Assembly: GCF_963676685.1 (NCBI RefSeq)
Contig: NC_092349.1
Span: forward strand, 31,434,001 to 31,498,000
DNA: 64,000 nt
Origin: Mytilus edulis
Taxonomy: Eukaryota
Direction of reading: 5' to 3'
Below the pieces are notes generated by a model. It was not told the origin of the DNA. It made no database searches and saw only the letters and a list, made by a program, of their open reading frames with translations. The translations under genes and the position numbers were made by a program. Positions 1-64,000 of the stretch are shown here, piece after piece. Every line of letters starts with the position of its first letter. Position 1 is the first letter of the stretch.

Positions 1-1217
1 CTTGTAGGACCGAAATATTTAATATACCTCTTAGAGGAGTTATTAGCTTTGAGCGATGATGAAACATGGATATATAGTTGCATTTTTATACAGAAACAAT
101 AATAAAAGAAATTGATCTGTCAAATATACAGCAAACCAAGTTTTCGTTTTCTTTTTAAGGTAACTTAACATGGCAGACATTGGGAATGACATTGATGTAT
201 ATTTACTTATAGTGATATCAGGCTTGTTTGACCTAGCATTTTCTGTGCATTTTTTAATCTTTCAAGGATTACATGTCTTGACCAGTACAAGTGAAAAAAG
301 ATAATACAAACTTGACATCATTTTGTCGTCATGCAGTAACAACATATCATAATCGAAGAAGCATTGGGCATGTTGGGAGAACTAGTTGAGAAGTTTTTCC
401 ACAGAAAAGGTACAAATAGTCATTTTCCAATCCATCAACATGATCAAGAAACAAAAACACTGAAGGACAACATACTGGTAGGTGAGAACGGCCCAAAATA
501 GAACTCTACCAACATTTTGTTATCAACATATTAGTTAGTTAACCGTTGAATGTTTCATAAGTTGTTGCACCAAAACAATGTAAATTAAGTGCCATTTTCC
601 AATCCACACAAGACCACTGTAACTCGTCTTAACTGTAAATTTCAATAAATGAAAAATATTTCTACTGACACATATCATGCATGTAAATGTAAAGAAAATT
701 CTGCTCTTTTTTTCAATTTACAAAAGGACATTACTCAAGAACAGCGAAAGTGATGCCAATCAAATTCTAGCTTGATCTGTGTTTGGTGTCCCTTTGGTGG
801 TAATAAGCATTGTGTATATGTTTCATAACATTTGGTTTAAAGTTAGAGTACAGTATGTCAATTCTTTTCCCATTTATAATAAGACAGAACTTGAGAATAG
901 TGAAAGTGACACCACTTAAATTTAAAGACAATCTGAGTAAAATGGTAAAAACATCGTGTATAAGTTTCAAATCATCTGATTGAGGCAAAATTAAGTTAGA
1001 TTACAGAAACTGCAAATTTGCCAGTCTTTCAATTTCTAAAGGGATATAACCCAAGAACAGTCAAAGAGATGCCACCACAATTCAAACTTGATCTATTTTG
1101 CAGAAATTAACTTTGGGATGTACAGACATACAGACGGACAAGGGCTTGAACTCCCCAGACAACTCATTCCGGAATAAGACTTTCGATGACGAGTCCAATA
1201 GTATAATCGCTAATAAA

Positions 1218-1225
1218 CCGGAAGT
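1218..1225 (+). promoter_or_regulatory. ETS-type motif CCGGAAGT in a locally CpG-richer stretch; candidate TYW1 promoter region
   Basis: Motif seen in sequence, and TYW1 needs an upstream non-coding exon. No direct evidence for a transcription start. Confidence 0.2.
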
Positions 1226-1464
1226 TGCACAAACGTGTTTTTCGTTTTCGAAGAAAACGAAAATACGAACAATAAAATATACATAGTTTTCTGAACATGA
1301 TGCATGTCTAATGTCAGGAATCTAATTAGAAGTAAAATGTCTTAATCTACATAAAATATCAGGAATTGAATCAGATGGTCATTGAGCTTAGACTCGAATA
1401 TCTCTAAACCACCTCAGTCACGTAAGCAACTTGGATGTGATTATTGATTGTTACAGACATTCGG

Positions 1465-1887
1465 GAGAAATATAGATTCCTACACTGCAACAAGTGTATT
1501 ACGATATTTCTCCACTCGAGACAGCTAAATTTTATTATTTAAAGTGCGAGGCTTGCCGAGCTCTTTAAATAACTAAAATTTAACTGTCGAGGGTGGAGAA
1601 ATATCGTAATACACGAGTTATAGTGTAGGAATCTGTTTCTCTAATGATTTTTATCCTTCTTTTTCAAAGATTTTCAGAAACTTGTGTTCTTTATATGCGA
1701 CGTCATCAGGCATGGTCGCCTTTTTTCATGACGTCACAATAGGAAAATTCAGAAGAAAACAAAACATTTAGACGTCATAATCAAATTTCGACTAATCATT
1801 TGCCGAGAACAGATTTTTCACTAGTGAGGAGAAATATTTTTCTCACACCAGTCAGGAAATGTGAAAATAGCACAAAAATTAGAGAAT
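1465..1887. mobile_element. Non-autonomous element: long terminal palindrome plus a second inverted-repeat pair
   Basis: 1465-1641 is an imperfect hairpin with ~85-bp arms centred on gaggcttgccgag. ttctctaat (~1637) pairs with attagagaa (~1878-1886). Confidence 0.6.
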
Positions 1888-2061
1888 ATCATATTCATCT
1901 TACCTATAAGAAGTACTCAGAACTATTTTGATATCCAATCAATTTTACATATATTTTGAATGAACTGAAACATTGACCTCAAGGTAAAACTTTAACTCTA
2001 ACTACAAATGTATGTCAGTCTTGCCCTTGGATATATTACATGTATTAACTCTATATACATG

Positions 2062-2510
2062 TACAGTGGAGTCCCCGATGTCCGTGCGGCCTGTGATATC
2101 GCGCATTACCTGATTTCGTCATATCAACACAGTAACACAAATAAAATCGATCTTATAATTGTTTTAGCCTTCCAAAGGGATGAAAAAGAATAAAATTGAT
2201 AAGTTCAAGAGTTAATTTATTACTGCAATCCAGTGATTTACCATATTTGGCCAATTTACATTAAAAAAAATTACATCATCAGAAAAAATTTGTTTTATTT
2301 AAGTCAAATTTGTATCAGATTGAAATAATTTTTGCTCTGCATCCTTGGCAGTGTGCTTGGTTCAAACTCATCTATATTTCGTAGAATATTTTATGAAATA
2401 AAAGTATGTTATGAATGTGTTCACACAATCTTATCCAATTATTGGTTTTATCAGTTGAATGAAGTGAAGTCATAAGTCTTAGGTGTGCGGATACACCGGA
2501 CTGCACCGTA
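2062..2510. mobile_element. MITE
   Basis: Terminal inverted repeats tacagtggagtcc / ggactgcaccgta, with catg on both flanks. Confidence 0.55.
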
Positions 2511-2579
2511 CATGTGAAATAAATGTATAGATTTACAGAAAATAACTTACAGGTGTTATTACAGATACTTTCATGAGTT

Positions 2580-3439
2580 GTCTACTCTTTATTCCTTAAA
2601 TTTTCTATATACTGACATTGAAGTTGGAAACAACCCAAAATTTGATTTATTAAAATCTGCATTCATTGAAGATAAAAAATTGTATACACAGAAGAGCTTT
2701 TGCTGGGTACAATCATTACATAAACTAAAAAAGTTAATCAACTTTGATTCACTTCAAATATCACATAATGTGTTTGAGGATTCACTAAAAAAACTTTTAT
2801 CAATGCAAAATTTTAGGTCAACTTGAGCATATCAAATCTAATAACACAGGAAAACTAAGATTTTATAGTAAAATGTGCTCATCATTTGAATTAAAAACTT
2901 ACTTAAGATTCGATATTAAGAAATATGACAGATCACTGCTTACAAAAATTAGAATAAGTGCACATTCACTTGCAATTGAAACTGGGAGGTATAGCAAACC
3001 AAAAATTTTAGCAAGCGAAAGATACTGCAAACTTTGTAAAGATAAAGTGGAAGATGAAGTTCATTTTCTTTTATATTGTCCTCTATATAAAGACCTTCGA
3101 GAGAAGTGTGATATTTTCAAAAACCTTAATAATGATGATGATATTAAATCAACGATTTATTTACTTAACCCAGTAAATCTGGTTGATACCAGACAAATAT
3201 GTAATTATTTAAGTCAAGCTTTTGAACTTCGTAATAAAAATCTAATGTCAGTTGGTCTACCATAAGTATAATACTCTGTAATACATGTACTGTGATATTA
3301 TATATATAATTAGTACTTGAAATGTTTTCTTTATGTTGTATTTGCATAAATTGTCATGTTTAATGTGTTTGTATCTTGGAATACGCATTGTATCATATGT
3401 GCTTTGTCCAATAAAATATTTGATTTGATTTGATTTGAT
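2580..3439 (+). mobile_element. 5'-truncated LINE (3' end of ORF2, tentatively RTE-X-like) with (TTTGA)4 tail
   Basis: ORF 2873-3265 encodes RISAHSLAIETGRY...CKLC...EDEVHFLLYC, a C-terminal Cys/His motif of non-LTR ORF2. AATAAA is followed by the microsatellite tail at 3419-3438. Confidence 0.8.
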
Positions 3440-3917
3440 ATCTGTAGTAACAGATTTCGGTTATTTGTTAAATTAATCATTAATATTTTTATTCTTAGTG
3501 GGAACTTAGGTTATTTGTGCCGAGCAGAAACTACATGAAAATACATAACCTTGACAACTAATTTTAGATTTAATTAATACATTTTTCATCAACCATGGTT
3601 TATCAATGAGACAAGGCTTTTTAAAACATATTGAGGGATAAACCTACATATGTAGCTGTAATAACATGGCACATGGTCTTTATTTGTATAATCTTTACAA
3701 ATTCTGACAATCTTGGCATAATAGCTTGAAAAAGCTCTGTGAACCATACTTTTTATATTGTTTTTGAAAATACCACGGCATAAGCTAGATTTTAGCATTT
3801 AAGATAGTATTATTCTATTGCTATTTGATTTAAATGTAAGTGTCACATCTCACATGTCGCAAATGAAAAGTTATAACACATTTTCATAGTAATTTTTTTT
3901 CTTTCAGAAAACTCATC

Positions 3918-4046
3918 ATGCTTGAAAAATTACTTAGTTCTTATATCTTTGAGAGCTTTCAGATTCCTGTATGGACCTTACTGCTAGCAACCATTTGTTT
4001 GATCTGGATGTGGAATTCTGGAAGAAAAAATGAAAACAGTTCAGAG
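3918..4046 (+). CDS. TYW1: TYW1 coding exon 1 (MLEKLL...NSSE, hydrophobic anchor)
   Basis: Acceptor tttctttcag ends at 3907, ATG at 3918, donor GT at 4047. Phase 0 matches the next exon. The acceptor implies an upstream non-coding exon. Confidence 0.75.
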
Positions 4047-7000
4047 GTTTGTGTTATTGTTCTATACCTGATGCTGAATGTATGATTTGAGAAATTTCTA
4101 AAGGAGCATTTGGCTCCAATCTAAATAAAAAAAAGAAGAATTTTTTCATGTTTCAAACATGCATGACATGAATAAAGGTGAAATATTTAATAAATGATTC
4201 TCCATTCAGCTACATGTACAAGCCTTACTGATGTAAAATGTATTATGTTTTATTCTAGAAGCATAGAGCCTATATCTACGGAGACTCAGAGAAAAATAAG
4301 AACACTATATTTGTATATACCATGAAATGCCTTTTTATGTCTTTTAACATGTTTATTACAGTTTATACCACCTCTCTAAAGCTATTCTGTCTCACTAATT
4401 AACTGTTTGTAAAATATGTTCAGGTGTTTCCAACTGTTTTTGTTGTCCATTTAGAAAGCTTATCTCTGGTAGCAGATAAATTTTAGACACTAGTGTTGTG
4501 ACTACATGTATATAAACAGATTGTCACTATCAATCCATCATTCTGCTTCTGAAGAAGGTCCAAGAAAGACTAAAACATATCAGGCTAGGAATCATCACCA
4601 GGCGCTGTTAATTATGCATTTTCAGTAATACCTTACCTACATGTACAAAAATTGTATACCTTTTATTATGTAAATGATTGTTTTTTGATATTTCAGAAAG
4701 TTAAAGATCAGAAAATTACAGAATTACCAATAACAAATGAGAAAGTGGTAGAACTTAACTCTATCAGCAGACAGAAGATAACAAAAAAAAGGAAAATAAA
4801 AATATTCTATGGAACACAAACTGGAAATGCAAAGGTTTGGATTATTTGATAGGTTTTCCAAAATTAAATAAATTTGTGGCTAATACATTGTAATATGAGG
4901 GGCAGGTTAAGTTATGCAAGACCCTTAATGTTACTTCATTTCAATTTTGAAAACAATAATCTTGAGCATTTGAGCCTGTGATTTGTGTACAGTAAAATAA
5001 GAAATTTCACAAACTGTGAACAACAATTATTGTACGTTATATTCTATCTATGTTAGAATGTATGTATTTCTAAATATTAATCAGTGTAACTGTTCTGGAC
5101 CATATGAGTATTTTGACCATACACCTATGGTCATGACTATATATGGGTATATACTCATATGGTCCGACCATATGTTTATGGTCGGGGTAATTAACACTCT
5201 GTTACAGTTTACTTTTAATGCCTGCAACTTTTAATACTTCTAAACACTTCATATGGTATGACCATTCATTAAAAAGATGCTATCCTATAGGTAATTTTAT
5301 TATTATATTATAATAAAAAGATTAGCTAAAATAAAAATTAGAAGTTTCACATAGTTAATTTTGCTTAGGGCTATTCCAGAAAAAAATGTATGGGGGTGTT
5401 GAAAGGCACATTGTATTAATAATACATGGGTGATGGGTATCAGAGCAACTTTTCACAGTATAATGCACTATAATTCTAAATTACAATTGTCTGGGTGGCG
5501 GGTTCTGACAAAAACTGCCTTCCAAACCCCCCATACAATTTTTTCTGGAATAGCCCTTACTTAATGTCAAAACTATAATAAGCACATTTTATGCCGATGG
5601 TCATTACCGATTTGTTATTACGAGTGAATGCCAATATGTCGACTTAAAAAGGCTAGCTTTTCACTCGCAAACAAAAGATGGAAATGAAAAGGATTGTGCA
5701 CACCAAGACTTGTAAATGCAATAAAGCTATGATACCATGTGGAAGTAAATGTCACACTAAGCCTAAATGCAAGAATGTAAATAGCAATGAAAACTAACTA
5801 TGGCATCATTTTTTTTATTTTTACATAGTGTTTGAATTATAAAAATAATACATTGTCATGTAACAAAGTTTTTGTATTATTGAAACTTTTATAATGTAAT
5901 TTCAAAAGATATACCTATATGGTGAGTATGATCCGGCCCGTTAATAACCAATCAAGTACAGTCGAACCTTGTTGTGTCAAAGTCGAAGGGACCGGACCAA
6001 AGTATTCGACTCATCCGAGGTTGGACTCATCCGAGGTCGAGTGTGTTGTCAGAAATTTTGAATGCATGAAATACGGTATGAGATTTGTGTAAACTAGATA
6101 CAATGAACAGTGTGCCTTTTTTATTCTCAATAAGACACTGTATGATTGTGTATTCAATCTACATTTTTGGTCCTTCCTAATAATTAAAAACACAAGTACA
6201 GGTACAAATCATGCACAAATAAAATCAATAGTCTACACAAATATTTACAAAGGTCAGCCGCTATAAATTATGAAATCACTCGCGGCACGAAATAAGTTCT
6301 GAACGGTCTCTGATGAGTTCGTCTGCTCAACATTAAATTATCATGAATTTATTATAATTGTCCTAATCCTTTTATCTATGGTAATTAATGAGTTTAAAAT
6401 CTAATGGTTTATTTTATCTCGGCTTGGGTCAATTAAATTCGTTTCGTTTTATCTCAGGTGAAAAATGTTCAACATACTAACATCCCGCTTGAACGATCAA
6501 CAAAGGTGTTAATTAGCGGTCACCATAAACATGTCATTTTAACTGTTATACAAACAAGTATGTTTACTCAGCTTTAATCTCTTTTAGAAATGATTAGTTG
6601 ACATAAAAAATACATCCAATTTGAATTTTATGATTAGGTTTGCATCTTTCGAAAATTTTTACTTTCAAAGTTCGAGACATCGGGGTCAATTTACATTATT
6701 TTACTTCGACGGGACTATAAAATTTACTTGACTTAACGGAGTATTCGAATCAACTGAGTTCGACTCATCAGAGGTAATTATGAATTGATCAAATGGGAAT
6801 TTACCGGGACCGAGAAATTTCTTCGACTTATCCAAGTTTTCGACACAACCGAGTTCGACACAACAAGGTTCGACTGTATTATACTCATATGGTCTGAACA
6901 TACACATACGGTTGGACCATATGAGTATAGGCATATGGTCATGATCATACGAGTATGGTCCAAATACTCATATGGTTTGGAACGTAAACAATAATCAATA

Positions 7001-10000
7001 CTGATGGTACAGAACAAATAATAAAAGATTCCTGTTTGTGCTAAAATTTTGAAGAAAAAAAGAAGTTTTGAGTGTGTGTTGAATCACAATGTAAGTAAAA
7101 CTGTGGGTTCATTATTATTCAAGTTGTGCCAATTCTCAAGCCAAACATTACAAATCCTTATAATTCCTCAATCCACAAAAATGAAAAAGGTTGCCCATGA
7201 AAATGAAATAGGTTGCCCATGAATATGAAATAGGTTGCCCATGAAAATGAAATAGGTTGCCCATGAAAATGAAAGAGGTTGCCCATGAAAATGAAAGAGG
7301 TTGCCCATGAAAATGAATTAGGTTGCCCATGAAAATGAAATAGGTTGCCCATGAAAATGAAATAGGTTGCCCATGAATATGAAATAGGTTGCCCATGAAA
7401 ATGAAATAGGTTGCCCATGAAAATGAATTAGGTTGCCCATGAAAATGAAATAGGTTGCCCATGAATATGAAATAGGTTGCCCATGAAAATGAAATAGGTT
7501 GCCCATGAAAATGAATTAGGTTGCCCATGAAAATGAAATAGGTTGCCCATGAAAATGAAAGAATCCACATTATATGAATTATCCTGATTTATTGATTTTT
7601 ACATTCATATGCAATGTTTTTTTCTCAGATCCTTGCAGATAATCTTTGTCGTGAAGCTACAGAACGAGGTCATGAGGCAGAGGTGATAGACTTAAAGACG
7701 TATGATCCAGAGGATAATCTGGTTACAGAGGTATGTGATAGAAAATAAACATCATTATTTGTTAGTTTGATGTTGGTGATGATAATTGGCTGCTTAACAT
7801 TCAAAGGCAAATTAATTAGCATACTCAGGACAAGAACATGTTAATTTAAGTCTAAAGTATGCTCCAGCTTGGGTTTGAACCCACAACCTCTCTTACTCAA
7901 GTTGAACATTATATATAATTAGATATCAAAACAATTGATACCCAAAGAAACTTATTGGTAACCGTAGGCTGCCTTGTGTGATATACACACAGCAATTGTG
8001 ATTGTTCATGAGACTTTAGATTTCAGTGTTCTCAACTGTACCCATCTGGATGATTTACATTTTAAAACTGATCTATCACAGAAAAACAGCTTATATATTA
8101 TATAAAAGTCATATCTGATAGAAATATGTGACTAGATATAGAAAATTGTGGTATGAGTGCCAATTAGACAACTCTCCATCCAATTCACAATTTATAAAAG
8201 TAAACCTTTACAGGTATGCTCCTCAATATTAATAGTCAATATTACATGTTTTACATTACAGGGTGAAAATGGTGTGTGGGTTGTCTTATTCATCTCCACT
8301 TACACCGATGGCACACCACCAGAGGGCTCTGAATGGTTTTGTAAATGGTTAGAGGAAAGCTCAACTGATTTCAGAATCCCCAAGGCACTGCTGAAAGAGC
8401 TTCATTATGCTGTCTTTGGACTAGGGAACTCATTGTACACAGAAAATTACAATGCAGTAAGCTTATTACCCATCTTGACAATGCTTGAGGGCCTTTAATA
8501 TCGAACATACTCCTTTGTTATAGATTTTTGTATCATAAATTTTTTTATGCTGAAATATTATTCTATTGATAATATTCATTTAAAATTTTTTATAGAAAAT
8601 TAAGACTGAATTGATTTCGCCAATGAGTCCTGGTTTACTGGGATTCACGCTTCAGGCAGCTGACAATGCATACCTGCCAACTTTCACGATTTAGGCGTGT
8701 ACTACACGATTTTGACCCTCTGTCCCGATTACACGATCGTGATCGTTTTACACGAAAAATATTTTTGTTCCCGATTTTGAACTTTTGAAAGTTTTCCCAA
8801 GGGAGACAAATCGTGTCTGACAAATTTCATCCAATCAAAATTTAGTGATCACGCATTCACCAGTTGATTAATGTCGGCATAGTAAACAATCAAAGAATCG
8901 AAATTTTGAGTTGTTTTTTTTTTAGCTTGGGTGTTAAATTTATAAAAATTGGAATCATGATGGGCGAGTTATCACTTGCAAAATAGTTCTGTCACCGCCT
9001 AAGAAAAAAAAGCGTGCTGCTTCGTGCAAATACTTAGAGAAATGGGAGAATGATGTCAAGTACAGGGGCTGGTTGTCTAAATCAACGTTAGGATTGTCAC
9101 ATGCCTTTTGTAAAGTTTGCAACAGAGACTTTAAAGTTGACCACGGTGGCCTTAATGATGTCTCCAAACATTCTAGTACTGCTTGTGATATTGATCTATA
9201 TAATATATGAGGGTTTGGATGGGGTTAAATGATTAAAGAATATAATGCCCTTAAAAAATGAAAAGGGAATAACGGGCAAAAAAAATGAAAATTGGAGAAA
9301 TGCGTGGTCAAATTTTTTGAAGATTAGAAAAAAAAGAGGTTAATTTTTTGAAGATTTGAGAAAAAAGGGGTGAAAATTAAATGTTTACAGAACAACAGAC
9401 CCCCCCCATTTCCAGACCCTCATATATTGTTGGTTTTTTTGTTATTAAATTATTAAAATTATTACTTTTTTTTTATTTCTTGACAATGTATCAGACAAAC
9501 ATAAAGTCATCTTACTGGTGTTTATCTCAACAAAAAGAATACAACAATCAAACAATTTAAAAAAAGATAGGTTTATAATAGCATCTTCAACTATCACCCC
9601 CAAAAAAGAAGTATGTCAGACACTTTTAGGAGCCAAATCATCACACGGAAAAATGCCGCGAAAATTTCTACCCTCAAAAATGGTGCCGCGCACAAAAACC
9701 CCCATGGCCATTTTCAAAAGTTGGCAGGTATGACAATGAGTCCCGTTTTACCTGGATCGGAATACCTCTTTTATATTTCCCGCTCAAAACAGTGCAAACA
9801 TGAGTTATCTTTCTTTGTTGAATACCCGGATGAAAGTGTAAACATGGCCCTTCTGTTTGTTGAAAACCGTGTCAAAATTAGAGGAAATTTACCGAATTTA
9901 CAAGAATTTGAATTGAAGGAACATTTTTTTTCTAAGAATATGGAAGAATTGAAGCTAAACTAGTAAACCCTTTTTACATAAAATGACGTTTTATGTACAA

Positions 10001-13000
10001 AACACTTGGCATGGATATCGTTAGGAATTTGTACAGCCTCATTAAAAAATTTAAAATTTTACCCTTTTGGGTTAAAAAATTACAATTTTGGGTCAAAGAG
10101 CAGAATTTTGAGAATTTCACCCAGATAATGCCGAAAATTTGAATATTTTATTAAGAAAAAATTATCAAAACATGAACAAAACTGTGAACATGGTGTAAGT
10201 GAATGAAATAGAGACACAAATAACTACAGACAATTTTTTATTGACAGTTATTGTGAAGATCTCGCACTTGAGTAATAGTAGTCAGGGAAGCCATCGTCTC
10301 AGAGTAGATTCTGTCTGGGCAGCTATCGGTGAACGGGTTAAGCAATAGATGTCATTTGCTTTATTAAATAATGTCACGGTCAATTAGATATTTTTTTTCA
10401 ATCAATATGAACATAGTGGGCACGCTACATAACACTTTGTTTCAGTTACTCAAAACCTTTTTTCTTGATTAATCATCATCATAAAAATTTCTGAGCCAAT
10501 GATGTAAAAGGTTTCTTGTATGTTAAAGAGTTATGTTTAAAATGTGTTGTTGGTTTTTTTTTAATTTAATGGATCTTTAATGCAGGGAGAAACTCCTACA
10601 CCCAAAGGATTGCTTTTGCTGGCCCCTTAACACAATAACCATGATAACAAAAATGTAAACTATTTCAACTTGTCACTTGTTCAGGTGGAACTTTTAAACC
10701 AGAGGAAGAACAAAGTAACTACAATGTATTTAATAAGTTCTGGAGAACTTTTCGACTAGTTAGTTCTTTCCGCCTGGAACTTTCCAACGTCGGAACAAAA
10801 GAGCATTTACAATAACTTGGACATCATACTAAAATCAGAAGTATACACAAGAAATTAATAAAATTTAAAAAAATGTACAAAACAATTATGAAAAATAAAT
10901 ATGATAAACAGCAACAATCACCGCATTAGTGGGTCCTCACTATGGACAGGTACATACAGAATGTGGCGGCTTAAACATCTTAACTGGCACAAAACTCCCC
11001 CCCTAACATAGGACAGTGTATATGTATAATCTCAGACATTGAATCTTTATCAATATAAATTGGATATAACTTTTGAAAGTGGTAGGATTGCATAACATAA
11101 ACATTACTGTACAAGCATTATTTGATACTTTAGAAATAGCTGAGAACAATGCCCGAGATAAATATTTTGACTAATTCTTTACACTATTCATCTGAAGGTG
11201 GCCAAGTTTTCCTTTGTGTTTTTGATTAACTGCCTATAGCACCCTTTGGTGCTTTGATTTTAATTTACAAACATTAACATAATGATATCTATTTTCTATA
11301 ATAAATATATAATAATGTTGTAGGATTATCAAAAGATGCAAACCATGCCCCTAGTATTATCTAATTTTGTAACAGCCCTTGAATAAATTCTTAAAGCGAA
11401 TTCATAAACTGATTTTTGCTGTGAAATATTAGTAACAAGTTCAAATTTTATTTATGACTTTTTTACAGGTTGGAAAGAAGGTTGATCGCTTTTTCAGAGA
11501 ATTATCAGCAAAACCAATTCTTCCTGTTGGTTTAGGTGATGAAAATGTAGCAGAAAGTTTGAAGGGAGGTAAGCAGGAAAATGTTTACAATTATGTAATA
11601 CACTGCTTTTAGTTTACTTCCGATTTATCCTTTCGACACAGAAATGCAAACTGAATTAGAATCTCATTTATTGATAGATGAATAGGGGGAGGTGGTGTGA
11701 TTGCACGGAAACAAATATCCACCACTTTCCTTTAGATATGATGAACTCCAACAAATACCAGAGGCAAGAAGTTGAATATGAATTGTTAATAGTACAACCT
11801 ACAACATACTGTATAGAATACCAGAATGAGAAAATGTGAAAAAAGTCAAAAAATCAAAACCTGTAGACTGATTTATACTCATACAATAAATGAAAAACAG
11901 TTATGACAGATAGCAATCAATAACAACCACTGGGTTACAGGCACCAAATTAAGAAAACATTTCTGAATATAATTTATATAGATATAGGAAGATGTGGTGT
12001 GAGTGCCAATGAGACAACTCTCCATCCAAATGACAATTTAAAAAAAAGTAAACCATTATAAGTCAATGTACTGCCTTCAACACGGAGCCTTGGCTCACAC
12101 CGAACAACAAGCTATAAAGGGCCCCAAAACTGCTAGTGTAAAACCATTCAAACGAAAAAACCAACAGTCAAATCTATATAAAATAAAAAAAAGAGAAACG
12201 AGAAACACGTATAAATTACATAAACAAACGACAACTACTGTACATCAGATTCCTGACTTAGGACAGGTGCAAACATTTGCAGCTGGATTAAACGTTTTAA
12301 TGGATCCAAACCTTCTCCCTTTTCTGAAACAATAGCATAACATCACAACATAGAAAAACACACGATAAAATATCAATTGGCAGGCTTAACTCGATCAAAA
12401 AAGGTACATTGATTCACTGTCAATATGTAATGTCAATACAATATTAATTGCAATCAAATCAACAAAATGAATGAATCTCCAAATTGAAAAAAAAGTTATC
12501 ACTTTTAATGCCATATTTATTTCAGGAATGGAGAAGGATTTCACGGCATGGAAGAAAGAGTTTTGGAAGAAATCAAAGAAAGTAAAAGATGATGATACAG
12601 CTGTGACAGATACCTGTGGGACAGGCAAGAAAACATGTGATGGGAAGTGTAAATGTAAAGAAGATGGGGGAAAGTGTAGTAGTGAGGAGGAGGAAGAGGA
12701 AGAAGGGGAGGTAATTCATATAATTATAATTGATCACGATATTGATAAAACTTCCCAAACTAATGTTAGTTATTGCTAATAGTCTATTACATGGAAGTCT
12801 CAATGAAATTGTCAAGCTTAAGATTTTTCTTTTGAGTACAATTTTCTTTGTGTCTATATGAAGTAGAAAAAAACAACAAAAACTTAAAAACAAAAACAAA
12901 CTACAAAGCAAAAACAACATCAATATACAAATTTCAGTAGATGCTTCAAGAATTCCTTATCCTCATCTCTATTGACTGTTTTAAAAAGGAAAAAGCTTAT

Positions 13001-16000
13001 TTTGACATGAATATCAATAATGTGATCATTTTTATAAATTTTCTGATACAAAATTTGAATTTTTCGAAAAACTAAGGATTTTCTTGTCCCAGGAATAGAT
13101 TACCTTAGCCGTATTTGGCACAACTTTTTGGAATTTTGGATCCTCTATGCTCTTTAACTTTGTATTGTTTGGCTTTATAACTATTTTGATATGAGCGTCA
13201 CTGATGAGTCTTATGTAGACGAAACGCGCGTCTGGCGAACTAAATTATAATCCTGGTATTTTTGATAACTAATTTCACAAATTTATGGTGTTAGGATGAT
13301 GATATATGTCAATATCGGATCATATTATGGTATGACATTGTTGTCTTCATCGTCTACATCATTGTTGAGGACCAATACATCTGGTTCCAAACATAACTTG
13401 AGAAAAAGTGAATGAATCTCTATGAAATTGTAACACAAGGTACCATACCACAAAATGAAGGTTGGGATTGGTTTTTGGATTATTGTGCCACTTATCATAT
13501 CAATTTTTTTTCTCCATCTAGGATCTGTATGAGACAACTACAGAAGAGGAAGACAATGCTGAGGAATTGTTAAATGAGGATGGAGATGGTTCGTCATTAC
13601 AGACAACCAATGGGGTCGTAGATCTAGAGGATCTTGGCAAAGTCATGCAAACTATGAAAAAAGCAAAAGTATGTTTAATACTGGACATGTTAGATATTAT
13701 TAAATAGTTACAGTTAACTCTCGTTGTCTCGAAATTTCGGATGAGTCGAAGTTTTCACGTGGTCCCGAACTTTATTCCATACAAAAGTATGTAATTCGAC
13801 TCCTGATGAATCGAAATTTCGGTTGAGTCGAACTAAATTTACGGTCCCAAGGTTAACAAAAGCATTCAAAAATCATTTTTTATCTCGAACTAATACACAT
13901 ATGTCAAAACATGACCTCCGGGATTTAAATGGATTGAAGAGTTAATCTGACAATACACGTGTAAATTAAATTTCCGGTCACTGACCACTGTATTGATTTA
14001 TGACATGCTATTTCCATGAGTGTTTTCCAAAGATTATCTTTTATAGAATTTTTATAAATAATTAGTGATAAATTGTTAATGTTCATGAAAAAGTATTTTA
14101 ATTGTTTACAAAACAATTAATTTGTGATTTACACTAATGAGCTTTGGTGTGTATAAAGTGAGGATTATGGCTTCCATTGATGATCACCTAAAAACTACTC
14201 AAACGGCGTCTTTAATCTTATTATATGTTCTTTTGAAAACAAAGAGTGAGATAAAACAAAATGGAAATCAAAATTTTCTTAAATCTCTTGTATCCGAGAA
14301 TAAACAATTTTGTCAGCTATTAGCGACCTGAATTACGAAACTGTCGATTGGAAATTACTCTCTTGGAAAAGCCATAGGATTTTTTTTTTAATTGAAACAT
14401 TTGAATAAATAAAAATAACAGTCATTGTAATAATAAAAGACTGTGACATACAAATACATCGATCTGATACTAGAATATCGATCCCCTTGTCATATTCACC
14501 CGGATTTATTTTAGCTTTACCAAGCTAAACAAGAGTTGTGTCCCTTAGATTGTCGAACTTCCGGTGTTCGTTTGAGTCGAACTACGTGTATCTCGAAATA
14601 TTTCTCTGGTCCGGCTGACTTCGACATAATGAGAGTCGACTGTATTTGGGAAATAGTGATTTTAGGCTTTTAATGGCATATTTAAGTCCTTGATTTTCAC
14701 TTAGTCAAGCTCAAAGAACACTGTCCTCTCCTGTGCCTTAAGGTGGGGAATAGCAGTAGTCCAGTTCCTTATGGGGATTGTAAAGATCATGAATTATATT
14801 TTAAGTGCCAACATCAAACAGCATCTTGCTCCAGCTGTGAAATAGTTGTAGTTTTCTGCTTTTAAGGTGGTAGACCTTGGTTCAGGGAGATAACTCTTTA
14901 AATCACTTATGTGTTTGTTAAAGTCAAGTTTCATCAATGTTTTTAAGCATTTACCTGAAACAGATTGGAAATAATCTATGTAACCTAGAAGCTTAGAATA
15001 TATTTTTGAAAATGGTTGACACAAATGTACTGATGATTTAAGAGTTATTTCCCTTAACCTAGGTCTACCTCCTTAAGTGACTGGCAAGATAATGATATTA
15101 TGTTCCATTGACTATAGTGTTTAGTGAATTCCATGTTCCTGATCAAACCAATCCAGGCTTTGAAATATAAAAGTCTCAATGAATATAATATCTCTGGGGT
15201 TGATAACAAATTGTATCAACTTAATCAAAAGTCAATTATTGTATTTCATGTATATATTATAATCACTTAGAAATCAGTCAATCACCTATGTATATTTCAT
15301 GTAACTAATAAAGGTTTTAGCCAATTGACCAATGCCCTTTTAAGTTTTATCCAAATGACCAACGCCCTTTTAAAAAATGACCAATTTGTTTGAAGGTAAG
15401 AAGAAAGAAAGAAGAATCAGCACAGTCAACTGGTGAACCTAGAGAAATGGTTACACCTATGCTAAAGAAGGCATTAGAGAAACAGGGATACAGGCTGATA
15501 GGGTCACACTCAGGGGTCAAGCTATGTAGATGGACAAAGGTAATAAATTTAGAATTACAGACATTGCTTATATAAAAATAAGAAGGATGTGGCATAATTG
15601 CCAATGAGACAACTGTCAACCAGAGAAGAAGTTAGCAACAATATATTATACATCACTATATGACCTTGGATGTTTTAGTTCTTATTTATAAAATGATTGA
15701 CATTATATGAAATAATGTTTTTAACATTTTATTTACTGCAAGAAAAATATTTAGTATTAAATGTACTAAATTTTAATAGAAAATGAAGATGTGGTATGAG
15801 TTCCATTGAGACAACTCTTCATCCAAAATGTAAACAATTATAGGCCTTCAACACAAAGCCTTGGCTCACACAGAACAGCATCCTATAAAGGGTCTCAAAA
15901 TGACTAGTAAGAAACAATTCAAACAGGAAAAACAATGATCTTATCTATATATAAACGGGAAATGAAAAACACTTATGAACCAAATCAACAAAAGACAACA

Positions 16001-19000
16001 AATGAACATCAGGTTCCTCACTTATATGATCTCAATGCTTTTAATTTCAGTCAATGTTAAGAGGAAGAGGAGGTTGTTACAAGCATGCGTTTTATGGTAT
16101 AGAGAGTCACAGATGTATGGAAACTACACCCAGTCTGGCTTGTGCAAATAAATGTGTCTTTTGTTGGAGGTAGGTGCTGCATAAAAAAGGATGGCCACTT
16201 GGCTAAGATATTTTTGGAAGAGTGATACTTAATAATGAGAAGGGATAGGAGGGGTCCTGATCCCGAAATCACGGGCTTAAAAACATGAAATCCTGAGGTC
16301 CCGAATTTTAAAATATCAAATCCTGACATCCTGAAGTTCAATAAAAGAAATCCCAGATCCTGAAAGGGTCAATCACAAAATCCAGACTTAAAAACACCTG
16401 ATCCCAACGTCCCGAAAAAGGTCCTGCCCCCTCTCGATAATGTCAATAATGTCTGATGTAGCATTTTAAACATATGTCTGTTCATGTATCAACATCTATC
16501 TTGTGATGCATTTTCACGTCCATTGCTTGTCAACTTCCTGTTTACTAAAATTATTATTTCAAGCAATAATTCTCAGTTAAACTTTTTTTATTTCAATCAT
16601 ATGATACTTGCTTAAACAGAGAATTCTTTCTTGTCTTTCACATTGGATAACACTTGTGTATGAAACAAGTAAATCAGTTTTGAAGATTAAAATTTATTGT
16701 TTTTGAATTTTTTCAAACCATGAAGGAATGCATATTGATCTCATGGTGTTCCCCCCTTTTTCAGACATCATACTAATCCTGTTGGTACAGAATGGAGATG
16801 GAAGATGGACGATGCAAATACTGTTTTCCAGGGAGCTCTAGATAACCATGTGGGCTTAATCAAACAGTTCAAAGGTCAGTGCATGACATGTCTTTTTACA
16901 ATTTAATTTTTCAGAGTTATAAAGATATTAGGATTCATTTTATCTTTCAACAAGACATTAAATGATCATTATGTTTTGTTTTGTCATTGCTTGTTGGACA
17001 ATAGAATCAATAAATTCTTTAAACATAACATTCTACATCAACAATGCTTCAATTAGAATGTAAAATATATTTTTCTTGGAAGATTCCTGCGGGAATTACA
17101 AATGTTCTTTGGTAAACAAATATTCATATTTCCCTATATATAGCTACTTTAAGGGAAACAGTTGTATACTACCGTAGCCGGTAATTTTCACGGGAATAAA
17201 ATTTCGCGATTTTGTTCTATCTGCGAAAAAAAGCAAAAATTTACACTCCGTGAAAGTAACCCTCTATACGGTATATATTACACCCTGGTTCACTGATTGA
17301 CCACAAATCGTCTAAGATGTAGTGGAATCTAGAACAGACATGTTGTAATATTTTGAATACTTCTTAATCATTTGTTATCCATTGTATATATACAGGTGTC
17401 CCTGGAGTCAAAGCAGAAAGATTTGCAGAAGGTTTAGAACCTCAACACTGTGCCTTGTCCTTAGTAGGAGAACCAATCATGTACCCAGAAATCAACAAAT
17501 TTATAGAACTACTGCATGGAAAAGGCATCTCATCTTTCTTAGTTACTAATGCACAATTTCCTGATGCAATTAGGTATGGAATAAGTCAGCATTTATATAA
17601 GTTTTATTCTTGCTATCTTCAATTCGTGATGCTTTGCGTGTGTTAATTTTCACCTGAAAGCAGGCGAAAAATTTATGGTCATACCAGTGAGAGGTTTAAC
17701 TAGCTATAAAACCAGGGTTAAATCCACTATTTTCTATCCAAGAAAAAATGTCTGTCCTAAGTCAGGAAAATGACATTTGTTATCCGTTCGTTTGATGTGT
17801 TTGAGCTTTTTATATTGCCATTTGCTTAATAGGGACTTTCCAATTAGAATATCCCTCTGAGTTTGATATTATTGCTATTTTACCTTCTAACTTGATACAT
17901 ATTATTTCAGCAATCTGGTTCCCGTCACTCAGTTATATGTCAGTATTGATGCCAGTACGAAAGAAAGTCTAAAGAAAATAGATCGTCCATTATTCAAAGA
18001 CTTCTGGGAAAGATTTATAGAGAGTTTAAAAGCTCTTAGTGCTAAACGTCAAAGAACTGTGTATAGATTAACATTAGTAAAAGCATGGAATACTGATGAA
18101 CTTGATAATTATGCTGATTTAGTGTCACTCGGAAAACCTGATTTTATAGAAATTAAGGTAAATAATAGTGTTAGGTGTAATACTTTATGACAAGGAAAAC
18201 TATAGACACTCAAAACTTATTTCTAAAACTTAGGTCAATAGGGTGTTGTTGTTTTTCAAATGAAAGAAAATAAGCAAAATAATGAAGTGTCATGATGAGG
18301 CCTCAGTGGGTGGCGGTTTGTTCTAACTACAACATCACTAGCCTGATAATAGTGAGGTTATGAGTTCGAACCACACATGTGCCTTGGCTGGCGTCCTCAT
18401 CTTCAATCTTAATGGACAATGATTATCAGTTTTCCTGCCGATGGTTGTGGTGCTATTTAGGCACTCCAGCTTCTACCACTGGTATAAACTGACTGCCATG
18501 AAATATTTAGCCATTAGTACGGAAAGTGGTGTTAAACACTAATCATATATTATGTGTCATGTTCAAATTCTAGATAAAGAGAGTAAATGTGATACAAGTA
18601 TTCTGAAAAAAAGTAGTTGCAATCATTGATACAGAAAAATAAGATGGGTCACATTTGTTTTGGGTTGAACCTGTAACCTTGTTAATCATTTAAAAAAAAA
18701 GAATTCTTTTCATGATTTACTTGAAAAGTATGATTAGTTTTAAATTGTTTTGATTGCATGTATAGATTATCCAGTTCTATTTTGATAATAAGTCTGATTG
18801 CAGGTAGATTTAGAATAAAAGGAGATAAAAATCTATTCATGCAGTACAATAGAATATGCACACACATATTTTCATATAGAATATAAAAAAGACTGTTTTA
18901 AATGTTAATAGCTGTTAAAAACTGCTTCATGAACCACCACATTTAAACCAAAAACGATTTTGTTTTTTCATAGGGTGTAACTTACTGTGGAGAATCCAAA

Positions 19001-20366
19001 GCCTCTAGCTTAACCATGCAGAATGTCCCATGGCATGAGGAAGTAGTACACTTCGTCAAACAGCTGACTGATAGATTGGATGAATACGAGATAGCTTCTG
19101 AGCATGAACATTCTAACTGTATACTTATTGCTAATACTAAGGTGAGTTTTATTATAGGAATCCTAAATTTCATGTTTTTCCATCTTAAAATGAATCCTTT
19201 TTTTCATGTGGATTTGTTTGCATTACAATAGAAAATATTTGAAAGAAAAGTGATTGTTTTTCGGTGTTTAGGCGGTTTGTCTCCAAGCTGACGGTTGTCT
19301 GAAGTTTTATTTATTAATAGATAGGTTGTGTACTTTATAACTTCATATAGCAGTTGCATTAATGAGCAAAGCGTACTAGATTTAACCTCAAATAAAGTTC
19401 CATAGCTGTGTCCCTTGCACCACTCAAACACTCTCACTAACTATTACAACATGCTTCACTTTATCAAACTCACTTCACCCCAAAAAAAGTAAATATAACA
19501 TACTTGAAGAAATGTGTTTTAATCATTATATTGTTTTCTTCTCTAAGTAAATCCCTCCTTTCCAAGAGCACCTGTGTCACACAGAGACAGAACATATCAC
19601 CACTCAAAAAAAAGTACTAAAATCTCGCACCACTAAAGAAATGTTTAAATCAGCAGAGAGTAATATCACATTTAGTTATTTACTCCATTCTTGGAGCACC
19701 CATATATCTCAGAGACAGATCTTGACTCAGACCTTTCAAAATAAGATAATACTACAAACTATCACCGCTGATAAATGTTTTGATCATCAGTGTTTTAGGT
19801 TGTCCTCTTTTCTGAGTTATTTCTTCAGTTCCAGGAGTACCTGTGTAACACTGAGACAGAAACTACTGATTAAACATTCAAACTTCTATGCAAAAACAAC
19901 TGACAAAATAATCAAAACTATCAACATAATGCACCAGTGCATAAAAACAGTTTGAGAAACCCAAACCAAAGATGTGTATCACCATAACCATTTCAAGTAG
20001 TCTCAAAGAGACCCTTGAGCTGATTTTTTTTTCTAGTTGTTAATATAATTCAAAAGGAATTTCAAAGTTTGCATCAAAATTGATTGTTAAGTATATCAAA
20101 GTCCAATTAAAATCTTTACATCTGTAAGGAATATATATTTTTTTTCATTACAGTTTAAAGTGGATGGTGAATGGTGGACGTGGATTGACTACCCCAAATT
20201 TCATCAGTTAATTAAGGGTTTTAATGAATCACAAAAGACATTTTCAGCTGAAGATTACATGGCTAAGACTCCATCATGGGCTGTGTTTGGAGCAAAGGAA
20301 CAAGGCTTTGATCCTGTGGAGACCAGATTCTTCAGGAAAAAACAGAAAGATATTGGAGGATGCTGA
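3918..20366 (+). CDS. TYW1: S-adenosyl-L-methionine-dependent tRNA 4-demethylwyosine synthase TYW1, 14 coding exons, 724 aa
   Basis: Exons 3918-4046, 4697-4834, 7629-7730, 8262-8456, 11469-11568, 12526-12710, 13522-13668, 15396-15539, 16051-16169, 16765-16874, 17396-17573, 17911-18157, 18974-19141 and 20154-20366. All introns are GT-AG with compatible phases, and the total is 2175 nt. Motifs: N-terminal hydrophobic anchor, flavodoxin (FYGTQTGNAK, STYTDG, AVFGLGNS), GSHSGVKLCRWTK, GGCYK, radical-SAM CANKCVFC, LSLVGEP, FLVTNAQFP, SEHEHS. Confidence 0.96.
4697..4834 (+). CDS. TYW1: TYW1 coding exon 2 (start of flavodoxin, IFYGTQTGNAK)
   Basis: tttcag acceptor, AAG|gtttgg donor, FMN-binding loop. 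Confidence 0.9.
5368..5556. mobile_element. PIF/Harbinger-like MITE
   Basis: TIR gggctattccagaaaaaa / ttttttctggaatagccc, 3-bp TTA TSD. Confidence 0.8.
5959..6876. mobile_element. Tc1/mariner (pogo-type) non-autonomous element
   Basis: TIR cagtcgaaccttgttgtgtc / gacacaacaaggttcgactg, TA TSD. Confidence 0.85.
7189..7562. repeat. 22-bp minisatellite x17 (ggttgcccatgaaaatgaaata)
   Basis: Exact 22-nt period with four single-base variants. It explains the three repetitive minus-strand ORFs in the track. Confidence 0.97.
7629..7730 (+). CDS. TYW1: TYW1 coding exon 3 (ILADNL...YDPEDNLVTE)
   Basis: ttctcag acceptor, GAG|gtatgt donor, in frame. Confidence 0.9.
8262..8456 (+). CDS. TYW1: TYW1 coding exon 4 (STYTDGTPP...AVFGLGNSLY)
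   Basis: ttacag acceptor, gtaagc donor, flavodoxin motifs. Confidence 0.92.
8669..9732 (+). mobile_element. hAT-like deletion derivative with 6-bp TSD
   Basis: TIR catacctgccaacttt / aaagttggcaggtatg, TSD acaatg. Remnant transposase N-terminus PPKKKKR...AFCKVCNRDFKVDHGGLNDVSKH at ~8992-9183. Confidence 0.75.
9209..9421. mobile_element. Sola2-like MITE nested in the hAT element
   Basis: GAG...CTC termini (gagggtttgga / tccagaccctc), 4-bp TSD atat. Confidence 0.6.
11469..11568 (+). CDS. TYW1: TYW1 coding exon 5 (VGKKVDRFF...GLGDEN)
   Basis: tttacag acceptor, G|gtaagc donor, phase 0/1. Confidence 0.9.
11982..12455 (+). repeat. Interspersed repeat of the aagatgtggt...gccaatgagacaactc family
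   Basis: Related fragments at ~8140, ~15582 and ~15785-16020. Confidence 0.7.
12526..12710 (+). CDS. TYW1: TYW1 coding exon 6 (end of flavodoxin, Cys-rich and acidic linker)
   Basis: tttcag acceptor, GAG|gtaatt donor, phase 1/0. Confidence 0.88.
13002..13272 (+). mobile_element. Partial retrozyme-like repeat in TYW1 intron 6
   Basis: Homologous to the monomers at 46180-47230 and 61857-62325. Confidence 0.8.
13196..13237 (+). ncRNA. Type I hammerhead ribozyme, intact core
   Basis: cgtca-CTGATGA-gtct(tatgt)agac-GAAA-c(gcgc)g-TC^tggcg. Stem I is cgtca/tggcg, stem II is 4 bp, stem III is minimal and palindromic. GUC cleavage is predicted after 13232. Confidence 0.9.
13522..13668 (+). CDS. TYW1: TYW1 coding exon 7 (acidic linker, VVDLEDLG)
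   Basis: catctag acceptor, gtatgt donor, DLEDLG motif. Confidence 0.88.
13711..14642. mobile_element. Tc1/mariner-type non-autonomous element
   Basis: TIR cagttaactctcgttgtctcgaa / ttcgacataatgagagtcgactg, TA TSD. Confidence 0.8.
15396..15539 (+). CDS. TYW1: TYW1 coding exon 8 (REMVTP...GSHSGVKLCRWTK)
   Basis: tttgtttgaag acceptor (exact 5' edge less certain), AAG|gtaata donor. Confidence 0.88.
16051..16169 (+). CDS. TYW1: TYW1 coding exon 9 (GGCYK; radical-SAM CxxxCxxC)
   Basis: tttcag acceptor, CANKCVFC at 16141-16164, AG|gtaggt donor. Confidence 0.95.
16237..16435. mobile_element. Sola2-like MITE with internal atcccga/atcctga subrepeats
   Basis: gaga.ggg...agga / tcctgccccctctc termini. 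Confidence 0.5.
16765..16874 (+). CDS. TYW1: TYW1 coding exon 10 (HHTNPVGTEWRW)
   Basis: ttttcag acceptor, G|gtcagt donor. Confidence 0.93.
17172..17271. mobile_element. ~100-bp MITE
   Basis: ccgtag..ggtaattttcacgg / ccgtgaaagtaacc..tatacgg, TA flanks. Confidence 0.65.
17396..17573 (+). CDS. TYW1: TYW1 coding exon 11 (HCALSLVGEP...FLVTNAQFP)
   Basis: tacag acceptor, AG|gtatgg donor. Confidence 0.95.
17911..18157 (+). CDS. TYW1: TYW1 coding exon 12 (QLYVSIDA...PDFIEIK)
   Basis: tttcag acceptor, AAG|gtaaat donor. Absent from the ORF track because it has no start codon. Confidence 0.95.
18298..18545 (+). mobile_element. tRNA-derived SINE (decayed)
   Basis: A-box-like 5' end, B-box gagttcgaacc at ~18362, and a core/tail (actccagcttc..accac...aaagtggtgttaaacac) resembling mollusc SINEs. 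Confidence 0.6.
18974..19141 (+). CDS. TYW1: TYW1 coding exon 13 (GVTYCG...SEHEHSNC)
   Basis: ttcatag acceptor, AAG|gtgagt donor. Confidence 0.95.
20154..20366 (+). CDS. TYW1: TYW1 coding exon 14 (WTWIDY...GFDP...GGC*)
   Basis: ttacag acceptor, TGA stop at 20364-20366, several AATAAA downstream. Confidence 0.95.
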   Translation, partial: FKVDGEWWTWIDYPKFHQLIKGFNESQKTFSAEDYMAKTPSWAVFGAKEQGFDPVETRFFRKKQKDIGGC

Positions 20367-21322
20367 TATTTGCACATGTTTTTACCTGCTGTGATTTTTT
20401 AATTATTATCATGATATTGTTATGAAGGATATTAAAATATTTAGTATAAACATGTCAAGAGTTTTTGATAATTCTAATGTTGTTTGTTATGATTATTTCA
20501 TTGGAGAGTGTTGGGTAACCAAAATATTATTCATATATACATCTGTTTTATGAAAAAAGGTGTAAGGGTGTAAAGTTTAATTAGTGTTGATGAAATCTTT
20601 TATCTCTGAATATGTGAACCTGATTTTGAACTGTACATAATAAAGGCTCGGTCTAGTCATCACATAGTAGAGTGCAATAAACTTTTTATTTCAGTTTGGA
20701 ATAAGTGAGAATGAATGAGAAGTTCAATGAACATGTCCATTAGCCCCTTCATTATATCCTATATCACCATAATAAATCATATTTATCCATCACATGTTCT
20801 TCGTCATTTATGTTTTATTTTGAACTTATATAAAGGTTATTTATGAAACAGGTGTTGCACCAACTGACATTTTTATCTGTTTTTTCTACTTGTTTTATGG
20901 TTGGGCAATATTTTTGCTTCATTAATCCTATTCTCTTTATTACAGCATATTAAGATAAACTGAATGAATAAAAGCTCTTCTTAATGAATATGAGAGATTT
21001 TTTTACAGATTCAATGCAAAGGTTTCTTTTCTATTTGTTCATTGTTAATTTTTAATTGCACGTTTTTGTCAAGCCTGCAACTTCTGTTGCAAAACGCTCG
21101 ACATAGGGATAGTGATCCGGTGGCAACATTAACAAACTTCTTAGAAGCTTTATATTTCATAAGGTAGAAGACCTGAATCCTTTGTATTTAGATGCCTTAT
21201 GATGCAAAGTTTCTGTCTGTCATATGTCCATTGTCCTTCACCTCATTTTCATGCACGGTTCAGTGACTACTTGAAAAAAAGTTAAAATTTTAGTAATCTT
21301 AATTTCTCTCATATTATGAGGT

Positions 21323-21758
21323 ACTATGATAGTACTTTAATTCGTGGGTATCAATTTTCGGTTTGAGCACGTTCGTGGGTTTTTTAATTCATGGATTTTA
21401 GTTTTCCAAAAAAAAAAATGAAATGAAGGAAATTGCAAAGAGAACATTGACCTGTGTAAATCGTATCGATCACACTAACCCGAGAAGAGTGATCAACAGA
21501 TTAAAGATCATCAAAGGTGTTAATTAAGCCATAAACATGTTACCCAAAGAACATATTTACATAAACAATTGCTGTAAACGTATCTTGAATTGTAAAACAA
21601 AAAAATCTGACTTTCAACGATCAAAAATATCTTTTTTATGACTGAGAATTAAAGATCAAAGGTTGTCCAGTTTAGGTTTTTATACGACCGCAAAAATTTT
21701 AATTTTTTGGTCGTATATTGCTATCACGTTGGCGTCGTCGTCTGCGTCGTCGTCGTCT

Positions 21759-21796
<38 letters not shown>

Positions 21797-24248
21797 CGAA
21801 TACTTTTAGTTTTCGCACTCTAACTTTAGTGAAAGTGAATAGAAATCAATGAAATTTTAACACAAGGTTTATAACCACAAAAGGAAGGTTGGGATTGATT
21901 TTGGGAGTTTTGGTCCCAATATTTTAGGAATTAGGGGCCAAAAAGGGCCCAAATAAGCATTTTCTTGGTTTTCGCACTATAACTTTAGTTTAAGTGAATA
22001 GAAATCTATGAAATTTTGACACAAGGTTTATGACCACAAAAAGACGGTTGGGATTGATTTTGGGAGTTTTGGTTCCAACAGTTTAGGAATTACGGGCCAA
22101 AAAAGGGCCCAAATAAGCATTATTCTTGGTTTTCGCACAATAACTTTAGTATAAGTGAATAGAAATCAATGAAATTTAAACACAAGGTTTATGACCACAA
22201 AAGGAAGGTTGGGATTGATTTTTGGAGTTGAGGTCACAACAGTTTATGAATTAGGGGCCAAAAAGGGGCCCAAAATAAGCATTATTTTTGGTTTTTGCAC
22301 CATAACTTTAGTATAAGTAAATAGAAATCTATGAAATTTAAACACAAGGTTTATGACCATAAAAGGAAGGTTGGGTTTGATTTTGGGAGTTTTGGTCCCA
22401 ACAGTTTAGGAAAAAGGGGCCCAAAGGGTCCAAAATTGAACTTTGTGTGATTTCATCAAAAATTGAATAATTGGAGTTCTTTGATATGCCGAATCTAACT
22501 ATGTATGTATATTCTTAATTTTTGGTTCCGTTTTCAAATTGGTCTACATTAAGGTCCAAAGGGTCCAAAATTAAACTTAGTTTGATTTTAACAAAAATTG
22601 AATCTTTGGGGTTCTTTGATATGCTGAATTTAAAAATGTACTTAGATTTTTAATTATTGGCCTAGTTTTCAAGTTGGTCCAAATGGGGGTCCAAAATTAA
22701 ACTTTGTTTGATTTCATCAAAAATTGAATAAATGGCCCCGGGTTCTTTGATATGCCAAATCTAACTGTGTATGTAGATTCTTAATTTTTGGTCCAGTTTT
22801 CAAATTGGTCTACATTAAGGTCCAAAGGGTCCAAAATTAAACCAAGTTTGATTTTAACAAAAATTAAATTCTTGGGCTTATTTGATATGCTTTATCTTAA
22901 CATGTACTTTGATTTTTGAATATGGGCCCAGTTTTCAAGTTGGTCCAAATCAGGATTCCATATCAAGTATTGTGCAATAGCAAGAAATTTTCAATTGCAC
23001 AGTATTGCACAATAGCAAGAAATATCTAATTGCACAATATTGTGCAATAGCAATTAATTTTCAATTGGAGTTATCTTTCTTTGTATAGAATAGTAGTTGA
23101 TAATATATGTTGGAAATTTGCCAGACATGACTATGATGTCATTTTCTATTTTTATTTGCCAATAACTTTATGTAAATAACTTCATTGGAAATTTGCCAAT
23201 ATAAAATGTTGCTGATGAAGCTTTTTTTCCTTATCTTATCTAAAATGTTTTTAGATAATGTATGTTGGACATTTGCCAGACATGACTATGATGTCATTTT
23301 CTATTTTTATTTGCCAATAACTTTATGTAAATAACTTCATTGGAAATTTGCCAATATTAAATGTTGCTGATGAAGTTTTTTTTATTGTTTTATACAATAA
23401 ACAATGTATATTCTCTTTTACTACCAACCAATCTTTACCATTCAGTGATAACAAGCACTTTATTTTACATTTTAATATTTTATGATGTATTTAAAAGAGT
23501 AGTTATTGTTGCAAACTCCATTAGAAATTTGAATTGATATCAGTTTTGGAAAAAGGGAAACGGGGATGTGAAAAAAAATGGGGGGAAACGGGGATGTGAA
23601 AAAAAATGGGGGGGGGGTAAATTTTTTTCATTTCAGATTTCATAAATAAAAAGAAAATTTCTTCAAACATTTTTTTTAGAGGATTAATATTCACCAGCAT
23701 AGTGAATTGCTCAAAGGCAAAAAAATGTTTTAAGTTCATTAGACCACATTCATTCTGTGTCAGAAACCTATGCTGTGTCAACTATTTAATTTTAGATTTA
23801 AATAAGTTTGAAGAAGAAATCTTTAATTGATTTGTAAAATCTTGACATTTGTTTTGTGTAAAAAAAACCATGTAATGTCAAAAATTTGATCACAATCCAA
23901 ATTCAGTGCTGTATCACGCTTGAATGTTTTGTCCATACTTGCCCCAACTGTTCAGGGTTCGACCTCTGCGGTCGTATAAAGCTGCGCCCTGCGGAGCACC
24001 TGGTTAAAGATTAAATAGGTATAATTCTGCTTGCAGTTGTAGTTCATAGTGCGTTTGCCCTGTGACTACAGTTATAGTATTCTCAAATTTGGCGATATTC
24101 AATGTATTATCTAGATCATATCAGTAGTTAAACTTACATTGGGATTTTTCGATGTCTTGATTTGGACAACAGTTATTTCATTTTGGATAAAGTCATCCAC
24201 GAAAACCACGAAAATTGGTTCCCCACGAATAAAAGTACTTTTAAAGTA
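21323..24248. mobile_element. TA-flanked MITE split by a nested HINE
   Basis: Ends agtactttaattcgtggg / cccacgaataaaagtact. Absent from the paralogous site at ~45530, where gaggta joins taggataacc. Confidence 0.7.
21677..24005 (+). mobile_element. Helentron-associated non-autonomous element (HINE/DINE-1-like) with internal tandem arrays
   Basis: Subterminal inverted repeats tttatacgaccgca / tgcggtcgtataaa and a (GTC)n microsatellite at 21733-21797. Internal arrays: ~160-bp x~3.8 (21810-22425), ~130-bp x4 (22427-22950) and a ~154-bp duplication. GC-rich 3' hairpin and T-rich ends. Confidence 0.8.
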
Positions 24249-24526
24249 AAGGATAACCATATTTGGTATGTCAGTACCTTTCAAGGTCCTCATACTTGTT
24301 TTCACTTGACCTCAACCTCATTTAATGGATCAGTGAATCAGATTAAGTTTTCGTGGTCAAGTCCATGTCTAAGGTACTATAATTATATAAGTAATAGGTT
24401 TACTATAATTGGTGTATCAAATGATTGTAAGTTGTACATGTCCGTCTAACAGGTGTCATTTGACCTTGACTTGATTTTCATGGTTACCATTTAAGGGTTG
24501 TAGTTCATGACCAATATCTGCAATTC

Positions 24527-27500
24527 CTAATTTCCGTGGCACGTAGTGTAACTGGAATTAATTGTCTTCTCTCGTAGTAGTTCGAAGGCGTATGAATTTT
24601 TTGGGCGGGCAAAATTATTGTGTTAATGACAGGTGTATATATGGTCATTTCTAGCTCTGACTTACTTGAGTGAACATCAAATTTTTCTCTGAGGGCCATG
24701 ATGGATCCGGACATCAGGAATAGAGTAGCGGATTGTCGGGGAGAAAAGTCGAATATCACAGAATGATTTATTGTTACAAATGGAAGGGATGTTTTCAATA
24801 AAACTAACAAGAATTCGATCATCAACAGAAGGAGAGATCCGAATTACAAATGAACAGGTTACAAATGAACTTTCGGTGAACGATGTCTATAAAATTCAAA
24901 GAAAGTCGTGTGAAATGGAAAGTGGTACAGGAATATACAGCGAATCCCCTCGCTTATGATTCCGAGGACGATCGTAAATTTCTGAGAGCGCAGACACGAG
25001 CGGAAAGGAAAACAAAAGCAGAGAAAGCTAAGAAGAAAACACCAACGCCGTATAGCAGGCCAACTTCAACTGCTACTTCTAGTGATACAAATGGAAAAGC
25101 AAGTGGGAGGCCCGGAGTTTGCTATATCTGCTACAAGCCTGGTCACTGGAAATTTGAATGTCCAGAGAAAAAACGAAAGTTAAGTACTAATTTATTTAAT
25201 GTTCATAAATTAAGTAGCATTTGCTCAGATTTACTATATGATAATAGTTTACAGGTGAATACGAATCACCTAACTGATAAGTCTTTAAAATATTTCATGA
25301 ATGATGATAGTATTTGTTTACTCGAGCGTGAACGTATCGAACAGGTGTCTAGCCAGTTAACGGTAAATTCAAGTTCACTCACACCTGTAGTTAAATTGAA
25401 AAATCAATACACAAGTGGAGAGATATAGGCACAAGCATGTATATTTTAAGTGTTATAGAAAAGGGATACGGTATTTCATTCAAAGTGCTACCAGAAAATA
25501 TTATATTGAGAAATAATAAATCTGCTAGGGATAACGGGGATTTCGTTATTGGCGAGATTTTAAAATTGACAGAAAAAGGTTGCATTTCAGAAGTTAAAGA
25601 GATACCTTTTGTGGTTAATCCTTTAACAGTAGCTTTTAGTAGATATAAGAAGCCCCGTTTAGTTTTGGACTGTAGGTATATCAACGAATGTATACACTAG
25701 TTTAGGTTTAAATTTGAAGATGGTATAGTTGCAAGAGAATTGTTTGAAAAAGGCAATTTTTTATTTAGATATGACCTTAAAAGTGCATATCATCATTTGG
25801 AAATATTAGAGGAACATAGAACTTATTGAGTTTCAGTCGGGATTTCAATGGTATAACAAAGTACTTTGTATTTAATGTTCTTTTCTTTTGGTCTGGCCAG
25901 TGCGGGTCATATTTTTACCAAAGTTCTTAAGGAAGTGATACTGAAGAAATCAGGGGTTGAAGATAATAATGTATCTTGATGATGAGCTTGGAGGTGCAAG
26001 TGATTTTCAATCAGCTGAAAGAACTAGCTCGTACTTAAGATCTAGTTTGTCTGAATTTGTTTTTTCAATAGCTGAAGCAAAATGTGTTTGGTATCCACAG
26101 TAAAATCTTACCTGGATAGGTTTGGTATGGGATATGGAGTTCGGGAAACTTAGAGTTTCCGGTGAACGTATAGACAGATTAGTTGATGTTATCAGTAAAA
26201 TACTTTTCTGTTGTGGAAAAGGAAAAATTTTGCACAGTACAAAGTTTGTTGCCGGAATTGTTGGTCAGATTATATCAATGCAGGCTGTGTTTAATAGGTG
26301 ATTTAGTTAGAGTTAGAACTAGAGAATTGTATAACTGTATACTTTTAAGGGCAAGTTGGAAGTCACTTGTTGCTCTGACAGCTCCGGTTGTCGAGGAGCT
26401 CAGATACTGGTTAAATTCAGTGACGCAGTTAAATGAGCAAGGTAATGATCAGCATGAGTCAGATGTATGTGATTTGGTGGCGTTCACTGATGCCTCAGAA
26501 GTAGGTTTTGGGGGCTATATTGTGCCAGCAGATGATGGCATATGTGACGAGTCGGTCTGTGACTCGTAAGAAATTCTGACTGACTGTGATCTAGAATTAC
26601 CAGGTAACAGTTTGAATACTGTAGTAGGAAGTTGGACAGTATTGGAAAGTGGTAAAAGTTCAACATGGCGTGAGCTTGAAGTAGTAAGCAGAACAGTGCA
26701 AAGTTTGTTAAGATGTTTAGAAAACCATTGTTTAAATTAGAATACAGACAATAAGAATGTAACTAGTATAGTTAAAAATGGTAACAAAAACCGTAACTGC
26801 AAAATATTGCTTGTGAGCTAAATTATTTATGTTCAGAGAACAATATAAAAATTAATCCACATTGGATTCCAAGAGAATAAAATAAAATTACTGATGGTCT
26901 GAGTAGATATTCAGATTGCGACGACTGGGGTATTAAAGAATTCTGTATTTCAAATGTTAGATAAGTTATGGGGTAGACATGCATTAAACAGATTTGCTAC
27001 AGATTACAAGGCTAAATGTTCGAGATTTAATTTTAAATGTTGGTGTAAGAATACAGAAGCAATTGATGCGTTCTCACAAAACTGGTTTGGTGAAAACAAT
27101 TGTTTAGTACCACCACCAAATGTTGTTTGTAAGGTTATAAGAAAACTTTGCAATGATTAGGCAATTTGTACATTGGTGGTTCCATTGTGGTATTCTTCAC
27201 CTTATTGGTTGATGTTACATGATACAATTTGAAACATTTCATAACAGACAAGCATCATATAATGACCAATAGCCCTGTTGCTCCCGGAAGGAGAAATAAT
27301 AGTGTATTTGGGAAATATATGAAATTTTCCTTGATTGCATTTAAGATCAGATTTGATTGATTTTATTTTGTATTTTTGTACAGAGTTAACGCTTGGACTT
27401 TTGTAACAGAAGCCGTGGAGGATAGTGGTATCGGAGAGGATCATCCTTTACATGATTTGGTGGATAGTTTTTCGTCGAGACTGCTTGATGCCAGAAGTGA

Positions 27501-29188
27501 CAGTGCTGTTAGAAAATATAATTATGCTTTTAAATAATGGAAAACATTCTCGCATGAACATAATTTGACTTATTTGCCAGCATCACCTATTCATGTTTCT
27601 TTATATTTAGTTCATTTGCATTGCTTGATTCATGTGCTGCATACAGTACAATCAATAGTGTTTTTTTATTCCATTAAATGGGCTCATGACATGTCAGGTC
27701 AGTTAGATCCTACAGAGAATGCTTTGTAAAACATATAGTTGAGTCGGCTAAACGTACTGCTAATGCTCCAGTTGTAAAGAAAGATCCTGTCTCCAATGAT
27801 AATTTGATAAGTTTATGTTCTATGTTTCAAGGGTCGAATGATTTAAACGTTGTTAGGGATCTGGCTATGATTTTACTGAGTTATAGCGCCTTTCTTGGAT
27901 TTAGTGAGTTGAGTAATCTGAAGTGTAACGACATTATTTTTAAAGAATGTTGGTATGGCGCATTTAGATATTTTTTTCAGACAAGTATTTATTTCGTCCA
28001 TTGTACAAATCTAAGAATAAGTCTGGTTTAATTCAGGTTAATAAACTGATCAGCTATAGCACAGCTAGAGAATGCACACTGAAGCGTTTGAAATTAGTTG
28101 CTCCAGAGTTGAATCTTGGTTTGCACTCTTTGAGGTCTGGTGGTGACACTGCGGCGGCTAATTCGGACGTTAACGAAAGGTGCTGGAAGCGCCAGGGTAG
28201 ATGGAAAAGCGATTCTAGTAAAGATGGTTATGTGGCTGATTCTATTGAAAACAGACTAAAAGTGTCGAATCAATTAGGTTTATGATTTATGAATAGCAAG
28301 TTTGGTGTTTAGAAGTTTTTGTTTAATTTGAAATTATTTGTTTATACAGTCTAGCTATCTTTGTTGTTTTCTATATACATAAGCAGCAAGCTAGTCGACA
28401 AACATACGTTTGTGTTTTAGTTGTTTATTGGTAGAAGTGTTGCTATGTTATGAACATAAAGTATAAAGAAGACTCGCTAATTTCCGTGGCACGTAGTGTA
28501 GCGGGAATTAATTGTCTTCTCACGTAGTAGTTTCAAGGCGTATGATTTTTTTGGGCGGGAAAAATATTGTGTTAGATGATAGGTGTATATGTGGTCATTT
28601 CTAGCTCTGCCTTACTTGAGTGAACATCAAATTTTTTCACTTTCACGTTAAGAAACGTTTTTTAAATATTAAGTATATAAGTATGTTCAAATTAGCATTA
28701 AAAGTTCAAACTTTTTTATATATATAGGTGGTAGGGCTATACAAACGTAATCGGATTTGGTTATTTCAGACTCATTTCTGTCTTCAAATTATTTTCATTT
28801 AGCCGCAGTCTTTTGACTGATAGCAGATTATTTGCATTTTACATTTTAAATGTTTTCTTGAATGTTTTTTTAACATTCTTATATCAAGTGCGGTCCAACA
28901 CTTGGGGTTTCACTTGGCATTGGCAAAAGGACACAGGTTTCTAAAAGTAGATTTTCCTGGACGGCCACGAAACAATTAGATATTAGTAGAAGGTATTAGA
29001 AGGTATTATGATTGCCAGAACTTTTAATGTGTATTGATGTGACATGTTTGTACATATTTGTTTGATAAAACCGGCAGCTCAGAAAATACACAAGCAGCAA
29101 GCTAGTCGACAAACATACGTTTGTGTTTTAGTTGTTTATTGGTAGAAGTGTTGCTATGTTAGGAACATAAAGTATAGAGAAGACTCTA
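24527..29188 (+). mobile_element. Decayed tyrosine-recombinase retrotransposon (PAT-like DIRS order): gag-RT-RNaseH-MT-YR with split direct repeats
   Basis: gag CCHC CYICYKPGHWKFEC; RT DLKSAYHH, FGLASA and YLDD; RNase H FTDAS, SSTWREL, TDN and WIPRE; methyltransferase-like RFA...DAFSQNW...VPP; YR HSLRSGG...GRWKS...GY. Repeats: A1 24527-24687, B1 ~28375-28475, A2 28477-28637, B2 ~29087-29186. Many stops and frameshifts. Confidence 0.92.
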
Positions 29189-29627
29189 TATTCACTACAT
29201 TGTAAGTAAAATAACTTTGAAGATAAAAAACAGCAACATTTTTGTGGCATTATTTTATCATTTCAAGTTCCAAGAATCTTAAACAGCATTAAAATTTTAG
29301 GTTGCAAATTTAAAAGTTGCTTTATTTGAAAACAAAAGAAATTACTGTAGATAATGCATTTAAGCTATATAACAACTAATTTGACTTGATTTAAGGTAGG
29401 ACAATACAAAGATTTTTTTACTTCCAATCTCCAACCTTTAAAATGCTGTTACTTTCTTAAAACTGCATATAAATTAATGAAAGAGGTATATATAGATAGA
29501 TAAAAGATTAATCGTTTAAATGAATGAAATATTTTTGTTATGAAATCATTATGTAATCAATTATTATGCAATTAATTGCAAAATCTTGGCCAGTTCACTT
29601 GAATGAATTTAGCTCTTTCATCTCTAT

Positions 29628-30345
29628 AAAATTGAGAATGGAAATGGGGAATGTGCCAAAGAGACAACAACCCGACCATAGAAAAAAACAACAGCAGTAG
29701 GTCACCAACAGGTCTTTAATGTAGCGAGAAATTCACGCACCCGGAGGCGTCCTTCTGGCCCCTAAACAAATATATACTAGTTCAGTGATAATGAACGCCA
29801 TACTAATTTCCAAATTGTACACAAGAAACTAAAATTAAAATAATACAAGACTAACAAAGGCCAGATGCTCCTAACTTGGGACAGGCGCAAACATGCGGCG
29901 GGGTTAAACATGTTTGTGAGATCTCAACCCTCCCCCTATACCTCTAATGTAGAAAAGTAAACACATAACAATACGCACATTAAAATTCAGTTCAAGAGAA
30001 TTCCGAGTCTGATGTCAGAAGATTTAACCAAAGAAAATAAACAAAATGACAATAATGCATAAATAACAACAGACTACTAGCAGTTAACTGACATGCCAGC
30101 TCCAGACTTCAATTAAACTGACTAAGATTATGATTTCATCATATGAACATCAGGCACAATCCTTCCCGTTAGGGGTTTAGTATCATACCATCATAACATA
30201 TATGAGAAGAACATAACCCGTGTCATGCCAACAACTGGTTTTGAATAAATGTGTTTAGTTTCGATGCAAAGACCCTATAAATGAATCAATATTGACGCCA
30301 AAATATGCAATCTTTAATGACCTGACAACAGTATCGTAACTATGC
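29628..30345 (+). repeat. Interspersed repeat (aattgagaatggaaatggggaatgtg family), interrupted by the LINE
   Basis: A reverse-strand copy of its 5' part lies at ~54535-54828. Confidence 0.7.
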
Positions 30346-30349
30346 TACG

Positions 30350-33300
30350 TCATCCCAGAATAGATTATGGTTAAAGCTTGATAAGTATTTCTTTGGACTT
30401 AAACAAGATTTATATCTTTGTGCTGTTTATATCCCCCCTTTTTCATCAGCACACTATGATATGACTTGGAAAATCTTGAAAATGAAATTAGTTCATTTTC
30501 TATATTGAAGGACAAATTATTTTAATAGGGGATTTTGATTCTAGAACTGCAATGAAAGCAGACTATATAGAAAATGACTCAGATGAAATAAATAACTTTG
30601 ATGGTATTGACCTTCTTCCAGAGAGCTATATAACTGATATTGAAATCAGAGGAGTAAACCAAGATAGCACTTTGAATACATTGGGGAATAAATTACTTGA
30701 ATTATGTTCGTCCTCAAGGCTACGTATACTCAATGGTCGTTTATTGGGAGATTCCCTGGGATATTTTACTTATATGTGTAATACTGGGTTCAGTATAGTT
30801 GATTATGCTATTGCAAGTGAGAGTCTCCTGCCTGAGGTAAAATACTTTAAAACAAATGACTTTACATATTTATCAGATCATGTTCAAATAAACTTATATA
30901 TGAATTGTTCTATTATATCAGATACATGTATGAAGAAATGTTTAGATGAAAAGAGATGGCATTTGATAAAATCATACAAATGGACAGAATTGTCATCTTC
31001 AAAATTAATTGATGTTCTATCAACAGAAGATGTTAAAAAGGAAATTTTAGATTTAGAGATGCAACATTTTGATAGCAATAAACTAGGCGTTGATGGTGCA
31101 ACTGAAAAACTTACCAAAATTATACAAACTATTGCAGAAAACACATGTAAAGCCATAGCTAAACCAACAAAAAAGAAAAAGATAAAAATTAAACAAGTAT
31201 GGTCAGATAATGTAGTATATGAAACAAAAAGACAAATAAACTTTTTAGGAAATAAAATCAAGAATAACTTAAATGACAAAAGTTTAAAACCTAAATATTT
31301 TGAATTATGCATGTTATGTAAAAAACTAAAAAAAAATGATTAAACAGAAAAAATTTGAATATCACCAAAAACTTTATAAATCACTTTCAGATAATTTTAA
31401 AAATAATCCAAAAGAATACTGGAATATTCTAAAGGCAATAAAAAAGAAACCAAATATTGAAGAAGATATTCATGAAAATAAAATCATAAAACATTTTCAG
31501 GATCAGGGTACACCAGCCTCATATGATAAATCCTTTGTAAATAAACTGGAATGTGAACTAAACATTCTAGAAGATAATATTGAATTGAATATGGAAACTG
31601 ATGCACCAATTACATTTGCTGAGGTAAAATTGGTCATTTCAAACCTTAAAGTAAACAAATCAGCAGGCCCAGATAGAATTGTGAATGAAATACTCAAACA
31701 ATCACAACCTGTGATAATTAATTCTATTGTAAAAGTTTTTAATTTGATTTTAAAGACAGGTAATTATCCAGATTCTTGGAAATTATCTTTCATGATCCCT
31801 TTACATAAAAAAGGTGAAAAGTTAGACCCTAATAATTATAGAGGAATTTCTCTTATAAGTAATCTACCAAAAAATTTTAATGCCATATTGAATAATAGAC
31901 TAATCAAGATTGTTGACAAACAATTAAGTGATTGTCAGTTTGGTTTTAGAGAAAATCACAGAACAGCTGATAGCATCTTTTTATTAAAGTCCTTGATAAA
32001 TAAATATTTACATAAAGAGAAAAAAAAGATTTATGCCTGCTTCATAGATCTGAAAAAGGCTTTTGATTCAGTATGGAGAACTGCTTTACTTTATAAATTA
32101 TGTAAAATGGGAGTTGGCAGGTCTTTTTATAGAGTTTTAAAACAACAATACTTAAATACTAAATCATCTTTAAAATATAAAGATTATGTATGACTATCAG
32201 AATATTTTAATATTGCTAAAGGGGTTAAACAAGGAGACACACTAAGCCCCACTTTATTTAATGTCTTTATAAATGATATCGTAAACATTTTTGAGAGAAA
32301 TGATTCAAGTCCCCTTAAGCTTATAAATAGTAAGGTGGGATGCCTCCTTTTTGCAGATGATCTTTTAATCCTGTCAGAATCAAAAGAGGGTCTTCAAAAC
32401 AGTTTAAATAATGTTAAATTATATTGGAACAAATGGCAACTCTCTTTGAATACAAACAAAACTAAATCCATGATTTTTAGTCAGTCAAAACATAATAGTG
32501 AAACATCACATATTTACTATGAGAATAAAGCCATAGAGAGTGTAACAGAATATTCATTTTTGGGAATGTTGATAAAATGTAATGGAAATTTATCACAAAG
32601 AACTTTAGAGTTGACAAAAAAGGCAAAAAAAGTATGTTTTGCAATAAAATCCTATACTAAATCATTGAATAATCTACCTATAAAAGTAGCAAATAATCTT
32701 TTTGATTCTTTAGTAAAACCAATTATGACCTATAATTCAGAAGTAACATATTTGGATACATATATTTCTTTTCATCGAGCCTTATCTTCAGGAAAAGAAA
32801 TTAATCAACTCGATTTTATAGACAAAACCCCCATTGAAAATATGCATCTTAAATTTTGTAAATCTACTCTAGGAATAAGAAAAAATGCATCCAATTTAGG
32901 AGCAAGAGCTGAATTAGGGAGATTGCCTATCGAATGTTTTATTAAAACACAAACCCTTTTATATTTAGCTAGACTATATAATAATAATATTAATCCATTG
33001 ATAAAGGAAGCTTTTTCTCTAGCACAGTCTCTAGATTTGACAGGAACTTACTCATGGTATACATATGCAAAAAATATTGTTAAAGAGACTAATGTTGACC
33101 TTAATATTCTTTCTAATTGTAAGGACATAAAAGATGTAAATAAAATAAAAAACGATATAAAGTTAAAAATGAAAAATAGATATGAAGATTTAATTCAAAA
33201 TAAATTTCAAAACATTTATGATAAAAGTAAATTTTTTCTTTATAAAAAAATCAAAAAAGATTACAAACTAGAATCTTATCTTAATACATCTAATTTTCAG

Positions 33301-33786
33301 ATAAGGAGATTAATCACTAAATTTAGAATAAGTGATCACTCCCTTTTGATTGAAAAGGGGAGATATTTTAAAATCCCAAGAGAGGAACGACGTTGCCATA
33401 AATGTAAAATACTAGAGGATGAGAAACATTTTTTACTCTATTGTGAGTATAATAAAACTCTAAGAAATGATTTTTTTCCTCACATATGTACTGAAAATAA
33501 TAACTTTAATAATTTAAATGAAGAAGAAAAAATTCAATATTTACTAAATCCATCATCGCCTTTACAAACAAATAAGTTAGGCATGTGTTAGGATCCTTCT
33601 TGAAAAAGTCATTAGAACTTAGGGCAGGGGACTCTTAACAACTTGTTTGTTGTTAAAAAAAAAATTGATGCTGTTGTTATTGTGTATGTTTAACATGTAT
33701 GTTTATTGTGTTTATTGTGTTAATATATGTTGGTCACAAACTGTAAAGTTTATATGACAATAAAAAAATATTTGATTTGATTTGAT
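30350..33786 (+). mobile_element. Non-LTR retrotransposon ORF2 (APE endonuclease, RT, C-terminal Cys/His), 5'-truncated and disabled; tentatively RTE-X-like
   Basis: YIPP, GDF, ILNGR, VDY and SDH (30552-31343), then a frameshift. NYRGISL, QFGFR and FIDLKKAFDSV (31336-32193), then an in-frame TGA. GVKQGDTLSP, LFADD and RISDHSLLIEKGRY...CHKC...HFLLYC follow. (TTTGA)3 tail. Confidence 0.93.
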
Positions 33787-34509
33787 ATATCTATATATAT
33801 AAGTCTATTCAAAGGTTTTGTTAGTTTTTGAGGTGAATACTGACACCTTTGTGCTTTATAAAGAATATTTCCATAAAAAATTGGTCTACACAAGAAATTT
33901 CAACGTTATCTTAATCAACACATCAGGAGCTACTAAAGGGTGTCTCAAATTATTGCTATCGTATTCCATTCTCTCATAAATTTGTAATTAGTGTAAACAT
34001 CCTTGCCACATAAAAGTAGATAATGTTTGATTAGGTGTAAAATTTGATCTATACATTTTTTTTCGAAAACTGAGACACCCTTTGGTAGATAATGGATCTA
34101 GGAACAACATATAATAAAATCAACCCTCTCGTAGAAAAAGTTATCATTATGGTTGATAACATAATTCTTGTATGATACAAACATTGCATTAAATTGAAAG
34201 AGTGATCTTTTAGCTATCCATAGATACCACTATTATAAATTTTCAAGCATTATTAAGAAGGTTACAGCATTTTAAAACTGGGGAATTGGAGGTATAAAAT
34301 CTTTGTCTTGTGCTACCTTAAATAATATATACATAAATAGGGTTTGCACATTTTGTCTTGTTGTCCAGATCAGAAGTACTTGTTTCTGTACTACCAATCT
34401 TCTGGGAACTAGTGCGCTCGAATATGCAACTGAAAGTATGTTTAATTTTTCAGCACTTGTAAGGATATAGTATAGTTTTGGTACATTGTTTGACACACAA
34501 CGACTGCCA

Positions 34510-35765
34510 ATTTTTTAACCGGATTTTCGAATTAAATATCGATTATTAATTTGGGGATGTACGGCGGACGGTTGGGCAGGCAGGTGTCTGCCAAACAGTG
34601 TCTGCACCATAACATGAAAACACTTTGACAATTTTTTTTTCAAATTTGAATATGTTGTTTACTGTGACTAAATAAAGGTCTTGTTCAATTTTCAAGATTT
34701 TCATCTTTCTCTTTTTGAGTGATCACCATTTTTGATATCCAAAAGTGGTATTTTTTAATATTTTATCTTGTCATATTATGACTGTGGTAAAGTATATGGT
34801 AAATGTCTTATCCCACAATTATAATTGGAGTGACAGATTTATTTGAAAATTTTCTATTTCGTAAATGGTGATAATTATAAGCTATATATAGTATTAAACA
34901 TTTTGAAGTTAATTACACTACTAATAATTTTATGGTGTGTATGTTTTTCTGTAAAAACTAATTTTCTGAGTGATAGCTAGTTTTATAAATGTTTTTTTTT
35001 TGTGTCTGTTAATTTTAATTTTTACTTGATCCTGTTTGGGGTTCCAGATATGAAAATGCATCAGATAATAATCTATTATTTATAAGTTAAAAAGTTAAAA
35101 TTAAGATAAGATAAGTTGCAGATCTATATAAGTATGTTACAAATGAAAGAGTAATATTGGGAACCATCAACTATATACATAAAGTTTGATTTTGATTTCA
35201 ACACTAAGTGATAAGATAACACACATCTGTTAATTTTCAATGCAATCGACCAATTATAATTGAAGTGACAGATTTATTAGAAAACTATTATTTATATTAG
35301 ATTGTGATTTAAAAATGATTATAACATCACATCTCTTTTATAATCCTGGTACCTTTGATATCTCTTTAAGTCATATCTAATTGTGTAGTCTATGGTGAAC
35401 TCATATTTAATTTTAGATTTACATTATTGAATCATGGATATAAAGGTTGTTTTGTTTCCATTTGAACAGAAATGGTTTACTCAGTATATCATCAAAACTT
35501 GAAATATGGGGGTTCCTGGATATGCTGATTCTAGCAATGTCCTTAGATTGGATATTGGATCATAATAGGTAAATGTTTAACTTCAAATTTTTCAGTTCTT
35601 TGAACACATTTATTTTGTGTCACAAACACATGCTGTATCAAATATTCAATCACAATCCCAATTCAGAGCTGTTAAGCTTAAATATTGTGTCCATACTTGC
35701 TCAACTGTTCAGGGTTTGACCTCTGCAGGAAAATCAGATTTGCTATCTCTCTGACAGCCTCTTGT
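34510..35765 (+). mobile_element. Decayed HINE-like repeat
   Basis: The 3' part (35500-35730) is similar to HINE 23745-23970. Absent from duplication copy 3. Confidence 0.5.
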
Positions 35766-35907
35766 CTTAACTTAAAAAAAAGTAGCTTTTTATTCTTAAA
35801 ATTGCAGTGTTAAACACAGAAGCAATGCGGCTATGAACAGGATGAATTAGTGGCTTCATATCTTAATAGGTGAACATATCACCTTTTTAACTTTTTTTTA
35901 TTCGTGC

Positions 35908-35947
35908 GTCACTGATGAGTCTTTTGTAAACGAAACGCGCGTCTGGC
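35908..35947 (+). ncRNA. Type I hammerhead ribozyme in a ~90-nt solo insertion
   Basis: gtca-CTGATGA-gtct(tttgt)aaac-GAAA-cgcgcg-TC^tggc, with one stem II mismatch. Confidence 0.75.
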
Positions 35948-36408
35948 ATATATACAAAATTTAGTCCTGGTATCTATGATGAGTTTATTTTTTACTGTTC
36001 TCATCTGTATGACCCTTAGGACAGATAGTACTGCCTTACAAGGTTAATATGCATTACAAAACTCTACCGTTTATCGTTTTTTATTCGGTAAATATCTACA
36101 CAGAGACAATATTATTTCGGACGGTTATCAATAATTCTCGATGAACCCAATGTAACAACTTTAAAAGTGATGACGGAAAGTAATAAGAAAGCACTGTTCC
36201 CTTGAATTTTTTAAAGATATTTCGTACTATTTCATGGGAAATCACCAGTATGAAGATTTGTATAGTTTTCTTCCATACAAAATGTCTTTTTATGATAAAA
36301 AAGATATACTCAATTATATAGTCATATTTTTTTTTAAAGTATCTTCTTTATTCAAACAGATGCAAAGGTAAATGTTCGTTTACTTTTCAACCGATTATTC
36401 TTTGTTTT

Positions 36409-38064
36409 TTATTTGCACAAAAATACCAATATCTCTCTTGTAGTGACATTTGAAATAAACAGTTTAGAAAAGTCGTTACTGAATTCAAAGCCATATGGAC
36501 ATTTAAATTCCTCACTTTTTGTCAAAATAGTTTTGATAGATTTATCTTCAAACGAAAACAGCTTAAACTTTGCTGGTCCATATTCCATTAAATATGCATT
36601 GTTTGAGCTGTCGGTTTTAACAGCCATCACTCGACTAGTATCATCTGAGGACATTGATACAATGGTTCCGTCTAATTTAACACAATTTAATTTCGATTTT
36701 ACAACATTAGCTTGAGCATAATAAAGTTGAGTTTTTGGTCCAATTGATAGGGAGTGTACTAAGCTGCCTCCAACATCAAGTGTTCTCTTTAAGTCACCGG
36801 TTTTGCTTACAATGTATATTTTGCCGGAACTACCTACAGCAATTTGATCGTCAATAAGTGTAATACCATGACATCGTCCTGGTGATTTGATCGTTTTTCC
36901 TTTCTTCATTGTAACTATATCTACTGGTTGAATAGAGTTTATTGTTGGAAGTGTAATCCATGCTAAATTCTTTTCTTCTTCCATAGCTATCCCCCACTGA
37001 ATTCCGTCCATTTGAATTGTTGCCAACTGTTGACCTTTGTCTGACATAACATATAAATTGCTACCGGTATAATTACACAGAAATAATCTATTGTCTTTTG
37101 TCACACCTATACCGGCAATAAGTGCACCAGCTGCTTTGAATTTGACATCAAGTTTAAATTGTGTTGGCATCTTTCTCTGCTGCTGTAGGGCTTGTGCTTG
37201 TTGAACATTAAATGGTTGGTATTTGATATCAAACGAAGACTTCTTTATTTCAATGGAACCAAATGATTTTATAACGGACAACAAATAGGATTCTTTAAGC
37301 GAAAGAGAAACATCTTTTTGGCAAGACAGAAGTTGTTGAAAATCCTTGGCTTGACCTTTTAATTCTGCTTTGATATTATGTAGTAACATAAATATTTGAC
37401 TTTCTGAGCCATATTTTGTGACAGATTCAAACTGTTCGGATATATTTTGTATCTTTGTTCTGCGATCGCATATTTTTTCAAGATCGTCACTAGATTGTTT
37501 TGACAGGTTTGTATGTATTTTGTCAATTTCAGACATGATAGCTGCTTCCATTTCTTGAATACGCTTCTTCAATTGTTTCTCCAAGGTTTTAACTTCTTGC
37601 TGAACATTCTCTTTACTGTCATTAAGACTGATCATGCCTTTTCTCTTTTTATCTTCCAGCTCGTTAACAGCGGTATTAAGAATATGGACATCCGTGTTAA
37701 TTTCTTCATACATGGTTGAACGTTTGACTCCTTTGGCAGCTACTTCAATTGGCAGTAACTTTTCACAAGATCGATGATCATTAGCCATGCATGACTGACA
37801 GCACAATGTATCGTGGTCACAGCAAAAGTATTCTAAAAGCATATTCGGATGAACATCGCATGATTTATTGACAACGACTGGATTTCCGTCAATTACGTTG
37901 ACATCAATAACATGATGGGATGCACATGATTTAATGCTTCCGTGAACATCTAAACATTCGGAACACAGTGCATCCTCGCAGTCTGTGCAATACTTTATAG
38001 CTTTGGTGGATTTACTTCGTCTTGAACAGGTTCCACAAAACATGTTTGGGGATTTTGACGCCAT
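36409..38064 (-). CDS. RING-less TRIM-like protein: B-box1, B-box2, coiled coil, NHL-like/6-bladed beta-propeller (copy 1), 551 aa
   Basis: CxxC...CxxCxxxLCxxCxxxH...HH and CxxH...CxxH...CCxxC...HxxC, then a heptad-rich middle and GI(A/G)-type propeller blades. Single coding exon with an acceptor (CAG|GAA ATG) 3 nt before the ATG. AATAAA at 36352-36347. Confidence 0.9.
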   Translation of the reverse strand: MASKSPNMFCGTCSRRSKSTKAIKYCTDCEDALCSECLDVHGSIKSCASHHVIDVNVIDGNPVVVNKSCDVHPNMLLEYFCCDHDTLCCQSCMANDHRSCEKLLPIEVAAKGVKRSTMYEEINTDVHILNTAVNELEDKKRKGMISLNDSKENVQQEVKTLEKQLKKRIQEMEAAIMSEIDKIHTNLSKQSSDDLEKICDRRTKIQNISEQFESVTKYGSESQIFMLLHNIKAELKGQAKDFQQLLSCQKDVSLSLKESYLLSVIKSFGSIEIKKSSFDIKYQPFNVQQAQALQQQRKMPTQFKLDVKFKAAGALIAGIGVTKDNRLFLCNYTGSNLYVMSDKGQQLATIQMDGIQWGIAMEEEKNLAWITLPTINSIQPVDIVTMKKGKTIKSPGRCHGITLIDDQIAVGSSGKIYIVSKTGDLKRTLDVGGSLVHSLSIGPKTQLYYAQANVVKSKLNCVKLDGTIVSMSSDDTSRVMAVKTDSSNNAYLMEYGPAKFKLFSFEDKSIKTILTKSEEFKCPYGFEFSNDFSKLFISNVTTREILVFLCK

Positions 38065-39349
38065 TTCCTGAAAAAAAAATTAAACACTTTAATTTTGTAT
38101 TTTTATGCGTAGAATATAGATGAAATTTGAATATATTTGATGCGGAATATCTGACTGTCTTCATACTTATATTTGAAACTATATATTCGAAAACTTACAT
38201 ATACAAACTGTAACTAAAGTCAACGTATGTTATTTGATTTGTTACCTATTATTTCTTATTATTAGTCGTCTACAATAGTTGTTGCTTAAGACTACTTATG
38301 TGTCATCACTCCTATATTAGTTTGTATGTGACTGAATGTGTTCCCATGCCATGTTTTGTTTATTAGTAGCATTTTTTGTTTTTTGTTGTTTTGTTGACAC
38401 GGATTCCCTGATCATAAGTTTGTAATTATTATCAAGAAATTAATTTCACATTTGGTAAACCTCTTAGCGTTGTGATAATTATCTTTAAAGACCACTACAT
38501 AAACATGATAAAGTGATCTATAATTAGAGAATTCAAAATAAATATTTAGGCATATATACGGTGTATATTATTCTAAATTTCATGTTTTTGTGGGTTCATA
38601 TACTAGTAATACATAATGATTATGTCATATTTAAGTCAGTGGTATAAAGTTTTCAAAAACATAGTTTCAATATGATATGTTTTGGCAAATTTGAATTTAA
38701 GGGGTCAATTTATGAATGATGACTATTATTTGACGTATGTATTTATTGGTAGTGTATTTAAGGCTGGTTATTTCAGACATTAAAAGTTTCTATATATAAT
38801 ACCTATAAGGATTTACTCTTATATATGTACAGATAAACTCGTTATTTGTAATGTTTGAAAACAAGAATAAAAATGCAGATCGATGGCATTATGATTGCAT
38901 GTGGAAATCACACAGATCTATGAAAACGTAAAGCAGTTCACAGCAGAGATGTTATCTAAAGATGAAAATGCCAAACAATCTTCTGGTATGTTAGTCTAAT
39001 AACATTGCTAATGTACACTCTGCTACGTTTGTTTAGTTAAAAAAAAGTGTGAAATGCTATTATCAGCGCGACAAGTTCATATTGGTTTACCCAAAATATG
39101 GTAACATTGACTAATTGAAATAACATAAAAGAGCAGGAGATGAGAAAACTCCTAAAACTAATTTGAGTATAATTTTGGGAAAACATTTTTAACTCACTAA
39201 ACTAGAAGCAAAAAATAGGATAAATATATTTTTTTGATTGAACAACAAAAATGGAATCAGATGTGATCAGGCATAAAATGATAAATTGTTTGCTTCCTTC
39301 CTGGACACAATTCAGAATTTGCATTAATTCTATTAAACTGATATTATTA

Positions 39350-39948
39350 GTTACATAGTGTGCTAGTGACCTAATACGGTTATATGGGGTCAGTAAATTC
39401 CACAGTGAGTGAGAGCGAAGCTCGAATCCCCATATGGAATTTACTGACCCCATATATACCGTATTACGTCACTGGCACACTATGTAACGAATTTATCTTA
39501 CCGACTATCTTAACGTGTAAAATTTAGACCAGTGACCTATCAAAATAAGCAAGTTTTCATTACAGTTAGCCTTAACATGATTAAGAAACTACTCCATTGA
39601 TCCTACAAAAACAGATGCCAACAATGACAACTTGTTAGATTTTTAGTGTTTTATGAATTTATTTCAATCTTAATCATCAATTTCTTCGTCTGTTGAAACC
39701 TTTACTGAGATTTTTTCTCAGTACTGTTTTGTTTTTCTAAAGGGACGTAACGCCACTACTAACTGTGTATCAAATAAGCCCCGCCTCCCTACTACCTTAT
39801 ATGGAATATAAAGGGACGTATACTCCACTACTAACCGTGTATTAAATAAGCCCCGCCTCCCTACTAACCTAATATCAAATATACACAGTTTCCACAAGGA
39901 CGCTTTTAACCAATCATATTCCTAGAAATGTATAGGAGGTAAGATAAA
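39350..39948. mobile_element. Non-autonomous element: long terminal palindrome plus a second inverted-repeat pair
   Basis: Hairpin 39350-39488 centred on gagcgaagctc. tttatcttacc pairs with ggtaagataaa. Internal ~71-bp direct repeat at 39740-39870. Absent from copy 2. Confidence 0.7.
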
Positions 39949-40849
39949 ATGATATCCTTTTCCAAATATTGGAATTTCAGACCTAAATACTAAACATATC
40001 CATACAGTATGACTGGTATAATAAATGCATTAAAGTTACCCCCAGCAAAATCCATAGCGCATAGCTGATTACTTTTGGTAGTTTTAACATCACATTATTT
40101 TGGGAAGCGTCTAGTTATTGACATAGATGTACTGAAGTATAAATGGTTATATCTAGTTGAAAATAATAGTACTTCAAAAAGATAAAGCAATCTTGAAAAA
40201 AATTATATTAACATAAAAATGATATTAACATAAAAAGCTTTAAAATCGTTCTTTTAAATTTAAATTTTTATAAAGTTGACACAACGAAAAACTGCAAATC
40301 AAAACAGCATGAATAAAAATGTAATGTAAGTAACCACCTATCAGTGTCATCAATCAGCATTTCAATGAAGTCAGTGAATAATATAGGACGAACAAAATAA
40401 TGTAAAATTTATAAACTTGTATGTGTACTATCTTACAAATTTCGTATATTGTTTAATTCTCTTTAAGACCATTAAAATCGTGCAAGGAATATTAAGTGTG
40501 ATTTATAACTATTTTGTGTTTTATACAAAACAAATTAAATATTCACACCCTATTTGTCTTTACATTTGATATGCATTTATATAGATAATTATATATGGAT
40601 CAGTCCCTGTTGACCCCGAAGACAAGACAAGATAAGACAAAGGAACTTATCGAATTAAACAAATGCTTTATTTATATATGCAAAACATGCATTGAAAATG
40701 TGGAAGTAAATACTAAATCTAGCAGTTGTTTAAGGTGAGATGAACATCTCTGTCTTTAATTCGTAAACAATCAGATATTAAGATCATCGGAGTAAACCGT
40801 ACGACAGTACTTTGATTTTATCGTACTATACAAGGAAGTATGATTATAA

Positions 40850-41100
40850 TGGATTTACCTGATTTTTATACCGTTCTATTTACACCCCATTTTAAGTATT
40901 TTCCCATGTTTCTGAAATTTATGCTTACCTTTACTGTTTTTTGACAGTTCAGCACAATACTGCAGTTATATATTTATATTATTTTAAAGGAATATTTACC
41001 TTTCCGATGCAATAATAAAACTTCCACTGGGTGACTTGGACTTGAGTCGACCGATAAAAGGTAGATAACTTGTGTTTGTTTACTACCTGTGTTTAAACCG
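40850..41100 (-). promoter_or_regulatory. Candidate non-coding first exon/promoter of the TRIM-like gene (paralogous blocks at ~52180-52385 and ~58520-58745)
   Basis: The block is very similar in all three copies. Minus-strand donors AAG|GTAAAT (40999), AAG|GTAAGC (40928) and CAG|GTAAAT (40858). Forkhead motif TGTTTAC at 41077-41083. Confidence 0.45.
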
Positions 41101-41868
41101 CATTATAATTGGATACTCTAAAATTGGTTATTATCTATATAGATATAGACAGACATAAAATGTTGAATTTGAACAAGGTTTTGGCAGAAGATGCATCAAC
41201 CCCTTCCCTGTCAATAATGAATTTTAAAGAAAAGGAAACGAGCGGACATTTTTGGTAAACAATTTTTGCATGCCATATAAAAGATATACAACCTCAGACG
41301 AAAGTGGAAACTTTCAAAAGACTTGTTGTATACTTCGACTGTCATTGTCTTTTATTAAACGCCTCGTTTGTCTAAGTTGATATGGTGTAAGAAGTTCAGA
41401 ATGTTGCGCGTCCAATACCTTTTCGGGACAAACCAAATACAAAAATGTATCGAAAATATAATTTATATCCTTTTTTTTGAGAATTGTGAGCTGTTGGCAG
41501 ATCTTTGTTTGTGTCTGTTAAATTTAAAAATCTAAAACTTGGGATTATTTTGAGGTTAATATACTATATAGCTCTATGTGTATTGTTAAATACTCCTTTG
41601 TTGTTGTTTTGCTGATGTATACTCCACATCTCATTTCTTGCTAATCACTGTCTAGGTATCACAACTTATCCTCTAATTGCGTTCAGTCTTACCTTTTAAC
41701 AATGCAGAGCGTCATGCTGTTTGCAGAATGTTTTTGGTATCTTAACACTTGTTCCGTTGGAGGTTTACTAATTTATATTTAATTTTAGGAAAACGTGGTT
41801 TATACAATAGTTATATTTGAGCTTTGGGTTAGCTTTTAGTGACTGCGAGTTCTTTTAATCGATAGTAT

Positions 41869-42152
41869 ATGTCCTTATTGACTTCTATAGTTGTTATTGT
41901 TTTGTTGTTAGTTTTGATCTGGGTGAGTATGCTATAAACACGGAACATATACTTTATGCTGTGACTGCAAATGTACCTTGACATTTTTCAGGCGCAATGG
42001 ATTGTGATGTTTGTCCTCCACCCAAAATTAGTTTATGTGTAGAACTCGGTGGTTGTCCGACTGGACAACTATTATGTGTTAACGGGTGTGGACATAAGTG
42101 GTGAATTCTTAACCATTGAAAACAATTCCCAAATATTTCCATCATTCGCAAG
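41869..42152 (+). pseudogene. Degenerate WAP (four-disulfide core) domain gene fragment
   Basis: Hydrophobic exon MSLLTSIVVIVLLLVLIW|gtgagt (41869-41922), then an exon from 41992 encoding CPPPKISLCVELGGCPTGQLLCVNGCGHKW*. Some cysteines are lost, the phases do not match, and there are stops. Confidence 0.5.
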
Positions 42153-44381
42153 GTATGAAAGTACAATAGGAAAACTTAACATCGAAATGAATTAGACAAC
42201 AATACATTAACTAGAGTACAGTACCTAAAAAAAAGTTAAAAATATAAGTTTATGTTTTTGTAAATTGTCCATAGCATATTAAAAACGGAAGCGATTCTAG
42301 CATGAGAAAGGGGGTATGATCAGTATGAGAGTAATTTATAGATTGTCGGAGAATCAAAGTAACTACTAGAAAAGAATAGCAGACGATATATTAAAAAAAT
42401 GGATACACATTTTTTTACTTTTTTTAAGACTATGTCGTAACATTGATACGAGAATTAAGCACCAAACTATGAGCTTGGTTGAATTAAAAATAGACCGAAT
42501 CAATGTGCATTGTATAACACGAGTGAAAAAAGAATCCCAAAACAATGAAGTATAAATTATTTACTTTTTTATTTTATTTTAAAAAGTTGTCAATTAAATA
42601 TCAACAAAGCACCAACCATCTTACAAGCAAAATAATTAGGGGATTATGTGGAAGTATTAAAATTGTAATATTTTATTTAGAATTTAGATTTTTGTATTCT
42701 ATTAATGTGTTAATCCTTATTTAATCCGTTCGAAAAAAGGATTTGTGAATGTATCTTTTGTTTTTAAAATTACTAGGAAGAAAATTATTTTGAATACGAT
42801 TCATTTGATATTCACTTGGTAGTAGCAACATTTTTTAGATAAAATATTATCTGTTGAAAATTGACATCTAGGAAGAAATTCAGACAGCCTTCATTTTGTT
42901 TCAGAATTATAGAATTTACTTAAACAGTTTGCATTTTTCAGGTTGTTGTGATACATAGCTTTCAAGGTCGATGTGAAGAACAAACTGTAGACATATGACA
43001 CAGGACTACAGATACCAGAGATTAGAAAGAAATTATCAATTAAATTATAATTTCTTCATTTTGATTCTTATTGTATTAACATACAAATTTACCATGTTCC
43101 TTGTTTCCGATTTCTCAGTTCAAAACAAATTGAAACAGAAGTCTCTTAAACTATTATACCTGTTCTCGGACTGTATTTTAACAACGTACAAACAGTTGTA
43201 TAAACAAATGTACCTTGGCATACGGAGTACTGAAAGGGACTTGATCGTGTTGTAAAATAAAATCCATTTTGTGAACACAAAATTCAATTCTTTCGTAACA
43301 GTATCATTCAAGCCTTACAAAACTATGTGATGCATACTTGTTGTATGAAAACTTCCATTTTGTAAACTCATTTGCATACAAAATTGAATTTTGTTACCTG
43401 AAATGGACATTAAAATATAAAAGTCAAATTAGGGAGATAAAACTGAATTTGTTCGCAATTTACATGTTCATTTAATTCGTATCCTTCTTTTTTGTGTAGA
43501 CAAAATTCAGTTTTGTTAGACAGAAATGGAATTCAATACAAAATTGGAGCACCCATATCACAGAGACAGAATTTGACTCTCACCTTTTAAAACAGATAAT
43601 ACTACAAACTATCATCACTGCGAATTGATCATCAGTGTTCTAGGTTGTCTTCTTCTTTGAGTTATATCCTCAGTTCTAGGAGCACCTGTATAACACCTAC
43701 ACCGAATCTTCTAATAGGGCTTTCAAACGGCTATGGGAGACAAACTAATAAACTAATCAAAACTATCAACAAAATAGATCAGTGCATATAAACAGTTCAA
43801 GAAACATGAACCTTAAACATTTCAAGTAGTGTTCAAGCCACCTATGAGCGTTTTTTTCTTTTTAGATGTTCATATAATTAAAAAATAATTTCAAAGTTTG
43901 CATCAAAATTAATTGTTTAGCACATAGACTATTTTCATATTACCATGTTAAGTATATCAAAGTCCAATAGACTATTTTCTTATTACCATGTTAAGTATAT
44001 CAAAGTCCAATAGATTATTTTCATATTACAAACATTTGACTTCGAAATTTTAATTATTTGGACAGGTTACCTACGACATCCTGGTACCAAGTCAAGTTAG
44101 AGCAACGTAAAGGAGTAAAATCAAGCTTTTAATCTTTACAATTTTTGGGGAAAAGAAACCTCTTCATATTTTCTTAACACGACAAACTCATCAGAAATTA
44201 GTAAAATTTCCCCTCAAGTTACACTGATTAAATGTTTGATTCTACTTGTTATGACTGCTTTTAATTGATGTCCTAGGTAACCTGTCAAAAAATAATATTA
44301 ACTGGAGTCAAAAGTCAATCATATGAAAATAGTCTATTAAATCTTTACAGCTGTAAGAAATGTATTTTTCTTTCATTACAG

Positions 44382-44624
44382 TTTAAAGTGGATGGTGAAT
44401 GGTGGACGTGGATAGACTACCCCAAATTTCATCAGTTAGTTAAGGGCTTTAATGAATCACAAAAGGCATTCTCTGCTGAAGATTACATGGCTAAGACTCC
44501 ACCATGGGCTGTGTTTGGAGCAAAGGAACAAGGCTTTGACCCTGTGGAGACCAGATTCTTCAGGAAAAAAACAGAAAGATATTGGAGGATGCTAATATTT
44601 GCATATGTTTTATACCTGCTGTGA
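44382..44624 (+). pseudogene. Duplicated TYW1 terminal exon (orphan or alternative last exon)
   Basis: Nine substitutions relative to 20154-20366, intact ttacag acceptor, and +1 A in an A-run near the end giving ...RKKTERYWRMLIFAYVLYLL*. Confidence 0.85.
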
Positions 44625-46178
44625 ATTTTTAATTGTTGTCATGATATTGTTATGAAGGATATTAAAATATGTAGCATAAACATGTCAAGAATTCTTGATA
44701 ATTCTAATGTTGTTTGTTATGGTTATTTAATTGGAGAGTGTTGGGTAACCAAAAGATTAAAACATGTTTACATGTGTTTTATGAACTCAAAAGTACGAAT
44801 TGTTATCAGGTGAGATGTTTTTTTAAGTGTTGTTAAAATCTTTTATCTCTGGATATGTGAACTTGATTTTGAATAATATGTTATAAAGACTCTGTCTCGT
44901 TATCACATAATTGTGTGCAATAGACTTTTAATTTCAGTTTGCGAATGAGTGAGAAGTTTGATGAACATGTCCATTAACCCCTTCATCATGTTCATTATAA
45001 CCTATATCACCATAATAAATCATATTTATCCATCACATATTCTTAGTCATTTATGTTTTATATCGAGCTAACACGAAGGTTATTTATGAAACAGGTGTTC
45101 TACAAAGTTCCATTTTTATGTTTTTCTACTCGTTTTATGGTTGGGCAATATTTTTGCTTCATTTATCCTATTTTCTTTATAAGCATATTACGGTAAACTG
45201 AATTATAAAAAAGCTCTGTTTAATGAATATGATAGAATTTGTACAGATTCAATACAAAGATGTCTTTTCTATTTGTTCATTGTATTGTTAATTTCTCATT
45301 GCATTTTTACATTTTTGTCAAGCCTGCAACTTCTGTTGCAAAAAGCTCAACATGGGGATAGTGATCCGGCGGTAACATTAACAAACTTCTTAGACGCTTT
45401 ATATTTCATAAGATAAAAGACCTAGATCCTTCATACTTTGTATTTAGATGCCTTATGTTACAAACTTTCTGTCTGTCATATGTTGATTGTCCTTGACCTC
45501 GTTTTCATGCACGGTTCGTATTATGAGGTATAGGATAACCATATTTGGTATGTAGTTACCTTTCAAGGTCATAATACTTGTTTTCACTTAAGCTCAACCT
45601 TATTTCATGCATCAGTGAACCAGATGAAATTTCCGTGGTCAAGTCCATGTCTAAAGTACTATAGGTTATAGGTTTACTATGTTTGGTGTATCAAATGATT
45701 GTATGGTTTACATGTCCAACCAACAGGTGTCATTTGACCTTGACCTAATTTTCATGGTTACCATTTAAGGGTTGCAGTTAATAACCAATAACTGCAATCC
45801 AGATACATTGTAAGTTAAAAAAACTTTGAAGATGTAAAACGCAACAGATTGTTGTGGCATAATGTTCTCATAGCAAGTTCCAAGAATCATAAACAGCATT
45901 AGATTTGAGGTTTCAAATTAAAAGAGTTGAAAATGATGAAAAAAAATACTGTAGATAATGCATTTAAGGTTAAAAAAAACTAATTCGACTTGATTGGAAT
46001 AATATATACATAAATAAAATGTAAAATAGGTTTGCACATTTCGTTTTTTTTGTTCAGATCAAAATTACCTGGTTCTGTACTACCAATCTTCCGACAACCA
46101 GTGGGCTTGAGTATGTAATTAAAAGTATTTTAATTTTTTCAGCACTAGTCGGGATATGGTATAGTTTTGACTATAGAG

Positions 46179-47230
46179 TACCATAGCAGTATTTGGCACA
46201 TTTTTTTTTCGAATTCTGGGTTCTCAATGCTCTTCAACTTTATAATTGTTTAGGTTTTTAACCATTTTGATCTGTGGCTCACTGATGAGTCTTATGTAGA
46301 CGAAACACACGTCTAACGTATAAAAATTATAAGTCTTGATAATAATTTACAGCACTGGGTCGATGCCACTGCTAGTGAACGTTTCGTTCCCGAGGGTATC
46401 AACAGACCAGTAGTAAGCACTTCTCTGTTTACATGAATATCAATTATATGGCCATTTTATTTAAATTTACTGTTTGCAAAAGTATGAATTATTCGGAATA
46501 CTACGGGTTTTCTTAAACCAGGCATATATTACCATAGCCGTATTTTGCAGAACTTTTTGGAATTTTGGGTCCTCTATGCTCTTTAACTTTATACTTCTAA
46601 AGGTTTCTAACCGTTTCGATAAAAGCGTTACTTAGACCTTCTATAGTTAGAAGACGAAACACTGATGAGTCTTATGTAGACGAAACGTGTGTCTGGCTAT
46701 TGAAATAATCAGCCTGGAACTTTTGATAACTATTTACACCACTGGGTCAATGCCACTGCTGGTGGACATTTCGTATCACCAGCCAAGTAGTCAGCACTTC
46801 AGTATTGACATGAATATCAATTATATGGTCATTTTTTGAAAATTTACTGTTTACTGCAAAAGTATGAATTATTCGAAAAACTATGGATTTTCCACAGCGG
46901 TATTTGGCACAACTTTTTGTATTTGTTTTGGTTCTCAATGCTCTTCAACTTTATACTTGTGTGGGTTTCTAACCATTTTGATCTGAGCGTCACTGAGTCT
47001 TATAAAGATAAAACGCGCGTCTGGCGTATTAATTTATAAGCCTGGTACCTTTGACAAATATTTACCATACGGTCGATACCACTGCTGGTGGACGTTTCGT
47101 CCCAGAGGGTATTACCAGCCCAGTAGTCAGCACATGTGTGTTAACATTAATATTAATTATATGCTCTGTTTGGATTTATAATTATTTTAATCTGAGCGTC
47201 ACTGATGAGTCTTATGTAGACGAAACGCGC
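46179..47230 (+). mobile_element. Tandem array of retrozyme-like monomers with four hammerhead motifs
   Basis: CTGATGA cores at 46282, 46662 and 47202, plus a degenerate core at ~46993. Spacing is ~380, ~330 and ~210 nt. Confidence 0.85.
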
Positions 47231-48369
47231 AATATTGCATACATTTTTTTTAATTTTTTTTATTGACAAAGACATTTTCCACATATCCACAGTATGTTGT
47301 TTTTGAGCATGTTATAGTCCGACGCATTTTATGTGAAACAACTCCAAACAGCCATCACAAACCAATAAATACATTGAAATTAACACTTTTCTCAGATTAA
47401 GTTCTTAACAACGAACCATTGAACTGTTTGTTTTGCCTTTGACACTACTCAACTGCTCTTTGGTCAGATTGATGTTTCTTTGACACACTCCATATTGCCA
47501 TTCTCAATCAGTTTAGTATCTTTATGAACATCAAAACAATTTACACTTAAAACAATTTGAACACTATTTGTTAAATAGTATTATTATTATTATTATCATT
47601 ATTACTCAAATTATTCACTACATACCAAAGAATTAAGCAACAAAACTATAGAAGGTTTAAGTTTAAAAAATCTAGCCTACTAGCAGTACTTAATGTAACA
47701 ATAACATAATGTAACTGTAGACACAAATATTATTGTCGCATCAGTAATTAATCGGTTCCTTACCCCACGCTATATTCCGGTAATTAGTCTCCAATGTAAC
47801 AATATTTTTTTTAATTATTGTTACATTTCCATGTAACCATAGCCAGTGCTCTTTCTTAACTCAAAACAAAGTAGCTATTAATGCTTGAAAATGCAGAATT
47901 AAAAACAGAAGCAATGGGGCTATGAACAGGATGAATGATCGGCTTTATTTCTTAATAGGGTACGTATCACTTTTTACTGTCCTCATCTATATGACCCTTT
48001 GGACAGATAGTAATGCCTTACAAGCTAAATATTCTATACAAAACTCACATGTTTATCGTTTTAGATTATGTACATATCTACGCAGAGACAATACTTTTTT
48101 GGGTCAGTTATCAATGTTACGTGATGAACCCAATGTAACAATTTAAGTGATGACGACAAGTAATAAGAAAGCACTGTTCGCATGAATTGTTTTAAGATAT
48201 TTCGTAGTATTGCATGGGAAATTCGTATTATTTTCTTTCATACGAAATGTCTTTCTAATAAAAGAAAAAAACTCAATGATATAGTCATAAAAAATTGAAA
48301 AGTAACGTCTTTATTCAAACATGCAAATGAACATGTTCATTTACTTTTCTACCGATTATTCTTTGTTTT

Positions 48370-50028
48370 TTATGTGCACTGAAATACCAATATCTCTTTG
48401 GTATTGCAATTTGAAATACACAGTTTAGAAAAATCATTACTGAAAGCAAAGCCATATGGATTATTCAGTCCTTCATTTTTTGTCAAAAAAGTTTTAATAG
48501 ATTTATCTTCAAATGAATAAATTTTAAAATGTGCTGCTGCGCATTCTAGTAAATATGCATTTCCTATTCTGTCGAGTTTAACACCAATCAGGTAGTTTAC
48601 ATTTTCAGCAGAGATAGAAGTAACTAATCCATCTAATCCTACGCTTTTCAGTGTGGATTTTCCTATATTACCCTGAGCATAATAAAGTTGATTTTTTTGT
48701 CCAACTGATATGGAGTGTACCTCGCTGCCTCCAACATCAAGTGTCTTCTTTATCTCACCGGTTTTGCACATAATGTATATTCTACCGTAACTACCTACAG
48801 CAATTTGATCGTCAATAAGTGCAATACCATGACATCGTCCGGGTGATTTAATCAGTTGTCCTTTCTTCCTCATTGTAACGACATCTACTGCCTGGACGGA
48901 ATGTTTATCTAGTAGTGTGACCCATGCTGAATTCGCTTCTTCTTCCATAGCTATCCCCCACTGAGGTCCGTCCATTTGTATCGTTGCCAACTGTTGACCT
49001 TTGTCTGACATAACATATAAATTGCTACTGGCAGTATTACATAGGAACAATCTATTATCTTTTGTCACACCTATACCGGCAATAATTGCACCAGCTGCTT
49101 TGAATTTGACATCAAGTTTAAATTGTGTTGGTATCTTTCTCTTCTGCTGCAGGTTTTGTGCTTGCTGACCCTTAAACGGCTTGTATTTGATATCAAAGGA
49201 AGCCTCTTTCATTTCCACTGAACCAAATGATTTGATAAAAGACAACGAATCGGATTCTATAAACGAAAGAGATACACCTTTTTGTGACAATAACAGATCT
49301 TCGAAATCATTGGCCTGACAGTTCAATTCATTTTTCATATTATGAATGAACATAAATATTTGACTTTCTGATCCATGTGTTGTGACGGATTTAAATTGTT
49401 CTGAAATATTTTGCATCTTTTTTTGTCAATCGCATATTTTTTCAAGGTCGTCACCTGATTCTTTTGACAGGTTTGTATGCATTTTGTCAATTACAGACAT
49501 GAGATCTGCTTCCAATTCTTGAATGCGCTTCTGCAATTGTTTCTTCAAGTTTGTAACTTCTTGCTGAACAATCTCCTTACTGTCATTAAGACTGAGCATG
49601 GATTTTCTCTTTTTATCCTCCAGCTCGTTTACAGCAGTATTGAGAATACGGACATCATTGTTAATTTCTTCATACATGGTTGAACGTTTGACTCCTTTTG
49701 CAGCTACTTCAATTGGCAGCAGTTTGTCACATGACCGATGGTCACTAGCCATGCATGACCGACAGCACAATGTATCATGGTCAGAGCAAAAGTATTCTAA
49801 AACCATACCCGGATGAGCATCGCATAATTTATTGACAATGACTGGATTTCCGTCAATCACGTTGACATCTATAACATGATGGGACGCACATGCTTTAATT
49901 GTTCCGTGGACATCTAAACATTCTGAACACAGTGCATCCTCACAGTCTGTACAGTACTTTATAGCTTTGGTGGATTTACTTCGTCTTGAACAGGTTCCAC
50001 AAAACATGTTTGGGGATTTTGACGCCAT
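48370..50028 (-). pseudogene. TRIM-like gene copy 2, interrupted by a single in-frame TGA (49428-49426)
   Basis: ATG at 50028 (MASKSP). The two track ORFs are in the same frame and read CD*QKKMQN, versus CDRRKKIQN in copy 3. Otherwise 552 open codons. Confidence 0.88.
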
Positions 50029-53000
50029 TTCCTTAAAATAAAATATAACACTTTTATTTTTTATCAGTTTGGTGTTATTAAATTGATCAATTTGTCTGCG
50101 TTCAAACATATATTTGAAACTGAATATATTTGATGCGGAATATCTGTCTGCCTGTAAACTTATATTTGAAACTGAATATTCGAAAACTTACACAAACAAG
50201 TTGCGATGTATGTAAATTGATCAGTTACCTATTATTTCTTACTCTTAGTCTGTCTACCATAGCTGCTGCTCAAGACTGCCTATGTGTCATCACACCTAAA
50301 TATGTGAGTGTATGTTTTCCCATGCCATATTTTGTTTTTAATAGTATTTGTTTTGTTTTTGTTTTGTTGACACGGATTTCCACGTAATAGATTTGTAATT
50401 ATTATTAAAAAAAATAGTTCACATTTGTATTTGTATCTTAGCTAACATTGTGATAATTATCTTAAAATATCACTGAATTAAGTAATCTATAATTGGAGAA
50501 AAAAATATTTATAGATAATTATACGATGTAAATTCAAGCGAATTTTATGGTTTATGAGGGTTAATATACTAGTAATACATAACTTACTGTATTATCTTTA
50601 AGTCAGTGGTATCAAGATTTCAAAAACATACTAGTTTCAATTTGATATTTTTGGACACATTTACTTTAAAGGGGTCAGTTTATGAATGATGTCAATTATT
50701 TGACGTATTTATTGCTAGTGTATTTAATTCTGATCATTTCAGATATGTGAAGTTTTTATACACTTTTTATAGTTGCAGAATCGTAGCTCTAAGATCCTTA
50801 TTTTATTTTTATTATGGTCCGCAAATAGTAAGACAATAACATCAGGACCTAAGAGCTACGGTACTGCAGCTATATCTTTTGCAGACCTCAAGATAAAAGG
50901 AAACATTGTTATAATTCATAAAACATTATCATTACAAGGATTAACTCTTATATATGTAGATATAAACTCGTCATCTGTATGTAAACAAAAATAGAAATTC
51001 AGATCGATGGCATTATAATTCTGGATAACACACAGAAATAGACACGAAAATGAAAACGTAAAACAGTACAGAACAGAGATTTCATCTCAAGATAAAAATG
51101 CCAAAAAAAAAATAATTCTGGTATGTAAGTGTTATAACATTGCTAATTTATACCCTACAACGTTTCTTTCTTTTTTAGTGGTGTGGAATGCCACTTTGAG
51201 TGATTCTTGCTACACCATGGCTACCAGATTATATTGGTTTACCCAAAATATGATTACATAGACATTGAAATTACATATAAGAACAGGAGATGAGAAGACC
51301 CCTAATACTTAGTCATATATATACTTTTAGATTTTAACAAAAAATCTGGACCAGATGTGATCAAACATAAAATGCAAAATTGTGTGCTTTTTTTCTTGGA
51401 CACAATTCAGAATTTGGTGTAATCATATTAAACTGAAATATGCTTATGGTAGTTTTAACATTACATTTACTCGAGGAAGCGTCAAGTTATTGATATAGAG
51501 GTACTTAAGTATAGATAGTTATATTATATTAAACACAAACATATTAATTCAAAAAGATAGAGCAATCTTGAAAAAGTTTGATATTAAAATAAAGAGCTTT
51601 GAAATTGTTCTTTTAAATTTTTATTTTCATAAAGTTGACATAACAAAATACTGCAAATAAAACAGCATGAATAAAAATGTTATGTAAGTAACCACCTATC
51701 AGTTTCATCAATCAGCATTTCAATGAAGTGAATAATACATGTAATATAGGACGAACAAAATAATGTAAAATTTATAAGCTTGTATGTGTACTATGTGGAA
51801 TATCTTTAAAAATTCGGATATTGTTAGATTCTCTTTAAAACCTTCCCAATTGTGCTACGATAACAAATTAAATATTCACACCTTTCATTATGTTCCTGTA
51901 TTTGTCTTAACATTTGATATGCATTTATATATATAATTGTGAATATGTCCCTGTTTGCCCCGAATACAGGACAAGACAAGACAAAGGAACTTATCGAATT
52001 AAACAAATGCTTTATTTTTATATGCCAAACATGCACTAAAAATGTAAACACTAATTCTACCAGTTGTCTACGGTGAGATGAATATCTCTTTCTTTAATTC
52101 GTAAACAATCAGGTATTAAGATCATCGGAGTAAACCCGTCGACAGTACTTTTATTTTATCGAACTATTCAAGGAAGTATGGATTTACTTGAATTTATATT
52201 TATAAGGAATATTTACCTTTACTAATTTTTACACTTCAACGCCATACTACAGTTATATATTTATATAATTTCAAAGGAATATTTACCTTTCCGATGCAAT
52301 AGTAAAACTTCCACTTGTTGACTTGGACTTGAGTCGACCGATAAAAGGTAGATAACTTGTGTTTGTTTACTACCTGTGTTTAACCGTATTAATATTGTAA
52401 ATCATTTAACGATGGAGATATGTATTTTTCAGATTTATATTTAAATTAAATGAGGTGGATATTAACATATAAGTTTATTTCGCCATTTACTTTGTATGGG
52501 GGTATGCGTGAACGGGGCGGGGAAGAGGGACGTTAGCTGCTATGATTTTTACAAGACAAGCATTTTGTTTTGTTCTAGCTTTCATCAAAACGAATTTAAC
52601 AGTAGAACATGAAGAAGGTAGAAATTTTTCGATATATTTTGTTTTCTTGTTCATTAAAGAACAATTCGCCAAATTGTTTTAAAAAAATCGTAAATTTCGA
52701 ATGGTGAAATTCGGCAAAGTTTCATTGTCAACAAATAATAATAGCTATGGCAATTTTAAGATACTTTCAACCACGATTACAAATATAAGCATGACATTTT
52801 AAATTTACTTTTGTAGACATAAAATGGTGAATTTCAACAGAATTTCGACGGATGGTGCATCAACCCCTTCACTTTCAAGATGAATTTTAAAAAAATAAAT
52901 AAACGAGAGAACATTTTCGGTAAACATTTTATTGTATGTCTTAAAAATAAACACCCTCATACGACAAACACAGTGGAAACTTTCAGACGACTGGTTGTAT

Positions 53001-55404
53001 TTGTTGTTGTCGCAAGTGGCTAAAGTGTGATTCAGATATTGTTTTTTTTAACATGTCGATGATGATATAAGCTAACATTGTTTAATTTCTGATATTAATA
53101 GCCTTCCATACAAATCATTTGAAAATCAACACACCGTAGTCAAGCAATTAGAGAGAAAATTTATTATTTTGCTGGCTTAAACAATTTCTTCTTTTTGTTT
53201 TAGTTGAGAGAAAACATAGAACGGATATATTCATGTGAATATTTTACCTGACACTTTTCAAGTTTGCTCCAATATCTCTAAGGAAGTTAGTTGTTGTGTC
53301 ATTCATTAATACAATCAATAAGCGACGCATTATACGTACTAAACTAGGACATGCTCGATTCAACTTGAAAATGTAATACATAATAGATCAACATAAGCTT
53401 AGGTATACGATTCTTTTGTACAGTTTGTCTCAAAAAATTATGTATCCTTGTTTACAAACTGTCTGTTATTAATGCTTTGAAATCTAATGAATAGTTTCAA
53501 TGCAATCAAATTGTAAAAACAGATAATGATAATTAAGAACAACATATAGGACCTCTTCAAAAAGAAACACAAATAGACAAACACAAGACAGACAAAACAA
53601 GGATGTGTATTTGATCTTTTACTGCTTAATAATCGACATATATGTTAATTTAATAAATGATTTTTTAATTTGCACCTTTTAGCAATAAATTTCAATATTA
53701 CTACCAGAAGATATAGTATGATTGTCAGTGAAACATATGTGTACTTTAGACAATCGAATAAAGATTAAAACCATAAAAGTTCAACGTTTCGATATTTTTT
53801 CGCGCCTCTATTTTATCTATAAGATGAGTATATCAATGATGCTTGATATGAATGTATTAAAAATACGGGATCTAATCTAAATTTGCAAGATCAATATTAT
53901 CGCAAATGACCACTGGCAGTCAATATATTCAATCATGCGGACAAGGATTCAGAGCTAAGCATGAGGAGGGAACTTTTCGTTCACCGAAAATAATTTTCTT
54001 AGATTTAGAAAACAACAAAGAAGATAAAAAAAAAATTTAAACTTTCGTGCCAGTATAAAGTACAAAAAGACTAGACTGTTTAAATAATATGTTATTCCCT
54101 AAGCACCGCTAAAGAAGAATTTGTTGCGTCCTTTTCACATCTTCCGACGAACAGCTGAAATTAGACCCGTAGACACTCAACAATTTATACCGCAGCTAGA
54201 CTTTAAGAGTTTTATGTAATTATGATTGTAGTTTTAGAATACAGATTTTGTAAACTGTGTCCTCTAGAATATTGTGAAGAATGTTCCCTATTTATGATAA
54301 TTCCTATTTGTATTTATGTTTTTTAAGATTTCTTGATGAAGGAAAACTAAAAGTAAGTGCTTCAAATGCTTCGAATTCAAAACATGCTGTTTGAAGATGC
54401 ATGGATTTGACAAAAGTCCCATCAGGGCTTTATACATGTATCTTTCACCTTTTCAAGTGCTTATGCATACTTCGGTTTCAATTGTTTAGGTTCGAGTATT
54501 GCTGACACCGCCATCGTTAAAATATTGAGATCTCCGAAAACATGTTTAACCCTGTTGCATTATTGCGCCTGTTCCAAAGCAGTAGCATCTGGCCTTTGTT
54601 AGTCTTGTATGATTTTAAATTGTAGTTTTATGTGTATATTTCGGAGTTAAGTATGATGTATATTATCACTAGTATATATTTTTGTTATGGGGACAGCTAA
54701 AGCACGCCTTCAGGTGTGGGAGTTTCTCGCTGTATAGAAGACCCATTGGTGGCCTTTGGCTGTTGTTTGCTCATTGGTCGGATTGTTGTCTCTTTGACAC
54801 ATTCCCCATTTCTATTCTCAATTTTATAAATTTTTCAGTACTAGTCATGATATAGTATTGTGTCTTAACCTAAGAAAGAGTAGCTATTCATGCTTGAAGT
54901 TGCAGAATTAAACACATGGAATGTGGCTATGAGCAGGATGAATTAGTGGCTTTATTTCTTAAAAGTCAAACTTATCACGTTTTACTGTTCTCATCTGTAT
55001 GAGCCTTAGGACATATAGTAATGCCATACGAGCTAAATAGTCAATACAAAACTCACCTGTTGATCGTTTTTGATTCGGTAAATATATACACAAAGACAAT
55101 ATTATGTCAGCCAGTTATCAATGTTACTCGATGAACCCATGTAACAACTTAAGTGATTACAACAAGAAATAAGAAAGCACTGTTCGCAAGAATTGTTTTA
55201 CAATAATTCATAGTATTTCATTGGAAATCACCAGTAATAAGATTCGTATAGTTTCCTCCCATACAAATGTCTTTATATTAAAACCAAACTACTTTTTTAA
55301 AATGCTATAGTTATAAAAAAAAAATAAAAACTAACTTCTTTATTCAAACAGATGCAAAAATACATGTTGATTTACTTTTGAACCGATTATTCTTTGTTTT
55401 TTTT

Positions 55405-57060
55405 TTATGTGCACAGAAATACCAATATCTCTTTGGTAGCGAAATTTGAAATAAACAGTTTAGAAAAATCATTACTGAAAGCAAAGCCATATGGCATATT
55501 CAGTCCATCCTTTTGTGTCAAAATAGTTTTAATAGATTTATCTTCAAATGAAAACAATTTAAAATTTGCTGCTTTGTATTCCAGTAAATATGTATTCCCT
55601 GTTCTGTCGGTTTTAACATCAATTACGTGGTAAGTATTTTCAGAAGAAACAGACGTAACTGTTCCATCTAATCCTACACTTTTCAATGTAGACTTTCCTG
55701 TATAAGCCTGAGCATAGTAAAGTTGATGTTTGAGTCCAACTGATATTGAGTATATACTGTTGATTCCAACATCAAGTGTCTTCTTTATTTCACCTGTTTT
55801 ACTTATAATATATATTTTGCTGGTACAACCAACAGCAATTTGATCGTCAATAAGAGCAATACCATTACATCGTTCGGGTACTTTGATCAGTTGTCCTTTC
55901 TTCATTGTAACTATATCTACTGGTTGAATAGAGTTTATTCCTGGTAGTGTAATCCCTGCTAAATTTTTATCTTCTTCCATAGCTATCCCCCACTGTACTC
56001 CGTCCATTTGAATGATTGCCAACTGTTGACCTTTGTCTGACATAACAAATAGGTCGATACCAGATTGATTACACAGAAACAATCTATTTTCTTTTGTCAC
56101 ACCTATGCCGGCAATACCTGCACCAGATACTTTGAATTTAACATCAACTTTGAATTGTGTAAGCATCTTTCTCTGCAGATGCAGGTATTGTGCTTGCTTG
56201 ACATTAAACGGTTGGTATTTGATATCAAGACAAGACTTCTTTATTTCAATGGAACCAAATGACTTCATAACGGACAACAAATCAGACTCTTTAAGCGAAA
56301 GAGAAACATCATTTTGGGACGATAGCAGTTCTTGAAAATCATTTGCATTACAGTTCAGTTCTTTTTTTATATCATAAATGAACATGAATATTTGACTGTC
56401 TGATCCTTGTGTTGTGAAGGATTCAAACTGTTCAGAAATATTTTGTATCTTTTTTCGTCGATCGCATATTTTTTCAAGGTCGTCACTTGATTCTTTTGAC
56501 ACGTTTGTATGCATTTCGTCAATTTCAGACATGACAGCTTCTTCCATTTCTTGAATGCGCTTCTGCAATTGTTTCTTCAAGGTTTTAACTTCTTGCTGAA
56601 CATACGCCTTACTATTATTAAGACTGACCATGCCCTTTCTCTTTTTATCTTCGAGTTCGTTAACAGCATTAATGAGAATACGGACATCTGTGTTAATTTC
56701 TTCATACATGGTTGAACTTTTGACTCCTTTGGCAGCTACTTCAATTGGCAGTAGTTTGTCACAAGAGCGATGATCACTGGCAATGCATAACCGACAACAC
56801 AATGTATCATGGTCAGAGCAAAAGTATTCTAAAACCATATCCGGATGAACATCGCATGATTTATTGACAATGACTGGATTTCCGTCAATCACGTTGACAT
56901 CTATAACATGATGGGATGCACATATTTTAATGCTTCCGTGAAAATCTACGCAGTCTGAACATAGTCCGTCCTTGCAGTCTGTACAATATTTTACAGCTTT
57001 GGTGGATTTACTTCGTCTGCCACAGGTTCCACAGAACATGTTTGGGGATTTTGACGCCAT
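55405..57060 (-). CDS. RING-less TRIM-like protein (B-box x2, coiled coil, beta-propeller), copy 3, 551 aa
   Basis: Intact ORF paralogous to 36409-38064, with the same acceptor before the ATG and AATAAA at 55344-55339. Confidence 0.9.
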   Translation of the reverse strand: MASKSPNMFCGTCGRRSKSTKAVKYCTDCKDGLCSDCVDFHGSIKICASHHVIDVNVIDGNPVIVNKSCDVHPDMVLEYFCSDHDTLCCRLCIASDHRSCDKLLPIEVAAKGVKSSTMYEEINTDVRILINAVNELEDKKRKGMVSLNNSKAYVQQEVKTLKKQLQKRIQEMEEAVMSEIDEMHTNVSKESSDDLEKICDRRKKIQNISEQFESFTTQGSDSQIFMFIYDIKKELNCNANDFQELLSSQNDVSLSLKESDLLSVMKSFGSIEIKKSCLDIKYQPFNVKQAQYLHLQRKMLTQFKVDVKFKVSGAGIAGIGVTKENRLFLCNQSGIDLFVMSDKGQQLAIIQMDGVQWGIAMEEDKNLAGITLPGINSIQPVDIVTMKKGQLIKVPERCNGIALIDDQIAVGCTSKIYIISKTGEIKKTLDVGINSIYSISVGLKHQLYYAQAYTGKSTLKSVGLDGTVTSVSSENTYHVIDVKTDRTGNTYLLEYKAANFKLFSFEDKSIKTILTQKDGLNMPYGFAFSNDFSKLFISNFATKEILVFLCT

Positions 57061-59650
57061 TTCCTGAAAATAAAAGGAAACACTTATTATTTTTTTTGTG
57101 GTGTCATTAAATTTGATAAATTATTCTGTGTATAGACCTATATGTGAAACTGAATATATTTGATTTGGAATATCTGTTTGCCTTCAGACTTATATTTGAA
57201 ACTGAATATTTGGAAACTTACATATATAAACTGTCACTAAAGGCGATTTATGTAAATTGATTAGTTACCCATGATTTGTTCTTATTAGTCTGTCTACAAT
57301 AGTTGCTGCTCTAGACTGCTAATGTGTCATCCCACCTTAATAAGCCAGGATGTGACTGTATGTTTTTCCATGTCATGTTTTGTTTATTCATAGCATTTGT
57401 TTTGTTTTTGTTTTGTTGACATGGATTCCCTGGTAATAGATTTGTAATTAGTATTAAAAAAATAATTTCACATTTGTGTATTTGGCAAACGTCTTAGCTA
57501 GCATTGTTATAAATATCTTAAAATATCATTTAATTTAGTGATCTATAATCATGATAATGGAACATATTTAAAGGTATTTATACGGTGTAAATTTATTCGA
57601 ATTTCATGGTTTATGAGGGTTCATACACAAGTAGTACATAATTGATTCTATCATCTTTTAGTCCGTGGTATAAAATTTTCAAAACCATAGTTTCAATGTG
57701 ATATACTTGGAAATATTTACTTTAAAGGGGTCAGTTTATGAATGATGTCGATTATCTGACGTATTTATTGATAGTGTATTAAATTCTGATCATTTCATAT
57801 TTTCCAAGTTTTCATAAACTTTTTTAGCTACAGAACCGTAGCTCTTAGGTCCTTATCTTATTTGTATGGTTCGCAAATAGTAACAAAAATAACATCAGTA
57901 TCTACGCGCTACGGTTCCGCAGCTATATATTTTTGTAATTCAAAAAGATGAAGAAATCTTGGAAATGTTTGATATTTTAACTTAAAAGCCTTTAAATCGA
58001 TCTTAAAAATTTGGATTTTTACGAAGTTGTTGACAGAACAAAATACTGCAAACAAAAAGTAAAGGTTAGTTACCACCTATCAGTTTCATTAATCAACAAT
58101 ACAATGCATTTGGTGTAATATAGGACAAACAATAAAATTATATGTATGTGTACTATCATTTGACTGTGTGAAATATTTGGATATTGTTTAATTCTTTTTA
58201 AAACCTTCTCAATTGTGCTACGAATATTAAGCGTGATTTATAAAAAATTATAATAGTATGTAATTATGAAACAGTCTCTATTGATTCCGAAGACAAGACA
58301 AGACAACAGAACTTATCGAATTGAACAAATCTTATACTTTTATAGGCGAAACATTCACTGAAAGTTGAAATAATACCAGTTCTATTATTTGTCTACGGTG
58401 AGATGAACATCTCTATCTTTAATTCGTAAACAATCAGATAGTAATTAGATTATCGGAGTTGACCGTATTACAGTACCTTGATTTTATCGTACTATACAAG
58501 GAAGTATGATTTATAATGTATTTACCTGATTTTTTATATTGTCATTTACGCCTCATTTGTCTATGTTTCTGATATTTATGCTTACCTTTACTAATTTTCA
58601 CACCATACTGCAGTTATACATTTATATAATTTTAAAGGAATATTTACCTTTCCGATGCAATAACAAAACTTCCACTGGTTGACTTGGACATGAGTCGAAC
58701 GATAAAAGGTAGATAACTTGTGTTTGTTTACTACATTTAACCGCATTATTATTTTAAAAAAGATTAAACGATGGTAATATGTATTCCTTTCAGATTCATA
58801 TTTATTGCAATTAGAAATTAAGCAATACCACATTGTTGTCATTCAATGAGGTGGTTATTAACATATATAAGTTTATTTTGGAAGGGGGTATGCGTGAAGG
58901 GGGCGGGGGAAAAGGGACAGTAGTTGCTATGGTTTTTACAAGACAAACATTTTTTTTAATAGCTTTCATTAAAACCAAATTTACGGTAGAAAGTTTGGTA
59001 TAAAAAACTGATTTTTTTCGACATATTTTCTTTTGATATTCTTGTGTCAGAAAACCAAAATATTTGAAAATTTCGTTAATCATGTTAAATTCAGATGTTC
59101 AACATGTTCAAATTCGACAACGTTTGTTATTTTCATGGTCAATAAACTATAATAGCTTTGGCAGTTTTTCTGCAGGAATTACACGATACTTTCAACCATT
59201 TATATACCTTCAGACTACAAATATTAGCATGACATTTCAAATTTACTTTTTAGACATGTATGTTTATACTTCAAATGTTGACATTCATAAATATTCCGAA
59301 TGGGAACAAGTCTTATATACACACAATACTATATGCATACATGTATATTAGTGTTTTTGACGTTTTTTTGGTACTCAAAAATTGGTAATTATCTATATAC
59401 TACAGACACAAAATGATGAATATCAACAAGGTTTTGGCAGATGATGCATCAAACCCTTCCCTCTCAATGATGAATTTAAAAGAAAAAGAAACAACAGGAC
59501 ATTTTTGGTTAACAATTTTTGCATGCCATAAAATTACGCACATGACATTTTTGGTTAAGAAATTTTGCAGAAAACACAGATGAAACTTTCGGAAGACTAG
59601 TTGTATATTTGTTCTTATCGCAATTGACTGAATTGTGATTCAGATATTGA

Positions 59651-60952
59651 TTTTAAGCTCACCTGGCCAGAAGGGCGAAGGACCAGGTGAACTTTTCTCA
59701 TTACTTGGCGTCCGTCGTCCGTCGTCTGTAGTCTGTAAACTATTAAAAAAATCTTCTACTCTGAAACTACTGAGCCAAATTCAACCGAAATTTTCCACAA
59801 TCATCATTGGGGTGTCTAGTTTAAAAAAGTTGTTCGATGACCAACAAAGATTGCTACCATGTCTTAAATAGAACATAGGGGGTAAAATGTAAGTTGTTGC
59901 TTATATCTCTGAAATCAAAGCCTTTCGAGCAAATCTGACATGGGGTAAAATTGTTTTTCAGGTGAAGATCTATCTGTCCTTAAATTTTCAGATGAGTCTG
60001 ACAGCCCGTTGTTAGCTTCTGAATTGGTAATTCTAAGGTAATGTTGCCGTTTTTTGTTATTATCTTGAATATTCTTATAGATAGAGATAAACTGTGAACA
60101 TTTATAATGTTTAACGAAGTAAGATCTACAAATAAGTCAACATGACCAAAATGTTCAGTTGACTCATTAAGGAATTATTGCCCTTTATGATTATTTTTTA
60201 ACAATTTTTCATAAATGTTTGTAATCTTTTACAAAAATCTTCTATTCTGAAACTACTAAGACAAATCTAACCAAACTTGTCCATAATCATCATTAGGGTA
60301 TTTAGTTTAAAATATGTGTTATATGACCCTGCTTGGGAACCAAGATGGCCGACATGGCTAAAAATAGGAAATAGGGTAAAATATAATTTAATTTAAAGTA
60401 TAATTGCTCATATCTCTGTGACTAAAGCATTAAGAGCAAATCTGACAGAATTAAATTGTTCATTACTTCAAGATCTATCTGCCCTGAAATTTTCAGACCA
60501 ATCAGGCAACCTGTTGTTGGATTGCTGCCCCTGAATTGGTAATTTTAAGAACATTTTGCAGCTTTTGGTTATTATCTTGAATAGTATTATAGATAAAGAT
60601 AAACTGTAAACAGCAATAATGTTCAGCAAAGTAAGAACTGCAAATAAGTCAAATGATCAAGATGGCCAATTGACCCCTTAAGGAGTAATAGTCCCTTATA
60701 GTCAATTGTTAACAATTTACATAAATTTTGTGAATTATTGTAAATTTTCACAAAATATTTTCCACTGTAACTACTTGGCTATGTTCATTTAAGATGGATA
60801 TAATTGTAGGCAGCAAGAATGTTCAGTAAAGAAAGATCTACATACACATCACCATCACCGAAACACAATTTTGTCATGAATCTATTTGTGTCCTTGGTTG
60901 ACATGTAAATAGACCAAAGTGAGCAACACAGGCTCTTTTGAGCCTCTAGTTT
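59651..60952 (+). mobile_element. Helentron-associated non-autonomous element (HINE)
   Basis: 5' agctcacctgg...ccaggtga hairpin, gtccgtc microsatellite and a ~490-bp internal duplication. The 3' end has gtgagc plus the hairpin aggctc-tttt-gagcct. Inserted in a T-run, with the empty site at ~53040. Confidence 0.8.
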
Positions 60953-61259
60953 AATAATGCTGATCGAATACGGATTAATAAGCTAACATTGATTAAACTT
61001 CTGATATCAATAGCCTAACATACAAATCATTTAAAAATCAACACACCATCAAACAAAGAGAGAAGATTTTCTATTTTGTTGGCTTAAACAATTTTCAATT
61101 GTCTTTTTGTTCTTGTTTAAAGAAAACATAGAACTTATAAATATATTCAAGTGAACATTTAACCTGACACAAACAATCAACCATTCAACCCTTTCCTAGT
61201 GTTAGGAAGTTAGTTGCTGTGTCATTCATTAATACAATCAATACACAAAATACATAATA

Positions 61260-61451
61260 CTGTGGATTCATCATTATTCGTTAGATATCAATTTTCGTGG
61301 GTTCCGGTGAATTCAAAGGCTCAACGAATAACATATTTCCAATGCGCCTTTTATACAGAGATTGCCAAAACCACGAAATCAAATATCCACGAATATGCAA
61401 GTTTTCAGCATTCCACAAAAATTGATACCCACGAAAATAAATGAATCCACA
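61260..61451. mobile_element. TA-flanked MITE
   Basis: TIR ctgtggattcat / atgaatccacag. Confidence 0.75.
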
Positions 61452-61856
61452 GTACCACAGAATCCGGGGGCGCTTGATCATATTGATGTCTATTTCTTCA
61501 AACATATAAATAAATAAACGAAATAATTTCTTAATTGACTGTACTGTGATTTCATCGTTACATATTTTGATTCCTGTCGTGGTAACAGTTAAACGAAGTA
61601 GAATTTTTCTATAAGGTTTTAATAAACTTTGCGAATATCATGAACTCCATTGCCAATATCTCTTCAAAAACATTAGAATAGAATAAGGATAATTTGGTTA
61701 TTTGATCGGAATTTGTCATAGAGATTGAAGTGTAAAATCAATAGCTAAAGCAATATGACTTTTAGTTTTTTCTACATCTGTTACTTTTTCTTTTGACGTT
61801 AAACGAAGTGTAAAGTCTACCTGGTACATTTATTGACACTAATTGTCGTTGCTTTA

Positions 61857-62325
61857 TTTACATCACTGGGTTGATGCCACTGCTGGCGGACATTTCGACC
61901 CCGAGGGTATCACAAGCTCAGTAGTCAGCACTTCGGTGTACAAATGAATATCAATTATATGGTCACTTTTATACATTTACTGTTTGAAAAAATATAAATT
62001 ATCCGAAATACTAAAGATTTTCTAATCCTATGCATAAATTACCTTAACCGTAATTGGCACAAATTTTTGGAATGTTTGGTCCAATCTCCGGCGCAGTACT
62101 TACTTCGTATCACTACACTAAATATGTATTGTAGTGTACTAAGTATACGGAAAGTAAACGAGCGCTGTATGGAGATTGCGTTTGGTCCTCCATGCTCTTA
62201 AACTTTGTACTTGTCTTGCATTTCAGACTTTTTTTTTTATCAAAGCGTCACTGATGAGTCTTATGTAGACGAAAAGCCGGTCTGGCGTATTAAATTATAA
62301 GCCTGGTACCTTTGATAAATATTTA
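61857..62325 (+). mobile_element. Retrozyme-like monomer with hammerhead (core 62246-62287), interrupted by a small MITE at 62082-62178
   Basis: cgtca-CTGATGA-gtcttatgtagac-GAAA-agccgg-TC^tggcg, with stem III mutated. The MITE has TIR caatctcc/ggagattg and a 9-bp near-TSD (t/c)gtttggtc. Confidence 0.8.
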
Positions 62326-64000
62326 ATGGGTATAAAGAGATAACAATGAATTAAAACATATTAAATGTTGAACGAAGTAGACATTTTCTATTGGATTTTA
62401 TAACAATGTCACTAACTCAAACATTCTTTTAAAATCTAAAATAGAATAAGAATAATTGACCTAGTATTTGTGATAGAGATTGTACTGTAAAATCACTTGC
62501 TGAAGCAATCAATAAAGCAATTTGACGTTTAGTTTTTTCCACATCTGTTGCTTTTGACATGCAACGAAGTATAAAGTCTTCCTTGTAAATTTATTAACAA
62601 GAATTTTGTCAAGATGAACACATGCAAAATAATCGCTGTTCTGATTTTGTATTCAATACAACAATCACACAGTGCCAATATTGGATGGCCTGTGAAATGC
62701 AAAGGTAGGATCATTTTTTAACATCTGTTATTTCATTAGTTTAAAATTGCATGACAAAAATTGGTTTTAATACTTACCAACATCATTGTTTAAGTTTTAA
62801 ATTGAAATAGCAGAAACCACATAATAATTCAACAAAGAAAGTTTTACACGTTTTATTAAGCATTGTGCATTGGCGTTTTTTCTCATTTATGATTAACATA
62901 TCTCTACCTACCAGATTCCGACAGATACCATTACCAAGGTCACGAAATGACCGAAGCATAGAGATGTAAAAAATTATCCTAGTCCCGTCAATCTGTATTT
63001 CCATCCACAATAAAGGTGATCTTCGAACTTCATCGTTATGCCTACAGAAATGAGTCTTATTTTGGTACATAAACATACGTCAAAGATTTAAAGTATGACT
63101 TATGCTTTCTCATCGAATTCTGATTCCTATGCAGAATTATGGCCCTCAAGAATTATCGCAGTTAAAAAAAAAAAAAATTTTAAGCAAAATAATGAATTAA
63201 TGGTATCAACTCTTTTAACTTTGTACTTTTAGTGAACTTTATCTTATGCTTGATGATCTGGAGCTGATTTCAATACATCATTGTAAGATAATGAGATTTT
63301 TTCTTGTTGACCGACTTTTCATTGAATTGCGCACATTGATTAAGAAAGTTCACGCGAAATCCTCTTGTATTGACAAATTTGCTTGCGTGTCTTAATTGTT
63401 AGATTATCAATGTATAACATTAATGAATTGATAAATTCACTGTGTCCCGACCCGATGTTAGTAATAAAATTGACGGAACAATTGAACCATACGCGGATAT
63501 TGTTTATTCAGTGATGTTCTGGGCAAAAATATGTGAAAAACAAAAGCTTATTTTAAACCAAAGAGTAGAACGGTTAACACATTTGGTCAAGCTGTCTGAG
63601 CTTTACATTAGCGGGATATTACTGATGATATACCAATATATTCATATCATGCCAATTTCAAAGCACAGGATACTTTAATGGTGATAATCTCGAGGACTAA
63701 CTGTCAACCAGTAAAGACTTTCGACCCAGTAAAAATAATAACATTCATTCAACAATAACAATTTACAACTCCAGTTGTGCATTTTGACAATATGTCAGTG
63801 ATGCTCAAGGCCAAAATGTAAAGAAAAAAAACCCAAAAAAACACAATTCTTCTCATTCTTATCATGAAAAGCTAATTATGAACAAAAAGGGACAAAATTA
63901 TAGCCAAAGACGGACAATGATTTGGAACTTTTCCCAAGAACGATAAATCCTTCATGCCTTATGTGACAGAAAGATAGTTTTTTATTTTTTCTAAATAAAT

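What the first reader, a model, noticed from the sequence alone, without database searches (positions are those of the whole stretch)
46179..47230. Tandem hammerhead-ribozyme (retrozyme) array and dispersed copies
Seen: a ~350-nt non-coding repeat recurs head-to-tail here and singly at 13002-13272, 35901-35990 and 61857-62325. Each copy has CTGATGA-gtct(tatgt)agac-GAAA-cgcgcg-TC or a decayed form. The last array copy ends at the stem III palindrome (47230), three bases before the cleavage site. Established: tandem type I hammerhead repeats in animals (non-LTR retrozymes) yield self-cleaved, circularised RNAs, and I recall such elements being described in Mytilus. Inference: the array derives from reverse transcription around a circular template and inserted after the segmental duplication, since copies 1 and 3 lack it.
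Basis: partly seen in the sequence, partly recalled or inferred. Interest (0 to 1): 0.7.

Follow-up and report, generated by a model that had tools for sequence, protein, structure and literature searches.

The report
Dead mussel retrozyme carrying Naiad hairpin
This is an old, broken copy of a very common mussel repeat that carries a self-cutting RNA motif, and copies of the family stop just before an RNA hairpin that also opens Naiad jumping genes, which likely names the enzyme that spreads them.

Summary
The repeat is real. 46173-47230 holds about three head-to-tail units of a 355-nt type I hammerhead repeat with thousands of copies in this genome. It fits the published Mytilus non-LTR retrozymes in size and abundance (sequences not compared). 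The array is a fossil: units 84-87% like a young copy, all four hammerheads broken, unique flanks without RNA reads. Ending near the cleavage site is atypical (0 of 55 insertions; 50 end 37-56 nt past it), and no clean empty site dates the array after the duplication. The added point: insertions stop about 6 nt before a covarying ~65-nt hairpin that also opens three Naiad (hammerhead-less Penelope-like) families here, whose copies stop at the same offset. Its core motif sits at the front of 12 of 54 published Naiad consensus sequences. Naiad reverse transcriptase likely copies this repeat by internal initiation next to that hairpin; untested at the bench. My paper searches did not find this link. 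The scan noted it before on other DNA, and that note gave me the lead.

The parts
46173..47230 (+). Decayed array of retrozyme family F1 (355-nt unit): 5'-truncated, 3' end lost
   Evidence: 83.6-86.9% identity to young copy L021
46173..46313 (+). Partial first unit (monomer 217-355), ending at the hammerhead cleavage position
46276..46319 (+). Hammerhead 1: core intact, stem I broken (3 of 6 pairs)
46345..46420 (+). Naiad-type hairpin, unit 1
   Evidence: model R1 76.2 bits; fold z -1.48
46656..46699 (+). Hammerhead 2: 31-nt insertion displaces the 5' strand of stem I (3 of 6 pairs, 2 contiguous)
46732..46797 (+). Naiad-type hairpin, unit 2, with a 10-nt deletion
   Evidence: R1 36.6 bits
46986..47027 (+). 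Hammerhead 3: catalytic core lost (3-nt deletion, GAAA changed)
47058..47133 (+). Naiad-type hairpin, unit 3
   Evidence: R1 66.1 bits
47196..47230 (+). Hammerhead 4: cut three bases before the cleavage site; no 3' strand of stem I, no tail
13002..13278 (+). Younger single F1 copy, 5'-truncated, hammerhead nearly intact (13195-13238), normal 3' tail; no hairpin, so not a full unit
   Evidence: 95.7% identity, stem I 5 of 6
35884..35990 (+). Short F2 copy (hammerhead plus tail) inserted in duplicate 1 only
   Evidence: 93.6% to F2; absent from duplicates 2 and 3
35338..35369 (+). F1 tail-only fragment
   Evidence: 87%, E 4e-5
61855..62325 (+). One full F1 unit, hairpin to tail, with a ~107-nt foreign insertion; hammerhead stem III broken
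   Evidence: R1 84.4 bits at 61856-61931
63448..63817 (-).
   Evidence: 70-74% to F4; R1 26.8 bits at 63663-63739

Best explanation
The array is a decayed insertion of an abundant mussel hammerhead repeat (non-LTR retrozyme) that was likely copied into the genome by the reverse transcriptase of a Naiad Penelope-like element. Shown: unit anatomy (hairpin, AT-rich body, hammerhead, ~43-nt tail); a fixed 3' end about 6 nt before the hairpin with scattered 5' ends; the same hairpin and the same end offset in three Naiad families; no intact hammerhead in this array. From papers: mussel retrozymes self-cleave and accumulate as circles (PMC7229834), and a Penelope-like RT nicks AT-rich DNA and starts inside its RNA, needing sequence 3' of the start (PMC11167929). 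Inferred: Naiad protein binds the hairpin, nicks AT-rich DNA, starts about 6 nt 5' of the hairpin, copies through the hammerhead junction and goes round the circle (or along an uncleaved multimer) until it drops off. This array later lost its 3' end and part of unit 3 by deletion.
For: 6112 exact 43-nt hammerhead copies in G000, control 0. Hammerhead pairs hold across four families, 96.2% paired. 3' ends: F1 23 of 26 at +37..+48, F2 27 of 29 at +45..+56, 0 of 55 at the cleavage site; 53 of 63 in a larger, overlapping set. Only 4 of the first 100 tail copies begin at the cleavage site. Units within young arrays 97.2% alike against 92.5% between arrays (16 arrays). Hairpin: same predicted fold in F1, F4, N2, N3; 97.7% paired, 10 of 23 pairs with compensatory change, 0 of 500 shuffles. 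A model built from retrozymes alone finds the fronts of Naiad N3 (83-84 bits), N2 (62-72) and N1 (24) and the start of no ORF in 39 loci fetched around other Penelope-like elements. End offsets to the hairpin: F1, F2, F4 median -6; N3 -3..-6; N1 -6,-6,-6,-8,-18; N2 -6..-13. Core motif at the front of 12 of 54 published Naiad consensus sequences. 0 of 53 F1 ends sit in (TA)n, and Mytilus Naiads are listed without target preference. RNA runs X23 and X24 show a strand-biased excess over the whole unit.
Against: No binding or copying was tested; a shared hairpin may reflect ancestry, a promoter or a processing signal. Only part of the Penelope-like diversity was seen (150 of 858, 142 of 10309 and 150 of 3981 candidates scored), so a closer partner may be missed. 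N1 matches the model weakly (E 4e-4) and is misaligned in the inner stem of alignment A2. The retrozyme tail does not resemble the Naiad 3' ends by eye. Target duplications are weak (7 nt or more in 24.5% against 11% in controls). In the hammerhead test the number of compensatory pairs was reached by 362 of 500 shuffles. The whole monomer folds no better than shuffles (z 0.05). No pile-up of RNA ends at the cleavage site. PMC11167929 found uncleaved RNA to be the main substrate, which weakens the need for a circle.
Confidence: 0.7

Rival explanations
1. Same helper, but the template is an uncleaved linear multimer from a genomic array; hammerhead and circles are passengers.
For: In PMC11167929 hammerhead mutants did not change insertion. 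Every end pattern measured here fits a multimer as well as a circle. Most insertions hold one unit or less (38 of 63).
Against: Circles dominate retrozyme RNA in mussel tissue (PMC7229834, part 3). The hammerhead is kept with compensatory changes across families. Units within an array are more alike than between arrays, as one circle would give, though a homogeneous master array would too.
Confidence: 0.35
2. The hairpin is not a docking site but a 5' processing or promoter element inherited from a Naiad; it sets the RNA ends, and copying starts at a free 3' end with template jumps.
For: It lies at the very front of Naiads, 34-41 nt before the first ATG. 6 of 63 F1 insertions begin inside its 5' strand. 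The N2 3' UTR holds a 70% identical copy of F1 positions 105-380, so hairpin plus N2 UTR cover the whole unit, as a deletion derivative would.
Against: No Rfam family matches it. Covariation argues for a folded strand, not a DNA promoter. Ends scatter over about 7 nt, unlike a ribozyme cut. The N2 segment ends at the family's fixed end in some copies, as a captured insertion would.
Confidence: 0.2
3. The helper is a hammerhead-bearing Penelope-like element (Neptune or Poseidon type), as proposed for vertebrate retrozymes.
For: Li et al. 2026 link 24 of 57 Xenopus families to known elements, 21 of 22 of them Penelope-like. Such elements with open frames and minimal hammerheads are abundant here.
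Against: Their 3' UTRs share nothing with F1 or F2 beyond nested copies. Most end in (TA)n, F1 does not (0 of 53). No hairpin at their starts.
Confidence: 0.08
4. The array is satellite DNA grown in place by unequal crossing over.
For: Units are old and unequal in length; local expansion is the model discussed by Li et al. 2026.
Against: Thousands of dispersed copies on both strands, short arrays in one fixed register with a truncated first unit.
Confidence: 0.04

Closest known systems
Mytilus galloprovincialis non-LTR retrozymes (Cervera and de la Pena 2020, PMC7229834; read parts 1-4 of 6, supplement unreadable)
   Same: Type I hammerhead, ~350-390 bp units (355 and 360 here; their clone is 353), thousands of copies, two similar ribozyme families, short tandem arrays, low GC.
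   Different: This array is dead. The parts I read do not describe a fixed 3' end or a hairpin. Their review (PMC7761336, passages) says metazoan retrozymes show no conserved motif pointing to a helper. Direct sequence identity was not tested.
Naiad Penelope-like elements (Craig et al. 2021, PMC8557442; passages, section 6, part 1 and string searches of supplement file 1)
   Same: Front hairpin, 3' end register, 5' truncation, partial tandems, no (TA)n preference in Mytilus. N1 matches Naiad_Mgal by eye at its first bases and N-terminus.
   Different: Naiads encode GIY-YIG and RT and lack canonical hammerheads; the repeat is non-coding and has one. 'Hairpin' and 'stem-loop' occur 0 times in that paper's main text.
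Poseidon of Anolis, internal initiation (Frangieh et al. 2024, PMC11167929; read parts 1-2 of 4)
   Same: Copying starts inside the RNA, downstream of a hammerhead, needs RNA 3' of the start, inserts at AT-rich DNA.
   Different: Different clade; two start sites there, one cluster here; autonomous element; signal not homologous as far as seen.
Vertebrate retrozymes as Penelope-like derivatives (Li et al. 2026, 10.64898/2026.07.22.740005; read parts 1-4 of 5)
   Same: Retrozymes as non-autonomous partners of Penelope-like elements.
   Different: Based on pLTR similarity in Xenopus; no mollusc sampled; Naiad found only in a coral and not linked to retrozymes.

Membership tests
Metazoan non-LTR retrozyme | Type I hammerhead in each unit | tested here: met
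   Young copies RF00163 33 bits, cut-off 34; covariation. In the array 4 motifs, all damaged.
Metazoan non-LTR retrozyme | Short (150-450 bp) non-coding tandem units, low GC, many copies | tested here: met
   355 and 360 nt; no frame of 100 aa over the array; 6112 copies.
Metazoan non-LTR retrozyme | Expressed in ribozyme sense | tested here: met
   Family level: 6134 of 8,710,588 and 7086 of 8,252,136 reads, 2-5 fold strand bias (strand read by the tool's usual-library rule). Not shown for this array.
Metazoan non-LTR retrozyme | Self-cleavage and circular RNA | not testable with these tools
   Reads crossing the unit end fit circles and tandem transcripts alike; no pile-up of ends.
Metazoan non-LTR retrozyme | Target duplications, when present, longer than 4 bp | tested here: inconclusive
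   7 nt or more in 24.5% of 53 against 11% in shuffled pairs; none at this array.
Published M. galloprovincialis retrozyme families | Sequence identity to the cloned circles | not testable with these tools
   Supplement too large; four motif strings found in 0 papers.
Active retrozyme (Li et al. 2026 definition) | [quoted passage not shown] | tested here: not met
   0 of 4 hammerheads intact in the array.
Naiad (for helpers N1-N3) | N-terminal GIY-YIG with upstream CxxC, CxC, DKA, C-terminal RT | tested here: met
   One copy of each family: all motifs present, 995-1012 aa, 57-65% identical to each other.
Non-autonomous Naiad partner | Shared cis element at the copying start | tested here: met
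Non-autonomous Naiad partner | Similarity to the helper's 3' terminus | tested here: not met
   No match of the F1 or F2 tail to Naiad 3' ends; only an internal decayed copy in the N2 UTR.
Non-autonomous Naiad partner | Mobilised by Naiad protein | not testable with these tools
   Needs an in vitro priming assay.

The most novel reading that the evidence does not exclude
A ~65-nt RNA hairpin, conserved at the front of Naiad elements from mussels and oysters to acorn worms and a fish, is the docking site that places a telomerase-related reverse transcriptase about 6 nt upstream of itself. At least four mussel retrozyme families (F1, F2, F4, F5) are hammerhead circles that carry this signal and are copied by a helper that has no hammerhead of its own. 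The hairpin would be a portable tag that makes any circular RNA a template for genomic insertion.
Probability: 0.5. Interest if true: 0.72.

Novelty: new variant of a known kind. Interest (0 to 1): 0.47.

Why it matters
The locus itself is ordinary: one dead copy among thousands. The family-level result bears on two open points stated in the papers read: which element mobilises metazoan retrozymes, and what a Penelope-like RT recognises. It names a candidate helper, a short candidate signal and a start position, so one in vitro assay can test it. It also shows that a hammerhead repeat need not derive from a hammerhead-bearing helper.

Tried and rejected
End at the cleavage site as a mechanism: rejected (0 of 55; 0 of 63). 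Cleaved linear monomer as main template: no excess of starts at the cut (4 of 100, against 7 of the first 30 loci starting 11-27 nt upstream). The first 30 loci were biased by a pattern spanning the cut, so ends were recounted on 60 loci picked upstream of it, 5 duplicates dropped. F2 as the pseudo-LTR of an autonomous element: rejected, it is a 360-nt sister unit, 79.5% identical to F1. C-terminal-endonuclease Penelope-like elements as helpers: no shared ends. CpG decay in the array: 18 of 82 against 133 of 943, p 0.07, not significant. Homology between the intervals of duplicates 1 and 2: at shuffle level. Whole-monomer stability: z 0.05. Rfam for the hairpin: nothing below E 0.9. The run search listed no holder on record as RNA; two raw RNA runs were laid instead. 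Right junction of the array in runs X15 and X16: contigs reach only 23 letters into it, under the tool's 31-letter rule. Paper searches: (Naiad + Penelope + hairpin + Mytilus: 0 papers). Supplements not seen: PMC7229834 (Figs S4, S5, S9) and the 2026 preprint; either may bear on the hairpin or the fixed end. Repbase was not available.

Full report
Observation. The region 46173-47230 is a head-to-tail array of a ~355-nt unit. Against a young natural copy (L021) the four pieces are 84.8, 83.6, 86.9 and 85.8% identical. The hammerhead word is enriched (9 against 1.32). Rfam gives nothing at the curated score and RF00163 at E 0.003 below it; young copies reach 33 of 34 bits.

State of the array. 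Hammerheads 1 and 2 keep the core but pair 3 of 6 positions in stem I, hammerhead 3 has lost its core, and hammerhead 4 is cut before the cleavage site. In RNA runs X23 and X24 (about 6% read), unique flanks have zero depth and 95-96% of the reads laid on the array run on into other sequence, so they come from other copies. The left junction is spanned by contigs of runs X15 and X16, one of which may be the source sample; the right junction only by 23 letters.

Genome and family. G000 has 1.37 Gb. Its Naiad family N1 matches published Naiad_Mgal by eye, so the host is a Mytilus mussel (inference). Exact counts: 6112 for the 43-nt F1 hammerhead, 8996 and 4362 for the F1 and F2 31-mers. This fits the ~5000 hammerheads, two families and 350-390 bp units of PMC7229834, where self-cleavage and circles were shown. 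I could not compare sequences. At family level, RNA reads are abundant and biased 2-5 fold to one strand; the difference between the strands is about 700-1200 in depth along the unit, as whole-unit transcripts would give (my subtraction).

Ends. On 55 distinct insertions picked upstream of the cut, 23 of 26 F1 ends fall at +37..+48 and 27 of 29 F2 ends at +45..+56; none at the cut; 5' ends scatter. A larger overlapping set gives 53 of 63. Of the first 100 tail copies, 81 have the bases before the cut intact; of the 19 others, 12 are point changes, 3 start 11-19 nt upstream and 4 start at the cut. Copying therefore starts at a fixed point and runs through the junction. Young arrays are 97.2% alike within and 92.5% between (16 arrays). 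The window array's end at 47230 is an exception, best read as later loss (inference).

Duplication. The window holds three B-box gene copies on the minus strand. Duplicate 3 joins the two flanks but shares only 38 nt on the left; duplicate 1 has 1.28 kb of unrelated sequence there, including a tail fragment. Array units are 80-83% alike, duplicated flanks 82.5-88%. The order of events is open. The F2 fragment near 35.9 kb is a clean insertion in duplicate 1 only.

Helper. Penelope-like elements with a C-terminal endonuclease share no ends with the repeat. An earlier scan note (e1-9369154) pointed to Naiads, and I tested it. Three Naiad families with the diagnostic motifs open with a hairpin homologous to unit positions ~44-110; N3 matches F1 at 85.7% over 63 nt. 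F1, F4, N2 and N3 give the same predicted fold, z -2.5 to -3.5, and N1 the same outer stems. On 13 sequences from 7 families, 97.7% of cells pair and 10 of 23 pairs change on both sides (related sequences, N1 partly misaligned). A model from retrozymes alone gave 32 hits in 63 sources: 20 at Naiad fronts, 5 in the window, 4 in 3 of the 39 other loci, all away from ORF starts and on nested retrozyme copies, and 3 more elsewhere in Naiad loci. Five of the 20 Naiad loci fetched had no hit and lack the 5' end or element. Terminal copies stop at a median of 6 nt before the outer stem in F1 (n 52), F2 (19) and F4 (9), and at 3-6 in N3 (9), 6-13 in N2 (4) and 6-18 in N1 (5) (exact-match walk, so rough). 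In the supplement of PMC8557442 the core motif stands at the front of 12 of 54 Naiad consensus sequences, from bivalves, hemichordates and a fish (exact strings, one header not shown).

Mechanism. PMC11167929 shows that a Penelope-like RT nicks AT-rich DNA and starts inside its RNA, needing sequence 3' of the start, with or without hammerhead cleavage. The geometry here matches: start point, then hairpin. I infer that Naiad protein docks on the hairpin and copies backwards through tail and hammerhead, round a circle or along a multimer. Odds: identity as a mussel retrozyme fossil about 0.93; Naiad helper about 0.75; circle as template about 0.55.

Novelty. Retrozymes in mussels, Penelope-like helpers in general (PMC7229834; Li et al. 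2026) and internal initiation are in print. The Naiad hairpin and its use by retrozymes did not turn up in nine paper searches, though unseen supplements may hold it. The scan has noted the same link at several other loci; those notes are not independent support. Verdict: observation confirmed, interpretation partly supported, locus ordinary, family-level link testable; interest 0.47.

Noticed in passing
L141-L165 (L153:1535-2085); beside L099, L110, L119, L128, L130: A further hammerhead repeat (F3) with ~546-568-nt units, 784 exact 26-mers (a few are F4), lacks the Naiad hairpin. Several copies stop near unit position 370 and lie beside C-terminal-endonuclease Penelope-like insertions that end in (TA)n, suggesting a different helper.
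   Followed up: partly
L292-L319: Two more 350-nt hammerhead families (F4, F5) carry the Naiad hairpin; 3408 matches to the hairpin pattern, Naiad fronts included.
   Followed up: partly
L270-L274, L288, 620-1150 nt after the stop: The 3' UTR of Naiad N2 carries one or two 70% identical copies of the F1 body with a dead hammerhead: a captured retrozyme or the family's origin.
   Followed up: partly
window 36409-38079, 48370-50187, 55405-57120 (minus): Three B-box gene copies (TRIM-like by recall); the middle one is split into two frames.
   Followed up: no
window 8157-8498, 12471-12779, 44277-44624 and 20110-21261: Exons of a flavodoxin-domain gene that I recall as TYW1; its apparent last exon is duplicated with the B-box block. 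The 13.0-kb copy lies in its intron, sense strand.
   Followed up: no
window 62081-62185: A ~107-nt inverted-repeat insertion inside the 61.9-kb unit, MITE-like.
   Followed up: no
window 30492-33591 and 24880-28285: A LINE-type RT element in three frames (RVT_1) and fragments that look like a tyrosine-recombinase retroelement (recall; no Pfam hit for the piece tested).
   Followed up: no
window 21809-22950, 7178-7560: 162-, 135- and 22-nt tandem repeats.
   Followed up: no
hairpin core, e.g. window 47084-47091: The invariant core contains GCTGGTGG, which I recall as the E. coli Chi octamer; probably coincidence.
   Followed up: no
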